Program-made: the position numbers and the translations under genes
Shown: one piece after another, positions 1 through 64,000 of the stretch
Position numbering within the stretch: the stretch's first letter is position 1
Layout of the letters: the number at the start of each line of letters is the position of its first letter
The notes under the pieces: model-generated
Told to the model about the DNA's origin: nothing
The model's database searches: none
What the model saw: the letters and a program-made list of their open reading frames with translations, nothing else
Assembly (NCBI RefSeq): GCF_009914755.1
Contig: NC_060935.1
Length of the DNA: 64,000 bases
Source of the DNA: the human T2T-CHM13v2.0 reference genome, Homo sapiens
Strand: one strand, 5' to 3'

Positions 1-2283
1 TCACAGGGAGGGAGTTGTTTGCGCTGTCTTCTTCTCCCAGCGAAATGGTCAGCATTTTCAGAGTTCTTTTCTGTGTCTTCTCTAATGCTTAATGGTGGGA
101 AACACTTAGGAAATACCTAGAGAATGGAGTTGAATTTTTTGACTAGAGATTATGAATCCAAAGGGATGTGATCTCTAGTGGATGGAAATAGGATGTGATC
201 TTGGCATCAGTTGAATAAATGTTAGCATTGGAAATTGGAGACCCAGTGATTCAGCATTCAAGGCTCTTAATTGCAAACTAAAGACAAATGCTGGGTTTCT
301 AATTTTGCAAATAAACATATTGAAATGATATGAGTGCTTCACAATACAATGGGAAGGATGGAAAAAGACATCCGGAAATGGACAGAATCAAGAGAGACTG
401 CCCAGCCAGGGACTCAGGCAAAATTAATATATCCCTTCTTCCAATGCTTAGAGGTGACTCACAATATAGTACAATTATTTCTCACCCAAACTAAGAAAGT
501 TGATCCCTTCTTCAATAGGAAAAAACTCAACCTATGGATTAAGTGTATCAATGAATAATATTTAAAATAATGGTGTAATAGAGATGGAAAAAGGCAAGTT
601 ATTCTATTTATGCACTAACATACAAAAATCAGTAGCACTTATATATGCTAGTAGTGAATTATCTGTAAAAGAAATAAGGCAAACAATTACATTTACAATA
701 GCTACAAATGAAAAATAACTAGGAATAAACTTAACCAAGGAGGTGAAAGATTTCTACCCTGAAAACTATATAACTTTGATGAAAGAAACTGAGGAAGACA
801 CAAATAAATGGGATGATATCTTGTGTTCAAGGATTAGAAGAATGGATATTGTTAAAATAACCATACTATCCAAAGAGATCTACAGGTTTATTACGATCCT
901 TATAAAAATTTCAATGACATTCTTCACAGAAGTAGAAAAAAATCCTAAAATTCATATGGAACCATAAAAAACCCCAAATTGACAAAGCAGTCCTGAACAA
1001 AACGAATAAAGCTGAAGGCACCACACTACCTGACTTCAAAATATGCTATAAAGCTGTAGCAACCAAAACAGCGTGGGATAAAACAGATACAGAGATCAGT
1101 GAAATAAAATATAAAGTGTGGAAATAAATTCAAGCACCTAAAGTCAATGGATTTTCAATAAAGATGCCAAGAACAACACATTGGGGCAAAGACAATAAAT
1201 GGTGTTGGTAAAACTGGATATTCACATGGAGAAGAATGACATTAGACTCCTGTCTCTCACCATACACAAACATAAACTTAAAATAGAAGGAAGACATAAG
1301 TGTAAAACCATCATCTATGAAACTAACAGAAGAAAACATAGAGAAACACTTTGTAACATTGGGCTGGGCAAAAATTTTTAAAATAAGACCTCAAAATCTC
1401 AGGCATTAAAAACAAAAATAGAGAAATGGAGTTAAACTAAAAAAAATTTGCACAGCAAAGAAACTATTAACAAACTGAAGAGATAACCTACAAAATTTCA
1501 AAAAGTATTTGCAAACTATGCATCTGACAAGGGGTTATAATATAGACTATATAAGGAACTTAACAGCAAAAAACTAATTAAAAATGGGCAGATCTTAATA
1601 CACGTTTCTCAAAAGAAAACATGGCCAAACGGATGTATAAAAAATGCTTAACATCATTAATCATCAGATAATTCCAAATCAAAATTATCTTGGGATATCT
1701 CCTTACTCTTATTAGAATGGCTATGTGTCAGAAGACAGAAGTAAACAAATGTTAGCGAGGATGTGGAGGAAAGGGTACACATACGCTTACACACTGTTGG
1801 TGGAATTGTAAAGTAGTACAGCCACTATGAAAAACAGAATGGGGTTTCCTCAAGAAATTAAAAATAGAACTACCATATGATCCAGCAATCCCACTACTAG
1901 GTATATATCCAAAGGAAATGAAATCTGTATGTTTAAAAAGGTCTGCATTCCCATGTTTATTGCCACACTATATACAATAGGCAAGATATAGAATCAACCT
2001 AAGTATTTAATAATGCATAAATGGGTAAAGAAAATGTGGTATATATACACAGTGGAATACCATTCAGCCATAAGAAAGAATGAAATTCCGTCATTTGTGA
2101 CAACATGGATGAACCTGGAGAACATCATGTTAAGTGAAATAGGCCAGACATAGAAAGATATATAGCACATGATCTCACTTATATGTGAAATTCAAAAAAA
2201 ATTGGCATTATAAAAGCAGAGAGTAGAACAGTTGTTACCAGAGACTGGAGAGGAAATGGGGGAGGGAAGGATAGGGAGAAGTT
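1..2283 (+). repeat. Left arm of large inverted duplication (continues beyond window start)
   Basis: Reverse complement of 3489-5796. Positions 1-169 are identical to rc(5628-5796); the remainder is roughly 85-92% identical by eye, including unique non-repeat sequence (170-600). Confidence 0.95.
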
Positions 2284-2570
2284 GGTCAATGGTTACAAAG
2301 TTACAATGAGATAGGAGGAATACATTCTAGTGTTCTATTGCACAGTAGGGTGACTCTAGTTAATAGTAAAATATTGTATATTACAAAATGGCTAGAAGAA
2401 ATGCTTTTGAATGTTCTCATAACAAAGAAATGATAATTGCATGAAGTGATAGATATACTAACTACACTGATTGGATCATTATACAACATAGCTATGTATC
2501 AAAACATCATTGTACCCCATAAATATGGACAAATGCAATGTGCCAATTAAAAAATAAATAAAAAAATTTA
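612..2570 (+). mobile_element. 5'-truncated L1MA-type LINE-1 (ORF2 3' part, 3'UTR, A-tail)
   Basis: ORF2-like remnants (e.g. ORF 743-967 MKDFYPENY...), L1MA-type 3'UTR, A-rich tail at about 2548-2570. Confidence 0.9.
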
Positions 2571-2769
2571 AAAATAATGTGGTAATAGAGAAGAAAGAGA
2601 AGGCAAGTTATTATTTTTACCTATTAATTATCTATCTATATCTGTCACCTATTTATTTATATATCAATCTAGTCACAGCTAGAAAGGAAATATGGGTGGA
2701 ATTGGAATCCTCATTTCTGCAACTTGTTCATGAGGAATATTTATGATTTCCTTAGTCTATTACTGTTGT

Positions 2770-3400
2770 AGTCTATTACTGTAGGTTCTTCTAGAAAGCA
2801 GAGCCTGAGCTGAGAATTTAAGTTTTGATATTCTGTTTGGAAGGTAAAACCCCAGGAAGATTTAGAGGGGGAGTTGAGGGACTTGAATCCAGAATAAGTG
2901 CAAAGGAATGCAATGAAATGCATTTCTGTGTCATTGTTCACAACGAAAGAGTCAGGGAACATTACTTATTAGATATGTTCACTCAGCATGTGGGATTCAT
3001 ATGGAAGGAGAAAGTATACCTGGGAGCAGTCCATGGAGGGGAGAAAGGAAGGTATATTGATTTTCTCTGTTTCTTCTCATCTAATTTCCCATCGACTTTC
3101 CTGAACTCCCAGATTGCATTATCTGGCCCATTGATGGCCACATAGGAAGGCAGAAACCATGTTCCTCAATATGGTTATTACTGTTGGTCCAGGAGAGGAG
3201 GAAAATTTTGTGTAGAAAGGGTTGGCACATAGGCTCAATGTCAGCGAGCTTGGAAAGAAGTAGCAGAGTTTGGGAGGTGCTTGGTGTCACTAGAAGAAGA
3301 GACAGTATAGGGTTTGTATTGAGTACAGTCCATTTCTTGTGTCACTCAGATCTACTCCTGCTCTCCCATTATTCCTAGATTCTGTGGTACAAGATGGTGA
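2770..3400. mobile_element. Degenerate MaLR (MLT1-like) LTR fragment
   Basis: 'ttctctagaaagcagagcctgagctgagaattt...' resembles old MLT1 LTR ends; strongly diverged. Confidence 0.35.
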
Positions 3401-3413
3401 CTGCTTTCCATGG

Positions 3414-3488
3414 TGATATGGTTTGGCTTTGTCACCACCCAACTCTCATCTTGAATTGTAACTTCCATAATTCTCACGGGTCGTGGGA
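3414..3488 (+). mobile_element. THE1/MST LTR 5' fragment, truncated
   Basis: tgatatggtttggctttgtcaccacccaactctcatcttgaattgtaacttccataattctcac matches the THE1-type LTR start; it stops abruptly at the start of the inverted arm. Confidence 0.8.
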
Positions 3489-5796
3489 AACTTCTCCCCA
3501 TCCTTCCCTCCCCCATTTCCTCTCCAGTCTCTGGTAACCACTCTTCTACTCTCTGCTTCTATAATGCCAACTTTTTTTTAAAATTCCACATATAAGTGAG
3601 ATCATGGGCTATATATCTTTCTGTGTCAGGCTTTTTTTACTTAACATAATGTTCCTCAGGTTCATCCATGGTGTCACAAAAGACAGAATTTTATTCTTTC
3701 TTATGGCTGAATGGTATTCTACTGTGTATATATACCACATCTTTATCTGTTTATGCATTATTAAATACTTAAGTTGACTCCATATCTTGCCTATTGTATA
3801 TAGTGCGGCAATAAACATGGGAATGCAGAAATTTCTTTAATGTACAGATTTCATTTCCTTTGGATATATACCTAGTAGTGGGATTGCTGGATCATATGGT
3901 AGTTCTATTTTTAATTTCTTGAGGAAACCCCATTCTGTTTTTCATAGTGGCTGTACTATTTTACAATTCCACCAACAGTGTGTAAGCGTATGTATTCCCT
4001 TTCCTCCACATCCTTGCTAACACTTGTTTTCTCTTGTCTTCTGAGAAATAGCCATCCTAATAAGCGTGAGGAGATATCCCAAGATAATTTTGATTTGGAA
4101 TCCTCCAATGATTAATGATGTTGAGCATTTTTTATATATCTGTTAGCCATGTCATCTTTTGAGAAATGTGTATTAAGATCTGCCCATTTTCAATTGGATA
4201 TTTTTTTGCTGTTAAGTTCCTTATATAGTCTGTATTTTAACCCCTTGAGAGATGCATAGTTTGCAAATATTTTTTGAAATTTTGTAGATTATCTCTTCAA
4301 TCTGTTAATAGTTTTCCTTGCTGTGCAAAATCTTTTTACTTTGATTTAACCTCATTTGTCTATTTCTGCTTGTAATGCCTGAGCTTTTGAGGTCTAATTT
4401 TAAAAATTTTTGCCCAGCCTAATGTTATGAAGTGTTTCTCTTTCTTCTGTTAGTTTCATAGATTATGGTTTTACATTTATGTCTTCCATCTATTTTAGGT
4501 TTATGTTTGTGTATGGTGAGAGATAGGAGTCTAGTGTCATTTTTCTGCATGTGAATATCTTGTTTTACCAACACAAGTTATTGTCTTCACCCCAGTGTGT
4601 TGTTCTTGGTGTCTTTATTGAAAATCCATTGGCTTTAGGTGGTTGAATTTATTTCTATGCTTTCTATTTTGTTTCACTGCTCTATGTGTCTGTTTTTATG
4701 CCAGCCCCATGCTGTTTTGGTTACTATAGCTTTATAGTATATTTTGACGTCAGGTAGTGTGATGCCTTCAGCTTTTTTTCTTTTTGTTCAGGACTGCTTT
4801 CTCAATTGGGGGTCTTTTATGGTTCCGTATGAATTTTAGGATTTTTTTCTATTTCTGTGAAGAATGTCATTGGAATTTTTATAAGGATAGTAATAAAAAT
4901 CTGTAGATCTCTTTGGGTAGTATTGTTATTTTAACAATATCAATTCTTCTAATCCTTGAACACAAGATATCATTCCATATATTTGTGTCTTCTTCAGTTT
5001 ATTTCATCAAAGTTGTACAGTCTTTTGGAGGAGAAATCTTTCCCTTCCTTGGTTAAGTTTATTCCTAGTTACTTTTTATTTGTAGCTATTGTATATGTAA
5101 TTGTTTGCCTTATTTCTTTTACAGATAATTCACTACTAGCATATATAAATGTTACTTATTTTTGTATGTTAGTGCATAAATAAATAGAATAACTTGCCTT
5201 CTTCCTTCTCTATTACCCCATTATTTTAAATATTATTCATTGATACACTTAATCCATAGGTTGAGTTTTTTCCTATTGAAGAGGGAATCAACATTCTTAG
5301 CTTGAGTGAGAAATCAGTGTACTATATTGTGAGGCACCTCTAAGCATTGGAAGAAGGGATATATTAATTTTGCCTGAGTCCCTGACAGGGCAGTCTGTCT
5401 TGCTTCTGTCCATTTCTGGATGTCTTTTTCCATCCTTCCCATTGTATTGTGAAGCACTCAATATCATTTCAATATGTTTATTTGCAAAATTAGAAACCCA
5501 GCATTTGTCTTTAGTTTGCAATTAAGAGCTCTGAATGCTGAGTCATTGGGCCTCCAACTTTTTTTCCAACACTAACATTCATTTAACCGATGCCAAGGCC
5601 ATACCCTATCTCCTTCCACTAGATATGACATCCCTTTGGATTCATAATCTCTAGTCAAAAAATTCAACTCCATTCTCTAGGTATTTCCTAAGTGTTTCCC
5701 ACCATTAAGCATTAGAGAAGACACAGAAAAGAACTCTGAAAATGCTGACCATTTCGCTGGGAGAAGAAGACAGCGCAAACAACTCCCTCCCTGTGA
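3489..5796 (-). repeat. Right arm of large inverted duplication (includes inverted copy of the L1MA, about 3489-5180)
   Basis: Reverse complement of 1-2283; the L1 copy lacks the 3'-most ~290 bp present in the left arm. Confidence 0.95.
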
Positions 5797-5899
5797 AGAG
5801 CAATAATCAACTAAGTTACAGATAGGAAATCACAAGCGGGAAGAGCATGTGAAGACAAAACAAGGGAAAAAAAGCAGAGCTGTCTGTCTGTTCCCCATT

Positions 5900-6259
5900 T
5901 ACCTCATCAAGACTTGGATGTAAAAATTACTGTGTCTTGAGGAAAACACTTGAGGGGTATTATCCCAAAGGGATGAGAAGGACCTGAATGTCCCAGGTGA
6001 GCCCAGCACCGTGATTTTATTAAGATCTTGGAAGGAAGCTTGGAGGAAGAGTTTAATCTGAAAAATACCTAAGAGCTGCTGAGTCTCCACCTGCAACTCT
6101 GCTAAGGATAAGGAAAGCCACTGGGTCTAGAAACCAGTAACTTTCTGAGATTTTTACCATCATTCAGAGGTGAATCTCTTCAGAATCCAGCATTGGTCTT
6201 GACCAGCTAGACAGTCACCTTAAGAATTCAGAACAATTTGTGCAGGACTACTGGTAAGT
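5900..6259 (+). promoter_or_regulatory. Candidate OR1S1 promoter and non-coding 5' exon ending in a splice donor
   Basis: Unique sequence about 2 kb upstream of the CDS; O/E(EBF)-like tcccaaaggga (~5963) and tcccaggtga (~5991); strong donor CTG|GTAAGT at 6251-6259. OR genes typically have 5' non-coding exons. Confidence 0.45.
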
Positions 6260-8160
6260 GGAAAGGTAGAACGGAAAGCAGAGATCAGAGATTGTCACTC
6301 AGAAACATACAGTTCCCTCTCTAGTCAAGCCCAAACCAGCCCAGGCCTTGGTAACCACAGGCCGGTCTGTATCTTCAATATAGATGCCTGCCAGTTATTT
6401 AGCTCATTTCAGTTTTGTTGTGGATTCTCCCTTCTGCATGTGTTTTCTCTTGTCTCTGATTTGTAAGCCAAGCATTTCAGGAGGAAAGAGACTTCAGATC
6501 TCTGCTTCAATCTCTAATGCCTTTCAGTTTTCAGGAATTTCAGAGACGAAGATTGTCTCTTTTCTGGCCTCTGAATGGAAAGAAAATCTTTGAGAGATAA
6601 GTGATGTTGGAGATAGGTAGAAGAGAGGGATAAAGTGAGAGGGAGACAAATGTCTCTTTGTTCCCAAGCTGAAATTATTTCCAATAAATCACAAGGAAAA
6701 TCATACTAGGTCCAGTCTCTCTTCCCTTCTCCTGGATGACACCTTGTGAGAGCCGTTTACCTTTCTGGCCACTTAAGGTTTTAAAAATGTTTAACTGATA
6801 CTGAAGACCCATTTCCAGGTATTAAAAAACCAAGTCCAGCCCAATTTTAAACTTCAGCTTCACTATCAATTCAAAGCATGGGTCCTCCCTTGTGAGCTCA
6901 GATCTGATGTGTAGCTTGGGTCATACAGTGGAAAGGTGGGAGCATATGTTCTTCCCTTGCTCTTTGGCCTCTCTTCCCACAAACCCGTTGTTGTTACTAT
7001 TGTTGTTGTTGTTTTAGTCATTTTGGTCTTTCCTTCTTTTTCAGTTTTATCAGGTCAAGGAGGAAGAACAGGAGTGGGAAAAAAGGCAAAAGTGTTCATA
7101 TCTGTTGCCATAGATACTAGCAGCTTGTGCCTTATATGTGGCAGGCCTGGTGTCTCTTGAGACCATTTTGGGGTTCGTCAGGGGCTCCCGTTTGGGACTG
7201 CCTCATTATGCGGTTCCCTGACAAGGGCAATGAATTATGTCCCTGATCTCTTTAAGATCTCTCTTTCATAAGAGACCCACCTCATGGTTTCTTATTGCTA
7301 CAGCCTCCTCTGCCCTGATAGGCTGTTTCTGGATTGGAATCTCAACAAGGTGACTTGACTCCAATGACCTCCTATAGCATCACGTGTCCTATGGGAAATT
7401 CACATATTTATGCCATGTCATGGGTGAAAATGCAGATTGCCCTACTAACCACCATCTTTTCCCTCTATCCCCACCATCTTTTCTCTTTACCCCTGCCATC
7501 GTAGCCTGATCCAGTGAGCCCCTTTAAAAGCAAGAGGCAAACAGAAGTCTTTAAGTGTATGTGTGCCCCCTAAATTTTCTTGAGGCTAATATGTAGCCAC
7601 AGATGAAGTAAAACCCTGGTTGCTCCTTCTTGTACTCATTCTCCAAAAGCACTTGTTTTGGAGTTCTCCCCCGGCGTTAGTGGGATGAAGCACCAACACA
7701 ATGGTGTACACTGCCATAGTGATTCCTAACCCTCAGTTGTGTTTACTTCCCCAAACTCTTCACTTTCACGAGACTTGAAATTTCTGTTTTCTTAGATTTA
7801 AAGGATAAAGGTGGTTTGGCAACCAGTTTGGTCATTTTTAAGTTAATTCTGCAGGTGTATATAACATGTTTAGAATATAGGGTATGCCTCATCTATGACC
7901 CTCAGTTTGCGGGATTTAAACTACATTTAGAACCAACTGGAAAAATCACATTCAGAATCCTGTTAGAGTTTAAAACAGTTTTTTTGAGAAGTTTCGGCCA
8001 TGTCCTGTCTTTTTCTAAGGCATTTTCCAAATCTCTGCACTGCTGAAATACTTCCTTATTAAGTAGCACTTCCACTTAATAAGCAGAAGAAACTTTATTC
8101 AAGTGACTTACTGCAATGGCTGCAGCCAAATGATACCATGTTAGGTTTTCTTGTAGGAAT

Positions 8161-9138
8161 ATGAAGACTTTTGGTTCCTTTCTTCAGATCGGCAGAAATA
8201 TGCATCAAGGAAACCAAACCACCATCACTGAATTCATTCTCCTGGGATTTTTCAAGCAGGATGAGCATCAAAACCTCCTCTTTGTGCTTTTCTTGGGTAT
8301 GTACCTGGTCACTGTGATTGGGAACGGGCTCATCATTGTGGCTATCAGCTTGGATACGTACCTTCATACCCCCATGTATCTCTTCCTTGCCAATCTATCC
8401 TTTGCTGATATTTCCTCCATTTCCAACTCAGTCCCCAAAATGCTGGTGAATATTCAAACCAAGAGTCAATCCATCTCTTATGAGAGCTGCATCACACAGA
8501 TGTACTTTTCTATTGTGTTTGTCGTCATTGACAATTTGCTCTTGGGGACCATGGCCTATGACCACTTTGTGGCGATCTGCCACCCTCTGAATTATACAAT
8601 TCTCATGCGGCCCAGGTTCGGCATTTTGCTCACAGTCATCTCATGGTTCCTCAGTAATATTATTGCTCTGACACACACCCTTCTGCTCATTCAATTGCTC
8701 TTCTGTAACCACAACACTCTCCCACACTTCTTCTGTGACTTGGCCCCTCTGCTCAAACTGTCCTGTTCAGATACATTGATCAATGAGCTTGTGTTGTTTA
8801 TTGTGGGTTTATCAGTTATCATCTTCCCCTTTACACTCAGCTTCTTTTCCTATGTCTGCATCATCAGAGCTGTCCTGAGAGTATCTTCCACACAGGGAAA
8901 GTGGAAAGCCTTCTCCACTTGTGGCTCTCACCTGACAGTTGTATTACTGTTCTACGGAACCATTGTAGGCGTGTACTTTTTCCCCTCCTCCACTCACCCT
9001 GAGGACACTGATAAGATTGGTGCTGTCCTATTCACTGTGGTGACACCCATGATAAACCCCTTCATCTACAGCTTGAGGAATAAGGATATGAAAGGTGCCC
9101 TGAGAGAGCTCATCAATAGAAAAATTTCTTCCCTTTGA
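8161..9138 (+). CDS. OR1S1: Olfactory receptor family 1 subfamily S member 1 (325 aa; 312 aa from Met14 at 8200)
   Basis: Intact 7TM OR with GN, LHTPMYLFL, MAYDHFVAIC, KAFSTCGSH and PMINPFIYSLRNKD motifs; sequence recognised as OR1S1 rather than the paralogue OR1S2. Confidence 0.93.
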   Translation: MKTFGSFLQIGRNMHQGNQTTITEFILLGFFKQDEHQNLLFVLFLGMYLVTVIGNGLIIVAISLDTYLHTPMYLFLANLSFADISSISNSVPKMLVNIQTKSQSISYESCITQMYFSIVFVVIDNLLLGTMAYDHFVAICHPLNYTILMRPRFGILLTVISWFLSNIIALTHTLLLIQLLFCNHNTLPHFFCDLAPLLKLSCSDTLINELVLFIVGLSVIIFPFTLSFFSYVCIIRAVLRVSSTQGKWKAFSTCGSHLTVVLLFYGTIVGVYFFPSSTHPEDTDKIGAVLFTVVTPMINPFIYSLRNKDMKGALRELINRKISSL

Positions 9139-9354
9139 TGCCCTGGACCTCTACATTCTTTTAGTCCACATAATCAGATAAATGATTCAGCCCAGAGCGT
9201 ATGGCACAGTTGTGATGGTTCAACTTTTGATGAACTTGCAGGTATCTGTCTCCTATTCCAACCTCTGAAGGGGTTGGAGCTTTTCCACTTAGCTCTTGTC
9301 TTGGAAACAAAACCTGTAACTGCCATGGTAAGTCACAAGAATAACACGCATCCT

Positions 9355-9730
9355 TAGAGAGTAGATTGGTGGTTACCAGGGCCCAGGGGTGGGAAGATGG
9401 AATGGAGGTGATGAGTTGTTGATTAATGGGTACAACAATACAGTTAGATAGAAGAAATAAGACCTATTGTTTGATAAATCATTAGGGGGACTATAGTAAA
9501 CCATAATCTATTGTATATTTCAAAATAGCTAAAGGAGAATAATTCTACTGTTCCCAGCATAAAGAAAAGATAAATGTTTGAGGTGATGGATATCCCTATG
9601 CCCTAATTTGCTTATTATACATTATATGAGTTTATCAAAATATCACATTACCCAAAAATATGGGGGACAATGTGTCAATAAAAATACATGTATCAATAAA
9701 TAAAAAATTTATGCCTAAAAAATAAAAATT
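9355..9730 (+). mobile_element. L1MA 3' end fragment
   Basis: gagagtagattggtggttaccagg...gggtacaa...agttagatagaag...aatctattgtatatttcaaaatagc, followed by an A-rich tail. Confidence 0.8.
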
Positions 9731-9779
9731 ACTTTAAAAAACCCACATCTCACATCTTAATTACAATCTATATTACTAT

Positions 9780-10860
9780 AGACTTTGGTATGAATTATTT
9801 TTCAAGTTGTAATGTTTATAATTGTAATGTCTCTTCATTTATTTGTTCAAGTCTTCTTATATGTTTTTAATGACATTTTATAGTTTTCTTTCTATTTTAA
9901 ACATATAGATTATTAAGTTGTTCTTGAGTGTCTCATGATGTTTTTTGCTAAAGTAAATTTGTTTACAGATATGTAGGAAAAAGGGTAGAATTTATTTGTT
10001 ATTATCATATTTCTCTACTAAACTCTTTTGTTAGTATAATAGTTCAAACTTGATTTTCTTTTGCCAGGAGAAAAATAGTAACATCAGCAAAATGATAATT
10101 TCAACCTTCATTTTTTAATATTTTGATTCCTTGTTTGTTTTTTCTGGTTTTATTTCATTGACTAGTATCTCCAGCAAAATTCTGTTTTAATGAGGGCTAA
10201 TAAGCATACCAGTCAGACTTTAAGCTTTATTTTTTAAAAATATTTAATGTTATTTAAAGTATATATTGAATTTCACTAAATGCCTTTATAGTATCTATTG
10301 AGATTATTAGATTTTTAAAAAAGTGATTAATATGTAGTTACTCACATTAATTGACTTTCTAATATTACAGCAGCCTATGCTTTTAACATCTAATTTGGCT
10401 ATAATGTATTATTCATTTGCTGCACTGTCAAATTTAGCTAGGTAATATTTATGTAATATTTTTACATCTATGGTGAGTCAGATTGGCTAATAGTTGTCCT
10501 TTTGGTAATAATATTCTTGCTAAGTTGTTACTATGGATATGATATAATTAATCATAATGAACTTGTTGGTTTACTGAAACTTTTGTAAACATGAAATAGT
10601 CTTTTTGATCCTATTTAATATTGCTATTATGAATTCCACTATGTCTGATACTAGTATTGTCAGATTTACTTTTTTGAAAAAGTTAGTACTTGCTTGGCTC
10701 TATCTCTGTCGATCCATTTACTTTAAGTACCTTAAGTGTGTCTCATGTTATGAACATGTATCTGGATTTTAACACATAATCTGAGCATTTCAGTCTTTTA
10801 ACAAATAAATCTAAGCAATTCACATATATAGGGTTACTGATCCATTGGATTTATGTTTTC
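9780..10860 (-). mobile_element. Ancient degenerate L1M fragments
   Basis: T-rich sequence with scattered L1 ORF2 antisense phrases. Confidence 0.45.
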
Positions 10861-10876
10861 CATTTACTACATTTTA

Positions 10877-11196
10877 TTTATTATTATTATTAATTAATTA
10901 AATTATTTTTTGAGACAAAGTCTTGCTCTGTGGCCCAGGCTGGAGCAGAGTGGCATGATCTTGGCTAACTGCAACGTCCACTTCCCTGGTTCAAGCAATT
11001 CCCCTGCCTCAGCATCCTGAGTAGTTGGGATTATAGGCACATGCCACCATGCCCTGCTAAATTTTTTTGTATTTTTAGTAGAAACGGGGTTTCACCATGT
11101 TGGCCAGACTGGTCTTGAACTCCTGACCTCAGCCAATCCGTTCGTTTCAGCCTCCCAAAATGCTGGGATTACAGTCGTGAGCCACCGTGCTCAGCC
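10877..11196 (-). mobile_element. AluS element
   Basis: Full-length antisense Alu with 16-bp TSD catttactacatttta (10861-10876 and 11197-11212). Confidence 0.95.
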
Positions 11197-12489
11197 CATT
11201 TACTACATTTTAAAAACTATTTCATATTTCTTCTCTTGGCTATCACTAGATTGATGGAGTTTAATTTTCTTTTACCTCTTCTATCAGCTTGAAATATATT
11301 GATGTGATACATATTCTATTAGTGTTAAAGAAACATATTTTAAAGAACCATACATAAACCAATAACAATTAAATTCATGAATTATATTTCATTGTTTCAA
11401 ACAGAATGAAATTTCAGAATACCATCTTTCTTCTCTTATTCTCTCTCTTCTATGTATGATTCAAATCATCTGGAATTTTAGTTCCAAATTATAATATTTT
11501 TGAATGTTATGGTTTGCATTTTAGAAATATTACCTTATCAATTTTATTAAGCTACACAAACACATTGTAGTATTTATTCAGAAGAAATTCAAGGTTTTTT
11601 TTGTTTACTATCCTTTCTTATGTTTTACATCTACTCTGACCAGACAAAAGAGAAAGACTTTGAAAAATCTCCTGAGCCTCGGACTGCATTTGATCTCTTC
11701 AGTGTTTATTAATGGAACATTTCTTAGGGTTCACTCTGTACCCTGTTCTGGCCTACATATTATAGGGAGTCATGATGACTAACATCCTGGTTCTATCCTT
11801 TAGAAGTTCACAGTTGATGTGCAGATATAATATGTGAACAGAAAGCAAGAGCTTGTAGGTACCGATATCAGGTGGAGACCAGTATAATGGGTGCCATCAG
11901 ATATCAAGCATGGTAGGAAAAGTGCTACAGAAATTCGGAGAAGAGAGATATCTGTGGACTTGAGTAATAGTAAATATTTCATTGAGAAAGTGAACTAGAG
12001 CTATGCATTTGAAATGGGCAGGGTTTATACAGATGGGGAGACACAGAGAGGGATTTTGAAGTGGATGGATGTTATGGGTGGCGGGACCATGTATGATGTG
12101 TTCTGGGTTCAGTAAACAGTCTAACATTGCTGAGGCTGAAGTTTATATAAATGAGTAAGAAACAAAGTTTTAAGGTAACTTGGGGCATGATCATGGCAAG
12201 TTTTTAATATCAGGATAAGGTGTTTGAATTTTCATTTGCCAATTCCTAACCAGATGCTTTCTAGTCACTCACAAAGTACACAATGTAGAGTGATTCCATG
12301 AACAGAGTCATAGAATCTAGAGCTGGAGGGCACCACAAAGTTCAACTAGAGTACTACTTATGGTAAAAATGAGTAAATTGATCCCCAGAGTGATGGGTGA
12401 CTTGTTAATACCAGGTGATGAGCTTTGGCAGAACCAAAATGAAAACTCACTGGAAGATTTCCTAGTGCAGTGTTCCCTGGAGGCAGGTA

Positions 12490-12655
12490 GATGTAGCAGA
12501 AAGAGCAGAGACTTTGACGTGAGACAGAACTGGGTTTGAATTCCAGCTTTGCTATGTTCTGAGTATATGACCTTGGTCATGTGGCTTAACTCCTCATAGC
12601 CCCCTTTACCATATCAGTAAACTGGAGATGATGTTTGCACAACACCTAACTTGGT
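12490..12655 (+). mobile_element. MIR (interrupted by the LTR; resumes at about 13187-13225)
   Basis: MIR core ctgggtttgaattccagctttgct...tgaccttggtcatgtggcttaac; tail ctggcacatagtcagtagctcattaaat. Confidence 0.7.
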
Positions 12656-12661
12656 CTCTGA

Positions 12662-13186
12662 TGAGGTAGGAGACCAGAAGGACATCTTTTCTGGTCACAT
12701 CCTTGCTGATCAAAACAGGATCTGGTCCAGACAGGATAAAAGTGAAGAAACTGGCTGAACCCAGCAAATGGTGGCTACAGCAATCCCTAGCTGTCTTCAT
12801 TGCTCATTAGCGTAAGACACTTTTACAGTGCCATGACTAGTTACAAATGTCATGGCAACAACCTTGGAAGTTAACACTCATTTCCATAGCAATGAGCCAG
12901 ATGCAATGAGCCGTCTCTTTCCTAGAAAGTTCAAAATAACCTGCCTCTCAATTTGTATTAACCAGCCCCTTAATTAGCATTAAATTGAAAGTGGGTATAA
13001 GTGACTATAAATACAGTTACCAACAACTCATACTTTGTTGATCTGCGTGCATTACCTATGAGTTATCCCTGCTCAGCAAGGAGCAGTGCCATTCAATAAA
13101 GATTGCTGTCTAACCCATCAGCTTGCCCTTGAATCCTTTCCTTGGCAAAGCCAAGGACCCTCCCAGGCTAGGCCTGTCCTGCATCA
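12662..13186 (+). mobile_element. MER41-family solo LTR (ERV1)
   Basis: TG...CA ends, tgaggtaggagacc...aaaacaggatctggtccagacaggataaa, catggcaac, TATA-like actataaata and aataaa; about 525 bp. Confidence 0.75.
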
Positions 13187-13502
13187 CTGGCACATAGTCA
13201 GTAGCTCATTAAATATTAACTTTTCTTTACTCCAGAGAGGTCAGCATACTAGGGAGGATAATTTAAGAGCTTGACAATCCTAGCCTCCTCTCTTAGCTGA
13301 TTTGAGATAAACACTGACAACAAAATATCTCCAGAAAGGCCTGGTTAAGACAAAGGTGTGTTAGGCTCTGAGACAGTGAGGGATGGGGGTGGGGAGGAAC
13401 TGAAATATGCGGGTCAGTCAGAAAATCATCTAATGATAAGTGCCCATTTTAGGTGTTAAGCTCAAAAGAGAGAGAGAGAGAACGAGAGAGAGGGAGAGAA
13501 GG

Positions 13503-13600
13503 AGATATTAAAACCAAGCTTACAATGGATAAAGAAATTTGGTTAACAAATAGATATTAAAACCAAGCTCACAATGGATAAAGAAATTTGGTTAACAAAT
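13503..13600. repeat. 49-bp tandem duplication
   Basis: agatattaaaaccaagct(t/c)acaatggataaagaaatttggttaacaaat x2, one mismatch. Confidence 0.95.
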
Positions 13601-13960
13601 TTTGCTGGATTCATATAATGGACTATTACTTAGGAATACAAAAGAATGAACTGCAGCAACACAAAGCAACCTGTATAAATCTCAGAAACGTTATGTTAAG
13701 TGAAAGAAGGCAAACTCAGAAGAATGCATACTGTATTACTTCATTTCTAGAAATTCTTAAATGGACAAATCTCATCTTTGTGATGGAAGTCAGAATAGTG
13801 GTTGATCAAGGCAGGAAGGAGAATTGATTGGAAAGGGAAATGGGAGTTTTCCAGAATGATGAAAATATTTCATTATTGAATACATCAAACAGAACCAATG
13901 AAGATCTGTGCATTTTAGTGTATGTTATTTACACTTCAATTAAAATACTAATAAGAACAA
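13580..13960 (+). mobile_element. Old L1ME/MC 3' end
   Basis: aatctcagaaacgttatgttaagtgaaagaaggcaaactcagaagaatgcatactgtat...gaagtcagaatagtggtt. Confidence 0.7.
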
Positions 13961-14879
13961 AAGAAGCCTACCATTTTCTTCATTTTGTTTCAGGTAGAGT
14001 TTGACTCTACTATAACATCAGAGTCAGCGTAAAATCGTTTTCTGCCTTACATATTTTTTTCAGATAAGTGGAGGTTGGGATGTTGTCTTTCTTGGGATTC
14101 TCCAGGGAGAATTAGGGAGGCAGAGTGGAGCCAAGGATGCTCTTACCTATGATAATGTCCGCAGTGAAGCTGTCATCCTCGCAGACAGACAGTCTAACAG
14201 GAAGTGAATGCACAGACATTGGACAGGACAGGAACATCCAGACATGTGGCAGTTTCTCAGGAGTAAGAGGACCCAGGAAAGAACACGCCAGTTGGAGGCA
14301 CTTATGTATTATAACCATAAGGACTATCTGCTGGAGGCATGGGGCCTGGTATGTGAGTGTGGAAGGTAGTTGGCAATTTAGATATTTTGGAGCCAAGATT
14401 ACTAAGAGGACCTCATCAGTCATAGAAAGAAATATAAATCTCTCTTGTAGAATGCACAGAAGGACTTATCAAAATGTATCTCAAATCAGGCATTTGGCAT
14501 TTCTTACATCACGGTCTTCTTGCATATATTATTCTTCTTTAGAGAAAAATAAGATTGACTTATAGCTATGTCCATTTTCCCAATTGTCTGTAAATTTTTG
14601 AAAGCAGATATATCATGTTTTTGTCAATGAACACCAAACATATAATCCAGTTTCTGAAATATGACATGGCCTCTTCTCCATTCAAATTTACTATCCCTCA
14701 ACATTCTCTACCTTGTCCTAAACACTTGCCCCAATTTCCTGCTTGTTTTTATAGCCCTTGTGTATTTATTTATTTATTTATTTATCTTTTTTCCTCTCAT
14801 GAACATTAGATCCATGGAATCAGAGACTTTGGCAAATAGTATATTTTGTTGAATTATTTGTTTAAAAATTAGTAAGTGA

Positions 14880-15199
14880 GGCCGGGCACGGTGGCTCACG
14901 CCTGTAATCCCAGCACTTTGGGAGGCCAAGGTGGGCGAATCATTAGGGCAGGAGAGCGAGAACATCCTGGCTAACACGGTGAAACCCCGTCTCTACTAAA
15001 AATACAAAAAAATAGCTGGGCGTGGTGGCAGGCACCTGTAGTCCCAGCTACCTGGGAGGCTGAGGCAGGAGAATGGCGTGAACCCGGGAGGCAGAGCTTT
15101 TAGTGAGGCGAGATCGCGCCACTGCACTCCAGTCTGGGTGACAGAGCGAGACTCCATCTCAAAAACAAACAACAAACAAACAAACAAACAAACAACAAC
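14880..15199 (+). mobile_element. AluY with (CAAA)n tail
   Basis: atcctggctaacacggtg and gaatggcgtgaacccgggagg diagnostics; TSD aaaattagtaagtga on both sides. Confidence 0.93.
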
Positions 15200-15575
15200 A
15201 AAATTAGTAAGTGAATGTACAAAAGAAGTATTTATTGAAAGAATTGTTGTATTATGGCATAAATGGGTCTTCATAAAATAGTTTCTTACAGATCATCAAA
15301 TGTGTGTTCTGTGGTCTCTGGGGATGGTTATCCCCTATCCCAATTGTGCCCCATCTCTTTTGAATAACGTATTTTCCCCAATACTATGAGTGTCATACTT
15401 TTCCCTTCTAATGAAAGCTAAATTGAAACCAAAAAGAGGCAATTAGGACAGTTCTCAAGTTGGAACTAGTGGGCAGAGATAGGCCCAAGCCATAATCACC
15501 ATCACATTTCAAACTTCTAGTGATTTTCATCAGATCCTCTAATTTTACAATGTGGTTTTTCAAAGTCATTGCTGA

Positions 15576-15583
15576 ATGAGAAT

Positions 15584-15617
<34 letters not shown>

Positions 15618-15630
15618 CAGAGAGAGAAGA
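15576..15630. repeat. (GA)n microsatellite
   Basis: Direct reading. Confidence 0.9.
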
Positions 15631-17244
15631 GGATGGAAGTTGGAGGACATCACTATAAAATTATCTGTTGAGATTCTTGATGGTACAGGTTATTTTTGAC
15701 TCATCCAATAGTCACAAAACAAAATGCCCAGAATGTGCTGTTGTATAATAACTTTTCTCAATCAACCATTTCCTTATTTAGTCACCTCTCCATCTACACT
15801 CATTAGATCTAATTAGACAACACAGATATGCAGAAACATACATTCATGCTATGGTTTCCTAGATCGTCAAAATGTGGGTATGAGAAATCAGAATTCTTGG
15901 GAAATTTCAAAACTATAAATTATCCTTAAAATATTTTCAATATTATTTATACTCTTTACTCATTATTATAGATATCTAGAATTTATTTAATAATTATAAA
16001 TATCAGGGTTATATTATATACAGCATATAGTAGGTGATAGCAAATAACCAAGCCCTGGGAAACTCACTGTGAACATTATTAGGTGGTATTTAAATAACCA
16101 AACATTCATATCTCCCAGGCAGGTAAACTGCACTACATAGATTCACAGTTCCAGATGCAATTTAAATATTTATTTGCTTCCAAAACGTATTATTTCTTGC
16201 AACACCACTCATATTTGCATAAAATATCCTAGGCGTATAAGCTTAGTAATAATATTCATTTTACTTGTAAGAATGACTCACTGTTAACAGCAGACAGAGC
16301 CATGAACACACACATGAAAATAGCCACAAGCAAGACTGACTGATTAGGCAGTAACTGCTTCTCCGCTAATGCTCTTGTACTGATTTTGGAAACGAAGACT
16401 TAGCCTTTGACTCTGCATGTGTCATCACTTTCTGCTCTTGCTTTACCTTTGGCATGAGTGGATTCCTCCGAATCAGTAACGTCTCTATGTTAACTGTTAC
16501 GATTTAGTTCTTGCAGGAGAATTTTAATTTTTTTCTGATTTTTCTTGATTTCTCAACTACTTTTTCTCAGAGTTTGGATTTTAAAAATATATATATTTTT
16601 TGAGAAATGCTGAGAAGGAATCTCACATCAGCATTTTACTTCCACCACTGTGTCTGACCCTTCATTCACCTATTAAACAATCAGAAGAGAGATGAAGAAA
16701 TCCAGTGTCACAACATACCTGTGATGCTTTTGTAGTGTATTCTGGCTTCAAGGTGCTTATTGTTTAGTAGTGGGGGACATATTTTCAAATAATTATACTG
16801 CCTGATAAAATGTATTTTAATAAAATTCCAATGAGAGAGACATAGAAAGAGAATGTCAGTAGAGGGAGAGGTTACTTTCTTGGCAAATACTTCTCTGTAA
16901 GACAATTAACACTAACGACACATTCACATACCCAAATGGCTGGATGAAGGGAATGAGCAGGGTTTTGAAAGGAGCAGAATTTTTAAAGAAGTGGTGAACC
17001 TGCAGGGGAGGAAAGCTAAGCTACTCTTACGAGTTCTGTCTTCTACTTATGCTACCTACAGGCTACCTTGATATGAGGGGATCATCATTTCCCAAAAGAA
17101 ACATCACTGATTAACATTTCTGTCCCATCATCTGACTCGTGGTGTACTGTTATTTCATTCAATATTCTCATTCTAGAATGTAACAATTTCAATGAAAGAC
17201 TCGTATAAAGGAATAATTTTTCAGTAAGGAAAAGGAGCTCTTCC

Positions 17245-17802
17245 ATGTACATTGAAGCATTTCTTCACAATAGCTATAACATAAGATTAACCTAAGTGTT
17301 CACCAGTAGAAAAGTGGATGAGGAAAATTAAATCTTGTCATTTGTGACAACATGGATAAATCTGGAGGATATCACATTAACTGAAATAAGACAGTCACAG
17401 AAAGACAAATACTGCAGGATCTCATATATGTAATGTAAAAAGGTTGAACTAACAGAAACAGAGTAAAAAGATGGTTACCAGAGGCTTGGGGTGACAGGAT
17501 TGGGGAGATGTTTGTCAAATGACATAAAATTGTAGTTAGACAAGAGAAATAAGTTCAAGAGATCTATTGTATATCATGGTGTCTACAGTTAATTATACCT
17601 TATTGTGTATTTGAAAATGGCTGAGAACAGATTTTAAGTATTCTCACCTCAAAAATAATGTGTCTGGAATAATTCATATGTTAAATAGCTTTATTTAGTC
17701 ATTTGACAATGCCTACATATATTAAAACATTATGCTGTATGCCACAAATATATACAATTTTTACTTGTCAACTAAAAAATAAAAAAAGAAAAAAATAAGA
17801 AA
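17245..17802 (+). mobile_element. L1MA 3' end
   Basis: Typical L1MA 3'UTR ending in an A-rich tail. Confidence 0.85.
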
Positions 17803-18141
17803 GGGGAACTCACTCTATTCATCTAGAATATGTATAGGAAGGTAACTGGGAGAACCCAATAATTCAATTTGAAAGGTTGAATCAACCCTCTTTTCAAGTG
17901 TAATATTTTACCCTCTTCTTTTTGAGTTCCAGGTTAATTTTATGAATGACTTGTGACATTAAATAAAGAATGAAAGAAGGTATGAAAATTCAGTTTCAAA
18001 CTTCCCTTTTGTTGGCATTCCAGACAGTGCCTAGCACAATGTATACAAATAATTGATTCATTATGTTCTGATGTGACTTGGCCTGGATAGGTTGACATGC
18101 AATCTGCTAACTAGAGAGTTTATTTTCTTCTCCAGCATTTA

Positions 18142-18813
18142 CAGTGGTCTTCACTACTTCCCTCCATCTGCAGTTTTGCTTTCCAGTTTCAGCTGCAGTC
18201 TGAAAATATTAAATAGAAAATTTCAGAAATAATCAATTTATAAGTTTAAAATTGTCTGACTTTCTGAGTAGTGTGACAAAATCTCTTGTCATCTTATTCT
18301 GTCCTGTCTGGGATGTGAATTATCTCTCTGTCCAGTGTATCCACACTGTATAACATTTTATGCTTCTGAAATCCACCCATGGACATCGTCATAGCTTGAT
18401 GATCCAAGATCACCCCAAGCAGATGATCCTTTTTCTGGCCATCAGAAAGTCAATAGTAGCCAGATGTTGTGTTATAATGCCTGTGTTATTTACCTCATTT
18501 CATCTAATCACATAGGCATGATATCACCTCACATCATTATGAAGGGTGAGGAGTACTGTACATTAAGATATTTTGAGAGAGAGAGAGAGAAACCACGTTC
18601 ACATAACTTTTATTATAGTATATTGTTATAATTGTTCTATTTTATTGTTGCTGTTGTTAATCTCTTACTGCGGCTAATTTATAAGCTAAATTTTATTGTA
18701 AGTATGTATGTGTAGGTAAAAAACATAGTAGGTATAGGATTTGATACTATCTATGGTTTCAGATGTTCTCCGGGGGTCTTGGAAGTACTCCCTTTGGATA
18801 AGAGAGGACTACT
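18142..18813 (-). mobile_element. MER44/Tigger7-derived DNA transposon
   Basis: cagt...actg termini flanked by TA; internal MER44 motifs (gtctgaaaatattaaatagaaaatttcagaaat). Confidence 0.75.
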
Positions 18814-18825
18814 GTACTTAGAAGC

Positions 18826-19192
18826 TGTATTAGTCCATTCTTATGCAGCCATAAATACACTACCTGAGACGGGGTAATTTATAAACAAAAGAGGTTTAAT
18901 TGAATCACAGTTCCACACTGCTGAGGAGACCCCAGGAAACTTACAATCATGGTGGAAGGTGAAGGGAAAGCAAAGCACATGTTACATTGCTGCAGGCAAG
19001 AGAGTGTGCACAGGGGAAACTGCCACTTTTAAAATCATCAGATCTGGTGAGAACTCCCTCACTATCATGAGAACAGCATGGGGGAAACCGCCTCCATGAT
19101 CCAATCACCTCCCACCAGTTCCCTGTCCCCTGCACATAGGGATTACAATTCGAGATGAGATTTGGGTGGGGACACAGAGCCAAACCATATCA
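18826..19192 (-). mobile_element. MST/THE1 (MaLR) solo LTR
   Basis: tgtattagtccattctt...gggacacagagccaaaccatatca; 5-bp TSD gaagc/aaagc. Confidence 0.9.
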
Positions 19193-19939
19193 AAAGCAAG
19201 GCATTTCTAATGTATTGTTAAATCCAATGACTGTCCCCAGAATATGTAACACTTTATAGTTCTTCTCCTTATCATTGTGTGAAATCAGGTTAAAAATTAG
19301 GAGTTCCAAAAGCAATTTCAAAGGGAAAAAGAAGTACCCCCCCCCCCACCAAAATAGTCCTAATCTAGAAAAAATATAAAAAGTGGATCTGAACTATGAT
19401 GATGGGAGGTTTATATGCCAAATAAATCTACATGAACCTCAGATTCCTTCTAGAAATTATATTTCTGATTATAAGAGGAACACAATCTTATTTTGGAAAT
19501 CAGGGAAAATTAATAAAGAGGAAAACTAGAAAATTCATAATTCTACGTCACAGATAACAACTGTTAACTTTTTGGCGTATTTCTATTCCTCATTATGCAT
19601 GTACGTATTTTTATAAAATTGGGCTTTTATGGTAAATACAGGCTTGAATCTTGATTTTATTACTTACAGGTATAATGATAAACATTGCCCTTTATTACTA
19701 AATATTAGTGATTTTAGTATGCTGTGTTTCTGTATCCAATATTGTTGGAAATTAGATTTTAATCACTTTTCATGTTATAAATGTAAGAAACACACTTATA
19801 TTTTGTTTTGTTTGACATCCTGTTAATTTTCTGAGGTTATGTTTTTAGAATAAGAATTCCAAAATTAAAGAATAGAAACTTTTCATGGGTTTTGGTAAAC
19901 GTAACCACATGGGATTCAAAAAGTTTATAACAATTTCTT

Positions 19940-20239
<300 letters not shown>

Positions 20240-21324
20240 GGTTATAACAATTTCTTAGGTCAGTTTAATATCCACTGGCAGATATCTTCACTCTCTTCCT
20301 GTAGCTGCTAATTAAAATCAGCTTATGATCTGGATCCAGACCCTCACCTGATAGATTGCACCCTCCCTCAGCTCTTATGGGAGAGGTAATTGCTTGTAAG
20401 AACTATCCCTGGAGTCCTCTGGGCCTGGCTGTTCCTCAGGGTGTAAATGAGAAGGTTGAGCTGTGTGGTGTCCACTGTGAATACCATAAAGGGAAGTGGA
20501 TTTTACCTGAGGGTTTATTTGGGGTTGGAACACAACCCCATGTACATGAAGAGGTAACAGCCATTCTGCTGCAAAACTATGCTGAGGTAGGAGTAGTGCC
20601 ATAGTAGTGCTACCTGCTCAGTGGATCTGTGAGCAGCAGCCCTCATGAAGGTGTAGGAGGTCGTGAGGAAGGTGGAACAGCAAAGACTAGTGTGAGAGCC
20701 ACCAGCACAGAGGGCTCATGCAGGCAGGGCTGGCATAGACCAGAGGTAATTCTCCATACCCTAGCAAGGCTGGTACATAGTAGGTGATTAGTCAATGAAA
20801 GAAAATTCCTAGCCCCTTTCTGGCATGAAGAAAATGAAAGCAACCAGTTGGGATGTATGGTGCAAAGGAAATTAATGCATTAAGTAAGCTATTGTTTGTC
20901 ATATACTGATACCCAAAACAATAATAAAATGTGTTTATTTGAGCAAAATATGTCTTTATGAATATTCCTTACTTAAGGCAACTTTCACAGGGTAAATTAC
21001 ATCATCTCCCCAGGAGGCAGCATGCCTATCAGCCTTTATTCACAGTATGTATGGGGTGTTCCTAATATGGCAATTGACATAGGTGAGCTGCAAATCCTTA
21101 AAGTAGAGCTAAGTAAACTAGCATTCCTACGCTGTAAGTTCTGTCCAAATTTTCATATCTTAGTCAAAGCACTTCAGAAAAATGAGCATGAATTGTGAAC
21201 TTGGGGCAAATATGGCAAAAAAGAAACATCAAGTGCACAGTGTGAGAAAGTACTACAGTTCTGTGTCATTTAGAGTTCTTTGACACAGCAACAGACAGAC
21301 ACCCAGCCCAGTGCCCCTAAGCCT

Positions 21325-22639
<1,315 letters not shown>

Positions 22640-22984
22640 GCTTTATTTCTTTAGTAAAAGCAGGAGTGTACAATTTTATTTGGAATTAACTATTTAGTAG
22701 CTAGTTTCCAATCACGGTGCATGAGAATGAATTCACGATATAGGGTTTGGTATACTTTTCCTTGGAAATCCTCATGAATGGGATAGACAGTCATCTGCAG
22801 AAATTCCTGGGGGCAAGACATGTAGACACATGTAGATGTTCCTTGTGAAATATCTCCCCCCATCCCGATATTTTCAATCCAATTGATAAGACTTAATTAT
22901 TTTGCTTGTATTTAATTACAGTGAAGAGTTGTATGGTTGCACATATTTTAAAATTAGATAAATGAATTTGTCTTTTACTTTTTT

Positions 22985-24650
22985 CAGTAAGCACTCTCAT
23001 TGAAATATAACATACATGTGGAGGAATTCACAAATCCTAAGTGTGAAGCTTGATTTGTTTATTTATTTTAACATCGTAAATACGCCAGTATAACCACTAC
23101 AAAGATTAAGAAATAGAACGATTCCAGTGACCTACAAACATCCTTCATGTTCTCAGTCTTTATGCTTCACAAAAGTAACCACTTTTTGACTTTTATCATT
23201 ACAGATTGATGTAACTATGTTTCAACTTATATATGAAATGCTAAAGCATGTACTTTATTGTAACTGGCTTCAACATTATGTCTGCAAAGGTTATTCTTGT
23301 TGTTCTGAATCAATCCTTTGTTCTTTCCATTGCTTTATGGCTATAAGTTATTCACTTTACATTCAGTTATTTTGACTCCACATACAAGTAGGAAAACACC
23401 CATTGTTACAATCTTTTCTGATATGTACTCTTCATATATTTCCTCTCTTTTGAACATTTTATCTAAATTTCCAACAGGAAGCTAAACTTTTGGACTCAAA
23501 TAGTTTCAAATGAAAGGGAAGTGAACAGAGTCAGGTTAAAATTAAAGTGGAGCTTCCTGAGATAAGAAAAGACAATGAGGAAACTAAAAATGCAATAGCA
23601 CAATTGAATTATGCATTAACATAATCAAGAGAATAAGAAAGACCTTTGCAAGCATCTGGGAAGTTAAAAATACCTGTGAATTAAGCACTTTCAGGTTAGA
23701 CTACAACTTTATTTTTAATACAAAAATTTAAGAGACAATACAAAATATCTACAGAACTTTAAGAAAAACAAATTGGAGTGAAAGAATTCTGTATCAAAGC
23801 CTTAGTGATTTATGTTCAAAAGCAACAGAAAGACTTTCTCAGATTTGGAAGGGCTTAGGAATTATTTCATTCTAAATATAATTTTAAAAATCCCTCAACA
23901 AAGACTATGAGTTGCTGCATGATTAATCAGAGTAATCAGAACATATACTTTAAGGTTGGGAAAGTTGTAATGTAAAATAATATGCTTTGGAAAAGCAAAT
24001 AATAAAATATGTATTTAATATTAAATAGTGCAAATATTGTTAAAAGCAAAAAAGAATTGCTGAGAATAATTTTTAAAGATGTGCATAATATAAAATATGA
24101 AAACTAAAATAATTATGTATATTTAAAACCACAATTTATATAATAGAAAAACTGATAGGGAGGGATGGGAGAAATGAAAATATGCTAATTTCCTAAACCT
24201 ATGTACAAAAAGACTCCATAAATATTTTATTTAGATGTGACTAGAGAAATTAGTCACAACCATATATATCCAAATACATATTTCAAACATATTTCTTAAT
24301 AATAATCATCAATAGAATAAAAACCAGCATATCCATTCCAAATGATCAGAAGATTTTAAAAAAGTAAATATAGCATAGAGAACAAAAGAAACAAAGAAAA
24401 CTGTGAGCAAGCTTACAAGATAAAATAGGTTAAAGTAAACTGAGAAAAGCAAATATTTATGAAAATAAATCTAAATGGGGTTTATGTTCTAGTAGAGACA
24501 GCCTCATATTCACAAATGAAAAAAATTCAATCACATATGAATATAGTGACATAGAAAGGCTAGCATCCACTTTTGTTTAGCACTGTATTTTAGAACTTAA
24601 CCAATGCAATAAAATTTAAAAAGATGCAGATTTGGTTGTCTAACCAAAAA
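22985..24650. mobile_element. Ancient L1ME fragments (both orientations)
   Basis: Degenerate L1 3'UTR (minus, about 22985-23340) and A-rich ORF1-like sequence (plus). Confidence 0.45.
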
Positions 24651-25814
24651 CACAACAGAATAAATTGAAGAAGTTAGGACGAATAAGATAGTCTTCATGG
24701 TGTTTAGTTCCAAATGAAATATAATAGAGAGTCTTTTAACTAATCGTCACTTAACTGATGTATCTGATAAGTCAATACTCCTCATTTTCTCTGTACAACA
24801 TACTATATGCTAAACCTGACACTCTGAACACAGGAGATCTGAGCTTGCTCTCCACAATGTATAAACATTCCTACACCCAGAAGTTGACTTGCATGTATGT
24901 AAATTGGTTGGATTTTGCACACCCTGCTTATATCATGTGCATTTATTTTTGTACTTATGTAATTTTATTAAATATTACAAAATCAAATAAAGTGTTATTG
25001 TGAATATATATTTAATGAAAATTAATAATTCAATGCTTGAGAAATACTTGATAATTACAAGTTGCTAATAATTGCTGTGGAATAAGGTGTGAGCCAGACC
25101 ATTATAATAGGCAAGGAGGGAAAGTAATAACATTTTGAATAATTTTATATTCATATTTGATATGAATCTAATTTTCACTTTATGTTAAAAAAGCTAAAAC
25201 TGGAATTAATACATGATCCAGGCAAGAAAGCTTTTGACTTCAGGTAATACAAACTCAGTGTAAGCCTCTTGACTCTATATCAAAAGGTTGATGAATAAAT
25301 GTCCACTCATATCATTTAAATCAAAGTAAAATCATTAAGGTAATTATGTAATTTATGCTTTGAATCACAGCACACTCTTCCTTTCTTTTTTTAAATCAAT
25401 GATACTGTTAGAAAATGTTCTTCTCCCCCAAAACAACCAAACTTAATGAATGAATAAATGATAAATAACACACCAGTGAAGAAACAATAAATAACAAGTA
25501 GAATGATTTGAAGAAAACTACTAAATTTTGCACATATGTGCCTGGATGGAAAAACTCACTCAATATTTTGACGTTAATTGACTCTGAAATAATGTATTGA
25601 TTCTATGCAAATCCTATCAAAATCCCTAGAAAAACAAGCAAGTAAAAATACAAAAAAAGTTGAGTGAAACAACAGAGTGAAACTTTTATCACATGACATT
25701 AAGATGTGTAACAAACAAGTTATAAAATATGTTATATATTATCATATCATAAATCACAATGGTACTTGTAGAGCACTACAGATCCTGAATAATTGAATAG
25801 GAAGACTCACTAAT

Positions 25815-26230
25815 AATGGCTAGCTGTTCTGTTGCACTTATTGTGTCAGACATTATTCTATGCACTTTACATTTATTAACTCATTTCATAATGGCCCTCT
25901 ATAAAAGGGTTTTTATAAGTATTTTACAGATGAAGAAGTTGATGCACAGGGAGGTTAACTACCTTACCCAAGATCACACAGATAGTAGGTGTTGGAATGG
26001 GAATTTAAACATAAGTAGACTGACTCCAGGGTCTCTTTCCTTCATCACTTTATTATAATATATTGTCACTATCTACTATGTGCATTAAGTTTCATTATCT
26101 GTAAAATAGAAGTGAAAATACACTTACCTACCTTCTCAGGTTGTGAGACTTGAACAAATTATTCTGTGAAAGTACTTAGAACAGTCCCAGCACAGAGTAC
26201 ACATTCAATGTGAAGTATATTAAATATTTT
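25815..26230. mobile_element. Two MIR fragments
   Basis: attttacagatgaagaagttgatgcacagggaggttaac and tttcattatctgtaaaatag cores in opposite orientation. Confidence 0.7.
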
Positions 26231-26365
26231 TACCATTTCAAATCAATTAGAAAGGATCAATTTCCTAATATGGCATTAGGACAATGAGGGAATCATTTTG
26301 GAAGTTAACCCTAATGCATAGACATTATGGATCCTTACAGAAAATGTATAAAGATTAAATGTTTC

Positions 26366-26662
<297 letters not shown>

Positions 26663-26669
26663 GTTTCAA

Positions 26670-27615
26670 AATTTATTTCTAATGGACTTAGGTTTCAAAT
26701 ATTTTTAAAAGTAAAAGAAAACTAGAAGAGAGTGTAGATTAACTGTTTTTCAGATTTCAGGGTAGATAAACATTTATAACCAAATGAGGAAAGGGCAGAG
26801 TACAAAAAAATGTTGATATTGCAACAGAATAAAAATGTTAAAGTTTTGTAGGCAAAAACACAATAAGCAAATTGAATAGCAAGTGACAATTCAGATAAAA
26901 AACCTATCAGAAAAACAAATAATGGAAATTCAAAAAAGAAACATGCAAAAGCAAACAAATATATACAAATTGTTTTGTATATATTCAAATAAATATACAA
27001 TTAAAGAAAATGGAATCCTCTTTTCTGTTTATCAACTAATAGCAATGGAAAAATGATAATTCCTTGTGTTATTAAAGTTGCAAGGAGAGATGTATTCCCA
27101 AATATGCTGGTGAAAGTATAAATTGCTGTAAAAATTTGTGAAATACAATTTGGTAATATAGTGAAAGACTTGAAGAAATGCATGCACTTTGATTCAGCAA
27201 TATTGCTTTACAAATTTATTCTTATAAACTAAACATGCTCATAAAATCATTGACAAGAATGTTTGTCATCGTTTTCATTATAATAGTAAAAAATCATATC
27301 AACCTAAATATCAATTTAGAATGCTTAAATTAATTGTAGTCTATTAATTTTGTGGAACAATGTGTAATTGTCTAAAAATGACATTGTGGAAAAATAAGCA
27401 GATTGGGAAGGTTCATAAAAAAGCAGATTATAAAACAGCATTATATCATGATTTACTTAAAAGATAATTATATCATTCATAAAAAATAGAACCTACTTCA
27501 AAATATTAACAATGGGTATTGCTAGGTGGGTGGGATTGTGGATCTTTTTGCTTATGGCTTTCTGTTTTTACAAATTTTATAATGAGCATACACAATTTTG
27601 CAATCATATAATAAA
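26670..27615 (+). mobile_element. Ancient L1ME 3' region
   Basis: Degenerate ORF2 end and 3'UTR phrases (tgctggtgaaagtataaattg, tttgattcagcaat). Confidence 0.55.
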
Positions 27616-28109
27616 TTAAAAGTCTACTTTTATCCTTTGGTATCTGAACTAGTGTTGGCAAGGAAGGATGGTAGTGTCAGTCACATGGATTTTGAAGTTA
27701 GATATGGGTGTGAAACCCAGTTTCTTCACTTACTAATTTAATTTTTGCATTGACCACATTACTTGATGAGCCTTGGTTCCCTAATGTATAATTGAGGATA
27801 TGAATATGGATCCTTATAAAAAATTTATGAAGGTTAAATGTTTCAAATATGTACTATTTCTGAGACATAGTTCCAATGAATGTACCTGCACTTCTGCCTC
27901 TTTTCTTGCAGTGATGTGTTTCTCTCAGGTATTTATTTACTCTTCAGTTCTTATCTTTTCCAGAGTAGAGAGTGAGGCGCCTCCTAGATCTCGCAGTTGC
28001 TCTGCTAGACCTTAAATAAGAAGAAGAGTAAGAGAGAAAAGGAAGAACAAAATGGAAGTGCGATTTCAGTAGAAAATTTGTAATTATATATCGTCAAAAC
28101 CAAATCAGA

Positions 28110-28481
<372 letters not shown>

Positions 28482-29314
28482 TCAAATGATCAATATTGGG
28501 AGCAGCCAATATTTGGTGAAAAACATAAGCTGTCAATAAAGCAAAACATGTAGCATTGGGAGAGCTCAATGTGTGCTAAAATATCACAATGGAGCGGTTG
28601 CAAGGAAAAATCAGCACACATGTTCAATGTGAGGCTATAACCTATTAAAAACCAAACACATCAGAATTTATACTTACAAAGTAGTGTTTTCCTTTCCAGT
28701 GGTCACTTTCAAAGGCTTTGGACTTCAATGATTTTACCTTATTCAAACCATTTCTGGGGCTCCTTTGGGAATTATTTTCAAAGTCCCTATATATTTTCTT
28801 GAATATTATCAGTTGTGACATATATTCACACTTGGATGACACATTTGCTTTTTTTCTTAGTAGCAAGACATTTGATATGCAGTGAGATGAAATACAGTGA
28901 AGTAACTGGGTAGTTATATTCTGCACTCTGGAGTTTGATCAAAATAGAAATTGGTGAGAAGCTAATGTTATTGTGTGGTAGAAACACACATTTCCTCCCA
29001 GCTTTTCATGAAATGTAATAATAAGTATTATCATTACTTTTAGGTTAATCATTCCAGATGTGTGATATAATCTTTGTATACATTTCTATCTTATTGAAGT
29101 ATTTAACTAGAATTAATTGATTCTGTCATGCAATTTCAACTCTGTTGGCCATTTATCTTGAAGTAACCTGTCCATTGGCATGAATGGAATATATGACATT
29201 TTCATTTATGTCAACATTTTTATCTGGAGAATGGGTGAGGGGTTGGTGGCACCTGAAAGTTCTTAATAGAAATATTTCCTGGACCCATCCCTTATTTCAT
29301 TTCTAAAAGATCTC

Positions 29315-29535
29315 TGTGCATATATACTACATTTCCTTTATCTCTTCATCTGTTGATGGACACATGGGTTAATTCCATTTCTTGGATACTGTGAATAATG
29401 CTGCAATGAACACAGGAGTACAGATATATTTTGGAATTCTGCTTTCATTTCCTTTGGATATATACCCAGTAGTGGAATTGCTGGATCATAAGGTAGTTCT
29501 ATTTTAATATTTTGAGGAATCTCCATACTATTTTG
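29315..29535 (-). mobile_element. L1 fragment (ORF2 C-terminus)
   Basis: ORF 29338-29538 contains [18 protein letters not shown]. Confidence 0.85.
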
Positions 29536-32500
29536 CATTTGTCAAATTAAAAAACAATAGAAGAGCTCTGTGCAAATAAATTTCTGTCTTCTGGATCTGC
29601 ATCACCCTATAGTATGGCATGAAACATTAAAAATTTTATCACCTAAAAGGCCATGCAAATATATAAGCAGTATTTATTATTCTCATTATTCTGTTACCCT
29701 CCCCAAAGTTGTCAGAGAAATTTTCAACCTTGTCATCCTCACCATCCACAGAATTCACTGATTTCTTGGTGCCCTTATTGCTTCCCTGACAGCTTATGCT
29801 TAAAACAACAAACTCCTGGCAATGCCTGTTTGATAAAAATTTCAGTCAGGGTTATATTTGGGCTCCATAAAGTCAAGGATGTCTGTCTTGTTTATGACTG
29901 TATCCTCATCATATTTGAACTAATTTGAAGTTAAATCTCATGTCTTTTAAACTTTCTTTCAAAGCCAATATTCGGTGGCTCCTTCTATAACCCAATTAGC
30001 CTATTTAATTGTTTTAGCCCCACACAAATTGGGGTTTTTCTCAGTCCAGTCTTTATATTTTTGTTTACTACATGCAACAAAGAAGAACCTAGGTGGGATG
30101 GATTCAGCTGATAAACAGTTGGTAGGAAGCACAGCAGTTAAGCAGTTGATACACTTGTTGAACCAATAAGTTTGATAATATTGAGAAACTCATCTAGGTA
30201 GGAGTTATCTCTCAGTGGCTGATGGGCAGTGTTGCAATGTGTAATCTATGTGTACTACTAATACATAAACATTTACATATAAAACTGAAGGACTTTTGAA
30301 AATGTCAGGGAGCCACGGAACCATAGAAAAGCCCAGTCAAATATGTTAAATGCATGCTCATTTAGAAAAAATATATAAAATAGAAACTCTATATCTTTAA
30401 GGGAACTCAAGACGCACTTAATTCTATCCCCTTATGTCTTTCATGCGAAAACTCAGGCTTACCAAGATTAAGCCTTGTCCAAAAGCATGTGCTACATATA
30501 GGCATACCTGAGGCCAGATTTCAGATTCTATTGTATTAGTTAGCGGAGAGTGGAGCACATAGATGTGCCTTCAATATATCCTTTTCATCTACACTGAACT
30601 TAGTTAAAAGCATGCAAACAGCTATGCAGAAAGGGCACATTAGTATGATTCTTGCTGCATAGTGGAAACACATGCCCAAGCTTAGTCTAGTGCTATGCAC
30701 ACAAGTAAGGGAGACAATGCCATTTGTAGAATAATTTAATAACTCCTCAATATTTTTCTTACCCAAGTTATTTTCTCTAATGGCACTCACCGCTGTGCCA
30801 TTCCTAGTTGATCACACATTTAGGAGACATTTGATCTCTCAACAAGAATCTGAGTCCTGGATTTGTAATTTACCAGTTTTAGAACTATGGATGAAATTAT
30901 GACTCTCTATGAATCTCAGGTTTATACTGACAGAGAGTATAATATAGTTACTCTACAGTGTTATTGTGAGGATTAACAGTAAGGCTTATTAAGTGCACTG
31001 CCTGATTTCTAGTAGGTATTCTTTTATCATTCTCCTTGTTGCATTCGCAGCCCTATGTTTATTAACCAATATTCAGTTCCTTGCCATGATCTCTCTTGCT
31101 CTGAGGACTCTGCATCATCTACCCCCTTCACCTTGGACATTGTTCTCTTCCATGCTTCTACTCTTCCTTCAGAGCTCAGTTCAAGTGTCATCTTTCCCTG
31201 ATCTTCATTTTTCCACATCTCAGTGATAGGTGCTTCTTCTATGAACTTCCAGAAAAACCTCTCCTCATCTTGACTCTACAGCCACTGTACCTTATTAATA
31301 AATTAACCAAGCAGGCAAATATTGAGTATTTGTTAGGAACTCAAGTCTTGGGCTCAGCTATGTGGAAGAGAATTATGAGGCATGATTACCAATTTCAGCT
31401 TTGCAAGAGAACACAATGCATAAGAGAATTTAAACATTCTCTGAGGAGCTCATTTCTAAATTGTGTTCCTTACAACATAAATTTTTCATGATGTCCCAGA
31501 AATAAAAGTCTTTGTGTCAAATCTGAAAACATTCACACTTTTTCTGATATTAACAATGCACTTAGCTCAATGTTTTGTGAAGTCCTGATGTAAAGCAGCC
31601 AGCCTACTTTTACCTGAAGAAATTCCCAGCTCCATTTTACCATAGAATACAATTTTTTTCACATAACACCAGGAAGCTGCTTATGATTTAATGATGTTGC
31701 TTGAAAAAAAGGAGTTCCATGCCATGTTCTTCAGGATCGTCCTACAGAAAGAACACTGATAGAAAAGGCAAAAGACTTGAATTCCATCCTTGCTTTACAT
31801 TTATTAGGCATGCGATGCTAGGAAATTCAACCATTTATCAGAGTTCCCTTTTCTGTATCTGTAAAAGTGGATAGTAATCCTTACTCTGATAATTCATTTG
31901 TTGTCCACAAAAATTCAATATTGATGTATATGAACCAGTTACAAAGCATTATAAAATGTGTGTTTTTATTATTATTTTTAGAAAAAAGTCAAAATCAAAC
32001 TAATAAAAAGGTCTTTTAGGGCGTTTCCTTACCACTTTGAAATTTGCTTCATTCCATCAGCCACCTAACCAAATTCACTTATGAGCTGGTTAACATTTTG
32101 CTGAGGTGCTAAGAATTCCTGCTATAGATGATGAAAGAAGCTCTCCCAGAGAGATTCTGTCTATCTTCTTACAGGGAATAATGGAATGAGGGTCCATGAG
32201 TTTCATGTTGTCAGCATTTCCTGGAAATGACAAGCAGACAGTATATGATACCCTCATAGTATTTGGATGACAATGGGGAAGTTTCCTTTGTATGCTGATA
32301 TTCAGGAGAAGAATCACATCTTCGAAATTTGGGTTAAGGATGGAGTAGGGTGAGAGGGACCTCCTTCGGAAGAGTGATACTATGGAATAATCACACTTCA
32401 AGTCCTGAATGAGAAGTCTTGCATCTTCTCAATGATAGAAAACAGACTCTGATAGATTTACTCAGAGTCCAGTCTTGCCGAATTTGGTCAGATTATTTAG

Positions 32501-34818
32501 TATCCTTTATGAAATCTCTTTAAAATTAATGAGCCTCCAAAGAGGTGGAATTTCCCCAGTGGTTCCTCTTAAACTGAACCCAACTAGAGAAAATATTGGA
32601 AAAAATTTCCAGTGTCTATCAACTAAGGCAAGGTTTCCAGGCAGCTCTTTTCTGTGGTCACTGTAGAAAATTGTTGTCTGGGGATTTCAAGTGTGTATTC
32701 TCATTCCTTTCCTCTACCCAACAGAGACTTACTGATGTTGTATTCGAGAAAAATTTTTCCAGTGAGTTGTTGAAGGCAGACATTCATTGCAACTTGAGCT
32801 CATGAAATGTGTAATGAACTAACTCAACAGCAGGTTACGCATCTGGGATTCTAGGGTCTAGTCATGGCTCTGCCATTAGTAACTGTTGACCTCAGGCAAG
32901 TAGGAAAGCTCTTTTATGAGATTTTTCATTTGTGATATGAAACTTGGTATTACATGGACCTCATGGGTCTTTCTATTTCTAATATTCTATAAATTATGCA
33001 TTTTATTACAGTTTTAAATTGGTATATAATTATACATATTCAGAGAGTACATGTGATATTTTGATGCATGTACACAATGTGTAATATCAAGTCAGGGTAA
33101 TTAGGATATTCATTGCCTCAAGTATTTATCATTTCTTAGTGTTGGGAAATATTTCAAATCTTCTCTTTTAGCTATTTTGAAATATAAAATAAATACTTGT
33201 TAACTATAGTAATTCTACTGTGCTTTCAAACCCCACAACATATTCCTTCTCACTAGCTGTATTTTTATAACTGTTAATGAATCTCTCTTCATTGCCACTC
33301 CCTCATGTTCTTCCTTGTTTCTGGTAACCATCATTCTACACTCTTATCTTCATGAGATCAGCTTTTTTAGCTCTACAAATAAGTGAGAACATAACATGTT
33401 TTTTTTTTTTTTGTGCCTGGTTTATTTTACTTAACGTAATAGCCTCCATAGTTCCATCCATATTGCTTCAAATGACACGATTTCATTCCTCTTCCAATAG
33501 CTGAACAGTACCCCACTGTGTATATATGCCACATTTTCTTTATATATTTATACATTAATGAACACTTAAGTTGAATCCATATCTTGGCTATTGTGAATAG
33601 TGCTGCAATAAACATGGGAATGCAGATATCTCTTTGCTATACTGATTTTTTTTTATTTTTGTTGTGCACCCAGCAGTGGGATTTCTGGATTATATGGTAG
33701 TTCTACTTTTAGTTTTTTGAGGAACTTCCATATTGGCTGTACTAATTTACATTTCTACCAATGGTTTAGAGTGTTCCCCTTTCCCCCATCCTTGCCAGTA
33801 TCTGTATTTTTTCTTTTTGATAACAGCCATTTTAATTGGGGTGAGATAATATCTCATTGTGGTTTTGATTTGCTTTTCCCTTATGATTAGTGCTGTTCAG
33901 CATTTTTGCATATACTTGTTGTCCATTAGTATATTTTCTTCTGAGAAATGTCTATTCAGATCATTTGGCCATTGTTTCATTGGATTAACTGTTTTCTTGC
34001 TGTTGAGTTGTTAAAGTTGCTTATGTATATTCTGGTTATTAATGCCTTGTCAGATGTATAGTTTGCAAATATTTTCTTGCATTCCGGTACTCTTTTGAGT
34101 TGATTGTTTTCGTTATCATGCAGAAGCTTTTTAGTTTGATGTAATCTCATCTATTTTTGCTTTGATTGTCTGTGCTTTTGAGGTCTCCATAAAATCTTTA
34201 CCCAGAACAATGTTGTGAAGCATTTGTCCAATGTTTTCTTCTAGTAGTTTCATAGTTTCAGGTCTTACATTAAGTATTTAATCCATTTTGATTTAATTTT
34301 TGAAAGTGATGAGAGATAGAGGACTAGTTTCATTATGTTGAATATGGATATACAGTTTTCTTAGCACCATTTATTGAAAGGGCATCCTTTCCCCATTGTA
34401 GGATCTTGGCATCTTTGTTAAAAATGAGTTGGATGTAAATGCATAGATTTATTTCTGGATTTTCCGTTCTGCTCCATTGGTCTATGTGTTTGTTTTTATG
34501 TCAATCTCTCTCATCCTGTTTTGAGTATTATAGTTTTATGGTATATTGTGAAGTCAGGTAATGTGATGGCTCCAACATTGTTCTTTTTGCTCAGGATTAC
34601 TTTGGCTCTTCAGGGTCTTTATCAGCTCCATATACATTTTAGATTTTTTTCTCTTTCTGTGAAGAATGTCATTAGTATTTTGATGGGGATTTTGCTGAAT
34701 CTATAAATCATTTTGGGCAGTATGGGCATTTGACAATATTAATCTTCCCATCCATGAGCATGAGATAGCTTTCCATTTTTTTGTTTCCTCTTCAATGTCC
34801 TTCATCAGTGTTTTGTGG

Positions 34819-36532
34819 TTTTTTTTTAAAGTGAATTTACAATTTATTTAACATTCAAACTTCATTAAGACATGGGCAATATGGCAATTTTACTGGGGAT
34901 TAAGCCCAAACTAGGATGATTGCTTGCTGGGGGTTAGCAGCAGGGTGCAGTTCACGCTTAGCACTAATTAAATGTTTTATTGAATAATTACAATATCAGA
35001 CAAAATGAATTCAAATGGTTTCTAAAAAGTCAATTTTACAGGCCTTTCTACTCAGGCTAATGAAAAACACAATAAAGGCAGATATGCTAGTTTAACATAA
35101 TTTACTGATTTTATACAGCACTTATATCTTTTAGTCCACAAGTATATTACTAAATGATAGAGAACATCTACTACAATCATTTCTACAGAACTAGGAAATA
35201 AATTTCTAAGAAAGAAAGTTTTTACAGACACCATCTTTTATACCCACCCTAATAGTCTAACATTAAAGAGGATAAAGCCAATGACTTTCCTCACAAGAGC
35301 TCATGACTAATGTCGCCCCATGATCTGTTTTGAGCATTGAGATAAGACTCAAATATTCCCAAAGAAAGAAGCACAATGCATGTTGTGGTTGCCTATTTGG
35401 CAACAGTGAGCACTGCATCCTGAACTATCTCATCCCAGGAATTAAATAAAGTTAGTCACATTCATGGGCATTTCTTCCACTGTATTATTGTAGAAAGTCT
35501 CAATGTCATGAAGAATTATTTTGTCCTCTTCAGTAACAAAATTTATAGCCACACCTCTGCCAATTCTGTGAATACAGTTTTCATTATTGGTAGTTAGATC
35601 ATAGTTTATAACCAAAGACACTTGTTGCACATCAGTCTCGTGAACCATCAAGCCAGTAGTGATCAGAACACCACTTGACTCTGATCAGAATTCCCTCATG
35701 ATAACATCTCTCTCCTTCTGGTCCATGTCACCATGCAGAACAGAAATTATGAAGTCTCTGGCATGCATTTTCTCAGTCAGCCAGTCCACCTCATACCTTG
35801 CATTACCTTGCATTGGGAAAAATGACAGCCTGCATAATAGTCAGTGTCTCGTACAAGTCACAAAGTGTAGTCAACTTCCATTCCTCTCTTTCAACATTAA
35901 TGTAAAACTGTTTGATTCCTTCTTCCTTTTTCACCAGAATTTAAACTGGATCTCTCATGAATTTTTTTGGTCACTTCCAACACATCAGTTGGCATTGTGG
36001 CAGAAAGCAACACAACCTGAATACTTCTATTTAATTTTTGGAAAATCTCATAGATTTCATCCTTAAACCCTCAGCTCAACATTTCATCTGCATCATCCAA
36101 AACAAACATTTTGATCCACCTTGGAGAAAAATATCTTATGTTTAGCATATCAAACACTCTCCATGGTGTACTAGCAACAGTATGTGGTGCTTCTGCCTAC
36201 AGTTTTTGCATTTAATTTTGAACATTTGTTCCACCAATACAGGCACGACAAGTTTCTCCCATATAGTCTCCAAGTGCCAGAATTACGTTTTGGATCTTTA
36301 ATACAAGGAACAATAGCTCTGGGCTGAATAGCTGGAGGCTTCTCAAAACCACAAACATGGAATACCCCTAAAAGAGACTCCTTTAAATTCATACTATCAA
36401 AGTTAACAATCTCATTTCAGTTGCTCTTGATGACAACATTGGATCCATTCCCTTTGGGCTGCCATGTTTTCTGTTATAATCCATGGAGTCACTAGACATG
36501 ATACAAAGAACAACTCAGCCTGACTGAAAAGC
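34819..36532 (-). pseudogene. Processed pseudogene of EIF4A2 (DEAD-box helicase eIF4A-II)
   Basis: Intronless; 5'UTR cttttcagtc, ATG at 36499, remnants [16 protein letters not shown] and [26 protein letters not shown], stop at ~35442, full 3'UTR with aataaa and poly(A) at ~34819-34827; frameshifts; degenerate TSD ttttgt.ttttt. Confidence 0.93.
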
Positions 36533-37536
36533 ATTTTGTATTTTTTATTATAGAGATCTTTCACTTCTTTGGTTAAGTTTATTCTTAAGTATTTTTTTAA
36601 GGTAGCTACTGTATATGGAATTGCTTTCTTGATTTCTTTTCCAGAGCGTTTGCTATTGATGTATAGAAATATTACTGATTTTTCTATGCTAATTTTGCAG
36701 CCTGCAAATTTACTGAATTCATTTATCAGCTCTAACAGTTTTTTGGTGGAATCCTTAGGTTTTTCAAAATATAAGATAAGGTCATCTTCAAATAAGGATA
36801 ATCTGAATTCTTCCTTTCCAATTTGGATGCCCCTTATTTCATCCTCTTGCCTAATTGCTTTGGCTAGGACTTCCATTATTACTTTGAGGAGGAGTGGTGA
36901 AAGTAGACATTTTTGTCTTATTCCAAACGTTAGAGGAAAAGCTTTGTTTTTCCTTGTTCAGTATGATATTAGCATGGGTTTGTCTTATATAACCTTCATT
37001 GTTTTGAGGTATGTTCCTTCTACACCTAGGTTGTTGAATGTTTTTATCACGAAGGGATGTTGAATTTTGTCAAATGCCTTTTCATTGTTTGTTGAAATAA
37101 TCATATGGTTTTGTTCTTGAATCTGTTAATGTGATGTATCACATTTATGAATTTGTGTACGTTGAACTATCTTTGCATTCCTGGGATGATTCTCACTTGA
37201 TCAGGGTAAATGATCTTAATGTGTTCTTGAATTCAGTTTGCTAGCATTTTGTTGGTTTTTACAACTATGTTCATCAGGGATATTGGCCGGTAGTTTTATG
37301 TTTTGTGTGCTTGTGTGTCTCCTTGCCTGGTTTTGCTATCAGGGCAATGCTGGCCTCATGGAATGATTTTGGAAGTATTCCTTCTTCTTTGACTTTCTGG
37401 AATAGTTTGAGTAGGATTGGTAATTAGTTCTTCATTAAGTGTTCTGTAGAATTGAGCAGTGAAGCCATCTAGCCATCGGCTTTTCTCTGACGGGGGACTT
37501 GTTATTACTGATTCAGTCTTGTTACTCACTAACATG

Positions 37537-37581
<45 letters not shown>

Positions 37582-38426
37582 ACATTCTTGACATGTTCAA
37601 ATTTCCTGTTTCTCCATGGTTAAATCTTGGTAGGTTGAATTTGTCCAGGACCTTATTTATTTTCCTTTAAGGTTTTACAATTTATTGGTTATGGTTGTTC
37701 ATAATAGACTCTAATGATCTTTTTGTTTCTATGGTATTAGTTGCAATGGCTTCTTTTTCTTCTTAGATTTTGTTTGAGTCTTCTCTCTTTTTTTAGTCTA
37801 GCTAAAAATGTGTTGATTTTGTTTATTTTTTTTTAAAAACAACTTTTTCTTTCATTTATCTTTTGTATTTTTTAAAGTCTCAATTTCACTGATTTCTGCT
37901 CTGCTCTTTATTTCTTTTTTCTCCTAATTGTAAGTTTGTTTTGTTTTTGCTCTTTTAGTTCCTTGAGGCACATCACTAGCTTGTTTATGTGAAGTCTTTC
38001 TAGTTTTTTGATGTAGGCATTGATTACTATAAACTTTCCTCTTATATGCTTTTGTTCTATTCCATAGGTTTTGGTACATTGTGTTTCCATTTTTGTTTGT
38101 CTCAGGAGGTTTTCAATTTCATTATTAATTTCTTCATTAAGCCATTTGTTGTTCAGGAGTATGTTTAATTTACATGAATATGTATAATTTCCAACTGTTA
38201 TTGATTTCCTATATAATTTCCTTTTGTTATTGATTTTTAGCTTCATTCCATTCTGGTTAGAAAAAACACTTGACATGATGTTGATTTTGTAAAATTTGTT
38301 AAGACTTGTTTTGTGATACATGTTCTATCCTGGAAAATGTTTTATGTGCTGTTGAGAAAAATGTGTATTCTGCAGCTGTTGGATGGAAGGTTCTGTAAAT
38401 GTTTGTTAGGTGCATTTCATCTAGAG

Positions 38427-39005
38427 CAGGGGTCCCCAACTCCAGTACTGGTTTGTGGCCTGTTAGGAACCAGGATGCACAGCAGGAGGCGAGCAGCAGG
38501 CAAGCAAGTGAAGCCTTGTCTGTCTTTACAGCCTCTCCCATTGTTTGCATTACAGCCTGAACTTCACCTTCTGTCAGATAAGAAGCAGCATTAGATTCTC
38601 ACAGGAGTGCCAGCCCTATCTTGAACTGGGCATGTGAGGGATCTAGGTTGTGTGCTCCATATGAGAATCTAATGCCTGATGATCTGAGGTAGAGCTGAGG
38701 TGGTGATGCTAGCTCTAGGGAGCAGCTCCCAATACAGATTAACATTAGTAGAGAGGTTTGACTGCACAGAGACCGTAATAAATAAATTACTTGCAGACTC
38801 ATATCAAAACCCTGTAAGTGAGTAGCAAGTGACAATTAAGTTGCACCCGGTCTCAGCCTTTATAGTGGCAAGTGAGTTGGAAAAAAGTGCACAATAAATG
38901 TAATGCACTTGAATCATCCTGAAATCACCCTCCCCAACCTCAGTCCGTGGAAAAGTTGTCTTTCATGAGACTGGTTTCTGGTGACAAAAAGATTGGAAAC
39001 TGCTG
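38427..39005 (+). mobile_element. MER1A/Charlie3-type hAT DNA transposon
   Basis: caggggtccccaac...gattggaaactgctg termini; 8-bp TSD atctagag/gtctagag, typical of hAT-Charlie. Confidence 0.9.
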
Positions 39006-39769
39006 GTCTAGAGTGTAGTTTCTAGATTGCTGAAAGTGGAGAGTTGAAATCCCCTACTATTATTGTATTGCAGTTAACTCTACCTTTAGGTCTTTTAATG
39101 TTTGTTTTATTTATTTGGGTGCCCCAGTGTTCAACACACATATATTTACAATTGGTGTATCCTCTTGCCATATAAACTGCTTTTACATTATTTAATGATC
39201 TTTGTCTTTTTAAAACCATTCTTGTCTTAAAAGTGTATTCTCTTTAAGTATAGCTACTCCTGATATTTTTGGTTTCCATTTATATAAAATATCTTCTTTT
39301 AATTCCTTCATTTTCAGTCTGTGTATGTCTTTATAGGTGAAGTGAGTTTCTTGTACACAGTGTATAGTTGGGTCTTGTTTGTCAATCAGTTCAGCCACTC
39401 TATGTCTTTCATTAGTGAATTAATCCATTTACATTCATAGTTATTATTGATAGCATTTATTACTGATTTTTCTGGTTACTTATTTTCTTTTGGGATTCTC
39501 TCTTTCCTTTTTCCTGTCTTACTGTCTTCCTTTGTGGGTAATTATTTTCTCTAGTAGTATGTTTTGATTCTATGCAATTTCTATTATAGGTTTTTGCTTT
39601 CTGGTTACCATGAGGCTTAAAAAATTATCTCATAGTTATGACAGGTTATTTTATATTGATAAGGACTTTGATCACAAAAAGTATCAAAAACAAACTCTAC
39701 ACTTGAATATCATCCCTCTACATTTTGACTTTTTGATGTTTCGACTTACATCCTCTTTAAGTCTCTTAT

Positions 39770-40066
<297 letters not shown>

Positions 40067-40172
40067 TTAAATTTAGATTTTTTATATTGCCTGTCTCTTA
40101 TCTAACTGTTGAAGATTTTTTTTTTAGTAGTTTGTCTTTTAGTTTTCATACTTGAGATTTAAGTGGTTTACA

Positions 40173-41640
40173 GAGACCGAATAGCCAAAGCAATCCTAAG
40201 CGAAAAGAACAAAGCTGGAGGCATCATGCTACCAGACTTAAAACTGTGCTATAGGGCTATAGTAATCAAAACAGCATGGTTTTTGTACAAAAACAGACAC
40301 ACACACCAATAGAACACACCAGAGAACAGAGAAATAGGGCAGCACACCTACAATTATCTGATCTTCAACAAACGTGACAAAAACAAGCAATGGGGAAAGT
40401 ATTCTCTTTCTAATAAATGGTGCTGGGATAACAGGCTAGCCATATGCAGAAGATTGAAACTGGACCTCTTCCTTACACCATATACAAATTTTAACTCGAG
40501 ATAGATTAAAAACTTAAATGTAAAATCCAAAACTAAAAACCCTGGAAGACAACCTAAGCAATACCATTCTGGATATAGAAACAGACTAAACAGTGTAAGA
40601 GTTCATGACAAAGAGGTCAAAGGCAATTGCAACAAGAGTAAAAAAAAATGACAAGTGGGATCTAATTAAACTGAAGAGCTTCTGCACAGAAATAGAAACT
40701 ATCAGCAGAGTAAACAGACAAACTACAGAACAGGAGAAAGTATTCACAAACTATGTGTCCAACAAAAATCTAATATCAAGCATCCATAAGGAAGTTAAAT
40801 AAATTTACAAGAAAAAAATAACCCCATTAAAAAGTGAGCAAAGGACACGAACAAGCACTTTTCAGAAGAAGACACACATGTGAGCAACAGTCATATGAAA
40901 AAAGCTCAACATCACTGATCATTAGATAAATGTAAGTCATACTACAATGAGATACCATCTCACACCAGTCACAATGCCTGTTATTAAAAAGTCAAAAGAT
41001 AACAGATGCTGGTGAGGTTATGGAGAAAAAGGAACGTGTATACACCGTTAATCAAAGTGTAAATTAGTTCAACCATTGTGGAAGACAGCATGGTGACTCC
41101 TGAAAGACCCGAAGATGGAAATACCATTTGACCCAGCAATCCTGTTACTGGGTATATACCCTAAGGAATATAAAACATTCTATCATAAGGACATATGCAT
41201 GCATATATTCATCACAGCACTAGTCACGATAGCAAATCTAAATGCCTATCAATGGTAGGTTGGATAAAGAAAATGTGGTATATATACACCATGGAATACT
41301 ATGCAGCCATAAAAAAGAATGAGATTATGTTCTTTGCAGGAATTCAGATGGAGCTGGAAGCCATTATCCTTAGAAAACTAATGCAGGAACAGAAAATCAA
41401 ATACCACATATTCTTAGTTATAAGTGGGAGCTAAATGATGAACACATACAGAAGAAAAACACACGTGGGTCTATTGGAGACAGGAAGGTGGGAGGAGGGA
41501 GAGTATCAGGAAAAATACCTAATGGGTACTAGGTTTAATGCCTGTGTGATGAAATAATCTGTACAGCAAACCCCCAGGGCACAAATTTACTTATATAACA
41601 AACCTGCACATGTATCCTTGAAATAAAAAATTAAAGTAAA
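40173..41640 (+). mobile_element. 5'-truncated older L1PA (about L1PA13-16 type), left member of an inverted pair
   Basis: ORF2 3' end and 3'UTR ending aacaaacctgcacatgtatccttgaaataaaaaa. Confidence 0.9.
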
Positions 41641-42440
41641 AAAGTAGAAATCTTAGAAATAAAGAATACAATAGTAAATGAAAAACTTGATGAAACAAAG
41701 AAAAGAATTAGTGACCTTCAAGGCAGAACATATAAAATTAGCCAATCAGCAGATCAGAAAGAAAAAAAGAATTTTAAAAAGTGAAGGAGGTCTGCAAGAA
41801 TTATGGGATACCACCAAGTGAACAAACCTCTACATAACTGAAATTCCCAAAGAAAATGAGAGAGAAAAAGATCTTGAAAGCATATTTAATAAAATTATGG
41901 TTGAAAACTTCCCAAATCTAGAGAAAGACAACAGCATCCAGTAAAAAGAAGCTCAGAAGTCAGCAATCAAATTCTACCCAAAGAGTAATTATCTAAGTGA
42001 AAATTAATGACAAAGATAATACTCAAAGCAGGAAGAAAAAAGAAACAATCAGCACAATTAACAGAGCCTCAGTAAGACTTTTAGCAGATTTTTCAGCAGA
42101 AATCCTGCAAGCCAGGAGAGATTAGGGTGCTATATTCAAATTGCTGAAGAAAAAAAAAAAAAACTACCAACCAAGAATATTGGACCCAGAATAGCTATCC
42201 TTCAAACATGAAGGAAAGATAGAGTGTCCAAGACAAAAAAATGAAAATAAATAAAAAAGCTGAGGGAATTTATGAATACCAGACATGTCTTATAAGAAAT
42301 ACTAAAAAGAATTCTTCAGTCTGAAAGAAATGGTTGCTAACATGTACAAGTAAATGTCTGAAGTTATAAAACTCATGGGTAAAAGAAAATGGACAAATTC
42401 AGGATACTCTAATACTGTAATTTTGGTAAGCAAACCACTT
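41641..42440 (+). mobile_element. L1M ORF1-region fragment, inverted relative to its parent element at 33005-40172
   Basis: ORF1-like sense sequence; its reverse complement begins aagtggtttgcttaccaaaattacagtattagag, continuing the aagtggttt at 40161-40169. Confidence 0.75.
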
Positions 42441-43835
42441 TTTAAAATCTATTTTTCTTTTAAGTTCAGGGGTACATGCATGTGCAGGTTTTTACATAGG
42501 TAAACTTGTGTCATGGGGGTTTGTTGTACAGATGATTTTATTACCCAAGTATTAAGCCTAGTACCCATTAGTTATTTTTCCTGCTCCTCTCCCTCCTTTC
42601 ATCTTTCACTCTCCCAAATTCCCCAGTGTGTGTTGTTCTTCTCTGTGTGTCCATGTGTTCTCATTATTAGCTTCCATTTATAAGTGAGAACATGTGGTAT
42701 TTGGTTTTCTGGTTCCTGTGTTAGTTGGCCAAGAATAATGGCCTCCAGCTCCATCCAGGTTCCTGCAAAGAACACGATCTCATTGTTTTGTATGGCTGCA
42801 TAGTATTCCATCATGTATATGTACCATATTTTCTCTATACAGTCTATAATTGATAGGCATTTAGGTTGATTCAATGTCTTTGCTATTGTGAATAGTGCTG
42901 TGATGAACATATGCATGCATATATCCTTATGATAGAATGTTTTATGTTCCTTTGGGTATATACCCAGTAACAGGACTGCTTGATCAAAAAATATTTCCGT
43001 CTTTGGGTCTTTCAGGAATCACCACGCTGTCTTCCATAATGAAACTAACTTACACTTTCACTAACAGTGTATACACGTTCCTTTTTCTCCATAACCTCAC
43101 CAGCATCTGTTATCTTTTGACTTTTTAATAACAGGCATTGTGACTGGTGTGAGATGGTATCTCATTGTAGTATGACTTACATTTATCTAATGATCAGTGA
43201 TGTTGAGCTTTTTTCATATGACTGTTGCTCACATGTGTGTCTTCTTCTGAAAAGTGCTTGTTCGTGTCCTTTGCTCACTTTTTAATGGGGTTATTTTTTT
43301 CTTGTAAATTTATTTAACTTCCTTATGGATGCTTGATATTAGATTTTTGTTGGACACATAGTTTGTGAATACTTTCTCCTGTTCTGTAGTTTGTCTGTTT
43401 ACTCTGCTGTTTCTATTTCTGTGCAGAAGCTCTTCAGTTTAATTAGATCCCACTTGTCATTTTTTTTTTTTACTTTTGTTGCAATTGCTTTTGACCTCTT
43501 TGTCATGAACTCTTACACTGTTTAGTCTGTTTCTATATCCAGAATGGTATTGCTTAGGTCATCTTCCAGGGTTTTTATAGTTTGGGTTTTACATTTAACT
43601 CATTAATACATCTTGAGTTAAAATTTTATATGGTGTAAAGAAGAGGTCCAGTTTCAATATTCTGCATATGGCTAGCCTGTTATCCCAGCGCCATTTATTA
43701 AAAAGGAAATACTTCCCCAATGCTTGTTGTTGCCAGGTTTGTCAAAGATCAGATAGTTGTAGGTGCGCAGCCCTATTTCTGTGTTCTCTATTGTGTTCCA
43801 TTGGTGTATGTGTCTGTTTTTGTATGAGTACCATA
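42441..43835 (-). mobile_element. 5'-truncated older L1PA, right member of the inverted pair
   Basis: T-rich tail then taagttcaggggtacatg...; 43067-43409 is identical to rc(40703-41045). Confidence 0.9.
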
Positions 43836-44597
43836 CAAAAGTACCATACTAGTTAAGTGCACAAGTAGCCTATATTTAGATGTGTTTTGCTTTTCTCTAA
43901 ATCTCTTGATAAATCTCTAGCTTCATTCAGCAGAATTAGTAATGACAAGTTCGAAATGCATAATCAAGCATGTTCCACAGTAATTGCAAAGACAAATTGT
44001 TTCAAGCTCAGTAGCATGAAGCCTGCTGTGGTCAGTGATTCTAAGGCAGTGGTAATAGCTAATAACATTGCTGATTTTTTGAATAATTAATCTATATGAG
44101 GCCCTTTCAATCATTTTAAATATATTACAAACCATGGCACCAAACAAGGTTACTTTAAGATGTCAGTAAAGACAGAAAAAAGAAAAGGATCAGGGACTGA
44201 GCCCTGGTGCATATCAACATTTGGGTGTCAGAACAGTAATGAGAGTCTAGCCAAGAATATTGAGAGGATAAAAATGAAGAGAGGGAATTTAAAATGCCAT
44301 CAATATGCTAATGATTTCTAAATTTGTTGGTAGTTATAGCTCTTCTGAACTCTTGAGCTAAATATTTAAAAGATATTTCAAATGCAACATACCCAAAACA
44401 TAATTCTTAAATTTCTCCACTACATTTGATTTTCTCACATGATTCTTCATTTTAGTAAGTGACATCTCATTCTACTTTCTTAGATCAAAAAAAGTTTTAG
44501 AGTTACACTTGACTCTTCTGTTTTACTTATGCCCCATATCTAGTCTGTATAAAATTGTACTCAATTTACCTTCAAAATATATCCAGAATATAATTAC

Positions 44598-44704
44598 AGT
44601 CATCTCTCAGTGTCCCTGGGGGATTAGTTCCATTAAACACCGAAGGTATCGACATCTGTTGATGCTCAAGTGTCTTATATAAAATGGTGTGGTATTAGCA
44701 TATG
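44598..44704 (+). mobile_element. MER2 (Tigger-type) 5' fragment; matching 3' end at about 50270-50332
   Basis: cagtcatctctcagtgtccctgggggattagttcc...gatgctcaagtgtcttatataaaatggtgtggtatt. Confidence 0.7.
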
Positions 44705-46985
44705 TTTTCCAAAATTACTTTTTGTGGGTACATGGTAGGTGTACATATCTGTGGGGTACTTGAGATTTTGCAACAGGCATGCAATGTGAAATAAGCCCAC
44801 CATGGAGAATGGGGTATCCATCTCCTCAAGCATTCATCCTTTGAGTTATAAATAATCAAATCACACTTTATAAGTTATTCAAAATGTACAATGTGGTTAT
44901 TATTGATTATGGACACCCTGTTGTACTATCAAATAGTAGGTCTTATTCATTATTTCTAACTTTCTTTTTGTACCCCTTAATGATCTCCATCTCCCCACCT
45001 CAACCCCCAACTATACTTACCAGCCTCTGGTAACCATCCTTCTCCTCTCTATGTCTGTGAGATCAATCGTTTTGTTTCTAGATCCAGCAAATAAGTGAGA
45101 ACATGCAATGTTTGTATTCCTGTGCCTGACTTATTTCACTTAACATAATGATCTCCAGTTCTATACAGGTTGGAAATGACTGGATCTCATTCTTTTTTGT
45201 GGCTGAATAATACCCCATTGTGTATATGTACCACATTTTCTTTTATCCATTAATCCATTTATGGGCACTTAGGTGGCATCCAAATCTTAGCTATTATAAA
45301 CATTCCTGCAATAAACATGGGAGTGCAGATATCTCTTTGATATACTGATTTTCTTTCTTTTGGGTATATATCCAGCGGTGGGATTTCTGGACCATGTGGT
45401 AGCTCAATTTTTAGCTTTTGAGGAAACTCCAAACTGTTTTCCAAAGGTGGTTGTACTAATTTACTTTCCCATCAACAGTGTACTAGAGTTCCCTTTTCTC
45501 CACATCCTCACCAGCATTTGTTACTGTCTTTTGGATATAAGTCATTTTAACTGGGGTGAGATGATGCCTCATTGTTGTTTTGATTTGCATTTTTCTGATG
45601 ATGAATTATGTTGAACATCTTTTCATATGCATGTTTGCCATTTGTATGTCTTCTTTTGAGAAATGTCTATTCAAATCTTTTACCCATTTTTAAAATTGGA
45701 TTATTAGATTTTTTTCCTACAGAGTTGTTTGAGCTCCTTATATATTCTGGTTATTAATCCATTGTCAGATGGGTAGTTTGCAAACATTTTCTTCTAGTCT
45801 ATGGGTTGTCTCTTCACTTTGTTGATTGTATGCTTTGCCGTGCAGAAGCTTTTTAACTTGATGTGATCCCATTTATCCATTTTTGCTTTGGGTACCTTTG
45901 CTTGTGAGGTACTGCTTAAGAAATTTTTCCCAGACCAATGTCCTGAGGAATTTCCCCAATGTTTTCTTGCAGTAGTTTCATAGTATGAGGTCTTTAATCC
46001 ATTTTGATTTGATTTTTGAATATGGTGAGAGTTAAGGGTTTCATTCTTCTGCATATGTCTATCTAGTTGTCCCAACACCATTTATTGAAGAGTCTGTCTT
46101 TTCCCCAATGTATATTCTTGGCACCTTTGTTGAAAATGAGTTCACTGTAGGCGTGTGGATTTGTTTCTGGGTTCTCTGTTTTGTTCCTTTAATCTCTGTG
46201 TCTGTTTTTATTGCCAGTACCATGCTGTTCTGGTTACTATAGCTCTGTAGTATAATTTGAATTCAGCTAATGTAATTACTCCAGTTTTGTTATTTTTGCT
46301 TAGAAAAGCTTTGGCTATTCTGGGTCTTTTGTGGTTCCATATAAATTTTAAAACAGTTTTTTTCTATTTCTGTGGGGAATGTTATTGGTATTTCATGGGG
46401 ATTGCATTGAATCTGTAGACTGCATTAGGTAGTATGAACATTTTAACAATATTGTTTCTTCCAATCCATGAACATGGAATATTTTTCCATTTTTTGTTGT
46501 CCTTGTCCATTTTTTTAATCAGTGTTTCATAGTTTTTATTATAGGAATCTTTCACTTCTTTCAATAACTTAATTCCTAGGTATTTAATTTTATTCATGGC
46601 TATTGTAAGTGGGATTACTTTTAAAATTTCTTTCTCAGATTGTTCACTGTTGACATATGGAAATGTTACTGATATTTATATGTTGATTCTATATCCTGCA
46701 ACTTTAATGAATTTATTTATCGGTTCTAATGGTTTTCTTGTGGAGTTCTTAGGTTTTATCCAAACATAAAATTATGTCATCTGCAAACAAGGATAATTTG
46801 ACTTCTTACATTCCAATTTGTATCCCTTTATATCATTCTCTTGTCTGATTACTCTAGCTAGGACTTCTAGTACTATGTTGAATAACAGTGGTGTAAGTGG
46901 GCATCCTCGTTCTAGATCTTAGTGGGACAGCTTTGAGTTTTATTCACTCAGTATGATACTGTCTATAGGTCTGTCATATATGGTT
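44705..46985 (-). mobile_element. L1MA1-3-type element (3'UTR and ORF2 part)
   Basis: Characteristic 3'UTR gcaatgtgaaataa...gagaatggggtatccat; ORF2 remnants at 45259-45444, 45794-46081 and 46382-46597. Confidence 0.88.
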
Positions 46986-49900
46986 GGTAATTTAGGTAAT
47001 TTCTCATCCTTTACTCCCTTCTCACCCTCCCACCTTTCTAAGTCTCCAATGTCTATTATTCCACTCTCTATATCCATATGTACACACTATTTAGCTTCTA
47101 CTTACAAGTGAGAACATGTAGCATTTGACTTTTTATTTCTGAGTAATTTAAGATAACGGCCTCCAGTTCCATCCATGTTGGTGCAAAAGTCATGATTTTA
47201 TTTTTTTAATGGCTGAGTAGTGTTCCATGGCATACATATGCCATTTTTTCTTTATCCAGTCATCCATGGATGGACACTTATACTGAGTCCCTGTCTTTGC
47301 TATTGTGAACACTGCTTCAATAGACATACAAGTGCAAGTGTCTTTTTGATATAATGATTTCTTTTCCTTTGAATATATACACAGTAGTGGAATTGCTAAT
47401 TCAAATGGTAGATCTATTTTTTGTTCTTTGAGAAATCTCCAAACTGCTTTTCATACAGGTTGAACTAATTTACATTCCCACTAACAGTGTATAAGTGTTC
47501 CCTCTTCTCTGCATCCTCACCAACATCTGTTATTTTTGACTTTTTAATAATAGCTATTTTGACTAATTGAAGATAGTATCTCATTGTGGTTTTAATTTGC
47601 ATTTCTCTGATGATTAATCATGTTGAGCATTCTTTTCATATGCTTCTTGGCCATTTGTATGTCTTTTTTGAAAAATGTCTGTTTATGTCCTTTGCCCATG
47701 TTTTATGGTGTTATTTGTTTTCTTGTTTACTTGTTTCAGTTCCTTGTTGATTCTGGATATTAGTCTTTTATCAGATGCATAATTTGCAAATATTTCCCCC
47801 AATTCTGTAGGTTGTCTGTTAATCCCACTAATATCTATCTTTTAAGTGTAGCATTTAGGGCATTTACATTCAAGGTTCATATTAATATATTAGTTTTTTT
47901 TCCTATCATAATGTTAATTGACACCTACCTGCTTTGCAGTCTCACTTGTACTGCTTTGCAGTTTCACTTTATATGACCTATGAATTTTATAGTTTAATGT
48001 GTTTTTATGGTGGCAAGCATCAATCTTTCATTCTCATGCTTAGAGCTGCTTTGAGCATTTCTTGTAGGCCTGGGCTAGTGATGACAAATTCTCTTAGCAT
48101 TTGCTTATCTTTGAAATACCTTAATTCTCCTTGATTTCTGAAGCTTATTCTACCAGGAAACAAAATTCACAGTTGACGGGGTTTTTTTTTTTTTTTTTTT
48201 CATTAAGAAGTCTGAAAATGGGACTCCAATCTCTTCTGGCTTCTAAGGTTTCTACTGAGACGTCCGCTCTCGGTTTGATGGGATTTTCTTTATAGGTGAC
48301 TAAATGCTTTTCTCTTGCTGATCGTAGGGTCTTTTCCTTCACTTTGACTTTAAATGGTCTGATGACTATGTATCTTGATGAAATCCTTCTTGCAATGTAT
48401 TTGCTTGATGTTCTCTGATCCTCTTGTATTTGGATATCTAAATCTCTGTCAAGACTAGGCAAGTTTTCCTCAATTATTTCCTTAAATGGGTTTTTCAAAT
48501 TTTTTACTTTTTCTTCTCTCTTACGAATACCTATGACTCATAGGTTTGAACATTTCATGTAATCTCATACTTCTTGAAGGCTTTGTTCATTTTCAAATTC
48601 CTTTTTCAATTTTTTTTCTCCAGCTGAGTTAGTTTGAAAGTCTTGTCTTCAAGCTCTGAGATTATTCATTCTGCTTGGTATAGTCAATTGTTAAAGCTTT
48701 TAAAGTATATTTTTTAATTCTTTCAACAATTTTTTCATTTCCAGAAGTTCTTTTTTTAAAACTATCTTTATGGTAAATTTTTCATGCACATCCTGAGTTG
48801 ATTTTTTTATTTTTGTGTTGGTTTTATAACTTTCTTTTGAATTTCATTGCACTTCTTTAAAATAAATATGTTAAATTCTTCACCTGGTATTTCAAAGATT
48901 TCATTTTGGTTAGGATGAATTGCTAGAGAGTTAGTGTGATCCTTTGCGAGTGTAGTGACACCATGATTATTCATATTTCCAGAATCTTCTCATCTGGAAA
49001 AACTATCACTTCTTTCTTTCCTTATCACACCCCTGTCCTAGCTCTTGGGACACTCAGATTGGTCAGACAACTCTGTCTATCTCCAGTCTGCAGTGTAGGC
49101 AAAAGCCACAAAAGATTCCTGCCCCACAATTCACTGCTAAAATGTCTTCAGTGTGGAACCTCCTTTTTCAATCCAAAACACACAGCTTTTTTGTTCTCCT
49201 ACTCCATTCTGCAGAAACGCTACCACTCTTGTCTAGAAAGGGGTAAGGGGTCCTGTATTTCATGCAAGCCCGAACCTGGGGGACACACTGCCACTGTGGA
49301 TGCTGTTACCCCTAATAGCCTTAAAAAGGCTGTCTTCTAGCACCCCTGTCTCAATTTTCTGTGGAAGCAGCTTTGCCTGTGTCTGCAGCAGTGAGAGGGT
49401 GGGAAGGAGAAGGAGAAATCCCCCTCTTTACACCTGGACTGGAACATTGAGGCTGCTTGGCTGGGGAGATGGAACTACACTCTTCCTTCGCAGAGCTGAG
49501 CACAGTGCCCACATCTCTGCTGGAAGTGGTACAATCATTCACAGTCCAAAAGTAGTGAGCTCTCAGGCACAGAAAAGCATATATTCTGTTTCCTTTGTTC
49601 CAACAGGTGATATTTTGGTGCACTGCGCTCTCCCTTTCCTTAGGAGCAGCACTCCCCAAGAGCTAGACCACTGGGACTCCTACATCTCCCCCTGGGTCCA
49701 GCCAGCCCTGAGTGACTGCCACAGTTATAGTGCTTGGGAATGTCTGTGGAGGCTCCAGTTATGTGGAGACACAAGAGCTGAGGTTCTCTGAGCAGGACAT
49801 AGTCTCCGGATGGCTGCACCCCCAGTATGGTGCCCCACCACTGCTGTTTGGGTATGAGGGCAGAGTGAGTGACCCTGTATGAGTTGATAGTCTGGTGTAA

Positions 49901-50210
49901 TGCTTTCAGTAAGTTTCCAAATCACTGCCCATACCAGTATCTGTATTCAGGAGGGCAGAAGAGTTCTCTGATAGTTTAGATATTGATGGTCTGCTGCAGG
50001 GGAAAGGGGAGCCAAAACATTCCCAACTATCCTTTCAATGAAATACTAACTCTCTTGGTGTTCCTAGCTTATCTCTGCCAGCCTCTTGTTCCCATCTTTT
50101 TTTGTGCTCCGGCTTCTTGCCCTGAGCTCTCTGCTAGGCTCTGGCACTTTCCCTTTGATTTTTGGTTTCAGTTCTGATGATTCAGTTGTAATTTTGGTCT
50201 TTTTTCTTAC
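46986..50210 (-). mobile_element. L1PB-type element: 3' region joined to ORF1 and a GC-richer 5'UTR (large internal deletion)
   Basis: 3' part ~46990-47820; ORF1 remnant 48145-48498 (EIIEENLPSLDRDLDIQIQE); 5'UTR-like 49000-50200. Confidence 0.75.
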
Positions 50211-50861
50211 TAGGTATAAAGTTTGCAAGTATATTTTCTCATTCTGTATGTTATCTCTCTCTCTTTTTAAATTTCAATTTGTGGTTGGTTGGATCCACAA
50301 TATGGAACCTGAGGAAATGTAAGACTGTCTATACTTGCCTAGATTGTTACAATAGATGCGTAAAAAGATTCTGATTCAATATTTCTCTAAAATAGTATAT
50401 TTTCTACTTTGCAGGCGGGGTGATTCATTTAACATGTAAGTCTGATAGTGCTATTCCTCTGCTCAAATCCTTTCAGTGTCTTTGAATCTTACTTAGAGTA
50501 AAATCAAAGTCCTTACTTTGGCCTATAAATTCCTGTGATCTTGACTCTGTGTTATTTTTGACATCATCTCTGACCACACCACCTTCTGCTGCCCTACCTT
50601 TCACTTAGTGCCTCAAGCAACACAGCTTCCCTGCAGTTTTGTGAGGAGCAACAGAGCCTACTGATAATGATTAAGATGACACATTGTCTGGGTTTGATCC
50701 CTGGCTGGACCTCTTACTAGTTTTGTTACCATGGAAAATTATTTAACTTCTCCGTGCATGAGTTTCCTTATCTATAAGTTGGATATAATAATAATATCTC
50801 CCTCCTAATGTTTTGGTAAGGATAAAATGAGTCAAACCATGCAAGCTATCGGTACATGTTA

Positions 50862-51076
50862 GCTATCATCACCATTATTATTATCATTACCACCAATACC
50901 ACTACCATTATTATCCCCATCATCATCATATAAGCATCAACACCATCAACATTATTATCATTATCAGTTGCCATGACCATCATCACCACCACGAACACCA
51001 TCATTATCATCAATCACCATCCTCATCACCATCATTATCATCAATCACCATCATCATCTGTCACTACATTACCATA
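50862..51076. repeat. (CAT/CAC)n low-complexity trinucleotide tract
   Basis: Direct reading; follows a MIR at about 50660-50865. Confidence 0.85.
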
Positions 51077-51714
51077 AGGATTCTTCCCCTCCTCATTTTC
51101 TACAGTAGCAGCAGTATTGAGCATGTCAACACACTCTTACTTTAAAGAATCTGTATTTGCTCTTTGCTCTGCCTGAAATGGTTTTCTGACAGATGTTCAT
51201 ATGTCTTGTTTTTTGCACTTTCATCTCTCTGCTCAATGATTCAGAATTCCTTATATATTTTGGATTAACCCCTTATTTGACATATATTGCAAATATATTA
51301 TCTCCTTCTGTAAACTTTCTCTCTCTTTCTGAAATATTTCCAATCCAAGGTTGGTTGAATATGCAATGTGGAACCTGTGGGAATGGATGGTCAACTATAC
51401 TTGCCTAGATTGCTACAATAGATGTATATTGCCTCATCCAAGAAGGAATCCCATGTAACTCTTCATAAAAAAAATTTTGACTTTCTGTGCTCCTCTTATT
51501 TTTTCTTATTTTTCTTCACATCATATAAAACAACCGACAGATTCTGTCATTAATTACCTATTTTATTTTCTGTACTTGGGACTTTGTTTTACCACTGAAT
51601 TTACAGAGTCTACAACAACGCTTTTCTTAAGAGGTACACAGCATTTACATTAAATATTTATTTAAATAATTTATGAATCCTCATTGTCTTTTATATGTTC
51701 TCATATTTTTAAAA

Positions 51715-52582
51715 AATTTATTTTGTTTTTATTTTAGTATTTCAATAGCTTTAGGGGTACAAGTGGTTTTTGATTACATGGATGAATTGTACAGTGGTAA
51801 AGTCTGAAATTTTAGTGCACCTGTCACCTGAGTGGTATACATTGTATCCAATATAGTTTTTCTCTTTCACCGCTCCCACCCTCTTCCCCTCTGAGTCTCC
51901 AATGCCTGTTATACCGTCCTGTATGCCTTTGTGTACCCACAGTTTAGCTCCCACTTATAAGTAAGATTACATGATATTTGGTTTTCCATTCCCGAGTTAC
52001 TTCATTTAGAATAATGCCCTCCAGTTCCATCAAAGTTGCTGCATAAGACATTATTTTATTTTTCTTTTGTGGCTGAGTAGTATTCCACAGTGTGTATGTA
52101 CTACATTTTCCTTATTCACTCCTTGGTTGATGGGCACTTAAGTTGACTCCCTATCTTTGGAACTGTGAATTGTGCTGCAATAAACATAGATGCGCGGGTG
52201 TCTTTTTGATATAATGACTTATTTTCCTTTGGGTATATGCCCGGTAGTGAAATTGCTGGATAAAATGGTAGATATACTTTTAGATTTTTGAGAAATCTCC
52301 ATACTGTTTCCCATAAAGGTTGTATTAACTTACATTCCCACCAGCAGTGTGTAAGCTTTCCCTTTTCACCACATCTACACAAACAACTATTGTTTTTTGA
52401 CTTTTTACTAATGCTCATTCTGGCTGGGGTAAGGTGGTATCTCACTATGGTTTTAATTTGCATTTCCCTGATGATTAATGATGTTGAGTATTTTTATTCA
52501 GATGTTATTTAGCCATTTGTATATCTTCCTTTGAGAAATGTCTATTTATGTCATTTGCCTACCTTTTAATGGAATTATTTGT
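51715..52582 (-). mobile_element. L1PB 3' end
   Basis: tttcaatagctttaggggtacaagtggtttttgattacatggatgaattg; ORF2 C-terminal remnant 52116-52463. Confidence 0.88.
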
Positions 52583-52954
52583 TAAACTCTCTCATATTTC
52601 AATAGCCCTATGTGTCTGGCTGTATTCTGTGGGATTTCTCAATCTTGGTTTCAATTTGCTGATTTTCATTTCATGTAAGTTGTTTTGTCACATGTTTGTG
52701 CCACCTATTAAACTTTTTTTAAAGGCTATTTTTTATTTCTATTATTTCCTTTTGTTTCCATATTGGTCTATTTCTAACTCATAATTAATTTTTTCTCCAT
52801 AGACTCCTGTTCTTGTTATACAGATGTTATTTGTTTCTTTATCTTGTTATAAATTTATTATATTTTCAATCCTTTTTGCTTGCTTAAACTTCATGTCACA
52901 TTTTTCATTATTAACTTTTTTTGCTTTTGTTTGTTGTGAAATATTTGCTTATTT

Positions 52955-53625
52955 ATTCAAATTGACACAATTTATTCAAATTGTACATATTTGTGGGGTA
53001 GAGAGTAATATTTTAATACAGGTATACAATGTTTAATGATAAAATCAAGTTAATTAGTATATCCATTATATCAAACATTTATCATTTCTTTGTGTCGGAA
53101 ACATTCAGAATTCTCTTTAGCCATTTAAAAATATGAAATAATTTTTTGTTAACTGTAGTCCCCCTATAATGCTGTAGAACACTAGAACTTATTTCTCCAA
53201 TCTAGGTGTACTTTTGTATTCATTAACTATCCTCCTTCTATCCTATCCTCACTCTACCCTTACCAGGCTCTAATAACCACAATTCTACTCACTATTTAGA
53301 TGAGGTAAAATTATTTATCTTCTACATATGAATAAGAACATGCAATATTTATGTTTCTGCGCCTAACATTTTACTTAACATAATGTTTTTCAAGCTCATC
53401 CACATTGCCACAAGTGAGAGGATTTTAATATTTTTATGACTGAATATTATCCCATTGTGTATTTTTACCTTGAACACTTAGGTTGATTCCATACCTTGGG
53501 TATTATGAATAGTGCTGAGGTGAACGTAGGGGTGCAGATGTTTCTTTGTTATACTGATTTACTTTCCTTTGGATAAATATCAAATAGTGAGATTGTTGGA
53601 TCACGTGATATTTCAATTTTTTGTT
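52955..53625 (-). mobile_element. L1MA 3' end
   Basis: Antisense L1MA 3'UTR. Confidence 0.8.
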
Positions 53626-54432
53626 TTTTACCTTTATTTTTAGTTGACATGTAATAAGTGTACACAATTATGGAATACAGAGTGATATTTTAATACACAT
53701 ATATGATGTGTATTGATCAAATCAGGGTAATTAGCATATCTGTCACCTTGAACATTTATTTTATTGTGTTGTAAACATTCAACATTCTCTCTTATAGCTT
53801 TTAAAATATATATGCTAAATTAATTTTAACCATATATACCCTATAGTGTTACAGAACATTAGAATTTATTCCACCCATCTAGCTGTAATTTTGTATTCAT
53901 TCACAAATCTCTCCTATCTTCTGAACTTGTCTACCCTTCCCAACCTCAAATAACCATAGTTTTACTTTCTACTTCTATGAGCTCAATTTTGTTTCAGTTT
54001 CTACATATGAGTGAGAATGTGCAGTATTTACTTTATTGTGTCTGACATTTCAATTAACATATTGTCCCCTGGGTTCATTCATGTTGCTGCAGATGACAGA
54101 ATTTCATTATTTTTTACGGCTGAATACTATTCTATTGTTTATATATCCCACATTTTCATCATCCATTCATTTGTAGATGGATATTTCACTTCATTCCATA
54201 CCTTCACTACTGTGAATAGATCTGCACTAAACATGGCACTGCAGGTATCTCTTTGATATTCTGATTTATCTTCCTTTGGAGAATGACCCAGTAGTGGCTT
54301 TCTGGATCATGTGGTAGTTCTACTTTTAGTTTTCACAGAAACGTCAATACTCTTTTTAATAATAGCTGTACTAATTTACACTTTTACCAATGGTGTATAA
54401 GAATTTTCTTTTTTCTGCATCGTTGCTAGCAG

Positions 54433-55775
54433 TTTTTTTTTATTATTATACTTTAAGTTCTAGGGTACATGTGCACAACGTGCAGGTTACATATGTATAC
54501 ACGTGCCATGTTGGTGTGCTGTGCCCAATAACTCGACATTTACATTAGGTATATCTCCTAATGCTATCCCTCCCCCCTCCCCCTGTCCCACAACAGGCCC
54601 CAGGGTGTTATGTTCCCCACCCCGTGACCAAGTGTTCTCATTGTTCAATTCCCACCTATGAGTGAGAACGTGCGGTGTTTGGTTTTTTTGTCCTTGCGAT
54701 AGTTTGCTGAGAGTGATGGTTTCCAGCTTCATCCATGTCCCTACAAAGGACATGAACTCATCGTTTTTTATGGCTGCATAGTATTCCATGGTGTATGTGT
54801 GCCACATTTTCTTAATCCAGTCTATCATCGATGGACATTTGGGTTGGTTCCAAATAAGAATAGTGCTGCAATAAACATACATGTGCATGTGTCTTTATAG
54901 TAGCATGATTTATAATCCTTTGGGTATATACTCGGTAATGGGATGGCTGGGTCAAATGGTATTTCTAGTTCTAGATCCTTGAGGAATCGCCACACTGTCT
55001 TCCACAATGGTTGAACTAGTTTACAGTTCCACCAACAGTGTAAAAGTGTTCCTATTTCTCCACATCCTCTCCAGCACCTGTTGTTTCCTGACTTTTTAAT
55101 GATCGCCATTCTAACTGGTGTGAGATGGTATCTCATTGTGGTTTTGATTTGCATTTCTCTGATGGCCAGTGATGATGAGCATTTTTTCATGTGTCTTTTG
55201 GCTGCATAAATGTCTTCTTTTGAGAAGCGTCTGTTCATATGCTTCACCCACTTTTTGATGGGGTTTTTTTTTCTTGTAAATTTGTTTGAGTTCATTGTAG
55301 ATTCTGGATATTAGTCCTTTGCCAGATGAGTAGCTTGCAAAAATTTTCTCCCATTCTGTAGGTTGTCTGTTCACTCTGATGGTAGTTTCCTTTGCTGTGC
55401 AGAAGTTCTTTAGTTTAATTAGATCCCATTTGTCAATTTTGGCTTTTGTTGCCATTGCTTTTGGTGTTTTAGACATGAAGTCTTTGCACATGCCTATGTC
55501 CTGAATGGTATTGCCTAGGTTTTCTTCTAGTGTTTTTATGGTTTTAGGTCTAACATTTAAGTCTTTAATCCATCTTGAGTTAATTTTTGTAAAAGGTGTA
55601 AGGAAGGGATCCAGTTTCAGCTTTCTACATATGGCTAGCCAGTTTTCCCAGCACCATTTATTAAACAGGGGATCATTTCCCCATTTCTTGTTTTTGTCAG
55701 GTTTGTCAAAGATCAGATGGTTGTAGATGTGTGGTATTATTTCTGAGGTCTCTGTTCTGTTCCATTGGTCTATTT
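54433..55775 (-). mobile_element. Young 5'-truncated L1PA (about L1PA4-6)
   Basis: ttattattatactttaagttctagggtacatgtgcacaacgtgcagg; near-consensus ORF2 C-terminus (54825-55295, 55111-55491). Confidence 0.92.
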
Positions 55776-56491
55776 CTTATTTTATGTCTTTATAATAGCC
55801 GTTCTAACTGGGGTGAGATGGTATCTCCTTGTGGCTTTGATTTGCATTTACCTGATGAATAATAATGTTGAGCATTTTTTTCATATACCTGTTGGTCATT
55901 TTTATGTTTTCTTTTGAGAAATGTCTTTTCAGATGTTTTTGCCCATTTTAAAATTGGATTCTTTGTTTTGATTTTTCTTTCTGCTGTTCAGTTGTTTAAA
56001 TTTTTTGTGTATTATGGATGTTAGTCCCTCTCTGGATGAATAGTTTGCAAATATATTTTCCCATTCTGCAGACTGTCTCTTCATTTTGTTGGTTGTTTTC
56101 TTTCCTGTGCAGAAGCTTTTTAGTTTGATATAGTCTAATTTGCCTATTCTTGTTTATATTGCCTATGCTTTTGAAGTCTTACACACAAAATCTTTGGCTA
56201 GACTAATGTCCTGAAGAGTTTCTCCTATGTTTTCTTATAGCTTTTTTAGTTTCATGTTTTAAATTTGCATTGTTAATCTGTTTTGAATTGACTTTTGCAT
56301 ATGGTTAAGAGATGAATCTAGTTTCATTTTTCTGCATATAGGTATCCAGTTTTCTCTGCATCATTTGTTAAAGAGACTGTCCTTTCCCCAGTGTATGTTC
56401 TTGGCAACTGTATAAAATATTGGTTTGCTGAAAATACATGGATTAATTTCTGAGTTCTCTGTTCTGCTCCTTAATCTATATAGCTGCTTTT

Positions 56492-56621
56492 ATGCTAGTA
56501 TGAGTGTTTTTGTTACTATAGCTTTGTAGTATATTTTAAAGTTAGGTAGTGTGATGCTAATATGATAGTGTTTTTGTTACTATAGCTTTGTAGCATATTT
56601 TAAAGTTAGGTAGTGTGATGC
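56492..56621. repeat. About 63-bp tandem duplication within L1
   Basis: gtgtttttgttactatagctttgtag(t/c)atattttaaagttaggtagtgtgatgc x2. Confidence 0.9.
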
Positions 56622-57399
56622 CTCCAGCTTTGTGATTTTTGCTCAGTATTTCTTTGGCTATTTAGACTTTTTGTGGTTACCCATGAATTTGATATTGTTT
56701 TCTCAATTTCTGTGAAGAATGCCATGGGTATTTGATAGAAACTGCACTGAATCTGTAGATTGTTTTAGGTAATATGGTCATTTTAACAATATTGATTTTC
56801 CAATCCATAAACTTGGGGTGTCTTTCCATTTTTTTGTGTCCTCTTCAATTTCTTTCATCATTGTTTTGTACTTTTTATTGTAGAGATATTTTACTTCCTT
56901 TGTTAAGTATATTCTTAGGTATTTTTTAGGAGTAGTTATTATAAATGGGATTGCTTTTTTGCTTTTTTTCTAGCTAGTTTGTTATTAGTGTGTGGAAGTA
57001 AACACCAAGTGGTTTTTGTATGTGTATTTTGCACCCTGAGTCTTTACTGAAATTTGTTCATCAGTTCTAAGACTATTTTGATGAAGTCTTTAGGTTTTTT
57101 AAAAATATATAAGATTATGTCATTTGCAAAGATGGACAATTTGACTTCCCCCTTTTCAATCTGGACGCACTTTGTTTCTTTTTCTTGCCTTATTGCTCTG
57201 TCTAGGACTCCAGTACTTTGTTAAATAAGAGTGGTAGAAGTGGGTATCCTTGTTCCAGTTCTTAGAGGAAGGCTTTCAACTTTTACCATTTGGTACGAGG
57301 TTAACCATGAGTTTTTAATATATAGCCTTATTGTATTGAGGAATGTTCCTTCTATACCTGATTTGTTTAGAGTTTTTATCCTGAAGGGATGTTGAATGT

Positions 57400-58405
57400 G
57401 GGAAAACAAACCGAGAAGACAAATGATTTCTCATCAGAAATAATGGGAACCAGAAGAAAATTAAATCACATCTTTAAAATTGTTAAAGAAAAAAGATAAT
57501 TATAATATTCATAAATTTAAGGTTAAAATGTAAAATGCTATTTTAAAATTTATTTGAAAATGATTAACTATTTAGAACAAAAATAACAATTTATGATGGA
57601 ATTTATAAGTGAAATATCATATATTAAGAGCACAAATATGGGAGGGCAGTAAATGTAATTATACTTTAAAAAGTCTCATGCATATTTGCGGGAGTGGTAT
57701 CATAATAATTTGTGGTAGGCTGTGGTAAGAATGCAGCCGCAAAATAAAATGAAAAAATATAGCTAAAAAGCCAACATAGCAGAAAAAAATTCTCTATAAA
57801 TTCAAAAAGAGGTTGGAAAGGAGAAACCAAAGAACAAAGAAAAGAAGGAGTAAATAAAAAACATATGGGAAGATGGTATATACACGCTCCAATAAGAGCA
57901 AGTTAAAAAGAAAAAGTATGAATTACATGCTATTTACAAGAGGCACACCTTACATATGAGAAAAAAGTTACAAATAAAAGGGAAGAGCAATAAGTATCAC
58001 GCAAATATAAGTATAGACAAGACAATGCAGCTATTAAGACAAAGTAGAATTCTGGATCAGACAGATTATCAGCAATTAAAAAGAGCATTGCTTAATGATA
58101 AAAATGGTTAATTTATCAGCAAGATAGAACAAATCTTAATATACTTACATCTAATAATAGATTCAAAATATAGAAAATAAAAATTGTTAGAGCTAATGGG
58201 AGGGATGGACAAATCCATAATAACAGTTGTGGATTTAAGCCCATCTCCTTCAGTAATTGGTAAGACAAGTAGATAAAAATATGCATAGATATTGAAGATT
58301 AGAACCACACTATTCGCTAACCTGACTTAATGGATTTCACTCAACATCCACAGGACACACGTGGGATGTCAGAATGAAACATATGTTGTGCCATAAAACA
58401 AATCT
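57400..58405 (+). mobile_element. Ancient L1M fragment (ORF1 end / ORF2 start)
   Basis: A-rich, with endonuclease-region phrases (tgctatttacaagaggcacacct, gacaaatccataataacagttg). Confidence 0.55.
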
Positions 58406-58664
58406 TAAAGATAAAATTTACAATCCAGGCTCAAAATTGAGGATCTTGTACTTAGCATCAACTCCATATTTACATGAGAATAGACACCTCCATTCAAAAG
58501 GGTGAGAAACAGGAGGCACAATGCAGTCACTATTCCGTAGCAATTTTGAATCCAATTTGGCACATTATTGGTATCCTCCACTCTGGCAGCAGAGAATCTT
58601 CCTTTATTACAGCTCAATTATGTTCCCTAGGACTGGTTTCCTGATCCATAGTTATGTACAGATA

Positions 58665-58997
58665 CAATAGTCCCCCCTTACCTTGTCCAAGGGGGATACA
58701 GTCCACGACTCCTGCAGTAGATGCCTGAAGCTGTGGATAGTACTGAACTCTATACATAGTAACAGATGGGTAGTGTATTCAATGTGGATATGCTGAACAA
58801 AGGGAGGGACGATTCATTTCCCAGGTGGGATAGAGCAGGATGGCTTGGAATTTCAACACTTTACTCCGGACAGGACACAATTTAAAACTTACAAATTGCT
58901 CATTTCTGGAATTTTCTATTTAATATTTTTATATTGCATTGACCGCGGGTAACTGCAACTGTGGAAAGTAAACCTGCAGGTAAGTGGAACCTACTAT
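58665..58997 (+). mobile_element. MER44A-type DNA transposon
   Basis: agtccccccttacc...gatgcctgaagctgtggatagtactgaac...aatttaaaacttacaaattg...gtaactgcaactgtggaaag. Confidence 0.75.
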
Positions 58998-59237
58998 ATT
59001 GGTTTCACTGTCAGGGTCTGTTTTCTGAGAACTCTCCCATTTATATAAAAAACAGAGATAATAGTCTTAATGAGCTTTTTGAAGATTGATAGAATATGTA
59101 TTTCTGGCACACAGGAAGCACTTAATATTATCTATTACTAATAACTAGTATTTGAAAATATAAATTTGAGGCTGAATAATATCTTTTTACATAGTAATTG
59201 TTTAACCAATACTTTATTATAGGAGAAGTGGATTAAT

Positions 59238-59249
59238 TTCTTTCTTTTC

Positions 59250-59280
<31 letters not shown>

Positions 59281-59563
59281 GAGACCGAGGGAGTCTCGCT
59301 CTGTCCCCTAGGCTGGAGTGCAATGACGCAATCTCAGCTCACGGCAACCTCCGCCTCCTGGATTCAAGCGGTTCTCCTGCCTCAGCCCCTCAAGTAGCTG
59401 GGATTACAGGCACACGCCACCATGCCAGGCTAATTTTTGTACTTTTAGTAGAGATGGGGTTTCACCATGTTGGCCAGGCTGGTCTCAAACTCTTAACTTC
59501 ATGATCTGCCCACCTCAGCCTCCCAAAGTCCTGGGATTATAGGCATGAGCCACCGCAACTGGC
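59238..59563 (-). mobile_element. AluS element with (TTTTC)n tail
   Basis: Full antisense Alu. Confidence 0.93.
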
Positions 59564-60346
59564 CTATTTTCATTTTTATGTATGATGCTATAATAAACAA
59601 CAAATTTGTTCTGATTGTTCTCTGTTTGACCCTGGTTCTCTAGGTTTTTGTCTGCCTTTCCCTGTGCCCTAGGAGACTGACTTCTGTGGACTGATTCACC
59701 CAGTCTCCCCTCCCTTCTTGCTGCCAGTTGAGTTTGGTCCATGGAGACAGGGCAAGAAATGGAAGATTTTGAGCAAAGAGACGCTGGGGTATTTGCCTCC
59801 CTGTCTCTTCCTTGCATGGCCATAGTTCTGTCATAGTTTCTTTTTATTTCTGATGCCACAGTTTCTACCAAGTGGTTTATCTGCTTAGATCTAACTGTCA
59901 CTGGACTCTGATAATGTTGCACCCTTCTTCTATGGCACACCTTTTAAGTCTAGGGCTGAGAAAGCTTCCTGCTATTGCTAGCGTGTTAGTGCTCTGCCAC
60001 ATTTTATTGGTTTCCTTACCTATAACCACTGCAGATAACCCTTTTTAAATATTTTTTTAGTTAAAAATCTATTGAGTGAGCTATCTCTTCTCAGCTGGTA
60101 ACTGGACAAAGTATTATACTTGCCACTTTATATCACTTTATGCTCATGTAGTTCTTTCCAAGAAGAGAAATTACAGAGTCAAATTGTAGAAATATTTAAA
60201 AATCTTTGGCACACATAAACAGTATCCATATAATTTATACCATCTTTTAGATGAGTTTTAACACCAAATGATAGAAATCTCAGTTTCATACAGATTTGGT
60301 GGGCTGGAACCAAATACTTGCCTGATAGGCTGTCCCCTCGTCTTTC

Positions 60347-61264
60347 CTAGCTGTTCTGGGAAAGGCAGTTCCTGGTAAGAACTCTCCCTACGGCCCCTTT
60401 CATCTCACTGTTCCTCAGGGCATAGATAAGTGGGTTGAGCAGTGGGGTTCCCAATGTGTACACCAGTGAGATGAACCGATCTTGCTTGGGGTTGTAGCTG
60501 GAGCTGGGGCACAGGTACATGAAGGCACAGCAGCCATACTGCAGCAGCACCACAGTGAGGTGGGAAGAGCAGGTGGAGAAGGCCCGGTGGCGGCCAGCAG
60601 CCGAGTGGATCTTGAGCAGAGCAGCCACTATGAAGGTGTAGGAGGTGGTGATGAGGAAGAAAGGCACAGCAATGGCTAGTATGGCTGCCACCAGCACTGA
60701 CTGCTCATGAATGTGACTCTGAGCACAAACAACATGCATGACTGGTGGCACATCACAAAAGAAGTGCTCAATGCCCTGAGCCTGGCAGAATGGCAGAGAG
60801 AAGATGAAGGCCACCAGTTGTAAGGACAGGAACAGACCACTGATGACTGATGCCACAACCAAGTGGACACAAAGAGTCAATGTCATGAGGAGAGGGTACT
60901 GCAACGGGTGGCAAATGGCCACATAGCGGTCATAGGCCATGGCAGCCAAGAGGAAGCAATCAGCACTGCCCAGTGCAATGAAGAAAGCCATCTGGGTGGC
61001 ACAGCCCAGGAGAGTGATGGTCTTCTCTGACTGTAGGGTGTTGGCCAGGATATGGGGCACCACCACTGCAGTGTAGCATATTTCAATCCCAGAAAGGCTG
61101 CCCAGGAAATAGTACATGGATGTGCATAGACAGGTTTCTGTGTGAATGGACACCACAATGAGAATGTTCCCAGTGATGATCAAACCATAAACCAGGCTGA
61201 CCCCAAGGAAGGACAGAATATGCAGTTCTGGGCAGGAGGGATAGGCCAGGAACACAAATTCCAT
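60347..61264 (-). CDS. OR10W1: Olfactory receptor family 10 subfamily W member 1 (305 aa from first ATG)
   Basis: Intact OR frame with [19 protein letters not shown] and [12 protein letters not shown]. The first true ATG is at 61264; the track start at 61270 is a non-ATG codon. Confidence 0.92.
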
Positions 61265-61707
61265 CAACACTGAGTGATTTTCCCAGGTAATTGAGCTAAC
61301 AGTATTTCTCTGTGGAGAGCTACAAGTACAGAAGGAAGAATCAGACTGAAGATAAATTAAGTTACACTCTGAGCCATGAATCTAATGTAATCAGCACTGG
61401 AGTTAGAAACTGGAAGGATCAAGACTAGTTCTTTTTCTTTTCTCCACTTTTACCAAGTTTCTCCACATTAATATCTACACCTCAATTTCTACCTGCCAAG
61501 AGTTGGGCCAAACTATGTAAGATACTATTGAAGAAAAATGGCAGAGGAAGTGGGTGGGATTCAGGAGCTATTTTCAGAAAGAGTGGAATGAAAATTCAAT
61601 TCTTTCAGCAAATTCACAAGAAAGTGTCAAGGAATTCTTGGGGCTAGAAATCATTAAGGTAAGGGAGATAAGCCATTTATTCATTCACTTATTCATTCAC
61701 ATATTTA

Positions 61708-61782
61708 TTAGGTTGGTGCAAAAGTAGTTGCGGTTTTGCCATTTTGATGGCAAAAACTGCAATTACTTTTGCACCAACCTAA
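61708..61782. mobile_element. MADE1 (Hsmar1-derived mariner MITE)
   Basis: ttaggttggtgcaaaagta...tacttttgcaccaacctaa palindrome with TA TSDs. Confidence 0.93.
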
Positions 61783-62619
61783 TATTTACACTCAATATCT
61801 CCTGGGGTATTGAATAAGTGATATGTCAATGTAACTCTCAAAACTAGTGATGGGAAGTGAAGAAAGAAAAAAAATTACCCATGAAGCAAAGGGCTAACAG
61901 AGGCCTGAGTATGACAGTGTCAGGGATACGCCTCAGAAAGCAAAGCCCTGTCTACTATTGGTTTTTCTATCCTTATCTGACCAGAAGTATAAGGCTTGAA
62001 GGAAACAAGGTGTTTTATCATATGTTTCCTCCTGGCGTGGGTGGAGGTATGAGAAAATATGTGATCCCAAGATGTTGGAAATCTAAGAAGCCTTCCTGTG
62101 AATTTGGGCATGATTATGAAAGTCTAAGCCCATCTATTTTTCATATTTCTCAGAAGCTAATGTGAAATCTGGGAGAAGCCATATCTTTTCCACAAAAACC
62201 TTTTAATAAACAGACGTAATTTGCAAAGGGCATCCATTCCACTTCTTTTCCCAGACCAACTCATATTAAATAAGGTGGAAAAGACGTAATGTGTGGCCTT
62301 GTTTCAACGTGCCAAATTTTAATATTTCCTGTCATTGAATATGAGATTTGAAGAGAAATCTCTACCCAGAGGCACCACTTCCAGTAAAAATTATTCACAC
62401 AAACCCACCTCAGTGTCACAAGCATGGGGAAAAATATGAGTAGGCAGCTACAAATATTAAGAGCACCTAGGGCAGAAATGGCTCTCTGCTGTTTTTCCAA
62501 CAGCTAACAAGTGGTATCTATTTCAGTTGGTCTCTTTTCCTGAGCTGAACTTCAATAATGCTTTGAGTGGTTTCTAATGCCACTTAGCATATTGCACATT
62601 ATACTATATCATGTGGAGG

Positions 62620-62870
62620 AGGGGCAGTGTATCAATGTGAAATCAGCAGTGAAGGGAAGTGATGTGGTTTGAATAATTCCAGCTCCTGGCTTCATGATGT
62701 TAGGTAATATATAATTTCTCTAAGCCTCAATTTCTGTATTTGAAAAATGGGAATAATAATTATACTTAGACAAAAGAATTGCTGTAAGTTTAAATGCAAT
62801 AGTAATGTAAGATATCACAATGAACTGTCCATAGTAATGGCAACCTAATAAAAGATAATCATCATTATTA
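62620..62870 (+). mobile_element. MIR
   Basis: ctctaagcctcaatttctgtatttgaaaaatgggaataataat core. Confidence 0.65.
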
Positions 62871-63734
62871 TTTATAAATTCAAGGGCAGCCATTCTGCTT
62901 TATTTACATTTTGATCATCCCATATAAGCACGCCTAATGTTGTGCAAATTTTAGACACTCAATAATTATATGTCGAATGGATAATACAGCTTGAAAATGT
63001 TATTTATACATTTTCTTCATTTTCTACTTTCACTTTGCCGTGCAATGAAAGATTTAAGATTATTCATAATCAAATCACTTGTTTAGGAGTCCTTATATAA
63101 AACAACTTCGTATCTAAGATTTGGGCTGCACTGTGGAAATAATTCTATCATTCAAGAACATAGCATATGGAAGTCTACAACAGGCACACATCTAAAGGCT
63201 AGTCTACCATCTATATTATTATACAGAGACAGTTTGAAATCTGTGTCACAATGACAACTTCTGAGAATTTTATTGTAGTCTATTACATTCATATCATCTT
63301 TTCAAAAAGTTATATTTTGTTTTTAATTGACAATAATAATTGTACAATGTGATGCTTTGATACATATACACATTGTGGAATGATCAAATCAGGCTAATCA
63401 GCATATCCGTCATGTCATATAGTTATCATCTGAATACTGCTCTCTATAATATTTGTAATCTGAACACTCCACCTATAATAAAATATTTAAAATATTTACA
63501 TCAGAGCTATTATAAGTCATAAATTCTAACTGCAAGAAGGGACCTCAAAAATGGCCAATTTGATCCCCAGTTATTAGATACTTGAATTTCCAATACAGTG
63601 TGTAGACACTGGGTCACCTTCAATGCCCAGGGAATCCCATTATCTCCTGGTTTGCTTGCTCTGCTGTGGAAAGACTGGATTCTCTGAAAGTCATTTCTGT
63701 AATAAACTGAAGCCTGCCTCTGTGCAACTTCTAA

Positions 63735-64000
<266 letters not shown>

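What the first reader, a model, noticed from the sequence alone, without database searches (positions are those of the whole stretch)
1..5796. Large inverted duplication with a perfectly homogenised tract next to the OR1S1 promoter
Seen: 1-2283 is the reverse complement of 3489-5796 around a ~1.2-kb spacer. Identity is not uniform. Positions 1-169 match rc(5628-5796) base for base, then identity drops abruptly to roughly 85-92%. Inference: this is an old head-to-head duplication with recent arm-to-arm gene conversion, or inversion crossover, in the region just upstream of the likely OR promoter. The symmetry (coordinate sum ~5797) predicts a minus-strand OR1S paralogue about 2.4-3.3 kb left of the window, which fits the known OR1S2. 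Such a palindrome could homogenise the two promoters, flip the inner ~5.5 kb recurrently, or create OR1S1/OR1S2 chimeras.
Basis: partly seen in the sequence, partly recalled or inferred. Interest (0 to 1): 0.78.

Follow-up and report, generated by a model that had tools for sequence, protein, structure and literature searches.

The report
OR1S2/OR1S1 palindrome with gene-conversion patches
Two neighbouring human smell-receptor genes sit back to back on mirror-image 6.3-kb copies of one old duplication, and short stretches, above all both promoters, have been copied from one arm to the other much more recently; this is a real example of a well-known process.

Summary
With 20 kb of left flank added, the inverted repeat is a palindrome. 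Its arms are -4025..2283 (OR1S2, minus strand) and 3489..9799 (OR1S1, plus strand), around a 1205-bp spacer. There are 403 mismatches in 6228 ungapped columns.

The perfect tract is 329 bp (-159..169 = 5956..5628), not 169 bp. It lies inside a 564-bp stretch with 4 mismatches that spans the OR1S1 transcription start (6136) and about 500 bp upstream. None of 2000 permutations gave a run that long.

It is not the only such tract. A two-state model separates about 10% background divergence from about 0.7% patches in intron 1, the coding sequence and a shared L1 fragment. Patches in presumably neutral DNA favour repeated short-tract arm-to-arm gene conversion over promoter selection.

The L1 runs unbroken from the left arm into the spacer, so the OR1S2 side keeps the ancestral context.

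Inversion polymorphism and chimeras remain untested: no other haplotype or primate genome was available. I found no paper on this locus.

The kind is already known (conversion in inverted segmental duplications and in OR paralogues). Interest is modest.

The parts
1..2283 (-). In-window part of the left arm of the palindrome (OR1S2 side). The whole arm is -4025..2283, so 4026 bases lie left of the window.
   Evidence: Self-blastn of flank plus window: -4025..2283 vs 9799..3489, 91.3% over 6390 columns. Both boundaries are crisp in the global alignment. The left flank also holds the intact OR1S2 coding sequence at -3373..-2435 (minus strand, 312 codons, 27 amino-acid differences from OR1S1).
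2284..3488 (.). Spacer of 1205 bp. Its first ~290 bp (2284-~2575) are the 3' end and A-rich tail of the L1 that begins in the left arm. The rest has no other copy among the genome matches listed.
   Evidence: Genome search with the spacer: only query 1-~300 matches dispersed copies. At least three of these (C22, C9, C23) lie directly next to the places that matched arm positions up to 2255-2283. The A-rich run starts at 2554 (pair I16).
3489..9799 (+). Right arm of the palindrome (OR1S1 side).
1..169 (.). In-window part of the left copy of the 329-bp perfectly identical tract. The whole copy is -159..169.
   Evidence: Longest identical run in the arm alignment. 0 of 2000 permutations reach it.
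5628..5956 (.). Right copy of the 329-bp perfect tract, 180-508 bp upstream of the annotated OR1S1 transcription start.
5634..6197 (+). Near-identical tract of 564 columns with 4 mismatches (mirror -400..163). It covers about 500 bp of OR1S1 upstream sequence, the transcription start at 6136 and the first 62 bases of exon 1.
   Evidence: Two-state HMM segment. Feature table: 4 mismatches in the 500 columns 5636-6135. Only 2 genomic copies.
6136..6253 (+). OR1S1 non-coding exon 1 (hub annotation). 6 mismatches in 118 columns against the OR1S2 arm.
   Evidence: The GTAAGT donor follows at 6254.
6578..6880 (+). Intron-1 low-divergence tract (mirror -1110..-780): 1 mismatch in 303 ungapped columns, interrupted by a 26-bp and a 2-bp indel.
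7333..7493 (+). Intron-1 identical tract (mirror -1701..-1564): 0 mismatches in 138 columns.
8200..9138 (+). OR1S1 coding sequence. 43 of 939 bases differ from OR1S2 (which lies at -3373..-2435, outside the window), in a mosaic of patches at about 1% and about 6-9%.
617..2575 (+). 5'-truncated LINE-1 (last third of ORF2 plus 3' UTR and A-rich tail). It runs across the left-arm/spacer boundary at 2283/2284.
   Evidence: 46 genome matches at 69-80% identity, starting from query ~617. Translated pieces match human L1 ORF2p residues 769-843 (E 1.3e-21) and 1208-1259 (E 1.5e-14). Continuation into the spacer.
3489..5180 (-). Right-arm copy of the same L1, cut off at 3489 and lacking the last ~290 bp.
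   Evidence: Arm alignment. No reverse-complement match of 2284-2553 near 3197-3488.
1790..1922 (.). Low-divergence tract inside the L1 fragment (mirror 3982..3850): 1 mismatch in 133 columns, including a 116-bp perfect run at 1814-1929.

Best explanation
An ancestral OR1S gene, with about 6.3 kb of its surroundings including a dead L1 fragment, was copied in inverted orientation about 1.2 kb away. This made a palindrome whose two genes, OR1S2 and OR1S1, are transcribed outward from the centre.

The arms have since diverged by about 10% where left alone. Short non-reciprocal exchanges between the arms (interlocus, arm-to-arm gene conversion, with tracts of roughly 100-600 bp) have repeatedly reset patches to near identity. 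The longest and youngest patch covers both promoters and transcription starts: 564 bp with 4 differences, of which 329 bp are perfect.

Shown here: the architecture, the mosaic of divergence and its statistical significance, the intact paralogue, and the L1 continuity.

Inferred: that conversion, not constraint, made the patches; that the OR1S2 side is the parental context; and the ages. With recalled neutral rates of 0.5-1 x 10^-9 per site per year, the background works out at 55-110 million years. A recalled faster mammalian rate of 2.2e-9 would give about 25 million years. The promoter patch comes out within the last few million years.

A further inference: because recombination needs a stretch of near-perfect identity, patches that stay identical remain eligible for more conversion, while diverged parts escape. 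That would explain islands rather than a uniform arm.
For: - Architecture.
- Heterogeneity: the 329-bp run was reached by 0 of 2000 permutations (largest 192), and the dispersion index is 2.76 against a permutation maximum of 1.60. There are 6 identical runs of >=100 ungapped columns, against a permutation mean of 0.47 and maximum of 4 in 2000.
- Two-state HMM: emissions of 0.74% and 10.2%. BIC is 2922.7 for two states and 2968.6 for three.
- Patches lie in presumably unconstrained DNA too: intron 1 (1 of 303, 0 of 138) and the L1 fragment (1 of 133).
- The promoter (4 of 500 = 0.8%) is far more alike than the coding sequence (43 of 939 = 4.6%; dS 0.070, dN/dS 0.58) or exon 1 (6 of 118).
- The tract has only two copies in the genome, so it is not a young repeat inserted twice.
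- Polarity: the L1 is continuous from 617 through 2283 to about 2575, while the right-arm copy stops at 3489.
- Precedent: olfactory receptors are named among interlocus gene-conversion hotspots (PMC3790853, passage read).
Against: - One genome only. The defining phylogenetic signature (paralogues of one species grouping together inside the tracts but by orthology outside them) could not be tested.
- Direction and date of each event are unknown.
- The one-state HMM run failed numerically (nan), so there is no likelihood ratio against uniformity. The permutation tests stand in for it.
- The HMM fragments the arm into many short segments, so the number of events is uncertain.
- G+C is higher in the non-coding patches (40.7% against about 36%), as biased conversion would predict. 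But the rest includes AT-rich L1, so this is confounded.
- The promoter and coding patches could owe part of their similarity to constraint.
- The polarity argument also fits an originally longer right arm that later lost its inner end.
Confidence: 0.8

Rival explanations
1. Purifying selection or a locally low mutation rate, not conversion, kept the promoter tract identical since the duplication.
For: The tract coincides with the annotated transcription start and about 500 bp upstream. It holds one-mismatch matches to recalled O/E-type and homeodomain-type motifs (5991-6000, 5631-5640, 5702-5707). Such short, loose matches are expected by chance.
Against: - 329 bp without a single change and 4 changes in 564 bp, while the protein-coding sequence of the same genes differs at 4.6% and at 7% of synonymous sites.
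- Equally clean patches lie in the intron and in a dead L1.
- The inner boundary is abrupt: 0 mismatches in 329 bp, then 18 in 106.
Confidence: 0.08
2. The identical tract is an artefact of assembly or polishing (collapse of the two arms over a short stretch).
For: None from the sequence. The possibility exists for any duplicated stretch.
Against: - The tract is 329-564 bp inside arms that differ at about 10% on the inner side and carry scattered differences on the outer side. Reads of a few kb would therefore place it uniquely.
- That the assembly comes from long accurate reads of an essentially homozygous genome is recalled, not tested.
- The same mosaic recurs at several places along the arm.
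Confidence: 0.03
3. The tract marks the crossover point of an inversion between the arms (non-allelic homologous recombination), and the locus is a recurrent inversion polymorphism. Conversion is only its by-product.
For: A 329-bp perfect inverted match 5.5 kb apart exceeds the length usually quoted as needed for efficient homologous recombination in mammals (about 200-300 bp, recalled). Inverted repeats of this size are known to mediate human inversions (PMC13629690: abstract and section 4 read).
Against: - A crossover exchanges flanks but does not by itself make the arms identical.
- The other patches lie outside this point.
- No entry near this locus was found in the supplementary tables of the 612-candidate catalogue. 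Gene names gave 0 hits. Six number prefixes from recalled hg38 coordinates gave 0 chr11 hits. Region names 'mos-11-57/580/581/582' gave 0 hits. Absence from a catalogue does not show absence of the variant.
Confidence: 0.09

Closest known systems
Large sex-chromosome palindromes with arm-to-arm gene conversion (human Y P1-P8; primate X palindromes). PMC8600007, PMC8327919 and PMC8981503 were seen as search listing and abstract starts only.
   Same: Two inverted arms around a unique spacer, a gene copy in each arm, and non-reciprocal exchange between arms that resets divergence.
   Different: Those arms are >8-10 kb up to Mb and >99% identical along their whole length (as stated in those abstracts), and they are sex-linked. 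Here the arms are 6.3 kb, autosomal and about 91% identical, and only patches are homogenised.
Interlocus gene conversion among olfactory-receptor paralogues and in human segmental duplications. PMC3790853: passages read; it cites Sharon et al. 1999, which was not read.
   Same: Paralogous OR genes in one cluster exchanging short tracts, giving a mosaic of divergence within the coding sequence.
   Different: Here the clearest tract is non-coding and sits on both promoters. The partners are in inverted orientation 5.5-11.5 kb apart. None of the papers found names this particular pair.
Human inversions mediated by inverted repeats (catalogue of 612 candidates, PMC13629690).
   Same: A pair of inverted repeats within the size range of that catalogue (140 bp-190 kb) flanking a short unique segment.
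   Different: There is no evidence here for two orientations, and the locus was not found in the catalogue's tables (the hg38 coordinates I searched with are recalled).

Membership tests
Inverted (palindromic) segmental duplication | Two copies in opposite orientation on one chromosome, separated by a spacer. | tested here: met
   -4025..2283 vs 9799..3489, spacer 2284-3488.
Inverted (palindromic) segmental duplication | At least 1 kb long and at least 90% identical (the usual definition, recalled). | tested here: met
   6390 columns at 91.3% including gaps. 403 mismatches in 6228 ungapped columns, i.e. 93.5% identity.
Inverted (palindromic) segmental duplication | Low-copy, not merely two copies of a dispersed repeat. 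| tested here: met
   Only 617-2283 matches other genomic places, and those are L1 copies at 69-80% identity, against 90% between the arms. The promoter stretch has 2 copies in the genome.
Interlocus (arm-to-arm) gene conversion | Identical or near-identical fragments longer than the overall divergence allows (GENECONV-type test). | tested here: met
   329-bp run, reached by 0 of 2000 permutations. 6 runs of >=100 against a permutation mean of 0.47.
Interlocus (arm-to-arm) gene conversion | The signal is present in unconstrained sequence, so selection does not explain it. | tested here: met
   Intron patches with 1 of 303 and 0 of 138 mismatches; L1 patch with 1 of 133.
Interlocus (arm-to-arm) gene conversion | Phylogenetic discordance: paralogues group by species inside the tracts and by orthology outside them. 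| not testable with these tools
   Only this one human genome is held. The genome search states that it has no relatives here.
Interlocus (arm-to-arm) gene conversion | GC-biased outcome in converted tracts. | tested here: inconclusive
   Non-coding patches have 40.7% G+C against about 36% elsewhere. The comparison set is dominated by AT-rich L1.
Sex-chromosome-type large palindrome | Arms above about 8-10 kb with >99% arm-to-arm identity. | tested here: not met
   Arms are 6.3 kb and 91% identical. It works like these palindromes in patches but is not a member.
Polymorphic inverted-repeat-mediated inversion | Both orientations of the inner segment seen among haplotypes. | not testable with these tools
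   No other haplotypes were available. The locus was not found in the catalogue tables of PMC13629690.
Polymorphic inverted-repeat-mediated inversion | A stretch of uninterrupted identity long enough for homologous recombination (about 200-300 bp, recalled). | tested here: met
   329 bp perfect.

The most novel reading that the evidence does not exclude
The promoter island is not a single past event but a self-sustaining identity island. It is the only stretch still long and perfect enough to recombine, so it keeps being re-converted. It also serves as the crossover point for a recurrent inversion, not yet catalogued, of the 5.5-kb inner segment in human populations. The two receptors would then keep one shared promoter sequence, and so one probability of being chosen by a neuron, while their coding sequences diverge.
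Probability: 0.12. Interest if true: 0.5.

Novelty: new member of a known kind. Interest (0 to 1): 0.3.

Why it matters
- It is a compact, fully sequenced autosomal example where duplication age, polarity (from the split L1) and later conversion patches can all be read from one locus.
- The two receptor genes carry almost the same promoter but different proteins. That makes a natural test of how much promoter sequence decides olfactory-receptor choice.
- For variant calling, the 329-564-bp identical stretch means short reads cannot be assigned to OR1S1 or OR1S2 there, and paralogue-specific variants may move between the genes.
- None of this changes current understanding of gene conversion or of palindromes.

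Tried and rejected
- Pfam scan of four translated L1 pieces: 0 families for 4 of 4. The L1 identity was then shown by matches to solved ORF2p chains.
- Outer boundaries: a ~225-bp dispersed repeat lies inside both arms near their outer ends (-3927..-3700 and about 9500-9700). No repeat crosses -4025 or 9799, so the outer junction gives no polarity.
- Microhomology: none is evident at the inner or outer junction in the alignment.
- PRDM9-type 13-mer (recalled motif): no exact match. There is one one-mismatch match per arm (5893-5905 and its mirror), which is not evidence of a hotspot.
- O/E and homeodomain motif matches (recalled consensus): only one-mismatch or short matches, kept as a lead only.
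- One-state HMM fit returned nan.
- The hyper-divergent patch next to the perfect tract (18 of 106 mismatches, P = 0.02 uncorrected) is not significant once the number of possible windows is considered.
- Literature: six searches found no paper describing this palindrome, its conversion tracts or an inversion here. The single paper holding both 'OR1S1' and 'inversion' only lists two OR1S1 SNVs.
- I did not build any L1 consensus to polarise substitutions. The test would have had little power for a 133-bp tract.
Full report

Yes. The repeat finder returned 15 collinear inverted pairs tiling 1-2283 against 3489-5796, plus one unrelated A-rich pair. A self-blastn joined them into a single minus-strand alignment of 2317 columns at 90.5% identity. 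In a global alignment the first difference is at 170/5627, so 1-169 equals the reverse complement of 5628-5796 exactly. After that, 100-column windows range from 82% to 97%.

**2. The window edge hides most of the structure.**

The genome search placed the window at C11:58156001-58220000 of the held genome, and I fetched the 20 kb to its left. Coordinates below 1 are window coordinates outside the window, as in the hub's table.

- A self-comparison of flank plus window gives one inverted alignment, -4025..2283 against 9799..3489: 6390 columns at 91.3% identity including gaps.
- Counting substitutions only, there are 403 mismatches in 6228 ungapped columns (6.5%; 254 transitions and 149 transversions). 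There are also 38 gap events covering 164 columns.
- The spacer is 2284-3488 (1205 bp).
- Both ends of the homology are sharp, with no evident microhomology.

Each arm carries one receptor gene pointing away from the centre. OR1S1 coding is at 8200-9138 (+). An intact 312-codon frame lies at -3373..-2435 (-), the annotated OR1S2. It differs from OR1S1 at 27 of 312 residues and 43 of 939 bases. dS is 0.070, dN is 0.041 and dN/dS is 0.58.

**3. The perfect tract.**

It is 329 bp long (-159..169 = 5956..5628), not 169 bp. It lies inside a stretch of 564 columns with 4 mismatches (-400..163 = 6197..5634).

Against the hub's OR1S1 model (exon 1 at 6136-6253), this stretch covers about 500 bp upstream of the transcription start, the start itself and the first 62 bases of exon 1. 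It therefore sits on the promoter rather than beside it.

On the inner side identity collapses at once, with 18 mismatches and a 5-bp indel in the next 106 columns. On the outer side it decays within exon 1.

The stretch 5600-6260 occurs only twice in the whole genome, as itself and as its mirror at 98%. It is therefore not a young mobile element inserted twice.

**4. Is the non-uniformity more than chance?**

- Shuffling the mismatch positions 2000 times never produced an identical run of 329. The mean longest run was 97 and the largest 192.
- The variance-to-mean ratio of mismatches per 100 columns is 2.76, against a shuffled mean of 0.94 and maximum of 1.60.
- There are six identical runs of at least 100 ungapped columns, against a shuffled mean of 0.47 and maximum of 4. 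These runs ignore gap columns.
- A two-state hidden Markov model settles on 0.74% and 10.2% divergence. BIC is 2922.7, against 2968.6 for three states. The one-state fit failed numerically, so I have no likelihood ratio against uniformity.

**5. The promoter tract is not the only one.**

Other long low-divergence segments:

| Segment | Mismatches / columns | Note |
|---|---|---|
| Intron 1, -1110..-780 = 6880..6578 | 1 / 303 | Broken by a 26-bp and a 2-bp indel |
| Intron 1, -1701..-1564 | 0 / 138 | |
| Intron 1, -1539..-1440 | 1 / 100 | |
| Coding sequence and 3' UTR | 3 / 225, 2 / 154, 1 / 128 | Three patches |
| L1 fragment, 1790-1922 = 3982..3850 | 1 / 133 | |

Divergence by feature:

| Feature | Mismatches / columns | Divergence |
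|---|---|---|
| 3' flank | 33 / 287 | 11.5% |
| 3' UTR | 19 / 360 | 5.3% |
| Coding sequence | 43 / 939 | 4.6% |
| 5' UTR part of exon 2 | 6 / 55 | 10.9% |
| Intron | 112 / 1856 | 6.0% |
| Exon 1 | 6 / 118 | 5.1% |
| Promoter, 500 bp | 4 / 500 | 0.8% |
| Non-repeat upstream | 34 / 445 | 7.6% |
| L1 | 146 / 1668 | 8.8% |

The arm is a mosaic: patches concentrate in the 5' half of the intron, exon 1, the promoter and the coding sequence, set in a background of about 10%.

**6. What the arms are made of, and which arm is parental.**

- Positions 617-2283 of the left arm match 44 other genomic places at 69-80% identity (46 matches in all, including the query itself and the right arm).
- Translated pieces match human LINE-1 ORF2 protein at residues 769-843 (E 1.3e-21) and 1208-1259 (E 1.5e-14). 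A Pfam scan of the pieces found nothing.
- The first ~290 bp of the spacer match the same dispersed family. At several loci the spacer match lies directly after the arm match on the same strand; three examples are C22:28637150-28637836 then 28637873-28638138, C9:127023783-127024892 then 127023504-127023781, and C23:76390862-76391358 then 76390565-76390846. An A-rich tail starts at about 2554.

So a single 5'-truncated L1 runs unbroken from 617 to about 2575, across the left-arm/spacer boundary. The right-arm copy stops dead at 3489, and no reverse-complement of 2284-2553 exists near 3197-3488.

My inference is that the OR1S2 arm plus spacer preserves the ancestral arrangement, and that the OR1S1 arm is the inverted copy whose inner breakpoint fell in the L1 3' UTR. 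The alternative is a right arm that was once longer and later lost its inner end. Either way the L1 predates the duplication. The outer junctions gave no polarity information.

**7. Mechanism.**

The best reading is repeated short-tract, non-reciprocal exchange between the arms. The reasons:

- The tracts are statistically far too long for the background divergence.
- They occur in an intron and in a dead L1, where selection is not expected.
- The promoter is six times less diverged than the coding sequence of the same genes, and about nine times less than their synonymous sites.
- The inner boundary is abrupt.

Selection on the promoter alone would need 329 consecutive invariant bases, which I consider unlikely. 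The one-mismatch O/E-type and short homeodomain-type motif matches in the tract (consensus recalled) are compatible with a real olfactory promoter but prove nothing.

Rough ages, using recalled neutral rates of 0.5-1 x 10^-9 per site per year:

- Background: Jukes-Cantor distance 0.110, giving 55-110 million years. A recalled faster mammalian rate of 2.2e-9 gives about 25 million years.
- 564-bp tract: about 3.5-7 million years.
- 329-bp perfect core: younger than about 4.6-9 million years at 95%.

'Recent' therefore means recent on a primate time scale, not necessarily within human populations.

G+C is higher in the non-coding patches (40.7% against about 36%). This comparison is confounded by the AT-rich L1.

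**8. What remains untested.**

Inversion of the inner segment and chimeric genes are possible in principle. A 329-bp perfect inverted match exceeds the commonly quoted minimum for homologous recombination (recalled). I could examine neither another human haplotype nor another primate.

In the 612-candidate catalogue of inverted-repeat inversions (PMC13629690; abstract, section 4 and supplementary tables searched), I found:
- no row with the gene names;
- no chr11 row at six number prefixes derived from recalled hg38 coordinates;
- no region name 'mos-11-57/580/581/582'.

That is absence from one catalogue, not evidence that the locus never inverts.

**9. Comparison with what is known.**

The process is the one described for Y- and X-chromosome palindromes (PMC8600007, PMC8327919, PMC8981503; abstract starts only). 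It is also described for interlocus conversion in segmental duplications, where olfactory receptors are named as a hotspot (PMC3790853, passage read).

This locus fails the definition of the large sex-chromosome palindromes: its arms are 6.3 kb and 91% identical, against >8-10 kb and >99%. It meets the usual definition of an inverted segmental duplication.

Six full-text searches found no description of this pair. Supplements of genome-wide duplication or conversion surveys that I did not open may list it.

**10. Verdict.**

This is a real, cleanly resolved small autosomal palindrome with patchy arm-to-arm conversion, strongest over both promoters. It is a new member of a known kind and of modest interest. 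Its main value is as a natural experiment on promoter identity against receptor choice, and as a candidate for an uncatalogued inversion that pangenome data could test in an afternoon.

Noticed in passing
left flank -2379..-2378 and -457..-462 (mirror of window 8143-8144 and 6254-6259): The OR1S2 arm shares the OR1S1 promoter and the start of exon 1 almost exactly. At the site homologous to the OR1S1 intron acceptor it reads AA instead of AG. The donor is GTGGGT instead of GTAAGT. OR1S2, annotated as coding sequence only, must therefore splice differently or not at all.
   Followed up: partly
window 164-269 (mirror 5633-5523): Directly inside the perfect tract's inner boundary there are 18 mismatches in 106 columns (17%, 15 of them transitions) plus a 5-bp indel. 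This is above the ~10% background. The uncorrected binomial P is 0.02, which is not significant after allowing for the choice of window.
   Followed up: partly
window 6650/6651 (mirror -877..-852): A 26-bp indel sits inside an otherwise identical intron tract and is bounded by a short TTGTC direct repeat. It looks like a slippage deletion or insertion that arose after the last conversion of that patch.
   Followed up: no
window about 9500-9700 and left flank -3927..-3700: A ~225-bp dispersed repeat lies inside both arms near their outer ends. It has many genomic copies at 77-87% identity. The family was not identified.
   Followed up: no
window 10903-11190, 14878-15188, 19934-20240, 22330-22642, 26367-26663, 28107-28360 and left flank -11194..-10878: A family of ~300-bp repeats, 80-91% alike, occurs in both orientations and coincides with intervals the hub lists as masked. 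They are probably Alu elements, but the family name was not tested.
   Followed up: no
window 2576-3488: The ~900 bp of spacer beyond the L1 tail had no other match among the scored genome candidates. Its content (possible regulatory element between the two divergent genes) was not examined.
   Followed up: no

What the first reader, a model, noticed from the sequence alone, without database searches (positions are those of the whole stretch)
40161..43835. L1-mediated 2-kb inversion with a 343-bp identical patch between otherwise diverged inverted L1s
Seen: two old L1PA 3' ends face each other. 40703-41045 equals rc(43067-43409) with no mismatch, including non-consensus changes such as tgtaagtcatactacaatg. 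40552-40702 differs at only a few sites, while the outer and inner parts are visibly much more diverged. The host L1 breaks at aagtggttt (40161-40169), and its continuation, starting with the same motif (caaaccactt on + at 42431-42440), lies in the opposite orientation right beside the tail of the right-hand L1PA. Inference: the original insertion ran from 40173 to the tail now at 42441, with aagtggttt as its TSD. The inner segment (41046-43066) was later flipped by recombination between the L1s, so both are now chimeras. The stepped identity suggests repeated conversion or toggling, so this may be a recurrent polymorphic inversion that short reads would miss.
Basis: partly seen in the sequence, partly recalled or inferred. 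Interest (0 to 1): 0.82.

Follow-up and report, generated by a model that had tools for sequence, protein, structure and literature searches.

The report
Old L1-pair inversion with conversion patch
Two old LINE-1 fragments that face each other in an intergenic stretch of the chromosome 11 olfactory-receptor cluster have recombined, flipping about 2 kb between them and repeatedly copying sequence onto each other; this is a clear but ordinary example of a known kind of rearrangement.

Summary
40703-41045 equals the reverse complement of 43067-43409, 343 of 343 bases. It sits inside two inverted L1 3' ends (40170-41643 +, 42441-43836 -) that are only about 80-87% alike elsewhere.

The inversion inference also holds on internal evidence. 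The older host L1 ends at AAGTGGTTT (40161-40169). Its continuation ends at the same 9 bases (42432-42440) in the opposite orientation, next to the other L1's A-tail. In 5 of 7 intact genomic copies of the host family the two pieces are contiguous and overlap by exactly 9 bases. So the left L1's 5' junction and the right L1's tail junction belong to one insertion, since split by recombination with a second, independent L1.

Shared derived substitutions and indels show at least two, probably three, nested rounds of gene conversion.

Not supported: that the inversion is polymorphic or toggling. A 41-genome inversion call set in T2T coordinates has no call here. No other human or ape assembly could be examined. 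The crossover point could not be placed.

This is a new locus of a known mechanism (L1 recombination-mediated inversion plus ectopic conversion). It is intergenic and of low interest.

The parts
36534..40169 (-). Host (older) L1, ORF2-ward part. It runs leftward from the insertion site and is interrupted by later insertions (Alu-like stretch about 39753-40066, named from recall).
   Evidence: rc(36000-40169) aligns to reference copy L009 at 6412-6507, 6498-7259 and 7387-9175, in order. ORF piece 37911-38324(-) matches human LINE-1 ORF2p residues 211-335, E 4e-8.
40161..40169 (+). Target-site duplication, copy 1 (AAGTGGTTT). It is preceded by TTT, an L1-endonuclease-like TTT/AA site.
   Evidence: Read directly. 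The 9-bp overlap of the host pieces is seen in reference copies. The endonuclease consensus is recalled.
40170..41643 (+). Left L1 arm: 5'-truncated ORF2 C-terminal part, 3' UTR and A-rich tail. Inferred to be the 5' part of insertion X joined to the 3' part of insertion Y.
   Evidence: Aligns to rc of the right arm over 40286-41629. The best other genomic copies are 80% identical.
40286..40535 (+). Outer arm segment with intermediate shared-derived density (partner 43578-43824). Possibly an old conversion.
   Evidence: 7 shared-derived sites in 250. Fisher test against the unconverted part gives p = 0.05.
40536..40702 (+). Near-identical tract (partner 43410-43577).
   Evidence: 4 substitutions and 2 indels. 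6 shared-derived substitutions, plus a 9-bp insertion at 40587-40595 shared by both arms and absent from at least 80% of 34 references.
40703..41045 (+). Identical patch, left copy.
   Evidence: 343 of 343. 27 shared-derived substitutions and 2 shared 1-bp deletions.
41046..41235 (+). Inner arm segment carrying an older conversion signal (partner about 42880-43066).
   Evidence: 12 shared-derived sites in 190, against 3 in 394 further in. Fisher p = 1.8e-4.
41236..41629 (+). Never-converted 3' part of the arm (partner 42458-42879).
   Evidence: 3 shared-derived sites in 394. 32 left-private and 26 right-private substitutions in 388 compared sites.
41644..42440 (+). Host L1 piece immediately 5' of the insertion site. 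It now lies in the opposite orientation to the host L1 in the left flank.
   Evidence: Aligns to reference copies L006, L007, L009 and L010 up to the junction.
42432..42440 (-). Target-site duplication, copy 2 (AAACCACTT on the + strand), abutting the A-tail of the right arm.
42441..43836 (-). Right L1 arm. Inferred to be the 3' part and tail of X joined to the 5' part of Y.
   Evidence: ORF piece 42602-43018(-) matches human LINE-1 ORF2p residues 1159-1263, E 2e-37.
43067..43409 (-). Identical patch, right copy.

Best explanation
An old host L1 lies on the minus strand. Two younger L1 copies of about the same age and family, both 5'-truncated, inserted independently, tail to tail and about 0.8 kb apart.

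- X inserted into the host L1 on the plus strand, making the 9-bp duplication AAGTGGTTT.
- Y inserted on the minus strand at the point that is now 41644.

Homologous recombination between the two inverted copies then flipped everything between the exchange points: the 3' parts of both L1s and the 0.8-kb host piece. The left element now carries X's 5' junction and Y's tail. The right element carries X's tail with the second duplication copy, and Y's 5' end.

The two arms also exchanged sequence by gene conversion at several different times. The last event left a 343-bp patch with no difference.

Shown: the inverted L1 arms, the identity steps, the shared derived changes, the split duplication, and the collinearity of the host pieces.

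Inferred: the exchange mechanism, the independence of X and Y, the timing, and whether the last conversion and the inversion were one event.
For: 1. Host L1 and its split duplication. The host pieces map to adjacent coordinates with an exact 9-bp overlap in 5 of 7 reference copies (L002, L004, L006, L007, L008). In L003 and L005 the first 100 nt of the flank did not align at the junction. The alignment of those five shows AAACCACTT once in each intact copy, at the end of the inner piece and at the start of the rc flank.

2. Orientation of the duplication copies. Copy 1 precedes the left arm's 5' end in that arm's sense, after TTT. Copy 2 follows the right arm's A-tail in that arm's sense. A single insertion cannot give this without a later inversion.

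3. Identity of the elements. The arms are L1 ORF2 C-terminus plus 3' UTR. The host is L1.

4. Independent insertions. In 41236-41629 only 3 of 394 sites are shared-derived, while each arm has 26-32 private substitutions in 388 sites.

5. Conversion. There are 27 shared-derived substitutions and 2 shared deletions in the patch, and a shared 9-bp insertion in the neighbouring tract. Shared-derived density is 7.9% and 6.3% against 0.8% (Fisher p = 6e-7 and 2e-4).

6. No outside donor. The next best genomic match to 40534-41045 is 82% identical, with 40 of 10776 candidates scored.

7. More than one event. If the patch were as old as the neighbouring tract, the chance of 0 differences in 343 bp is 2.4e-4.
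Against: - No target-site duplication could be found for Y. Its far flank (43838-44720) shows no similarity to the host family (no hit of 80 nt or more at E <= 1e-6). Y's history is therefore incomplete: it may sit at the host's 5' truncation point, or it may have inserted with a deletion.
- The chimeric nature of the arms could not be confirmed independently. The 34 reference copies give no subfamily signal that links the left 5' part with the right 3' part (Pearson r = -0.06, p = 0.74, n = 34).
- No outgroup or second haplotype was seen, so the ancestral orientation rests on the duplication logic alone.
- The difference between the patch and its neighbouring tract could also come from one event with patchy mismatch repair.
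Confidence: 0.85

Rival explanations
1. There was no inversion. The host L1 itself inserted by twin priming, with its 5' part inverted. The two younger L1s later landed exactly at the internal inversion junction and exactly at the host's outer end.
For: Twin priming gives the order rc(3' part) followed by the 5' part in the other sense. It often leaves a few duplicated bases at the junction positions: the Porubsky preprint passages report duplications in 89 of 273 events. The present order of host pieces fits that geometry.
Against: - It needs two insertions at exact boundaries.
- Neither arm would then have a target-site duplication. Instead, the 9 bases sit precisely at one arm's 5' end and the other arm's tail, with a TTT/AA-type site.
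- In twin priming the duplicated bases are not expected to abut later insertions on both sides.
Confidence: 0.03
2. The end products are the same, but they were made by replication template switching between the inverted arms (fold-back) rather than by a crossover. Such switching can both homogenise the arms and flip the spacer.
For: The mechanism is described for short inverted repeats in yeast (PMC8604942; only the abstract in the search listing was seen). The arms are close, with a 0.8-kb spacer.
Against: The described cases involve short repeats, whereas these arms are 1.3 kb. The sequence cannot tell the two mechanisms apart.
Confidence: 0.08
3. Only one L1 inserted. The second arm is an inverted duplication of the first, made by a rearrangement.
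For: Both arms cover the same L1 interval and appear to belong to the same subfamily (one search found no discriminating signal).
Against: - In the unconverted 3' part, only 3 of 394 sites are shared-derived, against 26-32 private substitutions per arm. The copies therefore separated at or before insertion.
- The two tails and 5' ends differ.
Confidence: 0.02
4. Assembly artefact: the patch or the orientation is an error of the assembly.
For: None was found here.
Against: The whole structure is 3.7 kb and the identical part is 343 bp. Both are far shorter than the long reads used for this assembly (established knowledge of the assembly, not tested here). The flanking steps of identity and the private indels are not what a collapse produces.
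Confidence: 0.02

Closest known systems
Retrotransposon recombination-mediated inversion, L1-RMI (Lee et al. 2008, PMC2603318; abstract, sections 6 and 7 and Table S1 read)
   Same: Two L1s in opposite orientation span the two breakpoints. Recombination makes chimeric elements and inverts what lies between, with no gain or loss. The size is within their range of 166 bp to 81 kb.
   Different: - This locus is not among their 49 loci.
- They inferred polarity from chimpanzee and outgroups. Here polarity comes only from a split target-site duplication.
- The L1s here are older and more diverged than the L1PA copies they found most often.
- The nested conversion tracts are an extra feature.
L1-pair-flanked balanced inversion polymorphisms in human genomes (Porubsky et al., bioRxiv 10.1101/2021.12.20.472354; passages read)
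   Same: Balanced inversion between inverted L1 copies, attributed to non-allelic homologous recombination. They report 22 such cases with a median size of 5.6 kb.
   Different: - In their set, 21 of 22 pairs are more than 90% identical (median 97.2%). Here the arms are about 88% identical overall, with one perfect island.
- No evidence that this one is polymorphic. It is absent from the T2T-based call set of the follow-up paper.
Ectopic gene conversion between inverted repeats that flank inversions (Aguado et al. 2014, PMC3961182; Giner-Delgado et al. 2019, PMC6748972; only search listings and abstracts seen; yeast flip/flop region PMC9731477, abstract only)
   Same: Identity between the arms is maintained or renewed by conversion, and homogenised arms favour further exchange.
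   Different: Those cases are larger repeats and proven polymorphic or recurrent inversions. Here recurrence is not shown.
Twin priming (5' inversion within one L1 insertion)
   Same: It also gives L1 pieces in opposite orientation, with a few duplicated bases.
   Different: Twin priming joins adjacent, essentially non-overlapping parts of one L1. Here the arms overlap over about 1.34 kb and have separate tails.

Membership tests
L1 recombination-mediated inversion (RRMI / NAHR between inverted L1s) | Two L1 elements in opposite orientation spanning the two breakpoints | tested here: met
   The arms 40170-41643(+) and 42441-43836(-) align over 1380 columns. One arm matches LINE-1 ORF2p residues 1159-1263.
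L1 recombination-mediated inversion (RRMI / NAHR between inverted L1s) | The segment between the elements is inverted relative to the ancestral arrangement | tested here: met
   Internal evidence only. The host L1 pieces are contiguous, with a 9-bp overlap, in 5 of 7 reference copies but lie in opposite orientation here. No outgroup was available.
L1 recombination-mediated inversion (RRMI / NAHR between inverted L1s) | The elements are chimeras of the two pre-recombination copies | tested here: inconclusive
   The split duplication implies it. The marker test across 34 reference copies gave no signal (r = -0.06), and private-substitution densities do not differ between the arms.
L1 recombination-mediated inversion (RRMI / NAHR between inverted L1s) | Balanced: no loss or gain at the junctions | tested here: met
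   There is an exact 9-bp overlap at the X junctions. The Y side cannot be judged because no duplication was found.
L1 endonuclease-dependent insertion (for X) | Target-site duplication, A-rich tail, T-rich/A cleavage site, 5' truncation | tested here: met
   A 9-bp duplication, TTT before copy 1, an A-rich tail before copy 2, and an element that starts within ORF2. The consensus cleavage site is recalled.
Ectopic gene conversion between repeats | A tract of identity far above background that carries derived changes shared by both copies, with no other donor | tested here: met
   343 of 343 identity, against about 1e-22 runs expected by chance. 27 shared-derived substitutions, 2 shared deletions and a shared 9-bp insertion nearby. 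The next best genomic copy is 82% identical.
Polymorphic or recurrent (toggling) human inversion | Both orientations present among human haplotypes, or on unrelated haplotype backgrounds | tested here: inconclusive
   No coordinate beginning 58195-58200 occurs in the supplements of the T2T 41-genome call set, which hold 35 chr11 mentions. Small inversions inside repeats can be missed, and no assemblies could be compared here.
Twin priming | The inverted and direct pieces are adjacent parts of one L1 transcript sharing one tail and one duplication | tested here: not met
   The arms overlap over about 1.34 kb, and each has its own tail.

The most novel reading that the evidence does not exclude
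The 343-bp perfect island makes this L1 pair a live substrate. On this reading the 2-kb segment still flips recurrently in the human lineage, so both orientations exist among people but have escaped inversion call sets because the breakpoints lie inside L1 sequence. Each flip or conversion would renew the island, so an otherwise 80%-identical, roughly 40-million-year-old repeat pair stays recombination-competent.
Probability: 0.06. Interest if true: 0.45.

Novelty: new member of a known kind. Interest (0 to 1): 0.25.

Why it matters
It matters little for function. The segment lies between a processed pseudogene and OR10W1 and holds only repeat sequence.

Its value is as a worked example. A split target-site duplication lets an old micro-inversion be proven from a single haplotype. 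The gradient of shared-derived against private changes shows that two diverged L1 copies can keep a recombination-competent island of identity through repeated conversion.

If the segment were polymorphic, it would be a case of the small repeat-embedded inversions that call sets miss.

Tried and rejected
- Subfamily and marker test for chimerism with 34 genomic L1 copies gave no signal. These were 28 from hits to the right arm and 6 from hits to the left arm. Age difference between the arms from private substitutions: none.
- Search for Y's target-site duplication by eye in both orientations found nothing convincing.
- The right flank 43838-44720 was tested as a continuation of the host L1. 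No match. An apparent match at 45094-45390 turned out to belong to a different L1 3' end lying on the minus strand from about 44700.
- Pfam on 14 stop-free ORF pieces gave no L1 family, only two chance-level hits below cut-off. A host ORF piece (42062-42208) against solved structures gave nothing relevant.
- Literature on this locus:
  - Lee 2008 Table S1 has no entry near it.
  - The Fernandez-Luna 2024 supplements have no entry.
  - The HGSVC 2025 supplement was cut when stored, and its hits were unrelated numbers.
  - The ape-genome supplement was unreadable.
  - The Giner-Delgado 2019 supplements have only one unrelated chr11 row, and 6 of 18 files were not searched.
  - The Cell 2022 inversion paper is not held.
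  - The main text of the Genome Research 2026 paper does not mention chr11.
- hg38/hg18 positions used to read Table S1 are my own recalled offsets, not checked.
Full report
**What is there**

The window is T2T-CHM13 chr11:58156001-58220000 (hub annotation; confirmed). Between 40170 and 43836 two L1 3' ends face each other, tail to tail.
- The left arm is 40170-41643 on the plus strand.
- The right arm is 42441-43836 on the minus strand.
- A 0.8-kb spacer (41644-42440) lies between them.

A stop-free frame of the right arm (42602-43018, minus) matches human LINE-1 ORF2 protein residues 1159-1263 at E 2e-37. The arms are therefore the C-terminal end of ORF2 plus the 3' UTR. The labels 'L1PA' or 'L1PB' rest on my recall of 3' UTR motifs. 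No repeat library was available, so the subfamily is not determined. The closest other copies in the genome are only 80-81% identical, so both copies are old.

**The observation**

A local alignment of the left arm with the reverse complement of the right arm spans 1380 columns, from 40286-41629 to 43824-42458.

| Left-arm interval | Identity to the right arm |
|---|---|
| 40286-40533 | 218 of 250 columns |
| 40534-40702 | 161 of 172 (4 substitutions, a 3-base A-run difference, a 4-base CTAT indel) |
| 40703-41045 | 343 of 343 |
| 41046-41240 | 170 of 208 |
| 41241-41629 | 325 of 407 |

At a background identity of 0.85, about 1e-22 perfect runs of this length are expected.

**Is the identity due to conversion between these two copies?**

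I aligned both arms with 34 other genomic copies: L014-L041 from hits to the right arm and L042-L047 from hits to the left arm. I classified every column in which both arms have a base and at least 20 references have a base; other columns were dropped.

A site is 'shared-derived' if both arms carry the same base and at most 10% of references carry it.

| Interval | Shared-derived sites |
|---|---|
| 40286-40535 | 7 of 250 |
| 40536-40702 | 6 of 167 |
| 40703-41045 | 27 of 343 |
| 41046-41235 | 12 of 190 |
| 41236-41629 | 3 of 394 |

- The contrast with the last interval is significant for the patch (p = 6e-7) and for 41046-41235 (p = 2e-4). It is borderline for 40286-40535 (p = 0.05).
- Both arms also share a 9-bp insertion at 40587-40595 that at least 80% of references lack, and two 1-bp deletions inside the patch.
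- The CTAT difference at the patch's left edge is a deletion in the right arm, because the references have CTAT.
- In 41236-41629 each arm has its own 26-32 private substitutions in 388 compared sites.
- The next best match to 40534-41045 in the whole genome is 82% identical, with 40 of 10776 candidates scored. The donor was therefore the partner arm.

Together these results show two copies that have diverged independently since about the time they inserted, and that have copied sequence onto each other around 40286-41235.

The steps imply more than one event. If the patch were as old as its left neighbour, the chance of no difference in 343 bp would be 2.4e-4. One event with patchy repair cannot be excluded for that particular pair of tracts. 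The intermediate mix of shared and private changes in 41046-41235 points to a still older event.

With substitution rates of 0.5-2.2e-9 per site per year (values I supplied, not measured here), zero differences in 343 bp give a 95% upper bound of about 2-9 million years for the last event.

**The inversion**

Left of 40170 lies an older L1 on the minus strand.
- rc(36000-40169) aligns in order to a 10-kb reference copy.
- A frame at 37911-38324 matches ORF2 protein residues 211-335, E 4e-8.

The spacer 41644-42440 belongs to the same old family but lies on the plus strand.

I mapped the two pieces separately onto seven other genomic copies of that family (L002-L008).
- In 5 of 7 (L002, L004, L006, L007, L008) the spacer ends, and the reverse-complemented left flank begins, at adjacent coordinates that overlap by exactly 9 bases.
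- In L003 and L005 the first 100 nt of the flank did not align at the junction.
- The multiple alignment shows the 9 bases once in each intact copy.

The 9 bases are AAGTGGTTT at 40161-40169, directly before the left arm's 5' end and preceded by TTT. Their complement is at 42432-42440, directly after the right arm's A-rich tail in that arm's sense.

An L1 insertion leaves its duplication in one orientation around one element. Here the two copies flank the 5' end of one arm and the tail of the other, in opposite orientation. The simplest history has four steps:
1. Insertion X enters the host L1.
2. A second, independent insertion Y lands in the opposite orientation, 0.8 kb away.
3. An exchange occurs between homologous positions of X and Y.
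4. The exchange inverts the 3' parts of both and the spacer.

**What is not established**

- The exchange point can lie anywhere in the 1.3 kb of homology. The patch is the natural suspect only if the last conversion and the inversion were the same event.
- A direct test for chimerism failed. Sites where the arms differ and the references are split show no linkage between the left 5' part and the right 3' part (r = -0.06, p = 0.74, n = 34). The two insertions seem to be of the same subfamily and age.
- Y has no recognisable duplication. The sequence beyond its 5' end (43838-44720) does not match the host family. Y either sits at the host's truncated 5' end or inserted with a loss of target sequence.

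**Rivals**

- Twin priming of the host L1 would give the same order of host pieces. It requires two later L1s to land exactly on two boundaries and leaves both without duplications. I rate it at 3%.
- An inverted duplication of a single L1 is contradicted by the near absence of shared-derived sites in the unconverted part.
- Template switching during replication could replace crossover as the mechanism, and cannot be told apart here.
- An assembly error is unlikely for a 3.7-kb structure, but I could not inspect reads.

**Polymorphism and recurrence**

- The supplements of the T2T-based inversion call set for 41 genomes (PMC10150506) contain 35 chr11 mentions but no coordinate beginning 58195 to 58200.
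- The 49 human-chimpanzee retrotransposon-mediated inversions of Lee et al. 2008 do not include this place. I judged this by a recalled hg18 position.
- Other call sets were not held, were cut, or were unreadable. Supplements I could not see may bear on this.
- Conversion without crossover is enough to explain the steps, so toggling is not required.

**Comparison with what is known**

- The structure fits L1 recombination-mediated inversion as defined by Lee et al. 2008 (sections 6 and 7 read).
- It also fits the L1-pair-flanked balanced inversions of Porubsky et al. They report 22 cases, with 21 of 22 pairs above 90% identity (passages read).
- It differs in that the pair is old and only about 88% identical overall, with a perfect island.
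- It also differs in that polarity can be read from a split duplication without an outgroup.
- The idea that a perfect stretch of a few hundred bases is what homologous recombination needs is recalled, not tested.

**Verdict**

The insertion-plus-inversion history and the conversion are supported. The breakpoints, toggling and polymorphism are not. This is a new locus of a known mechanism in gene-free repeat sequence. Interest 0.25.

Noticed in passing
window 1-1939 and 3833-5796: A second, larger inverted repeat (arms 92-94% complementary in five collinear blocks, about 1.9 kb between the inner ends). It lies just upstream of OR1S1 and runs off the window start towards OR1S2 on the other strand. 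It is probably part of the inverted duplication that holds the OR1S1/OR1S2 pair (gene positions from the hub table).
   Followed up: no
window 43828-43849: At the 5' end of the right L1 arm, the 9 bases GTACCATAC occur twice, separated by AAAA. The first copy is the end of the L1 and the second lies in the flank. This could be microhomology at the 5' junction or a small local duplication.
   Followed up: no
window 35245-36534: The alignable part of the host L1 ends at about 36534, right where the annotated processed pseudogene EIF4A2P3 (35245-36531, minus) ends. The pseudogene may therefore have inserted into, or next to, the same old L1 (hub table).
   Followed up: no
window 44700-49000: Another old L1 on the minus strand. 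Its 3' end is near 44700, and it aligns to reference copies over about 1.2-1.9 kb stretches. It first looked like a continuation of the host L1 but is a separate element.
   Followed up: partly
window 39753-40066: An insertion of about 314 bp interrupts the host L1 100 bp from the X insertion site. It is absent from the reference copies. It reads like a minus-strand Alu, by recall only.
   Followed up: no
window 14880-15172, 22344-22639, 26367-26615, 28112-28360: A family of 120-250-nt repeats at 84-91% identity, in both orientations, around OR10Q1. They coincide with stretches masked in the hub table and are probably common interspersed repeats.
   Followed up: no
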